Positions 1 to 64,000 of a stretch of 64,000 nt of DNA are shown here, piece by piece. This DNA comes from Centroscyllium fabricii. Lineage: Eukaryota. A program made the translations under genes and the position numbers. Location: assembly GCA_051313645.2 (NCBI GenBank), contig JBNRSN020000003.1:359042001-359106000 (forward strand). Reading direction: 5' to 3'. The notes beneath the pieces were generated by a model. The model was not told the origin of the DNA, made no database searches, and saw only the letters and a list, made by a program, of their open reading frames with translations. How positions within the stretch are numbered: position 1 is the first letter of the stretch; every line of letters begins with the position of its first letter.

Positions 1-1078
1 GCTGGTGCTGATCTGCAGGCCTTTGCATAGTGTCCCTTCTTGGAGCACCTCTCACAGGTCGCGGTCTTCGCTGGGCATCTCGCCAGTGGATGCAGTCCCT
101 GGCCGCAGAAGTAGCACCGTCTGTCCGCCTGCGTCTTTGCGGCTGTCGCTGCCATCGTGGGGGTCTCGGCCCGTTGTGGTGCTGCCCAGGCCTGGGCCCG
201 TTGTGGCACGGCCCACGCATCGTAGACCTGCGGGTTTGTGCCGCTGTACGCCTGCAGCTTGTTGCATGCCCCTTCCACCGAGTTCGAGATGGCGATCGCC
301 TCCTCTAGGGTTAAAGAGTCTTTCTCTACCAGCCGCTGGCGGGCCTCAACGCACCTTAGGCCTGTTACGTAGGCATCACGGACGAGGAGATACGCCTCCT
401 CCTCTGCTGTCCGTGGTTGGCAGCCACAGACCTGTACCAGGGCCTGGAGTGCCTGCTCGAATTGTTCATTCGACTCACCCGGTAGTTGTGGTCTGGTCGC
501 GAGCACATGTCTGGCGTAGACCGAGTGGACCGGGCGCTCGTAACATTTTCGCAGTTTCTCCACTGCCACTGGGTAGGTTTTGGCATCCCGGATGAGGGAG
601 AACACTCGGCTGGAGATCCTAGACCGGAGAACCTGTAGCTTGTTCCCGTCGGTTGTAGCCTTGGCGGCATCCATGCAGGCCTCCAGGAGACCGAACCAGT
701 GTTCGTAGGTAGTGGCGGCGGCTGGGTCCTGTGGACTGATGTCCAGCTTCTCCGGTTTTACCGCACCGCTCTCCATTTCAAATTTTTAAGTCACTAAAAT
801 TGACGTATCGTCAATTTACTCAATAAAGTCAAAGACGAGTAGTGACCTTAACTACAGGCTTTTATTGACTTACTTTGGAGCTACACTCCGAATGAACAAA
901 CAGGAACAGAATGAGTGAGCCCGGTCAGTCCTCACCTATAAAGGGCCTCACCTGGGGGAGGAGTTAGAGGTGTGGCTGACCTGGCTCCACGACAGTGTCG
1001 CAACATGTTTAACGAAACACATGGCAATATTGGCACCAATATTGTAGTGGTAAACTATAGACAATTATGGTTACCACA
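1..1078 (-). mobile_element. Gypsy/Ty3 LTR retrotransposon, 5' part (LTR 801-1078 plus gag), runs off the window edge
   Basis: On the minus strand the LTR reads TGTGGTAA...CGTCA and contains AATAAA. It is followed by an open gag frame with two CCHC knuckles. Same LTR start and similar gag N-terminus as the element at 53698. Confidence 0.85.
3..776 (-). CDS. gag: Gag protein (partial, still open at the window edge; absent from the ORF track)
   Basis: Manual translation MESGAVKPEKLDISPQDPAAATTYEHWF...YARHVLATRPQLPGES...CYFCGQGLHPLARCPAKTATCERCSKKGHYAKAC with no stop seen. Confidence 0.85.
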   Translation of the reverse strand, partial: MESGAVKPEKLDISPQDPAAATTYEHWFGLLEACMDAAKATTDGNKLQVLRSRISSRVFSLIRDAKTYPVAVEKLRKCYERPVHSVYARHVLATRPQLPGESNEQFEQALQALVQVCGCQPRTAEEEAYLLVRDAYVTGLRCVEARQRLVEKDSLTLEEAIAISNSVEGACNKLQAYSGTNPQVYDAWAVPQRAQAWAAPQRAETPTMAATAAKTQADRRCYFCGQGLHPLARCPAKTATCERCSKKGHYAKACRSAP

Positions 1079-1170
1079 CACACTCCCCCCAATCACACAC
1101 TCCCTCGCCCAGTCACACACTCCCCCGCCCAGTCACACACTCCCCCCGCAGTCACACACTCCCCCCAATC

Positions 1171-2298
1171 AATTAAATTCAATTTCAATTCAATTCAATT
1201 TGCTTTATTGGCATGACAAGATACATCCTATGTTGCCAAAGCACAGAAAAAGAACATATACAGTTGGACATACAAATGCATAACCAGACGTATTGAATGA
1301 ATAACTATGCATACACATACACATAAAAACCCGCATATAGATCTAAAAAGAACATATACAATTGGACATGCAAATGCATAACCAGACGTATTGAATGAAT
1401 AGCTACGCAAACACATACATATATACCCGCATTTAGAGCTTGTATGCTCTTCCTAGCTTCAATGGTCACTGGTTGTCCCTCTGCTTATGGCAAGCTGTGA
1501 CGTAGTTTGCCGCTAATTTTATACAGTCCCTCTGTTCCCCCAATAGATATGGGAGTTTTTTGTGGTCGTTCAAATTTTTTAATTCAGGGCATTTTGTTGC
1601 AAATTTTGGGAAGAAATTTCCCCTTATTCCCTGATAGTTTTCGCAAGTTGTGAGGAAGTGCAGCTCTGTCTCCACCACTCCCTGACTGCAGTGGGAGCAC
1701 AGCCTTTCCTCTCTGGGCAGCCAAGTCTTTCTGTGTCTGCCTTTTTCGATGGCTAGGCTGTGCTCGCCAAGTCTGTACATTGTCAGGGTTTTTCTCAGTT
1801 TGCTATCTTTCACCATGGACAGGTAATCAGCCATGGTGTACTGTCTGTTTAGGGCCAAATAACAATCTAGTTTGTTTTGGGTTTTTGTCATTTCTGTCCA
1901 GTAGTTCAAGTATTTTTCTTTTTGTTCAGTAATAATTGTGTTGGGTCGGATTCTGAGTGCTGGGACGTCACTGTCCTGGGGCTGGTTGTTACCAGTAGTG
2001 TTAGTAGTTACTCCGCTGAGTTGGTTGTTAACAGTAGTGTTAGTACTTACTTCGCTAAGTCCCAGGACTAGTTGGCTGAGGGGACTTCTCTTTATGTTCG
2101 CTTCTTGGTATTTCAGGGCTTTGTAGTGATAGCTGTGGGGGTTGCTCAGTTTTAGATGTTTCCAGAATTTGATTGCTCTTTTTTGGATATTAATTTGTAG
2201 TGGGTATTGGCCTAACTCTGCCCTGCATGCATTGTTTGTGGTTTTCCTCTGAGTCCGGAGGATACTCTTACAGAACTCAGTATGTAGGGTCTCAATTG
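1171..2298 (-). mobile_element. 5'-truncated LINE, RTE-X-like (ORF C-terminus, 3' UTR, (TTGAA)n tail)
   Basis: ORF 1466-2298 has CRAELGQYPL and HSLAIEKGRH...RLCSHC...ETELHFLTTC zinc-finger end. AATAAA plus TTGAA-type tail at 1171-1210. About 98-bp duplication in the 3' UTR. Confidence 0.8.
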
Positions 2299-3176
2299 CA
2301 CTCCCCCCCCCAGTCACACACTCCCCCCAATCACACACTCCCGGCCCCCAGTCACACACTCCCCCAATCACACTCCTCCCCCCAATCACACACTCCCCCT
2401 CCCAGTCACACACTCCCCCCAGTCACACACTCCCCCCCCAGTCACGACACACCCCTCCGTCACACACTCCGCCACCGTCACACCCCTCCGTGTCACTAAC
2501 TCCCCCGCAGTCACAGCCCCCAGTAACGACACCCCCCTCCGTCACACATTCCGCCACCGTCACACCCCTCCCAGTCACACACTCCCCCACAGTTACACAC
2601 TCCCCCGTCACCCACTCAACCCCAGTCACACACTCTCCCCCAGTCACACACTCTCCCCCAGTCACACACTCACCCACCCCAGTCACAGACTCCCTCCCAG
2701 TCACACACTACCCCCCAGTCATTCTCCCCCAGTCACAGACTCCCTCCCAGTCACACACTACCCCCCAGTCATTCTCCCGCAGTCACTCTCGCCCCCCCAG
2801 ACAGTCTCGCCCCCAGTCACACTCTCCCCCCCCCCAGTCACTCTCCCCCCCCCCAGTCACTCTCCCCCCCCCCAGTCACTCTCCCCCCAGTCACTCTCTC
2901 CCCTCCAGGTCACTCACCCCCCCGTCACTCTCCCCAATCACCCCCCCCCCAATCACTCGCCCCCAGTCACTCCCTCCCATTCCCCCCAGTCACTCCCTCC
3001 CATTCCCCTCGTCACTTGCCCCCAGTCAACCCCCAGTCACTCCCCAAATCACTCAATTTAATTTCATTCTCTCCCCCTTCCAGTCACGCTCTCCAACCCT
3101 CAGTAACTCTCTCCCCCCAGTCACTCTCTCGTCACTCTCCCCCCCGTCACTCTCCCCCGTCACTCTCCACCACCCA

Positions 3177-5951
3177 CAATTCAATTCAATTCAATTCAAG
3201 TTTTATTGTCATTGCAGAGTACTAGTACAATACAACGAGACGAAGACTCGACTCTCCCGAGAGTAGTGTAGACAAAAGAAATAAATTACATAAATAAGTT
3301 GCATGCAGTAAAGTTCATTATCAGGCGTGCAGGTACCGGAGTTTCTTTTTAGAGTTCAGGAGGCTGACAGCCCTGGGGAAGAAGCTGTTCTGAAATCTAG
3401 TCGTGCGGGTGCAAATTGCTCTGTAGCGTCTCCCGGAGGGCAGAGGGGCGAACAGACTGTGGCTGGGGTGTGTGGGGTCTTTTATAATGTTCATAGACCT
3501 CCGTAAGCAGCGTTTGAGGTAGATGCTTTCCACTGACGGTAGCTGTGTACCGGTAATTCGTTGGGCAGTTTTGACTACCCGCTGCAGGGTTTTCTGGTCC
3601 GAGATAGTGCAATTACCATACCAGACAGTGATGCAGCTTGTCAGTATGCTTTCTATTGTGCAGCGGTAGAAGTTGGAGAGGATGCCGGATGACAGCCTGG
3701 CTTTCTTCAGCTTCCTAAGGAAGTACAGGCGCTGTTGGGCCTTCTTAACCAGAGAGGAGGTGTTTAGTGACCAGGAGAGATCTTCCGAGATGTGGACCCC
3801 GAGGAACTTGAAGCTGGACACCCTTTCCACCTCAGCCCCTTGGATGAAGATGGGTGTGTGTCTTCTGCTTCCAGTCCTCCGGAAGTCCACTATGATCTCC
3901 TTTGTTTTCTTGGTGTTCAGTGCCAGGTTGTTGTCGGCACACCAACCCACAAGGTGCTGGATCTCATCCCTGTAGGCTGACTCGTCGTTGTTGGTGATCT
4001 GGCCAACCACCGTGGTGTCATCCGCGAACTTGATGATCGTGTTGGAGTCATGGACAGCCGCACAGTCGTGAGTGAAGAGGGAGTAGAGGAGGGGGCTGAG
4101 CACACAACCTTGTGGGGCCCCCGTGTTCAGGGTAAGGGGGGGGGAGGTGAGGTTGCCTAACTTCACAGACTGTGGTCTGTTGGTTAGGAAGTCCAGGGTC
4201 CAGTTGCAGAGGGAGGTGTTCAGGCCGAGGGTGAGGAGTTTGGTAGACAATTTGCTGGGGACGATGGTGTTGAATGCTGAGCTGTAGTCAATAAACAGCA
4301 TTCTGATATATGTATCTTTGCTATCCAGGTGGTTTAGTGCAGAGTGAAGAGCCGTAGTGATAGCATCCTCTGTAGATCTGTTCCCCCGGTAGGCGAACTG
4401 GTATTGGTCCAGGGTGGCGGGGATGCTGGCTTTGATGTGGGCCAGGACTAGCCGCTCGAAACACTTCATGACAATGGGTGTAAGTGCAACAGGGCGGTAG
4501 TCGTTCAGGCACGTCACGGCCGTTTTCTTGGGCACAGGGATGATGGTGGCAGTTTTGAAGCAGGTAGGGACAGCTGCCTTCGCCAGTGACAGGTTGAAGA
4601 TGTCAGTGAAGACTTCAGCCAGTTGGTCGGCACATTCTTTGAGTGCCCGGCCGGGGATGCCATCAGGACCCGCGGCCTTCCGTGCGTTCACTCTACGTAG
4701 AGCACCTCTAACGTCGGAACAGGACAGTGTTAATGGCTGGTCTTCCGGGGATTGCAGGACTTTGGTGGCTGGCTCCTTGTTGTCCCTGTCGAAGCGAGCG
4801 TAGAAGTTGTTGAGTTCCTCCGGTAGGGAGGCATCGCTGGTCGGGGTGCTGGTGTTTCTACACTTGTAGTCCGTGATGGACTATATGCCTTGCCACATAC
4901 GTCGAGGGTCCGAGTTGTTGTGAAAGTGTTCCTCTATCTTCAGAGTGTGATTTCGTTTGGCAGACCTGATACCCCTCTTTAGGTTGGCCCTGGCTGTGCT
5001 GTAAGCCGCCACATCCCCAGATTTCAAAGCTGTGTCACGCGCCTTCAGCAGCGAGCGGACCTCCCCGTTCATCCAGGGTTTCTGGTTGGGGAATGTCTTG
5101 ATTTTTTTTGGGTAGTGACCACCTCGACACAGCTGTTGATGTAAAAAAGCACTGTGGATGCGTATTCCTCGATGTCCGTGTGAGCGAACATGCTCCATTC
5201 AGTGCGTTCAAAGCAGTCTTGTAGCTCCGAGACTGCCCCTTCTGGCCATACCCTGACTGTTTTGGTTGAAGCTTTCACCCTTTTGATGAGTGGTTTGTAT
5301 GCTGGGGCGAGGAACAGTGAAAGGTGGTCGGAATTCCCGAGGTGGGGGCACGGGATGGCTTTGTAAGCCTCTGCAATGTTGGTGTAGACCTGGTCCAGCG
5401 TGTTCTCTCCCCTCGTGGGGCAGGAGACATTCTTGTAAAATTTTGGTAGCACCGATTTGAGGTTAGCGTGGTTGAAGTCCCCCGCCACGATAAAGGCTCC
5501 CTCCGGATGCGTGGTCTGCTGCTCGCTGATGGCCCGGTGGAGATGTTTGAGTGCCAGTTTGGCATTTGCGTGTGGAGGGATGTAGACCGCAGTGAAGATG
5601 ACGGCCGTAAATTCCCGAGGCAGGTAGAAGGGTCTGCACTTTACAGTGAGGAATTCCAGATCGGCGGAACAGGAACTTTCGATCAGTTCCGCGTTCGTGC
5701 CCCAGGCGTTGTTCGTGTAGATGCACAGGCCGCCTCCCTTGCTCTTACCGGAGTCGGCGGTTCTGTCGGCGCGGAAGACCGTGTGACCCGCCAGCTGGAT
5801 GGCGGAGTCAGGAATGCGGTCGTTCAGCCAGGTCTCCGTGAAGATCATGGCGCAGCATTCCTTGATCCTGGTCTGTGTGGAGAGGCCAAGTTTAATTTCT
5901 TCAATTTTACTCCCCAGGGACCTGACATTGGCCAGGTAGATGCTGGGCAGA
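3177..5951 (-). mobile_element. Rex1/Babar LINE, nearly full APE+RT ORF with one frameshift (about 5105) and one stop (4881)
   Basis: APE motifs LANVRSL, FTETWL, GDFNH, SDH. RT motifs [43 protein letters not shown]. (TTGAA)n tail. Confidence 0.92.
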
Positions 5952-8900
5952 GAGCGTGACTGGGTGGCATTCTCCCACCCAGTCACGCTCCCCCCCAGTC
6001 AATCTCCCCCCTCCAGTCACTCTTCCCCTGTCACACTTCCCCCCTGTCACTCCCACCACAGGTCACTCCCCCCCAGTCACTCCCCCAGAAGTCACTCCCC
6101 CCAAGTCACTCCTCCTCCCCCTCCCCCCAGTCACTCCTCCTCCCCCTCCCCCGTCACTCCTCCTCCACCCCCCGTCACTCCTCCTCCCCCCACCCAGTCA
6201 CTCCCCCGTCCCTCCCACCCAGTCACTCCTCCTCCTCCCCCTCCCCCCCAGTCACTCCTCCTCCCCGTCCCACTCACTCCTCCCCTCCCCCCCCACTCAC
6301 TCCCCCTCCCCCCCACTCACTCCTCCTCCCCCTCCCCCCACTCACTCCTCCTCCCCCTCCCCCCACTCACTCCTCCTCCCCCTCCCACTCACTCCTCCTC
6401 CCCCTCCCACTCACTCCTCCTCCCCCTCCCCCCCACTCACTCCCCCTCCCCCCACTCACTCCTCCCCCCCCAAGTCACTCCTCCTCCCCCCCCAGTCACT
6501 CTTCCTCCCCCCCAGTCACTCCTCCTCTCCCCCCGTCACTCCTCCTCCCCCCCCAGTCACTCCTCCTCCCCCCACCCCAGTCACTCCTCCTCCCCCCACC
6601 CCAGTCACTCCTCCTCCCCCCCCAGTCACTCCTCCTCCCCCCCCAGTCACTCCCCCTCCCTCCCCCCCAGGTCACTCCCCTTCCACCCCCAAGTCACTCC
6701 CCCCCCACAAGTCACTCCCCCTCCCCCAAGTCACCCCCCCCAAGTCACTCCCCCCCACAAATCACTCCCCCGCCCCCAAGTCACTCCCCCCCCAAGTCAC
6801 TCCCCCCCATTCCCAAGTCACTCCCCCCGTTCCCAAGTCACTCCCCCCCTCCAGGTCACTCCTCCCCCCCCCCAAGTCACTCCCCCCCAAGTCACTCCCC
6901 CCACAAGTCACCCCGCCCCCCCAAGTCACTCCCCCCCCAAGTCACTCCCCCCAAAAGTCACTCCCCCCCCAAGTCACTCCCACCCCCCAAGTCACTCACC
7001 CCCCCCCCCAAGTCACTCCCCCCCGCCCAAGTCACTCCCCCCCCAAGTCACACTCCCCCCCCTAGGTCACCCCCCCCAAGTCACCACCCCCCCCCCAAGT
7101 CACTCCCCCCCCCCCAAGTCACTCCCCCCCCCCAAGTCACTCCCCCCCCCCAAGTCACTCGCCCCCCCCCCAAGTCACTCAACCCCCCCCCAGGTCACTA
7201 CCCCCCCAAGTCACTCCCACCCCCCCCCCAAGTCACTCCCCCCCCAAGTCACTCCCACCCCCCCCCCCAAGTCACTCTCACCCCACCCCCCAAGTCACTC
7301 CCACCCCCCCCAGGGTCACTCCCCCCCCATAGTCACTCCCACCAACCCCCCCAAAGTCACTCGCACCCCCCCCAAGTCACTCCCACCCCCCCAAGTCACT
7401 CACCCCCCCCAAGTCACTCACCCCCCCCAAGTCACTCACCCTCAAGTCACTCCCCCCCCAAGTCGTCACTCACCCCCCCAAGTCACACTCCCCCCCAAAG
7501 TCACTCCCCCCCAAGTCACTCCCCCCCAAAAGTCACTCCCCCCCCAAGTCACTCCCACCCCCCAAGTCACTCACCCCCACCCTCAAGTCACTCCCCCCCG
7601 CCCAAGTCACTCCCCCCAAGTCACACTCCCCCCCAAGTCACCCCCCCCAAGTCACCACCCCCCCAAGTCGCCACCACCCCCCAAGTCACTCCCCCCCCAA
7701 GTCACTCCCCCCCGCCAAGTCACTCGCCCCCCCCAAGTCACTCAAACCCCCCCCAGTCACTCCCCCCCAAGTCACACTCCCCCCCCAAAGTCACTCACCC
7801 CGCCCCCCCAAGTCACTCCCCCCCCAAGTCACTCCCCCCCAAAAGTCACTCCCCCCCCAAGTCACTCCCACCCCCCAAGTCACTCACCCCCCCCAAGTCA
7901 CTCCCCCCGCCCAAGTCACTCCCCCCCCCAAGTCACACTCCCCCCCACAAGTCACCCCCCCCCAATTCACCACCCCCCCCCCCCCAAGTCACTCGCCCCC
8001 CCCCAAGTCACTCAAACCCCCCCCAGGTCACTACCCCCCCCCCCCAAGTCACTCCCACCCCTCCCAGGGTCACTCCCCCCCCATAGTCACTCCCACCACC
8101 CCCCCCAAAGTCACTCCCACCCCCCCCAAAGTCACTCCCACCCCCCCCAAGTCACTCACCCCCCCCAAGTCACGCACCCCCCCAAGTCACTCCCCCCCAA
8201 GTCACTCCCCCCCCAAGTCGTCACTCACCCCCCACCAAGTCACTCCCCCCCCCAAGTCACTCCCCCCCAAGTCACACTCCCCCCCAAGTCACACTCCCCC
8301 CCCCAAAGTCACTCACCCCGCCCCCCCAAGTCACTCCCCCCCACAAGTCACTCCCCCCAAAAGTCACTCACCCCCAAGTCACTCCCCCCCAAGTCACTCA
8401 CCCCCCCCCAGTCACTCCCCCCCGCCCAAGTCACTCCCCCCCCAAGTCACACTCCCCCCCAAGTCACCCCCCCAAGTCACACTCCCCCCCCAAGTCACAC
8501 TCCCCCCGCCAAGTCACACTCCCCCCCCCACAAGTCACACTCCCCCCTCCCCAAGTCACACTCCCCACCCCCAAGTCACACTCCCCCCCCAAAGTCACCC
8601 CCCCCAAGTCACTCCCCCCCAAGTCACTCCCCCCCCACAAGTCACTCCCACCCCCCAAGTCACTCCCCCCCAAGTCACTCCCCCCAAGTCACTCCCCCCC
8701 AAGTCACTCCCCCCCCAAGTCACTCCCACCCCAAGTCACTCCCCCCGCCCCCAAGTCACTCCCCCCCCAAGTCACTCCCCCCATGCCCCCAAGTCACTCC
8801 CCCCCCCCGCAAGTCACTCCCCCCCCAAAGTCACTCCCCCCACCAAAATCACTCCTCGCCTTCCAAGTCACTCCCCCCCTCCCCAGGTCACTCCCCCCCC

Positions 8901-10694
8901 AAGTCACTCCCCCCCCAAGTCACTCCCCCCCCAAGTCACTCCCCCCCCAAGTCACTCCCCCCCAAGTCACTCCCCCCCGCCCCCAAGTCACCCCCCTAAG
9001 TCACTCCCCCCCAGTCACTCCCCCCACCAAGTCACTCCCCCCACGCCCCGAAGTCACTCCCCCCCCAAGTCACTCCCCCCAAGTCACTCCCCCCCCAAGT
9101 CACTCCCCCCTCACAAGTCACTCCCCCCCCAAATCACTCCTCCCCCCCAAGTCACTCCCCCCCCCCAGGCACTCCCCCCCCCTCCCCAAGTCACTTCCCC
9201 CCCCCCCCAAGTCACTCCCCCCCCCCAAGTCACTCCCCCCCCCACCAGGTCACTCCACGCCCCCAAGTCACTCCCTCCCCCCCAAGTCACTCCCCCCCGC
9301 CCCAAGTCACTCCCCCCCAAGTCACTCACCCCCCAAAGTCACTCCCACCCCCCCCAAGTCACTCACCCCCCCCAAGTCACTCATCCCCCAAGTCACTCCC
9401 CCCCAAGTCACTCCCCCCCAAGTCGTCACTCACCCCCCGCCAAGTCACTCCCCCCCCCAAGTCACTCCCCCCCAAGTCACTCTCCCCCCCAAGTCACACT
9501 CCCCCCCCAAAGTCACTCACCCCATCCCCCCAAGTCACTCCCCCCCCAAGTCACTCCCCCCCAAAAGTCACTCCCCCCCAAGTCACTCCCCCCCAAGTCA
9601 CTCACCCCCCCCCAAGTCACTCCCCCCCGCCCAAGTCACTCCCCCAAGTCACACTCCCCCCCCCAAGTCACCCCCCCCAAGTCACACTCCCCCCCAAGTC
9701 ACACTCCCCCCCAAGTCACACTCCCCCCCCCACAAGTCACACTCCCCCCATCCCAAGTCACACTCCCCACCCCCAAGTCACACTCCCCCCCCAAAGTCAC
9801 ACCCCCCCAAGTCGCTCCCCCCCAAGTCACTCCCCCCCAAGTCACTCCCCCCCCACAAGTCACTCCCACCCCCCAAGTCACTCCCCCCCCAAGTCACTCC
9901 CCCCCAAGTCACTCCCCCCCAAGTCACTCCCCCCCAAGTCACTCCCCCCCCAAGTCACTCCCACAAGTCACTCCCCCCCAAGTCACTCCCCCCGCCCCCA
10001 AGTCACCCCCCCCAAGTCACTCCCCCCCCAAGTCACTCCCCCCACGCCCCCAAGTCACTCCCCCCCCCCAAGTCACTCCCCCCCCAAAGTCACTCCCCCC
10101 ACCAAAATCACTCCTCGCCCCCCAAGTCACTCCCCCCCTCCCCAGGTCACTCCCCCCCCCCCAAGTCACTCCCCCCCACAAGTCACTCCCCCCCCAAGTC
10201 ACTCCCCCCAAGTCACTCCCCCCCGCCCCCAAGTCACCCCCCCAAGTCACTCCCCCCCCAGTCACTCCCCCCACCAAGTCACTCCCCCCACACCCCGAAG
10301 TCACTCCCCCCCCCCAAGTCACTCCCCCCCAAGTCACTCCCCCCCAAGTCACTCCCCCTCACAAGTCACTCCCCCCCCAAATCACTCCTCCCCCCCCCAA
10401 GTCACTCCCCCCCCCAAGGCACTCCCCCCCCTCCCCAAGTCACTCCCCCCCCCCAAGTCACTCCCCCCCCAAGTCACTCCCCCCCCCACCAGGTCACTCC
10501 ACGCCCCCAAGTCACTCCCTCCCCCCCAAGTCACTCCCCCCCGCCCCAAGTCACCCCCCCCAAGTCACTCCCCCCCCAAGTCACTCCCCCCCAAGTCATT
10601 CCCCCCCACCCCCAAGTCACTCCCCCCCCAAGTCACTCCCCCCCCAAGTCACTCACCCCCCCCCCCAAGTCACTCCCCCACCCCCCCAAGTCAC

Positions 10695-13600
10695 TCAAAT
10701 TCAAATTCAAATTCAAATAGCTTTATTGGCATGAATGGTATCAACCGTTGTTGCCAAAGCATTGCAATATACATAAAAAAATAGTATATTAACAGACATA
10801 ATAACAACAGTACAAACAGAATATATATAACAGCATCCGTAATTATATCAATAGATATATAGTTTAAATGCAGTTTGTCACAGTGGTTTAACTGTGATCA
10901 GATTGGGACTGGGATGTCCAATGTTCAAGTGTTCTCTTGCGTCATGGCATGCTGTCACGTATTCTGCAGCTAACTCGAGAAGTTCTGGTGTTTCTCCCAG
11001 ACATATGCGTATTTTTTCGTCACATGTTTTGCTGTCATATGGTGGGATATTGTTTCTAACTTGATTTAGGAAAGCTCCTCTGAGGGAATCATATGCTGGG
11101 CATGAGAGGAGAAAATGGAATTCCGTTTCTATCTCTCCTGAATCACAATTTTTACATATCCTCTTTTCTCTTGGTGTCCATTGTTTCCTATGGCGTCCCT
11201 TTTCTATTTCTAGTTTGTGGTTACTCAGTCTGTACATTGTTAATGTCCGTCTTTGTTTGAGGTTTTTTATATTAACAAGGTACTGTGCTAATGTGTAATT
11301 TTTATTCAATGATCGATAGCATTCTAATTTGTTTATATAGTTGATTTCGTGTAGCCAATTTCCGATGTATTCTGATTTATTTTTGTTGTCTATTGTTTTT
11401 AGATCTTTGTTTGAAAGATTGTGAAGGGCCTCATTTTGGAGATTATGTGTTTCCTTGATATGTTGCAGGCGGTCTGTCTCTGAGCAGAGGGAGTTGCTCA
11501 TGAATGCTCTGTGTTGGTAGGACTCGGGGTTAGACTGGGCTAAGTGAGCCTGAAATTTAATGGCCCTTTTTTCCATGTTGACGGACAAAGGGAACTGACC
11601 CAGCTCTGCTCTGCAGGCATGGTTCGGGCTGTTTCTATTGATTTTGAAGATGTCTTTACAGAACTCAAGGTGTAGTTTTTCTGTAGGATTTGTGTCCCAT
11701 GATGCGCGTTTTTGGTTTATAAGAGGTCCCCATACCTCACTCCCATACAGAAGAATAGGTTGAATTAGCGTTTTGAAGATTTTTAGCCAAATTTTTATTG
11801 GGGGGTTGAATTTGTTTATTGACCGTCTGATGCAATAGTAGGCCCTGCGTGCTTTATCTGTCAATGCATTCATGGCTTTGTCGAATCTGCCCGACGCACT
11901 GATTGTTATTCCTAGATAGTTGTATTCCGTAGTGTGTTGTAATGTGGTTTCCCCTAGAGTAAATCGGTATTTGGATGCCTGTGATCTGGCTTTTTTCTGA
12001 AACACCATAATCTTGGTTTTATTTAGATTTATGTCTAGTGCCCAGTTTTTACAGTAGTTCTCTAACAGTGATAGGTTCTGCTGCAAACCTTGTTCTGTAG
12101 GAGATATCAGGACCAGGTCGTCTGCGTACATGAGGAACTTGATTTATTTTCCGTGTAGAGATAATGTAGGACTTGGGGATTGTTCGAGTATATTCGCCAG
12201 TTTGTTAATGTAGATGTTGAATAGTGTAGGAGATAGGTTGCAGCCTTGGTGAACTCCTCGATTCTGAGTGAAAAGCTCAGTTCTTTTGTGACCAATTTTC
12301 ACAGAGCATTTGTTAGCAGAGTATTTGGATTTAATTAGATCATATATTTTACCACCTATCCCACTTTGAAGGAGTTGAAACAGTAGTCCATTATGCCAAA
12401 TTGAGTCAAATGCCTTTTTTAGGTCTACAAAACAGGCAAATATTTTTCCTTTTTTTTTTTGTGGACCTGGTTTTTGATGAGTGTATGTAAAGTGTAAATG
12501 TGGTCTGATGTTTGATGTTTGGGTAAGAAACCGATTTGGCTCTTTGATAGGACATTGTGTTCAGTTAGGTATGTTAGTAGTCTGGTGTTGAGTATGCTAC
12601 AAAAGACTTTTCCAAGGTTACTATTGACGCATATCCCTCTATAGTTGTTGGGGTCAAATTTGTCCCCGTTTTTGAATATTGGGGTGATGAGTCCTTTGTT
12701 CCAGATCGTGGGGAAACTTCCTGTTTTCAGTACTAAGTTAAAAAGTTTCAGGATGGCAATCTGAAGTTTAGGACTACTGTGTTTCAGCATTTCTGGGTTA
12801 ATGTTGTCGATTCCACAAGCCTTTCCTTTTTTAAGGGTTTTGAGTTTTTGTTGTAGTTCTTTAATTGTGACGGGATAGTCAAGAGCACATTGGTTATCTT
12901 TTATTGCAGTCTCTAATACTTTTAGTTTTTCAATAATTGAGGTCTGGTTAGAGTTTGGACTGTGACTTTCTGGGTTCTTATAAAGGTCTTCAAAGTAGTT
13001 TTTCCAGATCTTGCCATTTTGGATTGGAGTGTTCTCTTTATGAGGAGTTGGATTCATTTTTTTCCATAAATGCCAGAATGTATTTTCGTTGACGGCTTTT
13101 TCGATTTTGGCTAGTTCTCTCTCCATGTATTGTGTTTTTTTTACACGGAGCTGTTTCCTATATTGCTGTAAGGCCTTAAGGTATTCATGGCGTTTTATCT
13201 GGTCGTTTTGGTTTCTATGTTTTTTGTTTGACAATATCCTCAGTTTTTTCCTTGATGAAGCACATTCTTTGTCAAACCATTTCTCTTTTTGTTGTGTGCT
13301 TGGTTTTCTACTTGTTGACATTTTTAGTTTAGATTTTTTTGCCAAATGGATAAATATTTTGTTTAGATCGCATGTGGCCAAATTAATGTTTTTTTTATTG
13401 AGTTGATACTGTGTATTCAGAAATGTATCTAGTATGTATTGTGTTTCATCACAGTATAGTGCTGCAGTGTAGTCAGTTGTACTATTCTCTGTCCATTTGT
13501 ATTTCCTTGGAAGAGGGAGGAGGTTGGGTTTAGTGTTCGGGTTCTCTTTGTGTGTCACTGCTTTTTTTAAGTATAAGGTTGTTTGGCAGTGGTCTGATAT

Positions 13601-14278
13601 GGGAAGTTGGGGCGAGACTACGAATGCATTGATATGTTGAGGTTCCATGTCAGTAATGGCATAATTTACCACGCTATTTCCCAGCACGGAGCAGTAGGTG
13701 AATCTACCTAGAAAGTCCCCCCTGAACCTGCCATTAATAATGTACAAACCCAGACCTTTGCACATTTGAATTACCTGTTTGCCGGTTTTATTTACTACAC
13801 TGTCATAACTTTTTCTCTGTGTGGTTATGGAGGTTTGGTATAAAGGGGTTTGTCTAAATATATGTTTGTTTCCTTCCACACTGATAAAATCTGGCTCCCT
13901 ACCGGTCCTGGCATTAAGGTCACCACTTAGTAGGATTGATCCTAGATTTTGGAAATGACTTATTTCCTTTTGGAGATTTTTAAAGTCCTCCTCTACGTGG
14001 TAGGGGGAATTTAAAGGTGGGATATAGGCTGCACACAGATAGACATCCCTGCTGTTTTCCAAGATACCTGTATTGATCTTAATCCAAATATGGTTTTTTC
14101 CTTTCTTGACTGCTGAAATTGAGTCTTTGTGCTCCCCTTTATACCACACGAGGATCCCGCCGGAGTCTCTGCCATTTTTGACATGGGCCAGTTTTACAGA
14201 GGGAACGATGAGTTCTATGTAGTTGTTCGGACAATTGGAGTGTTTTATGTTCCAGGTTTCAGTCAAAATAATTATATC
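10695..14278 (-). mobile_element. RTE-X-like LINE, near-complete APE+RT+zinc finger ORF, frameshift in an A-run near 12455 and in-frame TAA near 12145
   Basis: ILTETW, GDLNAR, SDH, NNYRGI, GVHQGCNLSP, MYADD and a C-terminal CCHC finger. (TTTGAA)n tail after AATAAA. Confidence 0.85.
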
Positions 14279-15124
14279 CCCCCCCCCCCCCCCCAAGTCA
14301 CTCCCCCCCCCCCAAGTCACTCCCCCCCCCAAGTCACTCACCCCAAATCACCTCCCCCCCCAAATCACTCCCCCCCCCAAATCACTCCCCCCCCCCCCCA
14401 AATCACTCCCCCCCCCCCAAATCACTCCCCCCCCCCAAATCACTCCCCCCCCCCAAATCACTCCCCCCCCCCAAATCACTCCCCCCCCCCCCAAATCACT
14501 CCCCCCCCCCCCCGCCAAATCACTCCCCCCCCCCCCGCCAAATCACTCCCCCCCCCCCCCCAAATCACTCCCCTCCCCCCCCCCCCCCCAAAATCACTCC
14601 CCCCTCAAGTCACTCCTCCCCCTCCTGCTCCCAGCTCCTGGGGACGGAAGCAGGAAATGTGGCCTATCTGGAGGCTGAGCCCCGCCGGCAGAGCGCCCGC
14701 TAATCTGTTCGATGCCATTGAGAGCGTCTTGAATGAAGTTGAATGTTGCTCGCTGCCTGTTGCGGGCACTGAGCTGGCCGCCCTGCCTCTGCTCCTTCAG
14801 TGAGTGCCTGTGTTAATCTTCAATGAACATTGTGTGCCGGAGATTGTTTTTATCTTTGTGGGTGTCGCTGGCGAACCCGGCATTTCTCCAGAAACTTTGC
14901 TCTCTGCTGTTTGGTGCCATTCGAGTCTTTGATGTGCTGCCATTTTCCAGAAACGGCTGTGAGCAAATCGCTGTCCTGTGGGTTGTGACAATCGCTTCTC
15001 AGCAACTGGATGTGGACCTTGCTGCTGAGTGGGGACTGGGGCTGGTCCGGAATAAATCGGGCGGCCCGAACCTTGGCTTGTCCTCCCCGGGCTCAGCTCC
15101 TCACTGAAGGTGAGTCCCTGCACT

Positions 15125-15300
15125 GGGGGGGGAGGACAGGACGGGGGGTGAGGGGGGCAGGACGGGGGGGTCAGGGGGGCAGGACGGGGGGTAGGGGGGC
15201 AGGGGGGGTGAGGGACAGGACAGGGGGGGAGGAGGGGAGGGGGGGAGGGGGGGAGGACAGGACAGGGGGAGGGGGGGAGGACAGGACAGGGGGAGGGGGC
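15125..15300. repeat. G-rich low-complexity repeat (Gn-GGACAGGAC)
   Basis: Repeated GGACAGGAC cores between G runs. Confidence 0.8.
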
Positions 15301-15899
15301 ACAATCAAAGCTCAGCCACAGCGGCCAGAGTCCGGCTGCTTGCCGGAGTTGTCCCACTGGCGGGGGTGGCTTCGCTCAACACCAGCTCACAATCGCTCGC
15401 ATCATCCGGAACTTGTGTTTGCCACAGTCAGCAGCGATTGCATTGCCAAGTGTGTGCAGAAAGTTCAGAGGCGGTAATGTGCAGATAGTCGGTGTGCCTG
15501 CATTCTCAGCAAGAGGGTGGATCTGGTGTCAGTGCTGCGGTGGGAACACTTCGCTTTGTAGCTGGCGTCATGTTGCTCTTCCCGCCCAAAACCCCTCTCC
15601 GGACGTCGCTCTGTGTCCCGCTACCACCGAGCCGCAGTAGAAATTTAGATGTTGCCTCAGTTGCACAAGATGGATTTAAAAAATCGGAATATTAGGAACA
15701 GGAGCAGACTATTGAGCCCCTCAAGCCTGCTCTGTCAGTCAATGAGATCATGTCTAAGATGTACCTCAGCTACATTTACCTGCCTTTGCCCCATGACCCT
15801 TTGTAACAAAAAAATGATCAACCTCAGTCTAGAATACTTCAATAGTCTTAGCAGCCACAGTCTTTATCATATATTTGTATAATGTTGAATTCAGTATTA

Positions 15900-16205
15900 T
15901 TTTTGACAGTAGGCTCCCGAGGTATGGAAAGTGGTCCACGTTGTCCAAGGCCTTGTGATGGATTTTGATAATCGGGGGCAGTACAGTGTGGCGGGGGCAG
16001 GTTGGTAGAGGACCTTTGTCTTACCGATGTTTAGTGTAAGGCCCATGCTCTTGTACGCTTCGGTGAAGTGTTGACGATGGTTTGCAGTTCGACCTCCGAG
16101 TGAGCGCAAATACAAGCATCATCTGCATACTGTAATTCAGCGACAGAGGATCGGACGACCTTGGATCTGGACTGGAGGCAACGGAGGTTGAACAGTTTCC
16201 CATTT
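15900..16205 (-). mobile_element. RTE (BovB-like) LINE RT fragment
   Basis: Minus-strand frames give GKLFNL..., ELQYADDA, MGLTLNIGKTKVLYQPAP, DHFPYLGS. Confidence 0.75.
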
Positions 16206-16244
16206 GATATATTGAAATATACCCCATTGATATACTGATATATT

Positions 16245-16640
16245 CCCCATTGATATATACCACAAAAAGCAAGGGACCTAGTACTGAGCCCTGCGGAACC
16301 CCACTGGAAACAGCCTTTCAGTCACAAAAACACCCATCAACCATCACCCTCTGCTTCCTGTCTCCGAGCCAGTTTTGAATCCAAATTGACACTTTGCCCT
16401 GATCCCATGGGCTTTTAACTTTGTGACCAGTCTGCCATGTGGAACCTTATCAAAAGCCTTGCTAAAGTCCATATAAACTACATCAAATGCACTACCCTCA
16501 TCTACCCTCCTTGTTACCTTCTCAAAAAATTCAATCAAGTTTGTCAGACACGGCCTGCTCTTAACAAACCCATGCTGACTATCGTTGACTAATCCGTGTC
16601 TTTCTAAATGAAGATGTCCTTCAGAATTCTTACCAATAAT
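16245..16640 (-). mobile_element. CR1 LINE RT fragment
   Basis: LIEFFEKVT...DVVYMDFSKAFDKVPH; [11 protein letters not shown]. Confidence 0.85.
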
Positions 16641-16936
16641 TCAGTAGCAGATGGGCTGAGGTGGGGCAGGTTAGACGGGCAACATTATGAGGTGGAAGTC
16701 GGCAGTCTTGGTGACGGAGAGGAGATGGGGCCAGAAGCTCAGCTCAGCAGATGACGGTGAGTTTGTGAGTGGCCTGGTTCAGCCTCGGACAGTTGCCATG
16801 GACGGGGATGGATTCTGTGACTATGGAACAAAGTTTATGGTGGGAACCTATGACAATGGCTTCGGTCTTCCCGTTATTTAATTGGAGGAAATTTCTGCTC
16901 CTCCAGTACTGGATGTCAGACAAGCAGCGTGACAGG

Positions 16937-17580
16937 TTAAAAAGGCATATGGGATACTTGCCTTCATTAGCCGATGCATAGAATATAAGAGCAGGGAGGT
17001 TATAACGGAGCTGTACAAAATGCTGGTAAGGCCACAGCTGGAGTACTGTGTGCAGTTCTGGTCACCACACTATAGGAAGGATGTGACTGCTTTGGAGAGG
17101 GTGCAGAGGAGATTCACCAGGATGTTACCTGGGCTGAAGCGCTTCAGCTATGAAGAAAGACTGGACAGGCTGGGGTTGTTTTCCTTGGAGCAGAGAAGGC
17201 TGAGGGGGGACATGATTGAGGAATACAAAATTATGAGGGGCATAGATAGGGTAGATAGGAACTTTTTCCGTTAGTAGAGGGGTCAATAACAAGGGGCAAT
17301 AGATTCATGGTAAGGGGCAGGAGGTTTAGAGGGGATTTGAGGAAGAACTTTTTCACCCAGAGGGTGGTTGGAATCTGGAACTCACTGCCTGAAAGGGTGG
17401 TAGAGGCAGGAATCCTCACAACATTCAAGAAGCATTTAGATGAACACTTGAAATGCCATAGCATACAAGGCTACGGAGCAAATGCAGGAAAATGGGATTA
17501 GAATAGACAGGACTTGATGGCCGGCGCGGACGTGATGGGCTGAAGAGCCTCTTTCTGTGCTGTAAAACTCTATGACTCTA
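16937..17580 (+). mobile_element. CR1 LINE 3' fragment
   Basis: LVRPQLEYCVQFWSP, RKNFFTQRVV and a CTCTATGA-type tail. Confidence 0.88.
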
Positions 17581-18384
17581 AATCATAAGCAATGGAGGGG
17601 TCAAGATGCTGGTGAGGTAGAGCAGAGTGTTGTCAGCATACATGTGTAATCTGACATTATGGGCTGGAGTTTCTCAGCCCCGAGCAGGCGGGACTGTTGG
17701 TATAGTTGCAGAAAGTGGGGGCGGGTGGCAAACCCTCCCACATCCTGCCTCCATGCCCTCTTGCCAGGAGCCGGGAAGTCGTTCTGCCCCGGGTCCCATC
17801 TCCTCGAGGCGGGAAAGGGATAACATCCTTTTAACTGCCTGTTAACAGGTAGTTAACAGGCAGAAAAAAGGATTAGTCCCATTTACCTTTTCAGGTAAAG
17901 GCTTCCCGACATCGGAGAACCCATCGGGTGGGAGGAGTCGAGTAGGAGGTTTGCGGGTGTTGGAGGGGCCTGAAAGTGAGATGTAGAGGTGAATGATGGG
18001 TACAAGTGTGGAGTGGTAAGTATGTGAGGTGAGTGTTAAGTGTTAGAAAATGTTCACTTACCTTTGCTTCTGCCTACTGCCTTCAGCTGCTGTGACTCCA
18101 GAGTCCCCAACATCTCCATTGTAGATTTCACAGACTGGCTGTTGGATTCTCCGAACCAACAGTCATCTGCTTTCTACAAAGTTGACCGGTTTGATGAGTC
18201 CTGAATGCAAGGTCTTATCAAACTATACAGAATGTCAGTGTTTCACATCTTCACAGAACTGTCAAATGCTGACATTTCTTCTTTCAAGAAGTCTTGACAG
18301 ATAATGTACTCTGTCAGTGACTTCCCCCTAATTGGCCTGCTGATCCCGCAGGGCGAGCTTAACAAGGTCAATCAGGGGAAAATC

Positions 18385-19725
18385 TCACTGGTTGGCCAAA
18401 ACATGATGGAGGCGGGACTTAGACCTGACAAGCAGCAGTCTCGCCTCCAGCACGTCTCCATTCACAAAATTCAGCCCTATGTTTTCAGATGATGTCGTCG
18501 AGGGACAGCATGTAGGTGAGAAATAGGAGGGGGCTCTGGATACATCCTTGGGTGAATCCAGAGGTAATGGAACGGGAAGAGAAGCCATTGGCTACAACTG
18601 GATAGCTAAGAGTGGAATGAAAACAGAAAGAGAAACAGAGTTAATGTTTCAGGTCCGCAGTATTTTGTTTATGTTTTAGAGAAGAATGGAATCAGGCGAA
18701 CTCAGCTGGATGACGGAAAGGAATTGGAGGAGGATAGTGTGGTAAACTGTGTCAAATGCTGCAGACAGATCGAGAAGGATGAGGAGGGATAGAGCACCAC
18801 AGTCACAGTTACACAGGATGACATCTGTGACTTTGATTTATAGCTGCTTCATTGCTGAAAGATGGGCACAGATTTGGGAGGCTACACAACATTCGAGAAC
18901 AGTAATTTGGAATGTGATTGAAGAGGGAGCGAGAGAAAACATTTGCTTATGGCTGAATAAACAGTAAGGGCGAGGCTTTCCATGATCAATAATCCTGGGC
19001 ATTGGACCTTTCTGCTCTTTATGCTTCAAAACCACACTCTGCTGCTTTATACCCATCAATCAATCGGGAACTTTATACCCATTAATCGGGAACTGCCAAG
19101 TTTCAAATAATAATAACTATCATATACAGTTTATTTAACTAGTATTTTAATGTTCAATGCGGTGAGCTTCCACGTGTACACTGGCAGCACACAGCTCTAC
19201 CTCCAACACCTGTCTTGATCCTTGCACTGGCTCTGTGCTGTCAGGCTGTTTGTTTGACATCCAGTCTGGAATGAGCCACAGTTTTCTCCATTGTCTTCAG
19301 CTGCCACCTCAAACTCCTTTCCTTCACCACTGATTCCCTCGCTCTCCCTGGCCACTGTCTCAGGCTGAACCAGACTGTTCGCAAGCACAATATCCTATTC
19401 AAACTCCAAGCTGAGCTTCCAATCACATACCCTCTCCTTCAAAAAGACCGCCTACTTCTATCTCCATAACATGCCCACCTCCACCCATGCCTCAGACCAT
19501 TTGCTGCTGAAACCCTCATCCTTGCCTTTGTCACTTCCATACTCAACAATGCTCTCCTGCTTTGTCTCCCATCTGTAAACTTCAGCTCAACAAAAACTCT
19601 GCTGCCCTATCCTATCCTATTCCGCACCAAGTCCCGCTCACCCATTAGCCCTATTCTTGCTGACCTACATTGGCTCCCTGTTCCCACAAAGCCTCAAAAT
19701 AAAAATTCTCATCCTTGTGTTTAAG
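18385..19725. mobile_element. Degraded L2-type LINE fragments (about 18385-18900 minus, 19165-19725 plus)
   Basis: Remnants resembling DLSAAFDTV, GxPQGxxLGP, AETLIxAFVTS, LQLxxNSAA and LxWLP. Confidence 0.6.
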
Positions 19726-19739
19726 AATTTGTATTTTAG

Positions 19740-20160
19740 AATTTGTATTTATATATCACCTTTCATGACCTCTGGTTGTTCCAAAGTGCTTTATAGACCA
19801 TGAAGTACTTTTTGGAGTGGTCACTTGTACTGTAGGAAATGCAGCAGCCAATTTGTGCACAGCAAGCTCCCACAAACAGCAATGTGATAATGACCAGATA
19901 ATCTGTTATAGTGATGTTGATTGAGAGATAAATATTGGCAAGACACTGGGAGAATTTCCCCAGCTCCTCTTTGAAATAGAGCCATATCCACCTGAGGGGG
20001 CAGATGGAACATCAGTTTAATGTCTCATCCGAAAGGCAGCACTCCCTCAGTACTGCACTGCAGCATCATCCTAGATTATGTGCTCAAGTTTCTGGAGCAG
20101 GGCTTGATCACACAACCTTCTGACTCAGAGACAAGAGTGTTACCCACTGAGCCAAACCTG
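19740..20160 (-). mobile_element. tRNA-headed SINE with Deu/LF-type core (SacSINE1-like)
   Basis: Minus strand TGGCTCAGTGGG A-box, then CAGTGCAGTACTGAGGGAGTGCTGC...TTTCGGATGAGAC core and an L2-like tail. Confidence 0.6.
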
Positions 20161-21291
20161 GCACCGCCCCGCCCTGTCTCTGTAATCTGCAGCGCTAAAG
20201 CCAAAGTTGCTGCTGGTGGCTGAGACTGCTGGTATTTGAAAAATCCTCAGGGTAAGGTTATTAAACTACTGTACTCTATTTTGGGTCTTCAGATTGAATG
20301 AAATGTCCCAATGTATTGGCATAGTCTCAGCCCTGGGAAACTGGGTAATGCAATCAGCAGTTAAATATATATCTTACACAGTTGTGCACCATTTTCCAAA
20401 TCTGAGCCCGTGGTGCATATAAACTATGTTGGAATGCATAGTACATTTGTGTAAATGATTTCAAGAAAATTTAAATGTTTGGAGTTAGCATTTTATCTTC
20501 ACCAATTGCAATCAGTGAAGCCAAACAGAGCTGTAGGTGCCACATTTAGTTTTCGATGTATGCTTGAATTAGCTGATCTCATGGCAGAAGTTGGTCGGGA
20601 TGGGGGGGGGGTGCAGGGGGCGGGTAGAACTATTGGATTGCTGCAGTTGCCTTCGACGTTCCTGGGGTAGGGAAAATTCAACCAGGGTTCACACTACTGA
20701 TCACTATCCACTGACTCCTGCAGAAGTGTGCAGGCGTGGAATTAAGATGCTCTTTATCGTTCAGTGGCCTTATGACACTCATGGTCTAGGTACACATGTG
20801 AAGAATGGCCACTTGTCCAAAGTACTGGTGGGGGGGCGGGGGGCAGGTGGCTGTGGAGTGGGCTGGTTGTCTACCCCCTGTTCCGCTTCCGTTAAAACTG
20901 GAAGTGGCCGAGTTGGAGCTGGATTGGGCTTGAGTTTAAGATTTAAAAGAAAATTAACACCCCACCCGCTTTTTTTGGTTAAAACTCCCCCCTTGGTATC
21001 TACATGAATGGGATTCCAAAAGAATGGATCCAAGATCAGTCGTCACCGTTCACACTCACTGATGAAAACTGAAGGTTTTTCTGTGTTTAGTTTTTTGTTT
21101 TTATGATCGCAAAAGTACAATTAGAATTAAACCTCTTTTTGAGGGTGCAGAGGTCTCTTCATTGGATGGGAACTAGGAAAGAATGTAGTTACAATTTAAA
21201 TGTAAACAGATGATATTTATCTCCATAACTGGCCCTGTATTTGTGCTCATTGGGAATGGGACAGGGAATAACATTAGCAACCTAATATTGT

Positions 21292-22970
21292 ACATAAGAA
21301 CATCAGAAATAGGAGCAGGAGTCGGCCATTTAGCCCCTCGAGCCTGCTCCACCATTCAATAAGATCATGGCTGATCTCCTGCCTCATCTCCACTCTCCTG
21401 CACTATCCCCATACCCCTTGATTCCCTTAATATTCAAAAATCTATCGATCTCTGCCTTGAATATACTCAATGACTGAGCATCCACAGCCCTCTGGGGTAG
21501 AGAATTCCAAAGATTCACCGCCCTCTGAGTGAAGAAATTTCTCATCTCAGTCCTAAATGGCCGACCCCTTATTCCGAGACTGTGACCCCTGGTTCTAGAC
21601 TCTCCAGCCAGGGGAAACATCCTCTCTGCATCTACCCTGTGAAACCCTATAAGAATTTTGTATGTTTCAATGAGATCACCTCTCATTCTTCTGAACTTCA
21701 GAGAATATAGGCCTAGTCTACTCAATCTCTCCTCATAGGACAAGCCCCCATCCCAGGAATCAGTCTGGTGAATCTTCGTTGTACTCCCTCTATGGCAAGT
21801 ACAGGTTGAACACCGTTAATCCGGCACAGGTGGGACCAGGCCCGTGCCGGTATAGTGAAAAAATGGAAGAATGAAGCCGTCCAGTGCACATGCGCGCACC
21901 ATTCAAAATGGCCATGCGCAGAACATTGGGAATGGCCGCCGTGAAGTTTTGAATGATCTGCGCATGCGCTGCTGAATGGCGAGCGCATGCGCAGATCATT
22001 CAGAATGGCCACTGGAAGTCGGGCCCTCGATGTCGGGCATCTGCTCCTCATCTGACAGGTTGGAGAAAGCCTCCTCCTTCTCGTCTCCCAGCGACTCCGA
22101 GCCGCTGGAGCTCTCGGCCTCCGAGTCCGAGTCGCTGCTGAAGCCGCTGCAGTTTCCATGGGGTCAGCATCTCCTGGAAAATGTGCCGGGCCTGCTGGCT
22201 GATCAAAGGCAGGACTGGGCTCTGCTGCTCTCTGTCACCTGTCCTCTCCTGTCTGTCTGCTCGCCCCGAGTGCTCTGCTGGGCTGGGTTGTGTGCAGAGT
22301 TCGCGGCGGCCATTTTGAATGATCTGCACATGCGCTCGCCATTCGGCGGTGCATGCGCAGATCATTCGCCGAAGCATCAATCGCGGCGGCCATTTTGCGC
22401 ATGCGCAGGGCAGTCGGGGCAATTTATGCCGGACGACTGTAAGTTGCCGGCTTTTCGGTTACCGGATTAACGGTCTTCAACCTGTGTATCCTTCCTTAGG
22501 TAAGGAGACCAAAACTGTACACAATACTCCAGGTGTGGTTTCACCAGGGCCCTATAGAATTGCAGTAAGATGTCTTTACTCTTATCCTCTTGTAATAAAG
22601 GCCAACATACCATTTGTTTTCCTAATTGCTCGCGGTACCTGCATGTTGACTTTCAGTGATTCATGTAAAAGGACACCCAGGTCCCTCTGAACACCAACAT
22701 TTCCTTGTCTCTCACCATATAAAAACGACTCTGTTTTTCTTTTTTTCCGACCAAAGTGGATAACTTCACATTTCTTCACATTATATTCCATTTGCCATGT
22801 TCTTGCCCACTCACTTAGCCTGTCTATATCCCCTTGAATCCTCCTCACAACTTACATTTCCACCCAACTTTGTATCATCAGCAAACCTGTATATATTACA
22901 TTTGTTCCTCTCATCCAAATCATTGATGTAGATTGTGAATATCTGAGGCCCAAGCACTGCTCCTTGCTGC
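21292..22970 (-). mobile_element. CR1 LINE 3' half, interrupted by a MITE
   Basis: ORFs 21384-21743 and 22582-22848 have CR1 RT C-terminal motifs; CR1 3' UTR and TTCTTATG tail. Confidence 0.88.
21802..22484. mobile_element. Tc1/mariner-pogo (Tigger-like) MITE, copy 1
   Basis: TIR CAGGTTGAACACCGTTAATCCGG...CCGGATTAACGGTCTTCAACCTG, inserted at a TA (TA/TG) of the host CR1. Confidence 0.85.
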
Positions 22971-24645
22971 AGTTATACAGGGCCTTAGTGAGACCACATC
23001 TTGGGTGCTAAATTGGCGCCTTAGCGCCGGCCCATTAGCGGCGAAAATCGGCACTAATGGGCCAGCGCCGAATTAGTGGCAAAATTAGCGGCGGGCGCTA
23101 AATTGGCATAGTGATTAGCGCCGGCGCTAAACGTTCGCGCGTGCTAATTAGCGATTAGCAATCCTCGTGGAAATGCGTGTGCAACGCCCGCCCGCTGGGC
23201 TGCGCCCGAAATGTGCATTTCTGCCAGTCCACCCCGCCCCGCGCTGCCAGCACCAGCTTCGGCAAGCGCTGCAGCGGGTTTGAGTGGCCGCTGCAGCGCT
23301 GCTATAAGGGCCACCCTCCCTCTTCGGTCCGAGCGGCCAGCTGATGGGGGGGGAGTCGGTCCGAGCGGCCAATTGATGAGAGAGTGGGGAGGGGGGCCGC
23401 CCGACCCCCCTTCCCGCTCTCTGATCAGTTCCTGATCGGGGGCGGCCACCGAGAGGGGGGTCGGGCGATCCCCGATCCAACAACTGATCAGAGAGCGGGG
23501 AGGCGGGTCGGGCAGCCCCCAATCGGCAGCTGATCAGAGTGCGAGGAGGTGGGAGGGAGATCAGCAGTTGATCAGAGTGCGAGGAGGTGGGAGGGAGATT
23601 GGCAGCTGATCAGAGTGCGAGGAGGGGGGGAGGGAGATCGGCAGCTGATCAGAGTGCGAGGAGGGGGCGAGGGAGACCCGCGGTCGGCAACTGATCAGAG
23701 TGCGAGGAGGGGGGAGGGAGATCGGCAGCTGATTGCGAGGAGGGGGCGAGGGAGATCGGCAGCTGATCAGAGAGCGGGGAGGGGGGAAGGAGACCTGTGG
23801 TTGGCAGCTGATCAGAGAGCGAGGAGGAAAAGATGCTGCTCTGCTTCCCCTTTAAGACCTAATCGGCTGCAGAGGTCATGGGGAAGCAAGCAGTTAGTGA
23901 GGGAGCGCTGCGCCCGGGAACGGCAATTAGCGGCAAGATATTGGCCGCCTGGAAGCCATGCAAGACGTGAATTACCGCTGAAATCTGCAATGACGGCGCT
24001 AACGCCAGTATCGGCTGCCTCGGCGCTCATTTTTAGCGCAGCGCCAATTTTAGCGTCGAAAACATGCGCTCACGAATTTCCCGCCCCTTGAGTATTGTGT
24101 GCAGTTTTGTCAACTTATCTGAGGAAGGATGTTCTTGCCATGGAGGGAGTGCAGCGAAGATTCACCAGACTGATACCTGGGATGGCAGGAATGACGTATG
24201 AGGAGAGTTTGGGTTGATTGAGCTTATATTCACTGGAGTTTAGAATAATGAGAGGGGATCTCATTGAAACTTATAAAATTCTAACAGGACTAGACAGACT
24301 AGATGCAGGAAGGCTATTCCTGATGGCGGGGGAGTCCAGAACCAGGGGTCACAGTCTAAGGATGAGTGGTAATCCATTTAGGACAGAGATGAGGAGGAAT
24401 TTATTCACCCAGAGAGTGTTGAACCTGTGGAATTCTCAACCACAGAAGGCAGTTGAGGTGAATTCATTAAATATCTTCAAGAAGGAGTTAGATATATTTC
24501 TTAAGGCTAGAGGGATCAAGGGATATGGAGAGAAGGCAGGTACGGGGTACTGAATTTCGATGATCAGCCATGATCTCATTGAATGGCGGAGCAGGCTCGA
24601 GGGGCCGAATGGCCGACTCCTGCTCCTATCTTCTATATTTCTATG
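22965..24645 (+). mobile_element. CR1 LINE 3' fragment, interrupted by a MITE
   Basis: LQLYRALVRPHL|EYCVQF continues across the insertion; ORF 24218-24553; CR1 tail. Confidence 0.85.
23004..24087. mobile_element. GC-rich MITE (PIF/Harbinger-like) with an internal about 38-bp minisatellite
   Basis: 3-bp TTG duplication (23001-23003 / 24088-24090); imperfect GG..AAATT / AATTT..CCCC ends; subterminal TTAGCG/CGCTAA repeats; CAGCTGATCAGAG repeats at 23530-23830. Confidence 0.7.
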
Positions 24646-24649
24646 CAAC

Positions 24650-25100
24650 CCCATTAGTTACATCCTGATGTCCCGAAATGACCTGTTGATTCTGTTTTCT
24701 GTCCATTAACTAATCCTCAATCCATGCTCGTATAATACCCCAAATCCCATGAGCCTTAATTGTGTGGCACCTTATCGCATGCCTTCTGAAAATCCAAATA
24801 CACCACATCCTCTCGTTCCCCCTTATCGTTTCTGTTAGTTACATCTTCAAAAACTCTAACATGTTTGTCAAACATGATTTCCCTTTCATAAATCCGTGTT
24901 GACTCTGCCCTATCCTATTATTATTTTCTAAGTGCCCTGTTACCACATCCTTAATAATAGACTCCAGCATTATCCCTACTACTGATGTCAGACTAACTGG
25001 TCTATAGTTCCCCATTTCCTCTCTCGCTCCTTTCCTAAATAGTGGGGTTACATTTGCTTCCTTCCAATCAATGAGAATCGTTCTAGAATCTGGAATTTTG
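24650..25100 (-). mobile_element. CR1 LINE RT fragment
   Basis: Minus strand NYRPVSLTSVVG, HGFMKGKSCLT, YLDFQKA. Confidence 0.8.
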
Positions 25101-25917
25101 GTACAATATAGCTTGCAACAGGAATCCTTTTATAACAGGTATTGCCATATACAAACTTTTTCTTTTCCTATTTCACCAAGACAAAAAACAAAATTGATTT
25201 AAATAAAATATTGCCCATTAAATACCACCTGGTGCAACCCAAGGGCACTTCAGTGCCAGAAATAACACATTTTGGCTGTTCTGAGATAGTTTGAGATGGT
25301 AAATTTGCCGGACCATTGAGAGATAGATGGGTGCAGCATTATCAGGTGCTGAATTCGAGGCAACAGCAAAGTGCTGTCAAATGGTAAAATATAAGGTAAA
25401 CTTGATTTCAGAATTGAATATATGATTGAGTGATGATGATCTAGCAACAGCTGATACATTTCTTTCAAATTCTTCTCTCCACTATTGTAATTAACCCACT
25501 TAAGATAAATAGGCTAACCTGCCCATTAAAACAGCAGAGAGAGTAATCTGACTTGGGTGCGTTACAATACCATTGCCCACAGTAATTCCCAGATTAATAT
25601 CTCTGGCTTCTTGATTGCAAACATAGATTGAGCAAAGATATTTACTGTGTAAAAATACCACAAATGGGATCAAAGTACTTGTAGTTTCTTTTGCATTAAT
25701 ATTTGAAGTGTTTTCAATGATGCCCTCTATGTTCGTCATCTGCTTTAATATGGCAGGTGACATCATTTTTGTAGTGAACCATTTAATTTTCTGTATTTTC
25801 AAGCGTGTGAGGAGTTAAATTGCAATGGATTAAAGACTTACTGTACTTGGAGGATGTGATGACTAAATGAAAACTCTGTTCAGTTCTCTGGAGTGTCAGT
25901 CTTGGAAATTGTCTCTA

Positions 25918-26473
25918 CAGGTTGTGCACCGTTAATCCGTTATCCGATAAGCCGGCAGCTTCAGTCTTCCGGAACAAATTGCCCCGACTGCCCTGCGCAT
26001 GCGCAAAATGGCCGCCGCCATTGATGCGTCAGTGAATGATCTGCGCATGCGCCGCCGAATGGCGAGCGCATGCGCAGATCATTCACAATGGCCGCCACAA
26101 AGTTTTTAATGATCTGCGCATGCGCTGCCGAACGATCACGAACCTCGCCTTATCGAGCCGGGCCTCGCTTTCCTGAGCCGGGCCTTCCTGAGCTGGGCCT
26201 CGCCTTGCCTTACTGAGCCTTCCCGAGCCGGGGCTTCCTGAGCTGGGCCTTCCCGAGCCGGGGCTCCTCGAGCCGGGCCTCTCCTCGCCTTACCGAGCTG
26301 GGCCTCGCCTTCCCGAGCTGGGCCTTACCGAACGATAAACACATGCTCAGTCCAGGCGGCAGCCCTTTTGAATGGTCTGCGCATGCGCTCGCCGAAGCTT
26401 CAATCATTCGGGATTTTCACTTTCCCGGCACGGGCCTGGTCCTGCCCGTGCCGGATTAACGGTGCTCAACCTG
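25918..26473. mobile_element. Tc1/mariner-pogo (Tigger-like) MITE, copy 2, opposite orientation to copy 1
   Basis: TA|CAGGTTGTGCACCGTTAATCCG...CCGGATTAACGGTGCTCAACCTG|TA. Confidence 0.88.
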
Positions 26474-26537
26474 TAGCTGCAGCTCAGGGCAAATTCTCAA
26501 TTGGCCAAAGCAAAGAAATATGATCTGTGTGGAATAA

Positions 26538-27520
26538 CAACAGAAAATGCTGGACATACTCAGCAGGCCAGGCAGCATCCGTGGAGAGAGAAACTGAGTT
26601 AACGGCCCAAAAATTAGCCTCGGAGCCTTGCCGCAAGCTTCAAACCTACACTTACGGAGCACACCTGCCATTGTTCTCTTCTAAGATTTAAAATCCCGAT
26701 TCTCTGGCCGGCTCCAAGCTCCACGCGCCGTGCTGAGGCAACTCAGTGGCGTAGTTAGTGGGCAAGCTCCGCGCGGGACCACATGGTCCGCAGGGAGCCA
26801 ATCACTAACAAGGATCCTCCATTCATAACTTTGACAGACAGAGCTGTCAAAGTTAATGAATTACAAGAGCCCCAAAAACACACTAAACAATAAAATATAT
26901 ATTTTTTAAACGCCACATTTTTTAACATTACTATTTCTAACATAAATTACCTATTTTAAATAAAAAATAAAATTTTAGAAAAAATATTTTATGTTTTTAA
27001 CTTGTCTAAAAAACTACTTACCTTTGTTTAAATTATTTAAAAATAAAAAACCTGTGAAAGAAATACATAAATTGAATAAAATAGAGACTTAGCTGCTAAA
27101 AATGGGCAGCTACGGCTGATATTTTCAGTCGTATCTTTTCCGATGCTTACCCTGATAAAAACTTTAAAAAAAATTGGAAGTGTACTGCACACCTCCTGGT
27201 GCGCAGGCCAACGCGTTCCGGCTTTTGACCCCCCGGAGCTGGCATCGGAAGCACTGGTTCTGTGCGCATGCTCGGTGCACGCACAGAACCAGCACTTCCG
27301 AGGGCTGCACGCGTGAGTACCCGCTCCGTACTCATGCGTTTGGCCTCGGGGGCCATCGGAAAATCTGGGCCAATGTTTCGGGTTCTGGACCCTTCATCGG
27401 AATTCCAGTACCTGAAACGTTATCTCTGTTTCTCTCTCCATGGATGCTACCTGGCCTATTTCCAGCATTTTCTGTTATTACAAATTTCCAGCATCCGCAG
27501 TACATGGTATTTTGCTATTA
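26538..27520. mobile_element. Short Penelope-derived inverted-repeat element split by a MITE (26604-27371)
   Basis: AACAGAAAATGCTGGA..GGAGAGAGAAAC is mirrored by GTTTCTCTCTCC..TCCAGCATTTTCTGTT. Degenerate hammerhead core on the minus strand near 27372-27402. MITE ends GGCCCAAAAATT / AAAATCTGGGCC with AAC/AAT duplication. Confidence 0.6.
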
Positions 27521-28323
27521 TGTGTGGGTTTGAGTTAGTGTGTGGCAGGACAGGCACATAAATTTGGTACTTGGAATTACATTTGAATTAAGAATCAAAT
27601 AATAACAATGCAAAAATATGCTCATAACTTGATTAATTCTGGTTGCAGTATAGTATCTATACAAAAATAACCAGATTCATTGGTTAGCTTGGCAAATTTT
27701 GAGAAGTTGTAGCCTGTGCAAAACTCCCTCTGTTCACATTTAGAATGGAAACTGCCTTTGTAAACTTGTCATGCTGTCGTGGTGACACAGCAGCGCCTCA
27801 AGTCTGTGACTCTCCATTACTGAGCCTCGCCTGCAGAGAAACGCCTGACTTCCAAACAACTCTACTTCTTTGCTCCCCAAATCGCCTTCAATTTTGCTTA
27901 TTTAGCTATAAATAATATAAAATCCAACTATTGGATAAATAAGAAATAAAAAAACGAATGTATGGGGGAATTTTAACCCACCACGATGGGCGGTGATTGG
28001 GGTGGGGATGTTAAAATTCTGAGACTTGACCCCAGACCGGCACGAGCACGCCTACTTCTGGTTTTACCGGGGCGGGTTGGGAGTGGGCAAGTAACCTGTT
28101 CTCTTGAGGCGAGTCAGTAATTAATTATGTTAATGAAGCTGTGTGCCTCAGATTTTAGCAGCCTTTTAGATTTAGGAGCATTGGAACATAGGAACAGGAG
28201 GAGGACATTCAGCCCCGCGAACTTGTTAGGCATTCAATGAGATTATTGTTGATCTGTATCCTAACTCCATCCTCTGGCCTTTGTTCCATATCCCTTAATA
28301 CCATTGGCTAGCAAAAATCTATC

Positions 28324-28681
28324 ATAGAAACATAGAGGATAGGAGCAGGAGTAGGCCATTCAGCCCTTCGAGCCTGCTCTGCCATTCAATGAAATCATGG
28401 CTGATCAACCAAACCCAGCACCCCGTCCCTGCCTTGTCCCCATATCCCTCGATCCCGCACCGACACACATCCCACCCTATCCCTGTAACCCCACATATTC
28501 AATCCCCCTAACATTAAGGATCAATTTATCCTGGCCAATCAACCTAACCCGCACATCTTTGGACTGCGCAGACACGGGGTGAATGTGCAAACTCCACACA
28601 GATAGTACCCGAGGCTGGATTTGAACCCGGGTCTCTAGTGCTGTAAGGCAACAGTGCTAACCACTATGCCACCGTGCCACC
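28324..28681 (-). mobile_element. tRNA-derived V-SINE (HE1-like) with CR1-derived tail, nested in a CR1 3' end
   Basis: A box TGGCATAGTGG, B box GGTTCAAATCC, V-domain TGTGTGGAGTTTGCACATTC, CR1 tail, CTATC duplication at 28319-28323 / 28682-28686. Confidence 0.8.
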
Positions 28682-28969
28682 CTATCGATCTCAGTTTTCA
28701 AATTATTAATTGAGCAAGCATCTGCTGCTCTTTGTGAGAGAGAGTTCCATCCTTCTACCACTCTTTGTGTGAAAAAGTGTTTCCTAACTTCTCTCCTGCA
28801 TGGCCTGGCTCTGATTTTAAGCAATGTCCCCTTGTGATAGATGTCATCTAGCAGCGGAAAGAAATTCTCTCTAGCCTTTCAATTCCTTTCAAAATCCGAA
28901 AGACCTCAATTAAATCACCCCTTAACCTTCTATATTCTAGGCAATATAAACCTAGTTTGTGTAATGTAA

Positions 28970-31900
28970 AACTGTAACGGAACAATGGGTGATCTTTAAA
29001 GAGGAGATGTTCCAAGTACAGGATAGGTACATTCCAACAAAGGGAAGGGTAAGGGAACCAAAGCAAGAGCTCCTTGGATGATGAGGGAGATAGAGACAAT
29101 GATGAAACAAACAAAGAGGGTGTATGATGAATGTCAGGTGAATTCTTCAATGGGAACCAGACCAAATACAATAAGTTGAGAAACGAAGTGAAGATGAAAA
29201 TCAGATTGGCAAAGAGAGAATATGAGAGTAGAATGGTGGTTAACAAAAAAGGGAACCCAAAAATCTTCTGCCGGCATGTAAACAGTAAGCGGGTAGTAAG
29301 AGGCGGGGTGGGGACTATTAGAGACAAAGAAGGTGATATATGCTTGGAGGTGCTGGGCAAGGCTAGAATCCTCAATGAGTACTTTGCATCGGTGTTTACT
29401 ACAGAGGTGGATGCTGAAAAAATATTGGTAGAAGTGGAAAAGGTAGAAGCAATGGAAGGGCCTTGGTGAGACTATACCTTGAGTACTGTGTGCAGTTTTG
29501 GTCACCTTATCTGAGGAAGGATGTTCTTGCCATGGAGGGAGTTCAGCGAGGGTTCGCAAGGCTGATACCTGGGATGGCAGGAATAACGTATGAGGAGAGA
29601 TTGGGTCAATTAGGCTTATACCCGCTGGAGTTTAGAAGAATGAGAGGGGATTTCATTGAAACTTATAAAATTCTGACAGGTCTGGACAAATTAGATGCAG
29701 GAAGAATGTTCCCGATGGTCAGAGAGTCCAGAACCAGGGGCACAGTCTAAGGATAGGCCATTCAGGACAGAGATGAGGAAGAATTTCTTCACCCAGAAAT
29801 GGTGAACCTGTGGATTTCTCTACCACAGAATGTAGTTGAGGCCAAGTCATTAAATATATTCAAGAATGAGTTGGATATATTTCTTAGAGCTAAAGGTATA
29901 AAGGGATATGGGGAGAAGGCAGGTACGGGGAACTGAGTTTAGATGACCAGTCATGATCTTATCGAATGGTGGAGCAGGCTCAAGGGGCCGAAAATGGCCG
30001 ACTCCTGCTCCTATCTTCTATGTATCTATCTTTATAGAAAGGATGTACAAGAAAGGCTAGGTATGCTTAGAGTGGACAAGTCACCTGGTCCCGATGGCTT
30101 GCATCCCAGGTTGCTAAGGGAATTGGGGAGGAGATAGCGGAAGTGCTTGCCATAATTTTGCAATCTTCACTAGAGGTGCCTGAGGATTGGAAAGTGGCAA
30201 ATATGACACCATTTTTCAAGAAAGGGTGTAAGAACAATCCTAGTAACTATAGGTGTAACGTATGGGTGGTGGGGCCCAAATGCAAGACACTAGGACAACG
30301 GTCTAGAGCTAAGATTCCTTTATTTCCCCACATAAAAATGCCAAAACATCTATATACATACAGTCAAAATATAACAATACAGAAATCAACGACATACACA
30401 AAACGCTTCGGATCCCCAGGACACTCAGCGAAGAGCATCAAAGAGTTAGGAACTAGAACAAGCTTTCCTCTGTGAGTAGAACCCTTTACAACGACTACTT
30501 CAATCAGAGTGGAACAAGCTTTATTCTGAACTGGAACAAGTTTTCTTCTGAACTGGAACAAGCTTTCTTCTGTGCGTAGAACCCTTTACAATGACTACTA
30601 CCATCAGAGTGGAACAAGCCTTATTTTGAACTGGAACAAGTTTTCTTCTGAACTGGAACAAGCTTTCTTCTGTGCGTAGAACCTTTTACAACGACTACTA
30701 CCATCAGAGTGGAACAAGCTTTATTCTGAACTGGAACAAGCTTTCTTCTGTGCGTAGAACCTTTTACAACGACTACTACCATCAGAGTGGAACAAGCTTT
30801 ATTCTGAACTGGAACAAGTTTTCTTCTGAACTGGAACAAGCTTTCTTCTGTGCTCCCAGGACACTCAGCCAAGAGCATCATTATAACAGAAGGGGCATCC
30901 TAGTTATAAGGATTAAATGTCCAAACCTGAGTTCAGGTGATAGAGAGCAATGTCCAGAATGTAGAAACAGGAATTCTCCAGAGTCCGCTCCACCGCGGGG
31001 TCTCACTCCAACAGAGTTTTCAGAAGGAGAATCCATAATATCTACAAGCAGGGGAACTCCCCACTTACACTGCCTCCACGGAGCTAGGACAGCACATCTG
31101 TATCCTAGTAGTAGGTAACGATCCGGCAATCTCCTGTTGCCAACCCAAAGCTTAAATACAGCTCAAGCTAATTGAGTAATTAGCTCAGTCCCCTTAATTG
31201 CACAAAACAATAAACGAGGTACAACTAGCTGTATTAACAGGAAAACAAGGTACAATGAACAAAACAGAGAACAGACATAGAATTCAAAGATGGAATCTTT
31301 AAAGGAGAATTCCATCTATGACAATAGGCTGGTCAGTTTAACATCAGAGGTGGGTAAAGTTTTAGAAATAATAATCCAGGAAAAAATTAAGTTATTTGGG
31401 GATTTTAAGCTAATTAAGGAGAACCAACACGGATTTGTAAAAGGCAGATCGCGTTTGACTAATCTAATAGAATTTTTTGATGAAGTAACAGAGAGGATTG
31501 ATGAAGGGAATGCAATGGATGTTGTCTACATAGATTTTCGGAAGGCGTTTGACAAAGTACACAGAAACACACAGAAGATAGGAGCAGGAGTAGGCCATTC
31601 GGCCCTTCGAGCCCGCTCCCCCATTTTGATGAGATCATGGCTGATCATCCAAACCCAGCACCCCCCTCCTACCATCTCCCCATATCCCCCTACACCCCCA
31701 TTGAAGGCTGGTTAACAAAATTGAGGCTCATGGAATAGGTGGGTCAGTGGCAGCTTGGATAAGGAATTGGCTTAAGGACAGAAAACAGGGAAATGGCTGT
31801 TTTTCAGACTGGAGGATGGTAGACAGTGGTGTTCCCCAAGGGTCAGTGCTGGAACCACTTTTTAAAAATATTTATATAAATGACCTGGATATTGGAATAC

Positions 31901-33755
31901 AGAGCAGAATTTCTAAATTTGACGATGACACCAAACATGGGGGTATGGCAAATAGTGAGGATGATACTAATCGACTGCAACAGGGGATAGAAAGGCTAGC
32001 AGAATGGGCAGACAAGTGGCAGATGGAATTTAATAGAGAGAAGTGTGAGGTGATGCATTTTGGCAGAAGGAACAGGAAGAGGCAATATACACTTAATGGC
32101 ACAGTTTTAAAGAGTGTGCAGGGACAGAGGGAGCTGGGAGTTAATGTGCATAGGTCCCTGAAGGTGGCAGGACATATTAGAAACATAGAAACATAGAAGA
32201 TAGGAGCAGGAGTAGGCCATTCGGCCCTTCGAGCCTGCTCCGCCATTCAATGAGATCATGGCTGATCATCCATATTGAAACAGTGGTTAACAACGCATAT
32301 TGGATTTTGGGCTTCATAAATAGATGTATTGACAGGGCGTGACAAAACCACTTGCCCGCTTGCCTGGGGGCAAGCAAAATGCACTGTCGGGCAAGCAGAA
32401 GAAAATCTCACTTGCCCGATCGGGCAAGCGATGTGCGGACATGACCAGAGTTGCCGGGTCCAGCAATAGCGCTGAGTGCGCACACAGCTAGGTGGCGAGC
32501 GCAAAAGGAGAGGCTACAGGGTGCAACAAAACCGCGAGGTAACAGAGAGAGTAGACAAAGGTAATGTAGTAGATGTAATTGATCTAGATTTTCAAAAGGC
32601 CTTCAGTAAGGTACCACATAATAGCCTGATGAATAAGGACAGAGAATGCGGAGTAAGAGGGCAAGTAGCAGAATGGATAGCTAGCTGGCTTCAAGACGGA
32701 AAGCAGAGAGTAGGAGTAAAGGGTAGCTATTCACAATGGCAGAAGGTGGGTAGTGGTGTTCCACAAGGATCAGTGCTGGGACCACTGTTGTTTACAATTT
32801 ATATTAATGATTTAGACTTTGGAATCAAAAACACACTTTCTAAATTTGTGGATGACACCAAATTTGGGGGAGGGTAGTCAATGCTGAGGAAGACTGCAAC
32901 AAATTCCAGGAGGACATTAATAAACTTGCAGAATGGGTATATAATTGGCAAATGAAGTTCAACACAGATAAATGTGAGGTATTACATTTTGGTCGGAAGA
33001 ATAGGGAGGTCACTTATTACTTGGAGAGTGCGAGTGTGGGTGGGGTAGAGGAACAAAGGGATCTCGGAGTACAAATACACCAATCACAAAAAGTTGCACC
33101 ATATGTTAGCAAGGCCATAAAAAAAGCAAACCAGACACTAGGGTTTATTTCTAGAGGGATAGAATTGAAATGCAGTGAAGTTATGTTAAACTTGCATCGA
33201 ACCTTGGTTAGACAACACTTGGAGTACTGCGTACAGGTCTCGTCTCCATATTATAAAAAGGACATAGAGGCACTGGAGAGGGTGCAGAGAAGATTTACAA
33301 GGATGATATCAGAAATGCGAGGGTATACCTATCACTAAAGGATGAACAGGCTGGGTCTCTCTTCACTTGAAAAAGAAGGCTGAGGGGTGACCTAATAGAG
33401 ATCTTTAAAATGATGAAAGGTTTTGATGAAGTGGACACAGAGAGAGTGTTTTTACTTGTGGGGAAGAGCATAACTGGAGACCATCAGTATAAGATCGTCA
33501 CCAAGAAATCCAATCGGGAATTCAGAAGAAAGTTCTTTACCCAGAGAGTGGTGAGAATGTGGGACTCGCTACCACAGGGAGAGGTTGAAGCGAATAGTAT
33601 CAATGCATTTAAGGGGAGGCTGGATAAGCCTATGAGGGAGAAGGGAATAGAGGGTGATGCTAATAGATTTAGATGAGGAAAAACTGGAGGAGGTTCGAGT
33701 GGAGCATAAACGGTTGGGCCGAATGGCCTGTTTCTGTGCTGAATATCCTATGTAA
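28970..33755 (+). mobile_element. Cluster of degraded, mutually nested CR1 LINE fragments
   Basis: ORFs 29131, 29463, 30143, 31290, 31747, 32476, 32952 and 33410 all carry CR1 ORF2 motifs. Confidence 0.85.
30254..31323 (-). mobile_element. Solo LTR (1070 bp) with internal tandem repeats
   Basis: TG...CA ends and ATAGG duplication (30249-30253 / 31324-31328) that restores the CR1 NYR/LVSLTS frame. Minus-strand TATTTAA near 31155 and AATAAA near 30320. Confidence 0.8.
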
Positions 33756-34009
33756 AGACCACGATCAGGAAAATAGTTATAGATTGTGTCCCAGGTCGGT
33801 GAATCGGTAATGAGAGGTCAGAAACTTAATATGGTTTTTTATTTCTTCATGGGATGTGGGCGTCGCTGGCAAAGCCAGCATTTATTGCCTATCCCTAATT
33901 GCCCTTGAGAAGGTGGTGGTGAGACAACAGACTGGCTTGCTGGGCCATTTCAGAGGGCTGTTAAGAGTCAACTAAATTGCTGTGGGTCTGGAGTCACATA
34001 CAGACCCTA

Positions 34010-34345
34010 GCATGTGCAACATTTGACCCCTTGTGACCCCACCTCATTGTTCTTTGATGGAATGTTTTGCTGACTGACCTGTTTGGACACCATTCACACC
34101 TTTGATTGCTGTGATTATCTCTCTGCCGAGGCGTGATAAAGGGCAGTTAGAAAAATTACCTGTAATCATCTAGCATTGTTTTCTGACTATATATGCTGTG
34201 CCTTTCTGCATCTCTTCACTTCAGCTGACGAAGGAGCAGCGCTCTGAAAGCTTATGATTTCAAATAAAACTGTTGGACTACAACCTGGTGTTGTGTGACT
34301 TCTTACATTTGTCCACCCCAGTCCAACACCGGCACCTCCACATAT
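34010..34345 (+). mobile_element. Solo Penelope pseudo-LTR
   Basis: Close match to 52978-53272 and, inverted, to 48500-48822; degenerate hammerhead at 34221-34257. Confidence 0.8.
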
Positions 34346-34490
34346 AGGTCAGAATGAGTCCGGGAAGGAGAGCAAATTTCCTTCCCTAAAGGACATTAGT
34401 GACCCAGATGGGTTTTTATGGCAATCCACTAGTTTAATTCTCACCATTATTGATAATAGCTTTTTTATTCCAGATTAATTTAATTAAGTT

Positions 34491-35022
34491 GGGGGCGAAC
34501 TGGTAGCGCCCCAACGAATTTAGCGCCCAGCTGGACGTCGTGAAATATGTCATCAGGCTGCGCAGCGCCTGTGAGGTGCCTGCGGCCGGAAGTGGGCAGC
34601 GGCTGCCGTTTTGCCGCTGGGCGTTGCCACGCCAGCTTTCTCCGGCCCAAACAGCAGCGCTCGAGCGCTGCTTAAAGGGCAGTGCGGCGGTCGGCCATTT
34701 TTATTGCTGGCCGACCACCAGCACCTTCCCCCTCGGCCTCCCCCGCTGCTCCCCCAGTGGGGTGAGGCCTCCTTCAGCTGAGCCCTGCACTTCCCCCGAG
34801 TGCCGGGCTCGTTCTCCGCCTCCTGCTCCCTTGGCGTCCCCGCGGAGCTCCGGCCGCAGCCGCCCTAGGCCCCTCCCCTTTAATGGGGGAGGAAGGCCTG
34901 ACATACCGTGGGCCGCTGCTACGTCCTCCTTCGCGCACCAAGAGCGAGGCGGCCCACCCGATTTATCGCCCGCCCACCCGTAATGGGCGCACACAAAGTG
35001 CGCGCTGACCAATTTTTCCCCC
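34491..35022. mobile_element. GC-rich MITE-like insertion
   Basis: GGGGGCGAACTGG...CCAATTTTTCCCC imperfect inverted ends around a CpG-rich interior, like other MITEs in the window. Confidence 0.45.
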
Positions 35023-35165
35023 ATAGAATTTTGTTCCAGTCTCCAGTTCACTCCCCATACCCTTCAGCATTTCTTTTTCAAACCAGTTCCTTTCTAAAAT
35101 AATTTATGGAATCTGCTTCAACTATTTGAGGCAGAAAATTGTACACTTGAGCCACCCTCTGTTAA

Positions 35166-37800
35166 AGGCCCTGTCACACCTTAGCGTTTTAGCTTGCGTA
35201 TGCAAATATGGCCGATACGCTGGTATACGTTGGACAAGTTATGGGTACGTTATGCATACGTTAAGAGCACGTTGCCATACGCTGGCCATAAGTTGTATAA
35301 GTCGTATAAGTGGTGATTTTTTGTGCATGCACAAAAAATCACGACGTATAAATGTATCTATTTATACGTTCATCATACGCTGAGCATACGTTGTAGGCAC
35401 GTTAGACAGACGTTAGTCATACGTCAAAACACGTCGAATAAATGCCTTTTTTTCAAAGATTTTATGTCTAACCTATGAGGAACGTGTTTCGAACTTATGT
35501 GTAACGTCTCTCCAACGTATTTGACGTCTCCCGGACGTCCACAGAACTTACTGAACGTGTTTCTACTTACAGCTCCTCACAGAACATCTGAAAAAGCCTT
35601 TTTACCCCACTCACTCTCTCTCTCTCTCTCTCTCTCTCCCTCCCTCCATTATATTATTGTACCTTTTCCAAAGTGTATGATTTTATTATTGTAATTTATT
35701 GTTTATGATTTAAATATTGAAACAAGACAAACATCAAGAGTTTACTCAAGTTTTATTAAATAACAACATAACATAACCATCAATAGTTTACTCAACTTTT
35801 ATTAAATAACTTTTATTAAATAACTTTTATTAAATAACTTTTATTAAATAACTTTTATAACTTTTATTAAATAACTGAAATAACTTTAAACATAACAGGA
35901 ACAAACTCAACATTAAATAACTTTAATAACAATGGTCTGAAAAGGTACAGACAAAATGCAACAACTGAAACATCAACTATTGTCACTGTTCATTCAGCAC
36001 TCTCCTCTGATGGTGGAAGTGTGCTCAGCTCCCCACGCGGGCTGCTTGCAGCATTGGGACCAGCTGAAAAGCTGAATCCTGACAGATTGAACATATCAGC
36101 AGCATTGTCCAAGGTGCTTTGGCTCAAGCTGAGTACCTGGTCAGTCGACCCTACAGCAGCAGATGAAGAGGCGAGGATTGGTTGCTGCGTCATCAGAGGA
36201 GGAGGAGGAGGAGGAGGAGGAAACTGGTACACATGATGAGGAGCAGGAGGCATAATGTTTAACGGTCCCATCACCTGCTGGTACGGCGGCTGTTGAAAGT
36301 GCTGTCTGTAGACTGACGCAGCTGGTGCCGTGTGTCTCCAGCTGTGGGTACCTTGCTGGAAGCTCGACGCCGTGGGGGTGTAGGTAGCTGGTGCTGAAGC
36401 AGATTGCACGGAGGTGGGGGTCAGCAGCTCAGTGAACATGTTGGTTATGCGCAACCTTGACTCCTGGTAGACATCCTCTGGAATGCTGGCCAGGGTGTCA
36501 CGCACGTAGTTGGCGAAGGCTAATCTGGGTGTGATGGCCTGAGGCGTCGCCAGATTCCTCAGGATCTCTCCAGTCTCCTGCATGCTTCTGTGGATGGAGT
36601 GCAGCTGCTCATCCTCCTGGGCACGCTTCCCCCTGGGGAAAGGGGAGGGTGTGCTGTCGTCGTGCACCACAATCTCTGCACAGGCAGCCTCGCCAGCCTC
36701 GAGGTCCCCGCTGTGTGCTGCTATGGTTTCCTTTACCTGCAATTATGACAAATGATTAGTAAAAAACAAAGCACAAATACGAGGCAAAGTACAGTAAAAC
36801 TAATATAAATAAATATTATTATGGACATTAATATGTGTTTATACTTACACTGTGGACGGGCTCAGGACGATGGCGGACCACAGTCGTGAGGAAGCCGAAC
36901 TTGGCCTTCACCCACTGCTCCCTCTCTGTCAGATCATGGGCGCCATCACCGCTTCTCTTCTTGTGGAGACGGGTGTGTGTGTCTCGCAGGGACTTAAACC
37001 ACCCTTGAAGGTGCTCCACACTCTTCCCCATGGCCTTTGCCTGATCCGCCCAGAGCTTTGCCTTCTTGTCCACCCTCCGATAGTCTATCTTCTTAATGTC
37101 CCAGAGGATGGCGTTCTCACTCAGGAACTCAAGCATCTGCTGCTCCTCCTCAACACAAAGACAATATTGTGTCTTCTTGGCACGCTTCTTTGGCTGAGAC
37201 TCTGTGGAGGCGACGGACGCAGCCACAGACGATGCCCGAGAGACGTTGGAAGCAGCATCCTCTCCGTCAGAGGGTGGTGAGCGTGATGGCAAGGGTGTGG
37301 GTGCTGGATCCTCCATGCATCCGCGCCCACGGCCACGAAACTTCCTGGCAGCATTCCTGGACCCTCTCCTCGGCATAGTGAATCAAAAGCAGGTAGGACT
37401 GGAAGCATTGTGTGGAGCTGCTGCTTTTAAAGTCTAGTGGTATGTAGTGGTATGATTTGAATCGTCCAATGACAGCCTTTGATTAGGCTACCCCACCTGA
37501 TCTTGGTAGACACGCTGGCGCCGGCTGTGCATACGCTATACATACGTCCAGCACGTTACGTATACGTTACGTATACGTTACGTATACGTTCAATACGCTG
37601 GTCATACGCTGTTATTATTTCACAGAAAAGCGCTCGGAAACGTCAATGTACGCTGCGTATACGCTACGTGTACGTTATTTATACGTCAAATACGCTATGA
37701 ATACGCTTCCAAACCACAAACACTGAACAAAGTGTCAAAAGTTCAGCGTTTTAGCCTCATTTGCATAGGCTGGCTAAAACGTCTAGGTGTGACAGGGCCT
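35166..37800 (-). mobile_element. Non-autonomous PIF/Harbinger DNA transposon carrying only the Myb/SANT-like (MADF) gene
   Basis: 16-bp perfect TIR AGGCCCTGTCACACCT (about 28 bp imperfect), TAA duplication at 35163-35165 / 37801-37803, dense subterminal ATACG/CGTAT motifs. Confidence 0.9.
35990..37376 (-). CDS. MADF (Myb/SANT-like) DNA-binding protein with BESS-like motif; 2 exons (37376-36849, 36736-35990), 424 aa
   Basis: LWDIKKIDY..KAKLW..LQGWFKSLRD MADF pattern. Phase-0 intron GTAAGT...TTGCAG (36848-36737) joins the two track ORFs in frame. LAFANYVRDTL..IP....ESRLRI BESS-like motif and a basic N-terminus. Confidence 0.82.
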
Positions 37801-38727
37801 TAAAGATTTATTTTCTAATCTCCCATCAACATCTTTTTGTAATCAAGGGAATGGTAGCATAGTGGTTATGTTACTGGTAATCCAGAGACCTGGACTAATG
37901 ATCCAGTAGATGTGAGTTCAAATCCCATCTACAGCAGCTGGGGAATTTCTTTTACTCGTTGATGGGATGTGGGCGTTGCTGGCTCGCTGGGCCATTTCAG
38001 AGGGCATTAAGAGTCAACCACATTGCTGTGGGTCTGGAGTCACATGTATGCCAGAATAGGTAAGGATGGCAGATTTCCTTCCCTAAAGGACATTAGTGAA
38101 CCAGATGGGTTTTTGCAACAATCGACAGTGGTCGCCATTACTAAGACTAACATTTAATTCCAGAATTAATTTGAATTGAATTTAAATTCCACCAGCTGCC
38201 GTGGTGGGATTTGAACCCATATCCTCAGAGCATTTGACTGAGCCTCTGGCTTACTTGTCTAGTGACATAACCACTACGCCACCGCCTCCCCGGAGGCGGA
38301 GAACGAGCCCGGCACTGGAGGGAATGCTGGGCTCAGCTGACGGAGGCCTCACCCCATTTAATTTAACGCTGGCCGCTATTCGTAGCGCTAATTCTGTGGC
38401 GTCGTTGGGCGCTAACGGGCTGGCGCTAGAGCACCAATTTCATGCCCATAGACTCGTAGACAAGAGCACTGATGTAGGCTTGATGGGCTGAATGATTTAT
38501 TTCTGTGCTGGAACATTCTATGAATTTATCATCTATTTATTTAAAAAAATAATGCCCGGTTAGATATCTCTTGGTAATAGAAAATGGACATGAGCTCCAA
38601 GTTTATTAAAATTGCTTCTGAAATATTTTTCTGTATCATACACTTGAATTTTTAGGCTAACTATTAAAATCCGTCCTGTAGGTATTGTGCAGGAGATCTT
38701 TCATGGGTTTTTGTTCTCTTTATGCAG

Positions 38728-38765
38728 CTGTCTGCTGCTTGTACAATCTGTGATGGAAGGACCAG
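38728..38765 (+). other. ZDHHC21: Putative 5' UTR exon of ZDHHC21
   Basis: Pyrimidine tract plus TGCAG acceptor and CAG|GTATGA donor, 113 bp upstream of the next acceptor. Confidence 0.45.
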
Positions 38766-38942
38766 GTATGAGAAATATTTAATGATGGATAATTAGACTG
38801 TTCACACCAATACATTAGGGTTCATTGATGTATAGCTAACAAATGTTCTGATTATTTTTTTACAAATTTTTTTTCTAGGAGCAGGGCACAGCATGTAATT
38901 CATGAAATTCCAGCTGGCAACCACTGAGGTAACCATTCTGTG

Positions 38943-39096
38943 ATGGGGCTTCGACTTCACTGCGTCTACGACCCACAGGGCTGGTGTTGTGTCGGCATGA
39001 TCACCTTCGTTTGGTTTTATAATACAGTCTACGTTCCCAAACTTATACTCTTCCCTCACTATGAAGAAGAACACATTCCAGCTGCTGTGATAGTGG
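38943..39096 (+). CDS. ZDHHC21: Palmitoyltransferase ZDHHC21, first coding exon (exon starts at 38879; not in the ORF track)
   Basis: MGLRLHCVYDPQGWCCVGMITFVWFYNTVYVPKLILFPHYEEEHIPAAVIV matches the remembered vertebrate ZDHHC21 N-terminus (MGLRIHFVVDPHGWCCMG...LFPHYEEGHIP). TTTTCTAG acceptor, G|GTCAGT phase-1 donor. Confidence 0.93.
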
Positions 39097-39948
39097 GTCA
39101 GTAGCAATGGTTTCTGTTGTCCATCTTTAACCAGACATTATTATTATTGCAATTTAATTAATAACTCACAGGATGACAGTAAGTGATAAACAGGAGAAAG
39201 TTACAGTGTGACGTCCTTCTACAGTATTTAGATAGGTCCTGTGTATGAGGGTTACTCATTCCCAAGCCTCTGTATTAGAAAGGACCAGTCCCAGTCTATG
39301 GGGATAATTGATTTGGATTATTTATTTTTTGATTAGCTGATTTTCAAGTGTGATTAGTCTCTGGGAGAAATAACACATCTGTTTGGTGATGGACACATTG
39401 TAGCTCTGGTGAAATTTTACTCGCAATATTGATTTAACCTTTTGTGAGTTTTCTTTTGCTTCTTTCCTAATCATTTTTCAAGACAAGACAGAATAATTAT
39501 ATAAATTAATTAAAATGTTAAAGGAGCAGCCTTTTGCTTAGCTTTAATTGCTTGATTTTGTATCTTTGCCAGCTCAAGAACACGACATCCTGTTATCTTG
39601 CAATTTCCTGACAAAGATTGGGACAGAATTGATGGCCTCAACATTGCATCTCTCACTGTCACTGACCCCAGAACCATGTATGTGCAGAGCCAATTGTCAA
39701 ACTCAGAGCACACTTTTTACAAAGACACCCCAGGAAGAAGTAGCCATGTATAATCGATCGCTAGTAACTGCCACAGTCATGTTTTTGGACTTTATTTTTT
39801 TAAAAATAGTTGTGATTGTCAGTGGGAAGAGCTGCATATATAATAGGGATGCAACCAACTGAAAGCTAAAATGTTCTGCTAATATTTAAAAAATTAAAAT
39901 GGCATTTTACTCAAAACAATTTTAAACCAGGTGCCCTTTTTTTTTTAG

Positions 39949-40047
39949 CTTACTACTTGGTGTCGTTCTTCTGTATAATTTCTCTGGTGAGAGCCTCCAT
40001 TGCTGACCCAGGGCAGCTGCCACAGAACCCGGAAATACCACATTCAG
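39949..40047 (+). CDS. ZDHHC21: ZDHHC21 second coding exon (99 bp)
   Basis: Poly-T AG acceptor; (A)YYLVSFFCIISLVRASIADPGQLPQNPEIPHS matches LVRASITDPGRLPENPKIPH; phase is consistent; G|GTAGGG donor. Confidence 0.93.
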
Positions 40048-42236
40048 GTAGGGCACACAATGCAGTTTCTACAGTATACACATCTATCCCATCAAGTGTT
40101 ACACGTTTTGCACAATATACCGTGATCCTGGTGGGAATACTGCTTTGAACCCACTACGTGTTGCTCATGTATAATTCACATTGCTTCCTTCTTTTCTCAC
40201 TTTCCCCCCACCCCTCAATAAAAGCGGTGAGAGATATATTCAGTTATTTCCAGTTTTATTCTTTCTCATCACTTGACATTATGAGTAGCAGCACAGCAAG
40301 GAGGTTTTGTTTCAACTGCTAGCTTCTGGTGCACGTGTGTGTTGTGAAAAATCTTCTATATGATATGGTCATGTGGCAGAGATTGTGCTACATGTTAGAC
40401 CTTCAAGTACATGCTCGGAGTTTAATGATGTGCATTTATTTTACTTGTTTTTGTCTTTAGCTGTAACTGGTTTTAATAAAAGGCACAGTGATTTACTAAA
40501 ATAAAATGGTTAGTAATCGCTTAAATTGAGCAAATATTGTGAACAATGTTTGACACTGGTGGAGCAACATGAGCAATGTGACCATAAGGATTGGAACAAG
40601 AGTATTTGATCATCTGTACCTCCTTATTAATCTCTAGTCCTGTTGCCAATCAGATAATTATCCAGCATATTTTTGAAGAAGTGAATTAACTCCACCCAAC
40701 TGGTTTTGCTGGGATTCTGTTCCAGATATACACTACTCTGGTTGTTGGGGAATGGAAGAGATGTGGTCTCCTAATCTCTTCTGTGAGTTTTACGAATTTG
40801 AAACCTATGTCCTCTCGTTCTTTGTTCATAGCACAAATATAATAGCCTACTTTGATTGACATCATTAATGCTTCTCTTATATTCACCTGAATCTTCTTTT
40901 TTACCACCTGCATTTTTTTCTCCAATGAAAACTAGTATATTTCTACAAATATTCTCCTAGCTTGGAACTGTAAACCCCAGAATGACCCAGACCCTGTCTG
41001 AGCTCTCATTAATATCCTTTTGAAGGCTCAAACTTACATGCATTATTCCACATGTGGCCTCACCAGTGATTTATTAGAGGTTAGAATAAACAATTTTGGC
41101 TATGGATGGATTCTAGTGTTTGAATAGCTTTGAGAGAAGCTGCACATTGACTTGAAGAATATATTCTAAAGATAAGTGTAGATAAATATTGAATGGAATA
41201 TGATGGTTTCTGTGTTGAAGTAGTATTTTTAGAATATAAGTGTGATGGATGTGGAGCTCCAACCTGTCAACAACGGGAAAGTGTCCCTGTAGCACGATGG
41301 CATGACTTTAGATGGAATAATGTGAATTTAAAATTGACTTCAACTAGCTGTGGCTCAGGCATAGGACCTATTAATCAACCCCTATGCAGGGTTGCCAGAG
41401 CCCGCATTGTTCTGGCTGCCCACGTGCCTGGGCAGGAATGAGCTGATCTCGCCCAATGCCATGAGGTCAACTCATTGGAATATTTAGGCACTGATAATGT
41501 AGTGGGAGCCTGGGGGGGGGTTAGGGGCTTGGTTTTAGAGTGCTGACAATTTCACTTGCTGACGAGAGGGGAAATGAAATGGGGAGGGGATGGAGAAGAC
41601 CACCGGGATAAAAATAATAATTTTACTTGTGGGCGCCACAACTACAATGGCGCTGGGCAGCTGGAATGCTGCTCAGGTGCTCCTGTTAAACTGTGGGGAG
41701 GTCTCCTAATTGAAATATTTTTTGGTGCCCCAATGAACTTTGGGCGAAGATTGTATGCAAGGTCCCAGGATAGGTTCAGAGCATTGGCTGCCCGCAATTG
41801 GCACGCGCTGAGTGCCTTTGGCAGTACAGGCCTCGGGCCCCCATTAATTGTGGTGCCCACAATCACGTTCAATGTCCTGGTGTCAGGAGAAAAACAACAT
41901 AAAAACTGTCGGAAGATATCCATGTTTTCAGGGTTGGGGCATCCTACATTCATGCTCAATGCATCAGAAATTATCTCTTGATTTTGAAATATTTCAAAGA
42001 ACTTTTTGAATCGATATTCAAATAGGTACAGTTTTAGGCCTTGGCAGGTGTAAGACCCGGGTAATGTGTGTCAGATTGCTCAATGTTGTACTCTGCCAAT
42101 AGTTTCCTATAAACCCAGAAGTATGGATTTCCCGGATGTCATGCAGAAATAACTGCAAGAGATCTTTGAATCTGTTTCAGCAGCGTCCCACACGACAACC
42201 AGCCAGATTGACAGGGAGCCGATATCAGGTAAATCT

Positions 42237-42775
42237 GACATCCTGGAGAGTGGGGGCAGTCGGACATCACGGGGGCTACTCTGACATCGTGGAGAGTGGG
42301 GGCAGTCGGACATCACGGGGGCTACTCTGACATCGTGGAGAGTGGGGGCAGTCGGACATCACGGGGGCTACTGTGACATCGTGGAGAGTGGGGGCAGTCG
42401 GACATCACGGGGGCTACTCTGACATCCTGGAGAGTGGGGGCAGTCGCACATCACGGGGGCTACTGTGACATTGTGGAGAGTGGGGGCAGTCGGACATCAC
42501 GGGGGCTACTCTGACATCCTGGAGAGTGGGGGCAGTCGCACATCACGGGGGCTACTGTGACATTGTGGAGAGTGGGGGCAGTCGCACATCACGGGAGCTA
42601 CTGTGACATTGTGGAGAGTGGGGGCAGTCGCACATCACGGGGGCTACTCTGACATTGTGGAGAGTGGGGGCAGTCGCACATCACGGGGGCTACTCTGACA
42701 TTGTGGAGAGTGGGGGCAGTCGCACATCATGGGGGCTACTCTGACACCCTGGAGAGTGGCGGCAGTCGCACATCA
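42237..42775. repeat. 46-bp minisatellite, about 11-12 copies, inside a MITE-like GC-rich segment
   Basis: Unit GACATCCTGGAGAGTGGGGGCAGTCGGACATCACGGGGGCTACTCT, decaying into GGACAT-Gn variants to about 43300. Confidence 0.92.
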
Positions 42776-44755
42776 CGTGGAGGTGGGGGTAAAATATCCA
42801 TTGCGGATGGGTGGGGGTAATCGGACATCGTGGGGAGTGGGGGTTCGCAGAATGTGAGCGAGGTCGGACATTGCAGTGTGGAGGGAGGGGGTTGTGCGGG
42901 AGGTGGGGGCATATCAGCCATCGCTGGGGGTGGAATTGACAGTTCGATCGCGGACATTGTAGGTGGTCGGGCATCGCAAAGTGGTTGGGGGCGGGGTAAT
43001 CGGACATGCGGGGAGGTGGCGGGGGAGTGAGGGCCTGCAGATCGTGTGGTTGTGTTCTTCATGGGGCGGTGGGAGTTGACAGATCTTGGACATTGTGGGT
43101 GGTCGGACATCGTGGGAGTGGGGTACGGTCAGCAGATCATATGTGGTCAGATATCGCGAGGGGGTGGGAGTGGACTCTGACATGGTGCGAGGTGAAGGCC
43201 TGCAGATCGTCTGGTGTGTAGACATCACAGGGGCTGGACATGGGTGGGGTGGGAATCGGACATCATGAGCGTGGGCGGTCAACAGATCACGGAGGCGCAG
43301 ATGCCGTGGGGGTGGGATCGGAGTTCGCAAGGGCTGGGAGCGAATTGGAAATCGGCGGGCGGAGGTGGGGGGTGTTTGGGGGTCGGCTGACCGTGAGGTT
43401 CGACCTATGCAGGTAAACTTTTTGAAGCAGGGGGAGCAGTCCTGCCACTCCTGGCTCACAACCCATGCAATAATGGTGCTCACCTGATGGATCCTGGTCA
43501 TCTCACCTCCTTTTACCTGCTGGGTTTCCCGAGGCCTGGAAAACCAGCCTCCATGTGTTAAAATAAAAATCCAGGCAAAGTGGAGACGCACAGCATTTTC
43601 ATTGACTGACCCTTCTCCCGAGAGCGGGTTGGTCGCGCCTCCCCCAGACCTGGCTCCATTAAAACCAGAAATTGGCGGGTTGAAGGCAGGTTGGGGTCGG
43701 GTTCAAGTATTTAACATTTTTTATCTTTCCACCTGTGCCCAAACCACCTGACTTGTGGGTTAAAATGTTTCCCCATAGTGTTAATACCATGATGTAACAG
43801 TTCTACTAGAATTGAATGCATGTATATATATGTGGTGGGGTGGGGGGCTGGTGGTTGTATGGTGGAAAGAGGACTTTGTTCTCTTGGCCATTTGAATTTA
43901 ACCACAAATGAAAATTTGTAATAGGGACAACCAGTGCCTTTGAATTAACCATTACACAGAACAATAGTACCAATGAAACCCAACTCTGGTAGTAAAAATA
44001 TATGTTTACATTGCAGTGTTATAAGTGGGTTGCCATGACAATTAAATAACGAAATAATTTCTTTTCCCTGCCAGTTTCATCCCTACTCAACTCTCCAGAA
44101 ACGAGCTATGATTCCACAGGTACTAGGAATTATCCTGTACCATGCACAAATGGTCATTATCACATGACCCTTGATAGGGCGGGGGATCATTTTAACCTTA
44201 CCCGCCTGGTTTTCCATTCTAGATGGAACGTGCAATCGGGCAGAGTGCAAAACGGGCAGCCGACCCATCTGTTGCTTGTCCTGCTGGGCAGGTGAGGTTA
44301 AAGTTACTCCCGGAGTGCTGTCAGGCTGCCCCACTGTGTGGGGTATTGCAGCCAATCATTTGGGATGCCAACGGGACTCCATGGATAATGAAGAGAGTGA
44401 AGACCCTTTTTTCTTCCTTGCCATTCTTGAGACACAGTTAACAGCTGCACCCCTACTACCACCCAGTTGAGTAAACCTAACTGGGCACAGACCTGGAGTC
44501 ACTCTCGGCAGCTTGCATGTTTTAATTACTCACTTCTGTAACCAGCTGAGCCATGGAGGGAACCATATGGTTTAGTTAAGTGGAAAGCTTGAAGTGACAG
44601 CATGTGAAATGTTTTAAGTTGTGCACTTTGGTACAGTCCTGCATAAACTGTAATACCCGATCCGACGCACATACTATAAGTCGTGGCTGTAGAATGGGGC
44701 GGTCAGCAGACATCATTTTAAACCAGTGGACAATAGCTGAAAAAACAGATATAAA

Positions 44756-45542
44756 AATTCAATTCAATTCAATTCAAGTTTTATTGTCATTGCAGAGTAC
44801 TAGTACAATACAACGAGACGAAGACTTGACTCTCCCGAGAGTAGTGCAAATAAAAATAAATAAATTACATGCAAAATGCATACAGTAGAGTACATTATCA
44901 GGCGTGCAGGTACCGGAGTTTCTTTTTAGAGTTCAGGAGGCTGACAGCCCTGGGGAAGAAGCTGTTCTGAAATCTAGTCGTGCGGGTGCTAATTGCTCTG
45001 TAGCGTCTCCCGGAGGGCAGGGGGGCGAACAGACTGTGGCTGGGGTGTGTGGGGTCTTTAATAATGTTCATAGACCTCCGTAAGCAGCGTTTGAGGTAGA
45101 TGCTTTCCATTGCCGGTAGCTGTGTACCGGTAATTCGTTGGGCAGTTTTGACTACCCGCTGCAGGGTTTTCCGGTCCGAGATAGTGCAATTACCATACCA
45201 GACAGTGATGCAGCTTGTCAGTATGCTTTCTATTGTGCAGCGGTAGAAGTTGGAGAGGATGCCGGATGACAGCCTGGCTTTCTTCAGCTTCCTTAGGAAG
45301 TACAGGCGCTGTTGGGCCTTCCTAACCAGAGAGGAGGTGTTTAGTGACCAGGAGAGATCTTCCGAGATGTGGACCCCGAGGAACTTGAAGCTGGACACCC
45401 TTTCCACCTCAGCCCCTTGGATGAAGATGGGGGTGTGTCTTCTGCTTCCAGTCCTCCGGAAGTCCACTATGATCTCCTTGGTTTTCTTGGTGTTCAGTGC
45501 CAGGTTGTTGTCGGCACACCAACCCACAAGGCGCTGGATCTC
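44756..45542 (-). mobile_element. 5'-truncated Rex1/Babar LINE
   Basis: ORF 44898-45527 is almost identical to the C-terminus of ORF 3321-4691; same 3' UTR and (TTGAA)n tail. Confidence 0.92.
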
Positions 45543-45824
45543 TGCAACAGAGTATGCACTGCAACATCAGTTATATAAATAATCCTCTTTGAACAATAAG
45601 TTGTCATTATTTATATTTAAAGCGGTGACCATACTAGTAAGTGCTTTCAACAATTTGTAAGAGTTGGGTATTCAATTTTACAGTGCCCTGGCATTACTGG
45701 AAGAACATTTCTGAAGCATAGATTTGGCCACTATTTGAAGTACTCACGTAATATACTCTATGACTAGTTTTATTTCTCATACAAAAGCTGTCAGTTGTTC
45801 ACTTTATTTGGGGATCTCTGGAGG

Positions 45825-46355
45825 CACAAGTAAGGAATGTGATGGAATACTCACCATTTGCCTGGATGAGTGCAGCTCCAACAATACTTAATAACTCGAT
45901 ACCATCCAAGACAAAGCAGCACATTTGATTGGCACCCCATCCACCACCTTAAACATTCACTCCCTCCACCACCAGTGTACCGTGGCTGCAGTGTGTACCA
46001 TCTACAAGATGCACTGCATCAACTCACCAAGGCTTCTTTGACAGCACCTCCCAAACCCGTGACCTCTTCCACCTAGAAGGACAAGGGCAGCAGGCGCATG
46101 GGAACACCACCACCTCCAAGTTACCCTCCAAGTCACACACCATCCTGACTTTGAAATATATCACTGATCCTTCATTGTTGCTGGGTCAAAATCCTGGAAC
46201 TCCCTCCCTAACAGCACTGGGGGACCACCTTCACCACACGGACTGCAGCGGTTCAAGAAGGCGGCTCACCACCACCTTCTCAAGGGCAACTAGGAATGGG
46301 CAATAAATGCTGGCATTGCCAGCGGTGCCCTGATCTCATAAACAATTTTTTTTAA
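45825..46355 (+). mobile_element. LINE 3' fragment (CR1/L2 group), same family as 59060-63245
   Basis: AQVRNVMEYSPFAWMSAAP...FKKAAHHHLLKGN matches ORF 59120-59956. Confidence 0.8.
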
Positions 46356-48587
46356 AGTTCCAAGCTAAGGAGAGAAACCTACTTTGAACTTCAGCAAAGT
46401 CTCAGAACCTCTGTGAAATTTCTTACAACTTATTTCACAATTGAGGGTAAAATAGAGGATGCCTAAAAATGATACTAGCTGGAAGAAATATACTCGTTCT
46501 GGAAAACTCTTGTTTTCTTTCTTATGTTGCTACGAATGGTCAATGTGGCATCTTTCACTTGACCTATCCTTGAACATACAGAGGGCCAGGTAGTTCTTGG
46601 TGAGCCTCTCCTGTGTGTGCCACTAATGCAACGTTCAACGCAGACCTCAGCTACTGCAGCCAATGAACCCAAAAACAGTGTGGGTGTTTGAAAGCTTAAG
46701 GACTGTTATGACGTGCAGTTGTTGAAGTAAAGCCATAACAATAAATGTATTGAAAGAGCCACCTGATCTGGGATGGTGATGCTGTTAAACTGCAGTAGAT
46801 TGGATGATGAATAGGGTAGCCTGTTGTTGCCTGTGATACCAGAGGGGTAATTGCTGATTCTGCATTTCTGGCCTTGACCGCTGGGAGTGCAAGTGCTCAG
46901 AACATGTGTCGAGTTCACCCAAATTTCCGATTTGTGCTCCCGATGGGCGAAAATTACACCTTGGATCTAAACCTACAAAATATTGAATTATTGCAAAAGA
47001 ACACAAGTTAGTAAAAGGTAAATGTCATTGTTTGTGTCTGGAACTATCTCACTCCTGAAGTCGGTTTAGAATTTGTACCTTCACATAAGCAAAACTGATT
47101 GTAGTTCATCAGCTCTTGGATGTGGGTGTGAAAGCAACTTTGAGGCAGTAGTTATCCCAAAGTGACTGCTCTCAATATCAGTGTCTGTAGGGATCTCAGC
47201 AGATTTGAGTTATACTGCCAACTGCATGCTGCACTAAGCTTAGTGACAAGGGAGCAATGCTTCCTCTGCAGCTAATTTTTAATGCCAAGAGAGCATTCAT
47301 ATTGAAAAATAAGATTATCAAGGTCCCAGTAGATCCAGTACTCTGTTGGCCCATTTATTAAAGGTGGCTTCTCACTAGGCTGGAGTTATATTCCACCTTG
47401 TGGGACGCCAAGCAATGAGATTCTCTTTCAACTATTGGTTTAGTGTGTTTGGGCGTTACATTGCTGACGGGACTGCCACGCAACATGGCTACGTTTCTGT
47501 TCAGCACCTGAAACCGTTTCATATCGATGCAAAAGTGTCAGTATAAGTGGAGCATTAATATCCTATAATTGTATGACTGGGGGGTTGCTTCATGTTTATT
47601 GTATGATTTGTAAACTGGTAAGAAGTTAATGTGCTCCATTCTGTTGCAAAAGGTTCGTTCACATAGAGGCACATGACACAAACTGATCAGTGGCAAATAT
47701 TGTTTAATATGGACCAATGTAAGAGACTGTATATTGAAGTAGAAATAGGAATCATTCACATTTTACGTGAAAGGATGAGGTCAAGTGGGAGGAAAGGACT
47801 TCTTTATCTGAACCGATATTGTAAATGCTCCGTTTTTCCGAAATGGTGTTTTTCATTTATGATGTACCTGAGGTGTGTTGTTAGCAAGAAGCAAAAGTGG
47901 AAATGATTTTACTTGAATATATGATGTAAAATAGAGTGCAAATACACCACATCCCATCTTAACACTGACTGAAACATTTGGAAATGCTGGGACTATTATA
48001 ATATACATTTTTATGCCAGGACTGTTTAAAAATCTCTTAGAAAGTGGATCATAAGAACATAAGAAATAGGAGCAGGAGTAGGCCAATCGGCCCCTCGAGC
48101 CTGCTCCGCCATTCAATAAGATCACGGCTGATCTGATCCTCAAATCTACTTTCACTCTCCAGCCTGCCCGAACCCATGTGATCTCCCGGGAGAGGCGAAA
48201 AACCAGGTATAAACCCTGTGGCCAATTTGGGAGAAAAAATCTGGGAAATTCCTCTCCGACCCATCTAGGCAATCGAAAACTGGTCCAGGAGATCACATGG
48301 CTGATCGGAACCTAGCCTTACGTCCACTTACCTGCCTGCTCACCATAACCCCTAATTCCCTTTACTTCCAAGAAACTGTCTATCTCGATTTTAAATTTAT
48401 TCAATGTAGCAGCTTCCACAGCTCTCCGGGGCAGCAAATTCAACAGACCCACCACCCTCTGAGTGAAGAAGTTTCTTCTTATCTCAGTTTTGAAAGCCAT
48501 GATGTGGAGGTGCTGGTGTTGGACTGGGGTGGACAAATGTAAGAAGTCACACAACACCAGGTTATAGTCCAACAGTTTTATTTGAAA

Positions 48588-48624
48588 TCACAAGCTTTCG
48601 GAGCGCTGCTCCTTCGTCAGGTGA
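48588..48624 (-). ncRNA. Minimal type I hammerhead ribozyme motif
   Basis: Reverse complement TCAC-CTGACGA-AGGAGC AGC GCTCC-GAAA-GCTT-GTGA. Confidence 0.75.
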
Positions 48625-48844
48625 AGTGAAGAGATGCACATAGGCACAGCATATATAGTCAGAAAACAATGCTAGATGATTACAGGTAATTTTTCTAACT
48701 GCCCTTTATCACACCTCGGCAGAGAGATAATCACCGCAATCAAAGGTGTAAATGGTGTCCAAACAGGTCAGTCAGCAAAACATTCCATCAAAGAACAATG
48801 ATTTGGGGTCACAAGAGGTCAACTGCATCTTTTCACTTCACCTG

Positions 48845-50387
48845 GCCTTGGAAATAGTGGATGCATTGACTATCATTTTCCAACATTCCATGGACTCTGG
48901 AGCAGTTCCGATGGAGTGGAGGGTGGCTAACGTAACCCCACTTTTTAAAAAAGGAGGGAGGGAGAAAACAGGGAATTACAGACCGGTCAGCCTGACATCG
49001 GTAGTGGGTAAAATGATGGAATCAATTATTAAGGATGTCATAGCAGACCATTTGGAAAGTGGTGACATGATAGGTCCAAGTCAGCATGGATTTGTGAAAG
49101 GGAAATCATGCTTGACAAATCTTCTGGAATTTTGTGAGGATGTTTCCAATAGAGTAGACAAGGGAGAACCAGTTGATGTGGTGTATTTGGACTTTCAGAA
49201 GGCTTTCGACAAGGTCCCACACAAGAGATTGGTGTGCAAAGTTAAAGCACATGGGATTGGGGGCAATGTATTGACGTGGATTGAGAACTGGTTGGCACAC
49301 AGGAAACAAAGAGTAGGAGTAAACGGGTACTTTTCAGAATGGCAGGCAGTGACCAGCGGGGTACCGCAAGGTTCGGTGCTGGGGCCCCAGCTGTTTACAT
49401 TATATATTAATGATTTGGACGAAGGGATTAAATGTTGTATCTCCAAATTTGCGGATGACACTAAATTGGGAGGCAGTGTGAGCTGCAAGGAGGATGCTAA
49501 GAGGCTACAGAGTGACTTCGACAGGTTGGGTGAATGGGCAAATGTATGGCAGATGACGTACAATGTGGATAAATGTGAGGTTATCCACTTTGGCGGTAAA
49601 AATAGAGAGACAGACTATTATCTGAATGGTGACAGATTAGGGAAAGGGGAGGTGCAACGAGACCTGGGCGTCATGGTACATCAGTCACTGAAGGTGGAAA
49701 TGCAGGTACAGCAGGCAATCAAGAAAGCAAATGGCATGTTGGCCTTCATAGCGAGGGGATTTGAGTACAGGAGTAGGGAGGTGTTGCTGCAGTTGTACAG
49801 GGCCTTGGTGAGGCCACACTTGGAGTATTGTGTGCAATTTTGGTCTCCTAACTTGAGGAAGGACATTCTTGCTGTTGAGGGAGTGCAGCGAAGGTTTACT
49901 AGATTGATTCCCGGGATGGCCGGACTGACATATCAAGAAAGACTGGATCAACTGAACTTGTACTCTCTGGAGTTCAGAAGAATGAGGGAGGATCTCATAG
50001 AAACGTTTAAAATACGGACGGGTTTAGACAGGTTAGATGCGGGCAGCATGTTCCCATTGTTGGGGAAGTCCAGAACCAGGGGGCACAGACTTAGGATAAC
50101 GGGTAAGCCATTTAGGACCGAGATGAGGAGAAACTTCTTCACCCAGAGAGTGGTGAACCTGTGGAATTCTCTACCACAGAAAGTTGTTGAGGCCAGTTCA
50201 CTAAATATATTCAAAAGGGAGTTAGATGTAATACTTACAACTAGGGGGATCAAGGGATATGGCGAGAAAGCAGGAATGGGGTACTGATGTAGCATGTTCA
50301 GCCATGAACGTGTTGAATGGCGGTGCAGGCTCGAAGGGCCGAATGGGCTACTCCTGCACCTATTTTCTATGTATGTATCTATGTATC
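48845..50387 (+). mobile_element. Young 5'-truncated CR1 LINE with an uninterrupted RT frame (about 480 codons)
   Basis: ORF to 50287 with [35 protein letters not shown]; CR1 3' UTR and (TATG)n tail. Confidence 0.92.
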
Positions 50388-52270
50388 AGCCGCACTCAGA
50401 TTACAGTCCAGAGTGTCACCCGAGCACAACGTAATGCCATCCATGCTCTCAAGACCAACGCAACATCGTCATCAAACCAGCAGACACAGGAGGAGCAATC
50501 GTCATACAGAACAGAATGGACTATTGCAAAGAAGCATACCGACAACTGGACAACCAAGAACACTACAGACAGTTACCCGAAAATCTGACTAGAGAACACA
50601 CCCACCAACTCAACAGACTGATCAAGAACTTCGATCCAGACCATAAGAGCATCCTACGCGCTCTCATCCCACGTACTCCCCGCGTGGGAGACTTCTACTG
50701 CCTGCCAAAGATACACAAAGCCAACACACCCGGACGCCCTATCGTATCAGGCAACGGAACCCTGTGAGAGAACCTCTGGATACATCGAGGGCATTCTGAA
50801 ACCCATCGCACAGGGAACCCCCAGCTTCTGTCGCGGCACTACAGACTTCTTACAGAAACTCAGCACCCACGGATCAGTTGAACCAGGAACACTCCTCGCC
50901 ATGATGGACGTCTCAGCACGCTACACCAGTATCCCGCACGATGACGGCATCGCTGCGACAGCCTCAGTACTTAACACCGACAACAGCCCACCTCCAGACG
51001 CCATCCCACAACTCATCCGCTTCATCCTTGACCACGATTCTTCACCTTCGACAACCAGTTGTTTACCCAAACACACGGAACAGCCATGGGGACCTAATTC
51101 ACACCCCAATACGCCAACATCTTCATGCACAAGTTCGAGCAAGACTTCTTCACTGCAGAGGACCTCCAACCAATGCTATACACCAGATACATCGAAGACA
51201 TTTTCCTCCTATGGACCCACGGCGAAGAATCACTGAAAAGACTACACGATAACATCAACAAGTTCCATCCCACCATCAAACTCACCATGGACTACTCCTC
51301 AGTGGGTTTCATTCGTGGACACACGAATCTCCATCAAAGACGGACACCTCAGTATTTCACTCTACCGCAAGCTCACGGACAACCTCACGATGCTCCACTA
51401 CTCCAGCTTCCACCCTAACCACATTAAAGAAGCCATCCCCTATGGACAAGCCCTGCGAATATACAGGATCTGCTCAGATGAGGAAGAACGCGATGGACAC
51501 CTACAGACGCTGAAAGATGCCCTCCTAAGAACGGGATATGATACTCGACTCGTCGATCGACAGTTCCGACGGGCCACAGCGAAAAATTGCATAGACCTCC
51601 TCAGAAGACAAACACGGACACAACCAACAGAGTACCCTTCGCCGTCCAGTACTTCCCTGGAGCTGAGAAACGATGCCATGTTCTTTGCAGCCTTCAACAT
51701 GTCATCGATGACGACAAACACCTCGCTAAGGCCATCCCCACGCCTCCACTACTCGCCTTCAAACAGCCGCCTAACCTCAAACAGACCATCATTTGCAGCA
51801 AATTACCCAACTTTCAGGAGAATACACGACAACGCAAAATCGTCGAGCAGAGGCTGATTGCCAAGTTCCGCACCCATGAGCACGGCCTCAACCGTGATAT
51901 TGGGTTTATGTCACGCTACATGTGACCCCGCCTGGCGTGGAGTCGTCCAGACCCGAACCATCTTTGGCTTGCTCTGCAATTTTGAGTAAGAAAAATCATG
52001 GTTTTTATAAAAAAAGTAATACTGTGGGACTTACAGCAGACTAGCGTTAGGCCCTGTGACTGCACCCCTTTGATGTGTTTTTTTTTTTGCTTTAATAAAG
52101 GGGATAAAAATCATTCTGTGTGTTTTGAGCATGTGACCACCCTTGCAATTGTGCCCCATTGTTCGCAGATTGAGGTGTTAAGGTATGCTAATATGCTTGT
52201 GTGCTCTAGGGGAAGAGGTCGGATTTCTCCCTTCCTCCGATATGTGTGATCTTTAAATCAGTCTCTTCTG

Positions 52271-52307
52271 TCACCTGAGGAAGGAGCAGCGCTCCGAAAG
52301 CTTGTGA
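52271..52307 (+). ncRNA. Minimal type I hammerhead ribozyme motif
   Basis: TCAC-CTGAGGA-AGGAGC AGC GCTCC-GAAA-GCTT-GTGA. Confidence 0.75.
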
Positions 52308-53187
52308 TTTAAAATAAAACGTTGGACTATAAACCTGGTGTTGTGTGACTTTTTGCATTTCTCCACATTATAACTTTCAGGAGAACAGCGACCACGACAT
52401 ATCACAACCCTGCCACAGCAGCCTCTGCAAGACATGCCAGATCATCAACACAGATACCATCATCACATGGGAGGACACCACCCACCAGTTACATGGTACA
52501 TACTCATGTGACTCAGCCAACGTTGTCTTCCTCATATGTTGCAGGAAAGGATGCCCCGGAACATGGCACATCGGCGAGACCATGCAGACACTACAACAAT
52601 AGATGAACGGACACCGCACAACAATCGCCAGGCAGGCGTGTTCCCTCCCAGTTGGGGAACACTTCAGCAGTCAAGGACATTCGGCCTCCGATCTTCGGAT
52701 AAGCATTCTCCAAGGTGGCCTTCAAGACACACGCGAATGCAAAATCTTCGAGCATAAACTGATAGCCAAGTTCCGCACTCATGACGACGGCCTCAACTGG
52801 GATCTTGGCTTCATGTCATGCAACATGTAACCCCACCTGACGTAGAGTCATCCAGACTCGAGTCGTCGTTGGCTTGTTCTCTCTACACAGATGCGGCTGG
52901 ACCTGCTGTGATTTCCAGCAAAATACACTTTTTTTTGCATTTTATTTTTCATTGCTTTGTTTTTTGTTTTTCATACAGCATGTGCAACATTTGTCCTCTT
53001 GTGACCCCACCTCATTGGTCTTTGATGGAATATTTTGGTGACGTGCTGTTTGGACACCATTTACACCTTTGATTGCAGTGATTATCTCTCTGCCGAGGTG
53101 TGATAAAGGGCAGTTAGAAAAATTACCTGTAATCATCTAGCATTGTTTTCTGACTATATATGCTGTGCCTATGTGCATCTTTTCACT

Positions 53188-53224
53188 TCACCTGACGAAG
53201 GAGCAGCGCTCCGAAAGCTTGTGA
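53188..53224 (+). ncRNA. Minimal type I hammerhead ribozyme motif
   Basis: TCAC-CTGACGA-AGGAGC AGC GCTCC-GAAA-GCTT-GTGA. Confidence 0.78.
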
Positions 53225-53697
53225 TTTCTAATAAAACTGTTGGACTATAACCTGGTGTTGTGTGACTTCTTACAGTTTTGAAAGGGCAGCCCCTTATTCT
53301 CAGATTATGCCCCCTAGTTCTAGTCTCACCCATCAGTAGAAACATCATCACCGCATCCACCCGATCAAGCCCCTTCACAACCTTATATGTTTCGCTAAGA
53401 TCGCCTCTCACTCTTCTGTACTCCAATGAGTAGAGGCCCAACCTACTCAACCTTTCCTCATAAGTCAACCCCCTCATCTCCGGAATCAACCGAGTGAATC
53501 TTCTCTGAACTGCCTCGAGAGCAAGTATATCCTTTCTCAAATATAAACCAAAACTGCACACAGTATTCCAGATGTGGCTTCACCAACACCCTGTATAACT
53601 GCAGCAGGACTTCCCTGTTTTTATACTCCACCACCCTTGCAATAAAGGCCAAGATTCTATTGGCCTTCCGGATCACCTGCTGTACCTGTATACTAAC

Positions 53698-56600
53698 TGT
53701 GGTAATATTGAACAGACTTCTGGGGGAAGGCTAAGGCGTGAACTCTGCACATGTCACTTCCTGTTTTCTGTTAGTATAAATACTGCAACTGCTCAGTATG
53801 GGGTGAACGCTTCACCTGGAAGCATGGTAAAACCCGTCTTTGTACATAGTGATAATGTAGTGAATTAAAGCTTTGCTTTGCTTTAAGTTATTGATGTATC
53901 AGACTCGATTATTACATCAATTTAATCCACTAAAAACTTCACGCTCAAAATCCTTAAAACTTTTGGACAGCATGGAACTGAGGATCCAGGGACCAACCCA
54001 TCATGGAAAGCCTCCTCAAACTGACTCGCCTGGATCTGGACCAACATGGACCAGCAGCTGCCAAGGTTTGGAAGCATTGGTTCCATACTTTTGAGAATTT
54101 TCTTGAAGAATGTTGTGAGGATGCCTCTACCAAACTACGATTACTTGTGAATTATGTGTCCCCAAACGTATATGAATATGTTGATAAATGGGATAACTAT
54201 AATGAGGTAATCCAAGCACTGAAAGAACTATATACTAAGGCCCCAAACGAGGCCTATGCTAGACATTTACTGTCCACGGCCCAACAAAGGCCAGGGCAAG
54301 CGATTCAGGAGTTCCTTCAAGAACTTCGCAGGCTCAGTGTAGATTGTAATTTTAAGAAAGCCTCGGCTGAGATGCTTTCATCTGCGGGATCGCCTCACCA
54401 TTTATACGCCAGCATCTGCTAGAGAGAAAAACGCTTGAGCTATCAGAAGGCTTTTGACCTGGTTTCTGCTCTGGACTTGGCAAAAAAAAAATGCAGACCT
54501 CTATCAGCTGCCCAGAACTCTTTTATTTAAAACCAAATAGAAAAACACCATTATTTACAATATTTACAAAACAAAATAAAACCCCACATTACCACGCTTG
54601 AGCCGCGGCAAACTCCCAAGCCCCAATGTCCACAAGGTAGGGGTCAAAGTTTCAAGCCCTCCTGCCTACGAGGCAGGGGTCAAAGTCACAAGTCCATATG
54701 CCCACAAGGCAGGGGTAAAAGTCACAAGCCCTCATGCCCACAAGGCAGGGGTCACGACCACAAGTCCTCATGGCCGCAGGCAGGGGTCCAAATTTGCCAA
54801 GCTTTCTGGTCTTCGTCGCCCGCCCATCCGGACAGCGGGTCTCCGGAAAAACACAAAGACGAGGGTCGGCGCTCTCAGCGAACGGCTGGTACAGATCCGG
54901 CAGTCTCTCGACCTGCTGCTGCAACTGCAATCAGACCATTCAAGGGGCCTCAGGTGAACCCTATCATGGAAGAATCTAATCCTGATGAGTTCAATGATGA
55001 GGAGGAGGATGACCCCACTTTAGCAGCCTCTTGGCAATCTAGGAAGAAATGCTTCTTTTGTGGAGACTCTTTCCACCCTAGGAAATTCTGCCCTGCTCGC
55101 AATGCAATCTGCAGTCATGCAGTAAAAAGGGACACTTTGCAAAAGTCTGCCAATCAAGAGCCTCTACGAGGGCCTATCAAGCTAAGGCCTACCGAGCTGC
55201 CCCAATTAGGGCCTATCAAGATGCTCCAGCTGGGACCTATCGAGCTCCCTCCCAAAGAAACACACCTAGAATTACAGCCTCCCTCTGTGCAACCACACCA
55301 ATTACAGCTGCCTGGCCTCAAAATTTATTTCATGCAGCTACAAAAGTCTCGATTAATGGGCATACCTTTGATGCCTTAATTGACTCAGGAAGTACTGATA
55401 GTTTCATTAGAGAACAGATTGTTGAGCAATTGAAACTACATGTCTTCCCAATGGACCAGGCAATTGCAATGGCTCAGTCATCACTTAACACCAGAATCTC
55501 CGGCTTTTGTATTTTTGACATGACACTTAATGGCCGCATGTATCCCTCCACTCGGCTCTCAGTGCTCAAGGACTTATGTAGTGATCTTATCCTAGGGCTG
55601 GATTTTCAAAAACAGCATAAAAAACTCGTCATTGAGTTCGGCGGATCCAAACCTGGACTTACTATTTCTAATGTACCGTCTAAATCACCATTTTGTGCAC
55701 TCAGCAGCCTCACTTGATGAACCCTCATTATTCGCCAGTATTCCTCCTCAATGCAAACCAATAATAACCAAATCTCGACGCTTCAGTCAGGAAGATCAAT
55801 CTTTCATTGAGACAGAAATCTCTCGTCTTTTAGCAGAGGACATCATCGAACCATGTTCATCGCCCTGGCGGGCTCAAATTGTCATTGTTAAGAACCTTCT
55901 AAAACTTCACAAAAAACGACTATGCATCGATTACTCTCAAACCGTCAATCAATATACTGACCTGGACGCCTACCCATTGCCACGCATTGATGACATGGTT
56001 AATAAACTGGCTGAATACAAAGTGTTCTCAACCTATGATTTAAAGACTGCCTATCATCAGGTACCCCTACGGGTCTCAGATAAGAAGTACACGGCTTTTG
56101 AGGCTAATGGACGGCTGTATCAATTTCGTCGCCTCCCATTCAGGGTCACTAATGGAGTGGCTGTCTTCCAACGGGCAATGGATGGCCTCGTTGAGCAGGA
56201 AAACTTAAGGGATAATTTTCCCTACGTTGATACATAGATACATACATAGATACCATTACTGTTGCAGACCACGACCAGCAGGAACATGATGCCAACCTCC
56301 AAAGATTTCGGGATGCTCTCCATCACCGTAACTTAACTTTAAATGAATCCAAATCTGTGGAGTCGCAACCGACCATCAACATTCTTGGCTACTGCGTAGG
56401 CAATGGTATCATTAAACCAGACCCGGAAAGACTTCGCCCGCTCCAGGAGCTCCCTCCACCTAACAATCCGGCTTCATTACGTCGGGCCCTCGGTCTGTTT
56501 GCATACTATGCTGAATGGATTCTGAATTTTTCAGATAAAATTCAGCCCTTGCTGAATGCTAGAACATTTCCGTTGGGAACAGTGGCTGTTGCAGCCTTTA

Positions 56601-58618
56601 ACCTTCTCAAGAAACAGTTGGAGAAAGCGACTCTTCACTCCATCAATGAGGACCTCCCTTTCGTAGTCGAATGTGATGCCTCGGAGGTGGCGATCTCAGC
56701 TACTCTAAATCAAGAAGGCCGTCCTGTAGCATTCATGTCCAGGACCTTACAAGGTGCCGAGATACATTATCCTCCAGTTGAGAAGGAAGCCACAGCCATC
56801 ATAGAGGCAGTACGAAAGTGGAACCATTTCCTAGCTCGCCGGCACTTTACATTAATCACGGACCAGCGATCAGTCGCCTTCATGCTCGATAATCGAAAGC
56901 GAACTAATATTAAGAACAATAAAATACAGCTTTGGAGGATCGAATTGGCCTCTTTTGGTTACACCATTCACTATCGACCTGGCAAGCAGAATGTGGCCCC
57001 GGATACCCTCACACGAGCATTCTGCTCTGCTATGTCATCCTCTACTCTCATAGACATCCATGATGGATTGTGTCAGCCTGGCGTGACTCGCATGCTACAT
57101 TTCGTGCGATCACGGAATCTCCCATTTTCTACTGGAGATATGAAAAAAAATGTGCTCCGAATGCTGAATTTGTGCAGAATTGAAACCTCAGTTCTTCCGC
57201 CCCCCAGATGGTGCGCTCATACATGCAACCGAACCGATGCAACGACTTAGCGTCGACTTCAAGGGCCCATTGCCCTCTTCAACACGGAACACATATTTGC
57301 TCACAATGATCGATGAATATTCATGATTTCTGTTTGCCTTCCCCTGCTCCAATATGCTGGCATCCACTGTAATCAACTGCCTTGAGCAAGTATTTTCTCT
57401 TTATAGCATGGTGGCCAACATTCACTCGGATCGGGGTCCATCTTTTATGTCAAGCGAACTGAAGGACTACCTCTCAGAACGGGGAATTGCGACAAGCAAA
57501 ACAACGCCATATCATCCCATCGGGAATGGACAGGTAGAGAGATATAACGGAATCATCTGGAATTCCGTACGGCTTGCTTTGAAATCTCAGAGCATACCAA
57601 TCCAGCAATGGGAAGCAGTGCTTCCGGATGCATTACACTCTGTATGGTCCCTTCTGTCTACAGCCACAAATACTACACCTCATGAATGGTTCTTTCGATT
57701 CCAGCGTCGCTCATCTTATGGGGCATCTCTTCCATCATGGCTAACTCTCTTCCAGAACCCGTACTGCTCCGAAGATACGTTCGGACATCTAAAAATGACC
57801 CTCTCGTAGATGAGGTCGAACTAACTGATGCCAACCCTACCTATGCCTACATACGATATCCCGACGGTTGAGAGTCTACCGTATCATTGCGGGACCTGGC
57901 ACCCTGCCCACCAGGACCTAGAGGGACACCAAGGGATAATATTCTACCAGGGGCCTCCAGGAACCCACCGGGTACCACTCTCCAGGACCCGGATCTGATA
58001 CCAACTAGCTTTGCGCCGGTCAAATCCCACACTCAAAAGTTACGACCCGCTAAGTACCTCTTTCCAGGACACTGACCAGACACCAACCGACTCTGAGCCC
58101 GTGGTGGCTCGTACACGGAGTCATGATCCTCCCGCTGCCTCACGCTAAAGTGCTAATTGGCCGCAGACCAGCTCTGTGCCTTCCCCTGACCAGGGACAAA
58201 CCAGCTCTGCGCCTATTGGAGCTCGTACGCGGAGCCATGATTCCCCGACCCTTCACAGGGTAATACAGGCCACGCAGGTTCTGACCCGTGGCCAACAGCA
58301 GGTAAACGGTCCAGAGACCCAGACGGGTGCGTCTCCTCCTTGTTCGGCTACTCCGGAATAAAAAGAAGATTCCCGCCTTTTAATTTTGCAGGAGGAAAGA
58401 ATGTGGTAATATTGAACAGACTTCCGGGGGAAGGCTAAGGGGTGAACTCTGTACATGTCACTTCCTGTTTTCTGTTAGTATAAATACTGGAACTGCTCAA
58501 TATGGGGTGAACGCTTCACCTGGAAGCATGGTAAAACCCGTCTTTGTACACAGTGATAATGTAGTGGATTAAAGCTTTGCTTTAAGTTATTGATGTATCA
58601 GATTCCATTATTACATCA
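53698..58618 (+). mobile_element. Full-length but disrupted Gypsy/Ty3 LTR retrotransposon (LTRs 53698-53919 and 58402-58618; gag-PR-RT-RH-IN)
   Basis: CTAAC 5-bp TSD; TG..CA LTRs differing by about 9 substitutions and a 5-bp indel; PPT 58390-58401. CFFCG knuckle, LIDSGS protease, SPWRAQ/RLCIDY/DAYPLP RT, ECDAS/EKEA/TDQ RNase H, HSDRG/GNGQVER integrase. Confidence 0.95.
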
Positions 58619-59059
58619 CTAACCTTCTGTGTTTCATGCACCATGACCCTCAGGTCCCCTTTGTACTGTAGAACTTTGAACTTTCTCTCCATTCAGATAA
58701 TAGTTTGCTCTTTGATTTTTTTGCCAAAGTGCATAACCTCACACTTTCCAACATTATATTCCATCTGCCAAATCTTTGCCCACTCACCTAGCCTGTCCAT
58801 GTCCCTTTGCAGGTTTTTGATGTCCTCCTCACTCACTGCTTTCCCTCCTATCTTAGTATTGTCGGCAAACTTGGATACATTGCACTCGGTCCCTTCCTCC
58901 AAATCATTAATATAGATTGTAAAAAGTTGGGGTCCCAGCACTGACCGCTGCGGAACACCACTAGTCACTGATTTCCAATCCAAGAATGAACCATTTATCC
59001 CAACTCTCTGTTTTCTGTTAGATAGCCAATCTTCCACCCATGCCAGTATATATATGTTT

Positions 59060-62000
59060 TTATCCATTGATGGGATGTGGGCGTCGCTGGCTGGCTAGGC
59101 CTGCATTTAGTGCCCATCCCTAATTGCCCTTGAGAAGATGGTGGTGAGCTGCCTTCTTGAACTGCTGCAGTCCATATGGTGTAGGTACACCCACAATGTT
59201 GTTAGGAAGGGAGCGCCAGGATTTTGGCCCAGCGACAGTGAAGGAGCGGCGATACAGATCCAAGTCAGGATGGTGTGTGGCTTGGAGGGGATCGTGTATG
59301 GGGTGATGTTCCCATGTGTCTGCTGCCCTTGTCCTTCTAAGTGGTAGAGGTCGCGGGTTTGGAAGGTGCTGTTGAAGGAGCTTTGGCGAGTTGCTGCAGT
59401 GCTTCTTGTAGATGGTACACACTGCAGCCACAGTGCGCTGGTGGTGGAGGGAGTGAATGTTGAAGGTGGTGGATGGAGTGCCAATCAAGCGGCCTACTTT
59501 ATCCTGAATGGTGTCGAGCTTCTTGAGTGTTGTTGGAGCTGCACTCATCCAGGCAAGTGGAGAGTATTCCATCACACTCCTGACTTGTGCCTTGTAGATG
59601 CTGGAAAGGCTTTGGGGAGTCAGGAGGTGAGACACTCGCTGCAGAATTCCCAGCCTCTGGCCTGCTCTTGCAGCCACAGTATTTATTTGGCTGGTCCAGT
59701 TCAGTTTCTGATCAATGGTAACCCCCAGGATGTTGATAGTGGGGGATTTGGCAATGATAATGCCATTGAATGTCAAGGGGAGATGGTTAGAGTCTCGCTT
59801 GTTGGAGATGGTCATTACCTGGCACTTGTGTGGTGCGAATGTTACTTGCCACTTGTCAGCCCAAAGCCTGAATGTTGTCCAGGTCTTGCTGTATATGGAC
59901 ACTGACTGCGTCAGTATCTGATGAGTCTTGGATGGTGCTGAACAGTGTGCAATCATCAGCGAAGATCCCTACTTCTGACCTTATGATGGAGGGAAGGTCA
60001 TTGATGAAACAGCTGAAGATGGTTGGGCCTGGGACACTGCTCTGAGGAACTCCTGCAGTGGTGTCCTGTGGTTGAGATGAATGACCTCCAAAACCACAGC
60101 CAACTTCCTTTGTGCTAGGTATGATTCCAACCAATGGAGAGTATGATTCCAACCAATGGAGAGTTTTCCCCTTGATTCCCATTGACTTCAGCTTTGCTAG
60201 GGCTCCTTGATGCCACACTCGATCAAATGCTGCCTTGATGTCAAGGGCAGTCACTCTCACCTCACCTCTTGAGTTCAGCTCTTTTGTCCATTTTGTCTTT
60301 TGTAAGGATCTCCACAGGGCCATCAGCGAGCAGCAGACCGCGCATCCGATAGGAGCCTTTATCGTGGCGGGGGACTTCAACCACGCTAAATTCAAATCCG
60401 TACTCCCGAAATTTCACAAGAATGTCTCCTGCACCACGAGGGGCGAGAACATGCTGGACCAGGTCTACACCAACATCGCAGAGGCTTACAAAGCCATCCC
60501 GTGCCCCCACCTCGGGAATTCCGACCAACTTTCACTGTTCCTCACCACAGCATACAAACCACTCATCAAAAGGGTGAAAGCTTCAGCCAAATCAGTCAGG
60601 GTATGGCCAGAAGGGGCAGTCTCAGAGCTACAAGACTGCTTCGAACGCACTGAATGCAGCATGTTCGCTCACACGGACATCGAGGAATACGCATCCACAG
60701 TGCTATTTTACATCAACAGCTGTGTCGAGGTGGTCACTACCCAAAAAACCATCAAGACATTCCCCAACCAGAAACCCTGGATGAACGGGGAGGTCCGCTC
60801 GCTGCTGAAGGCACGTGACGCAGCTTTCAAATCTGGGGATGTGGCGGCTTACAGCACAGCCAGAGCCAACCTAAAGAGGGGTATCAGGTCTGCCAAACAA
60901 AATCAGACACTGAAGATAGAGGAACACTTTCACAACAACTCGGATCCTCGACGTATGTGGCAAGGCGTACAGTCCATCACGGACTACAAGTGCAAAAACA
61001 CCAGCCCCCCGACCAGCGATGCCTCCCTACCGGAGGAACTCAACAACTTCTACGCTCGCATCTACAGGGACAACAGGGAGCCAGCCACTAAAGTCCTGCA
61101 ATCCCCAGAAGACCAACCATTAACACTGTCCTCCTCCGACGTAAGAGGTGCTCTACGTGGAGTGAACGCACGGAAGGCCGCGGGTCCTGATGGCATCCCC
61201 GGCCGGGCACTCAAAGAATGTGCCGACCAACTAGCTGAAGTCTTCACCGACATCTTCAACCTGTCACTGGCGAAGGCAGCTGTCCCTACCTGCTTCAAGA
61301 CCGCCACCATCATCCCTGTGCCCAAGAAAATGGCCGTGACGTGCCTGAACGACTACCGCCCTGTCGCACTTACACTCATAATCATGAAGTGTTTCGAGCG
61401 GCTGGTCCTGGCCCACATCAAAGCCAACGTCCCCGCCGCCCTGGACCAATACCAGTTCGGCTACCGAGGAAACAGATCAACGGAAGATGCTATCACTACG
61501 GCTCTTCACTCTGCACTAAACCACCTGGATAGCAAAGATATGTATATCAGAATGCTGTTTATTGACTACAGCTCAGCATTCAACACCATCGTCCCCAGCA
61601 AGTTGTCTACCAAACTCCTCACCCTCGGCCTGAACACCTCCCTCTGCACCTGGACCCTGGACTTCCTAAGCAACAGACCACAGTCTGTGAAGTTAGGCAA
61701 CCTCACCTCCCCCCACTTACCCTGAACACAGGGGCTCCAGAAGTCTGTGTGCTGAGCCCCCTCCTCTGCTCCCTCTTCACTCACGACTGTGCAGCTGTCC
61801 ATGGCTCCAACACGATCATCAAGTTTGCGCACGACACCACGGTGGTTGGCCAGATCACCAACAACGATGAGTCAGCCTACAGGGATGAGATACAGCGCCT
61901 TGTGGGATGGTGTGCCGACAACAACCTGGCACTGAACACCAGGAAAACTAAGGAGATCATAGTGGACTTCCGGAGGACTGAAAGCAGAAGACACACCCCC

Positions 62001-63245
62001 ATCTTCATCCAAGGGGCTGAGGTGGAAAGGGTGTCCAGCTTCAAGTTCCTCGGGGTCCACATCTCGGAAGACCTCTCCTGGTCACTAAACACCTCCTCTC
62101 TGGTTAAGAAGACCCAACAGTGCCTGTACTTCCTAAGGAAGCTGAAAAAAGCCAGGTTGTCATCCGGCATCCTCTCCAACTTCTACCGCTGCACAATCGA
62201 AAGTATACTGACAAGCTGCATTACAGTCTGGTATGGAAATTGCACAATCTCGGACCGGAAGGCCCTGCAGCGGGTAGTCAAAACTGCCCAGCGAATCACC
62301 GGTACCCAGCTACCATCAATTGAAAGCATCTGCCTCAAACACTGCCTACGGAGGTCTCTGAACATTATTAAAGACCCCACACACCCCAGCCACAGTCTGT
62401 TCGCCCCCCTGCCCTCCGGGAGACGCTCAGATCAATTCGCACCCGCACGACTAGATTTAAGAACAGCTTCTTCCCCAGGGCTGTCAGCCTCCTGAACTCT
62501 TAAAAAAACAAACCTCCGGTCCCTGCACACCTGAAAATGTACTTTACTGCATGCAATTTAAATGTAATTTATTTGCACTACTCTCGGGAGTGGCGAATCT
62601 TCGTCTCGTTGTATTGTACTAGTACTCTGCAATGACAATAAAACTTGAATTGAATTGAATGTTTGGACCAAGGCTGTAATGAGGTCAGGAGCTGAGTGGC
62701 CCTGGCGGAACCCAAACTGGGTGTCAGTTAGCAGGTTATTGCTGAGTAAGTGCCGTTTGATAGCACTGTCGACGACACCTTCCATCACTTTGCTGATGAT
62801 TGAGAGTAGACTGATGGGACAGTAATTGGCCGGGTCAGATTTGTCCTGCTTTTTGTAGACAGGACATACTTGGGCAATTTTCCACATTGCTGGGTAGATA
62901 CCAGTGTTGTTGCTGTACTGGAACAGCTTGGCTAGGGGTGGAGCTAGTTTTTTAGCACAAGTCTTCAGTACTATTACCGGAATGTTGTCAGGGCCCATAG
63001 CCTTTGCAGTATCCAGTGTCTTCAGCCGTTTCTTGACATCACGTGGAGTGAATTGAATGGGCTGAAGACTGGCATCTGTGATGCTGGGGACCTCAGGAGG
63101 AGGCTGAGATGGATCATCCACTCGGCATTTCTGGCTGAAGATAGTTGCAAATGCTTCAGCATTGTCTTTTGCACTCACGTGCTGGGCTCCACCATCATTG
63201 AGGATGGGGATATTTTTGGAGCCTCCTCCTCCTGTTAACTGTTTA
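59060..63245 (-). mobile_element. 5'-truncated LINE (CR1/L2 group), split by a Rex1
   Basis: KAMGPDNIP, QFGFRQGHS..LITALVQT | WTKELNSRGEVRVTALDIKAAFDRVWH, IFADD, YKAQVRSVMEY. Confidence 0.85.
60308..62660 (+). mobile_element. 5'-truncated, frameshifted Rex1/Babar LINE
   Basis: ORFs 60235-61725 and 61749-62495 closely match the copy at 3177-5951; AATAAA plus (TTGAA)n tail. Confidence 0.92.
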
Positions 63246-64000
63246 ATTACCCCCAATCCCGTGATATTTTATCTTGTGCAGTAATCTTTTGTGTGGTACC
63301 TTGTCAAATGCCTTTTGGAAGTCCAAATACACTACATCCACTGGTTCCCCTTTATCCACCCTGTTTGTTACGTCCTCAAAGAATTCGAGCAAATTTGTCA
63401 GACATGACTTCCCTTTTGTAAAACCATGCTGACTCTGTCTGATTAAATTATGCTTATCCAAATGTCCTGTTACTGCTCCCTTAATAATGGACACCAGCAT
63501 TTTACCAACCATAGATGTTAGGCTATAGTTTCCAGCATTTGTCTGTCTCCCTTTTTAAATAAGGGCGTTACATTAGCAGTTTTCCAATCCGCTGGGACCA
63601 TTCCCGAATCGTGTGATTTTTGGAAAATTGCCACCAATGCATCCACAATCCCTACCGCTACTTCTTTCAAGACCCGAGGATGCAAGCCATCAGGTCCAGG
63701 TGATTTATCCACTTTCAGTCCCATTATTTTATCGAGTTCCACCTCCTTAATAATTTTAATCGTGTTTAGCTACTTCCCCTTTATATTCCCCTGTTTGTCT
63801 AATGTTGGAATATTTTTAGTGTCCTCTACTGTAAAAACTGATACAAAATATTTGTTCAGCGTTTTTGCCATCTCCATGTTTTCTACCACTAACTTCCCAG
63901 TCTCGTCCTCTAAGGGACCAACATTCACTTTAGCCACCCTTTTTCTCTTTATATAACTGCAGAAACTCTTGCGATCTGTTTTTATATTTTTTGCTAGTTT

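Follow-up and report, generated by a model that had tools for sequence, protein, structure and literature searches.

The window, the whole stretch of 64,000 nucleotides analysed here, belongs to a host genome of 7.2 Gb, whose repeats suggest a cartilaginous fish, and contains a Gypsy element at positions 53698-58618, a broken copy of 4.9 kb within a 5-bp target duplication. Its LTRs are identical at 208 of 217 aligned bases (9 differ) and are further distinguished by one 5-nt indel. The TG...CA ends of the LTRs, the target duplication, a polypurine tract and the order PR-RT-RNase H-IN assign the element to Ty3/gypsy, and among solved structures a relative matches Ty3 Gag-Pol best (E 8e-58). 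The features, all on the forward strand, are as follows.

53693-53697, +: target-site duplication, left copy, 5 bp (CTAAC; right copy at 58619-58623), read from the sequence
53698-53919, +: 5' LTR, 222 bp, TG...CA, from the LTR comparison and from loose contig ends at 53698 and 53919
53775-53782, +: TATA box of a putative promoter, 84 nt upstream of the paired arm; similarly spaced (73-75 nt) in two other families of the same genome
53858-53869, +: arm 1, the predicted self-primer, whose 3' end is an ATTAAA hexamer, from family copies, the cross-family table and junctions; by the same evidence, the A at 53859 begins a conserved AG plus 9 nt, and the predicted cut falls after 53869
53870-53888, +: hairpin P2, directly 3' of arm 1; the window copy has a 5-nt duplication here, and the family has a deletion hotspot
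53890-53921, +: inner stem P3, in which 53890-53898 pairs with 53913-53921 across the LTR end, from the fold and a compensatory change in a sister family
53920, +: one-base spacer between the LTR end and the predicted primer-binding site, from CA plus A before arm 2 in 26 of 28 families and from 44 of 45 aberrant junctions
53921-53932, +: arm 2, the predicted primer-binding site, complementary to arm 1 and lacking TGG, from the sequence and the cross-family table
54003-57900, +: coding region for gag-PR-RT-RNase H-IN, interrupted by stop codons, frameshifts and insertions; no chromodomain
58388-58401, +: polypurine tract, read from the sequence
58402-58618, +: 3' LTR, 217 bp, whose copy of arm 1 (58562-58573) is a perfect complement of arm 2, from the sequence and the LTR comparison

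Within the coding region, approximately 390 bp of the window copy (54516-54907), with four 36-bp tandem units at 54609-54788, are missing from other family copies, and a 23-nt stretch of the RT gene (56228-56250) is an exact inverted copy of 50366-50388 in a neighbouring repeat. The element is flanked (45000-53690 and 58620-64000) by fragments of non-LTR retrotransposons and by short repeats, lying on both strands. Positions 1-15400 are GC-rich and strongly skewed, have long overlapping open frames in several frames, and are probably a tandem repeat.

An earlier note on this DNA had claimed that the leader folds back onto its own LTR at the place where a tRNA primer-binding site is expected. 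We confirmed that the inverted repeat is real. The 5' LTR is followed not by TGG but by one A (53920) and then by the 12-nt arm 2 (53921-53932), whose reverse complement occurs exactly at 58562-58573 in the 3' LTR and, with one mismatch, at 53858-53869 in the 5' LTR. This mismatch results from a G-to-A change private to few copies; the LTR arm is perfect in 25 of 30 family copies and the leader arm in 28. When the upstream LTR was shuffled, a complement of at least 11 of 12 bases appeared in 6 of 5000 trials, and the fold of the 75-nt segment has a z-score of -3.3. The predicted fold of the mutated window copy retains only 5 of the 12 outer pairs; for a copy with a perfect arm, the predicted mean pair probability of the outer helix is 0.87.

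Pairing of the arms across families

Copies within the family were too similar (approximately 95%) for a covariation test, which was dropped. The arms were compared instead in a cross-family table of 28 families whose LTR end could be read, each entered with one representative (25 taken from metagenome loci and 3 from the host genome); loci that lacked upstream sequence or were rearranged there were excluded, and the metagenome scan used the best 80 of 428 loci. The outer arms pair at 10.5 or more of 12 positions in 26 of the 28 families, with different letters in the same geometry. The two deviating families are L102, which has no outer helix, and L071, which is paired only with a bulge. At positions 5-12, cognate arms form 7.6 of 8 Watson-Crick pairs against 4.2 for non-cognate arms, and none of 20,000 family permutations scored as high; the cognate scores are inflated by the selection of arm 2 strings from visible inverted repeats and of arm 1 by best register, and the permutation keeps the shared ancestry of the families in. 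Pairing exceeds chance up to position 16 and is at chance level at positions 17-19. The loop between the arms measures 31-77 nt and ends with CA plus A in 26 of 28 families, and in 23 of 28 arm 1 terminates with a run of A and then a purine and C. In a sister family from the host genome, two positions of the outer helix and one of the inner helix are changed on both sides.

The inner stem drawn in the earlier note (P3) is present. Its conservation across families is only marginal: it is strong in 7 of 26 families, and 42 of 1000 shuffles were as good overall. The better conserved hairpin is P2, which the note had overlooked. A stem of at least 4 pairs beginning at +12, the first base past arm 1, is found in 19 of 26 families, and 0 of 2000 shuffles that kept the first five bases scored as high. 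The extra duplexes expected of Tf1-type self-priming are thus represented by a significant P2 and a marginal P3.

The end of arm 1 and the short hairpin (53865-53888 and the family copies) are also a deletion hotspot. At least 10 bases are lost in 982 pattern matches against 4984 intact ones, compared with 3 for a control hairpin of that LTR. The hotspot state is discordant in 8 of 9 LTR pairs; most of these deletions therefore arose after insertion, and the hotspot was rejected as evidence of strand transfer.

Aberrant junctions in the host genome

The host genome contains 116 aberrant junctions, in which the LTR end, one base and arm 2 run into inverted LTR or U3, against 2592 normal LTR-leader junctions. 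These putative failed cDNAs mostly lie in inserts that lack the leader, and every one of them links arm 1 to the upstream U3, TATA box included. When the spacer was left free to vary from 0 to 8 nt, it was exactly one base in 44 of 45 junctions (42 A and 2 G).

We sorted 100 listed loci and 13 more by eye. Among the 100, a clean deletion between arm 1 and P3 accounts for 61 (57 sites after duplicate removal), and 17 show a minus-sense U5 copy that halts at the border of arm 1 and then folds back or jumps. Three halt 5 nt short of the border and three turn beyond arm 1, while the remainder comprise seven read-throughs, five inversions of the inner loop and four uninformative or ambiguous cases. 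The 13 added junctions include eight at the border, three read-throughs and two others. Altogether, 31 turning points could be read, and 25 of them fall on the 3' border of arm 1, as expected if a cut of the RNA at this position frees the primer. Against this we counted that P2 copied into its complement is a hairpin again, which makes fold-back more likely at the same border; six border cases (L175, L193, L206, L217, L287 and L292) lack the P2 fold-back, and two of them jump to internal sequence via short homology. A 5-bp target duplication is present in all 14 border cases for which both ends were found. Five inserts of approximately 390 bp (L155, L177, L197, L222 and L224) have two outward-facing U3 ends; the four for which both ends were found have target duplications and contain no internal sequence. 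The product at L162 stops precisely at the 5' end of arm 1.

The clean-deletion class is identical in sequence to a plain deletion, was picked by pattern and accounts for no more than 2 among the first 100 deletions there, and was down-weighted as precise evidence of the primer. An origin in reverse transcription is indicated by the over-representation of the class among solo inserts: 47 of 55 have a target duplication, and 5 are attached to internal sequence. We rejected a pair of gag-LTR joins close to TATA+34 as a marker of the start site, since microhomology of 7-12 nt is present at each and one of them is a nested insert.

The simplest reading of the junctions suggests that strong-stop DNA, made on a template ending after arm 1, folds back, copies the primer and transfers to the 3' LTR. 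Damage at the level of the host may explain some junctions, given the deletion hotspot and the discordant LTR pairs. In Tf1, about half of the cDNA is described as still carrying a copied primer site at the 3' end, as far as the available part of that report goes (PMC11042837).

Self-priming and the alternatives

The site after the 5' LTR is complementary to the LTR of the element itself over at least 10 nt and had no tRNA match in the T-loop and ARAGORN searches described below. Priming independent of tRNA, one of two functions suggested in the earlier note, is supported by covariation throughout the lineage, by the fixed one-base register at the LTR end and by the failed products of reverse transcription in the genome. 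We consider it likely that the element primes itself as Tf1 does, with arm 2 as the primer-binding site for its own LTR arm and with the RNA cut after that arm, no tRNA being involved.

The process would begin with the pairing of arm 1 and arm 2 in a fixed register, one base before which the LTR ends, as sequence and covariation indicate. Comparison of families suggests that a short hairpin starting at the first base past arm 1 would then complete a compact multi-helix junction with a loop of 31-77 nt. The failed cDNAs point to a template that ends at the border between arm 1 and the hairpin, so that minus-strand strong-stop DNA would be approximately 50 nt long. By analogy with Tf1, the cut may be made by the RNase H of the element. 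The hexamer, usually the end of arm 1, would set the 3' end of the RNA 15-30 nt downstream, leaving just enough repeat for the first strand transfer. The primer itself would be 11-16 nt counted from the conserved AG, which we favour for the lineage, or a capped piece of approximately 60 nt if the TATA box is used.

The AG lies at -11/-10 in 22 of 28 families, and its context is initiator-like, by the initiator consensus, in 10 of 26 against a background of 0.24. The LTR upstream of the AG is only approximately 40 nt long in two families. A start at the AG would give an 11-nt primer, the same length as in Tf1. Against a strict 11-nt primer we counted that pairing often extends over 13-16 bases and that TATA-like boxes occur 73-84 nt upstream in three families of the host genome. 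We found no downstream promoter element at +28, and no joints or molecule ends in four contig sets. A bolder reading, which we hold somewhat less likely than not, is that the 11-nt segment serves in a compact RNA switch as transcript start, primer and poly(A) signal at once, that an old and large animal lineage outside the chromoviruses evolved self-priming independently, and that dozens of failed cDNAs in the genome map both the primer end and the cut to the nucleotide.

As a separate observation, the LTR upstream of arm 1 in L036, L055, L070, L071, L072, L102 and L109 contains pyrimidine tracts ending in CAG. These are putative splice acceptors 15-70 nt upstream of the arm end and might reflect cis- or trans-splicing.

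Four other explanations were weighed. The 3' end of the genomic RNA could act as the primer, if the RNA ended at the copy of arm 1 in the 3' LTR and paired with the site after the 5' LTR. The joining of arm 1 to the upstream U3 in all aberrant junctions agrees with this, as does the run of A at the end of arm 1, which could merge with the tail. The join to U3 is, however, also explained by transfer of a copied primer to the 3' LTR; the template would stay intact through arm 1 of the 5' LTR, yet the turning points cluster at the 3' border of that arm, and an extra run of A is seen at 0 of the first 100 deletion junctions. Polyadenylation cleaves downstream of its hexamer, and where the hexamer is the arm itself the cleavage should fall beyond it. 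We therefore regard priming by the RNA 3' end as improbable.

The second function proposed in the earlier note was that the pairing conceals the 5' poly(A) signal. As the only function, in the manner of the HIV-1 hairpin and with another RNA as primer, this deserves little credence. It accords with a pairing that can form only at the 5' LTR and with the canonical hexamer (AATAAA/ATTAAA) forming the last six bases of arm 1 in 16 of 28 families, but the remaining 12 families are still paired although their arm has no canonical hexamer (three of these have one further downstream). Masking needs no fixed one-base register and leaves the template ends at the arm border unexplained, and no other primer site adjoins the LTR. 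Of the two suggested functions, masking is thus the weaker, and it has at most a secondary role.

The inverted repeat could also be a structural by-product of packaging, dimerisation or integrase end processing, with the junctions produced by host rearrangement at a fragile hairpin. The strength of the deletion hotspot and the origin of most of its deletions after LTR duplication speak for this reading, which we nevertheless judge very improbable: the aberrant junctions have the LTR-leader base despite lacking the leader, a full inversion of the loop with leader, which would be the required intermediate, was seen in 0 of 100, solo-LTR recombination does not generate inserts that have two U3 ends and a target duplication, and the element would still need a primer.

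Least credible is priming by a small host RNA that shares the sequence of arm 1, whether a tRNA, a piece of one or another kind. This reading draws on the half-tRNA priming known in Ty1/copia lineages (in the available part of PMC6317226), but is opposed by the lack of TGG, by the lack of an Rfam match and by a site that varies from family to family in step with the LTR, even between families of one genome. In a search that covered tRNA genes ending in the sequence of arm 1, none fits: the terminal 10 bases of the arm, placed downstream of nothing but ahead of a T-loop motif, gave 4 matches against 3 in a reversed control, and ARAGORN called a tRNA at 0 of the 4.

Lineage and comparison with known systems

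The homologues of the element are single-ORF polyproteins of approximately 1200 aa, and those with a named source belong to crustaceans, a soft coral and a leafhopper; no relatives were found in viral contigs. The absence of a chromodomain, claimed in the earlier note for the element, extends to its relatives: neither a chromodomain nor a Tf2-type SH3 domain was found in 42 proteins (25 of the 28 Pfam families listed) or among the precomputed domains of 120 homologues, and sushi-type copies in the same genome have both. RT identity to six sushi-type RTs of this genome is 27-29%. In a quick, unrooted RT tree, a branch of length 2.9 (SH-aLRT 100) sets these six apart. The RT is thus separate from sushi-type RTs, and the tree, which covers only two groups and has no root, shows distance rather than independent origin. 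On the basis of the sequences, the best reading is that this lineage would work like Tf1 in self-priming and lies outside the Tf1/sushi group. Loci L268-L278 are sushi-type chromoviruses of the same genome; a self-complement of 9-11 nt occurs in 3 of the 5 copies whose LTRs were found, and several of these loci carry nested elements of the lineage to which the window copy belongs.

We found no report of self-priming in a non-chromovirus animal Gypsy lineage in the open literature; subscription papers and Repbase reports could hold one. If the reading is correct, a second, distant Gypsy lineage, present in crustaceans, soft coral, insects and the host genome, primes itself, and priming without a tRNA would have either several origins or a greater age than assumed. 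The complete signal spans approximately 75 nt and comes with natural compensatory variants, which makes the cut and the priming step testable with short RNAs. A self-complementary site would also explain why such elements escape tools that require a tRNA site, and the failed cDNAs of large genomes could serve as a record of reverse-transcription intermediates.

Among known systems, HIV-1 conceals its 5' poly(A) signal in the 5' poly(A) hairpin and likewise has a poly(A) hexamer in a helix at the 5' end. Unlike in HIV-1, the partner strand here is found at the primer-binding position, beyond the LTR, and the arms still pair in families that have lost the hexamer. The Mag lineage and unnamed invertebrate Gypsy clades (Cigr-1, MolGy) are, like the present lineage, animal non-chromovirus Gypsy elements. 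The double CCHC knuckle in Gag here resembles that of Mag. Molluscs have many unplaced Gypsy clades according to a survey whose main text, as available, does not mention primer-binding sites (0 hits for PBS or primer; PMC6238403).

Self-priming has been described for Tf1/sushi and predicted for Tcn1 and TAR (available parts of PMC6317226, PMC4600332, PMC6934838, PMC5006619 and PMC3601003). In the accessible portions of the literature, self-primed reverse transcription is presented as demonstrated for fission-yeast Tf1 only and is treated as a mark of Tf1/sushi. The predicted self-primers of the TAR lineage (plant Ty1/copia elements such as Houba and Osr-1) and the Tcn1 chromoviruses have a complement of at least 10 bases located 0-5 bp after the 5' LTR, as the element here does; they differ in belonging to another superfamily or to the chromoviruses, in plants, and in having no fossil cDNA evidence in the available part of that source (PMC6317226).

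The closest likeness is to Tf1. Its primer is the first 11 bases, cut by RNase H (PMC7175516), and a three-duplex structure around the primer helix is required (PMC10085805), according to the accessible portions of both papers. Tf1 and Tf2 of Schizosaccharomyces pombe, Tj1 and Tf1/sushi share with the present lineage the Ty3/gypsy domain order, a site complementary to their own LTR, a conserved core of approximately 11 nt in the (here predicted) primer and extra duplexes beside the primer helix, as far as the available text of these sources goes (PMC7175516, PMC10085805 and PMC4600332). In contrast to Tf1/sushi, the lineage described here has neither a chromodomain nor a Tf2-type SH3 domain, and its RT stands on a separate long branch. 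Its loop is 31-77 nt, compared with approximately 155-220 nt in three sushi-type copies with a 9-11 nt complement, its predicted primer end usually doubles as the poly(A) hexamer, and P2 starts at the predicted cut.
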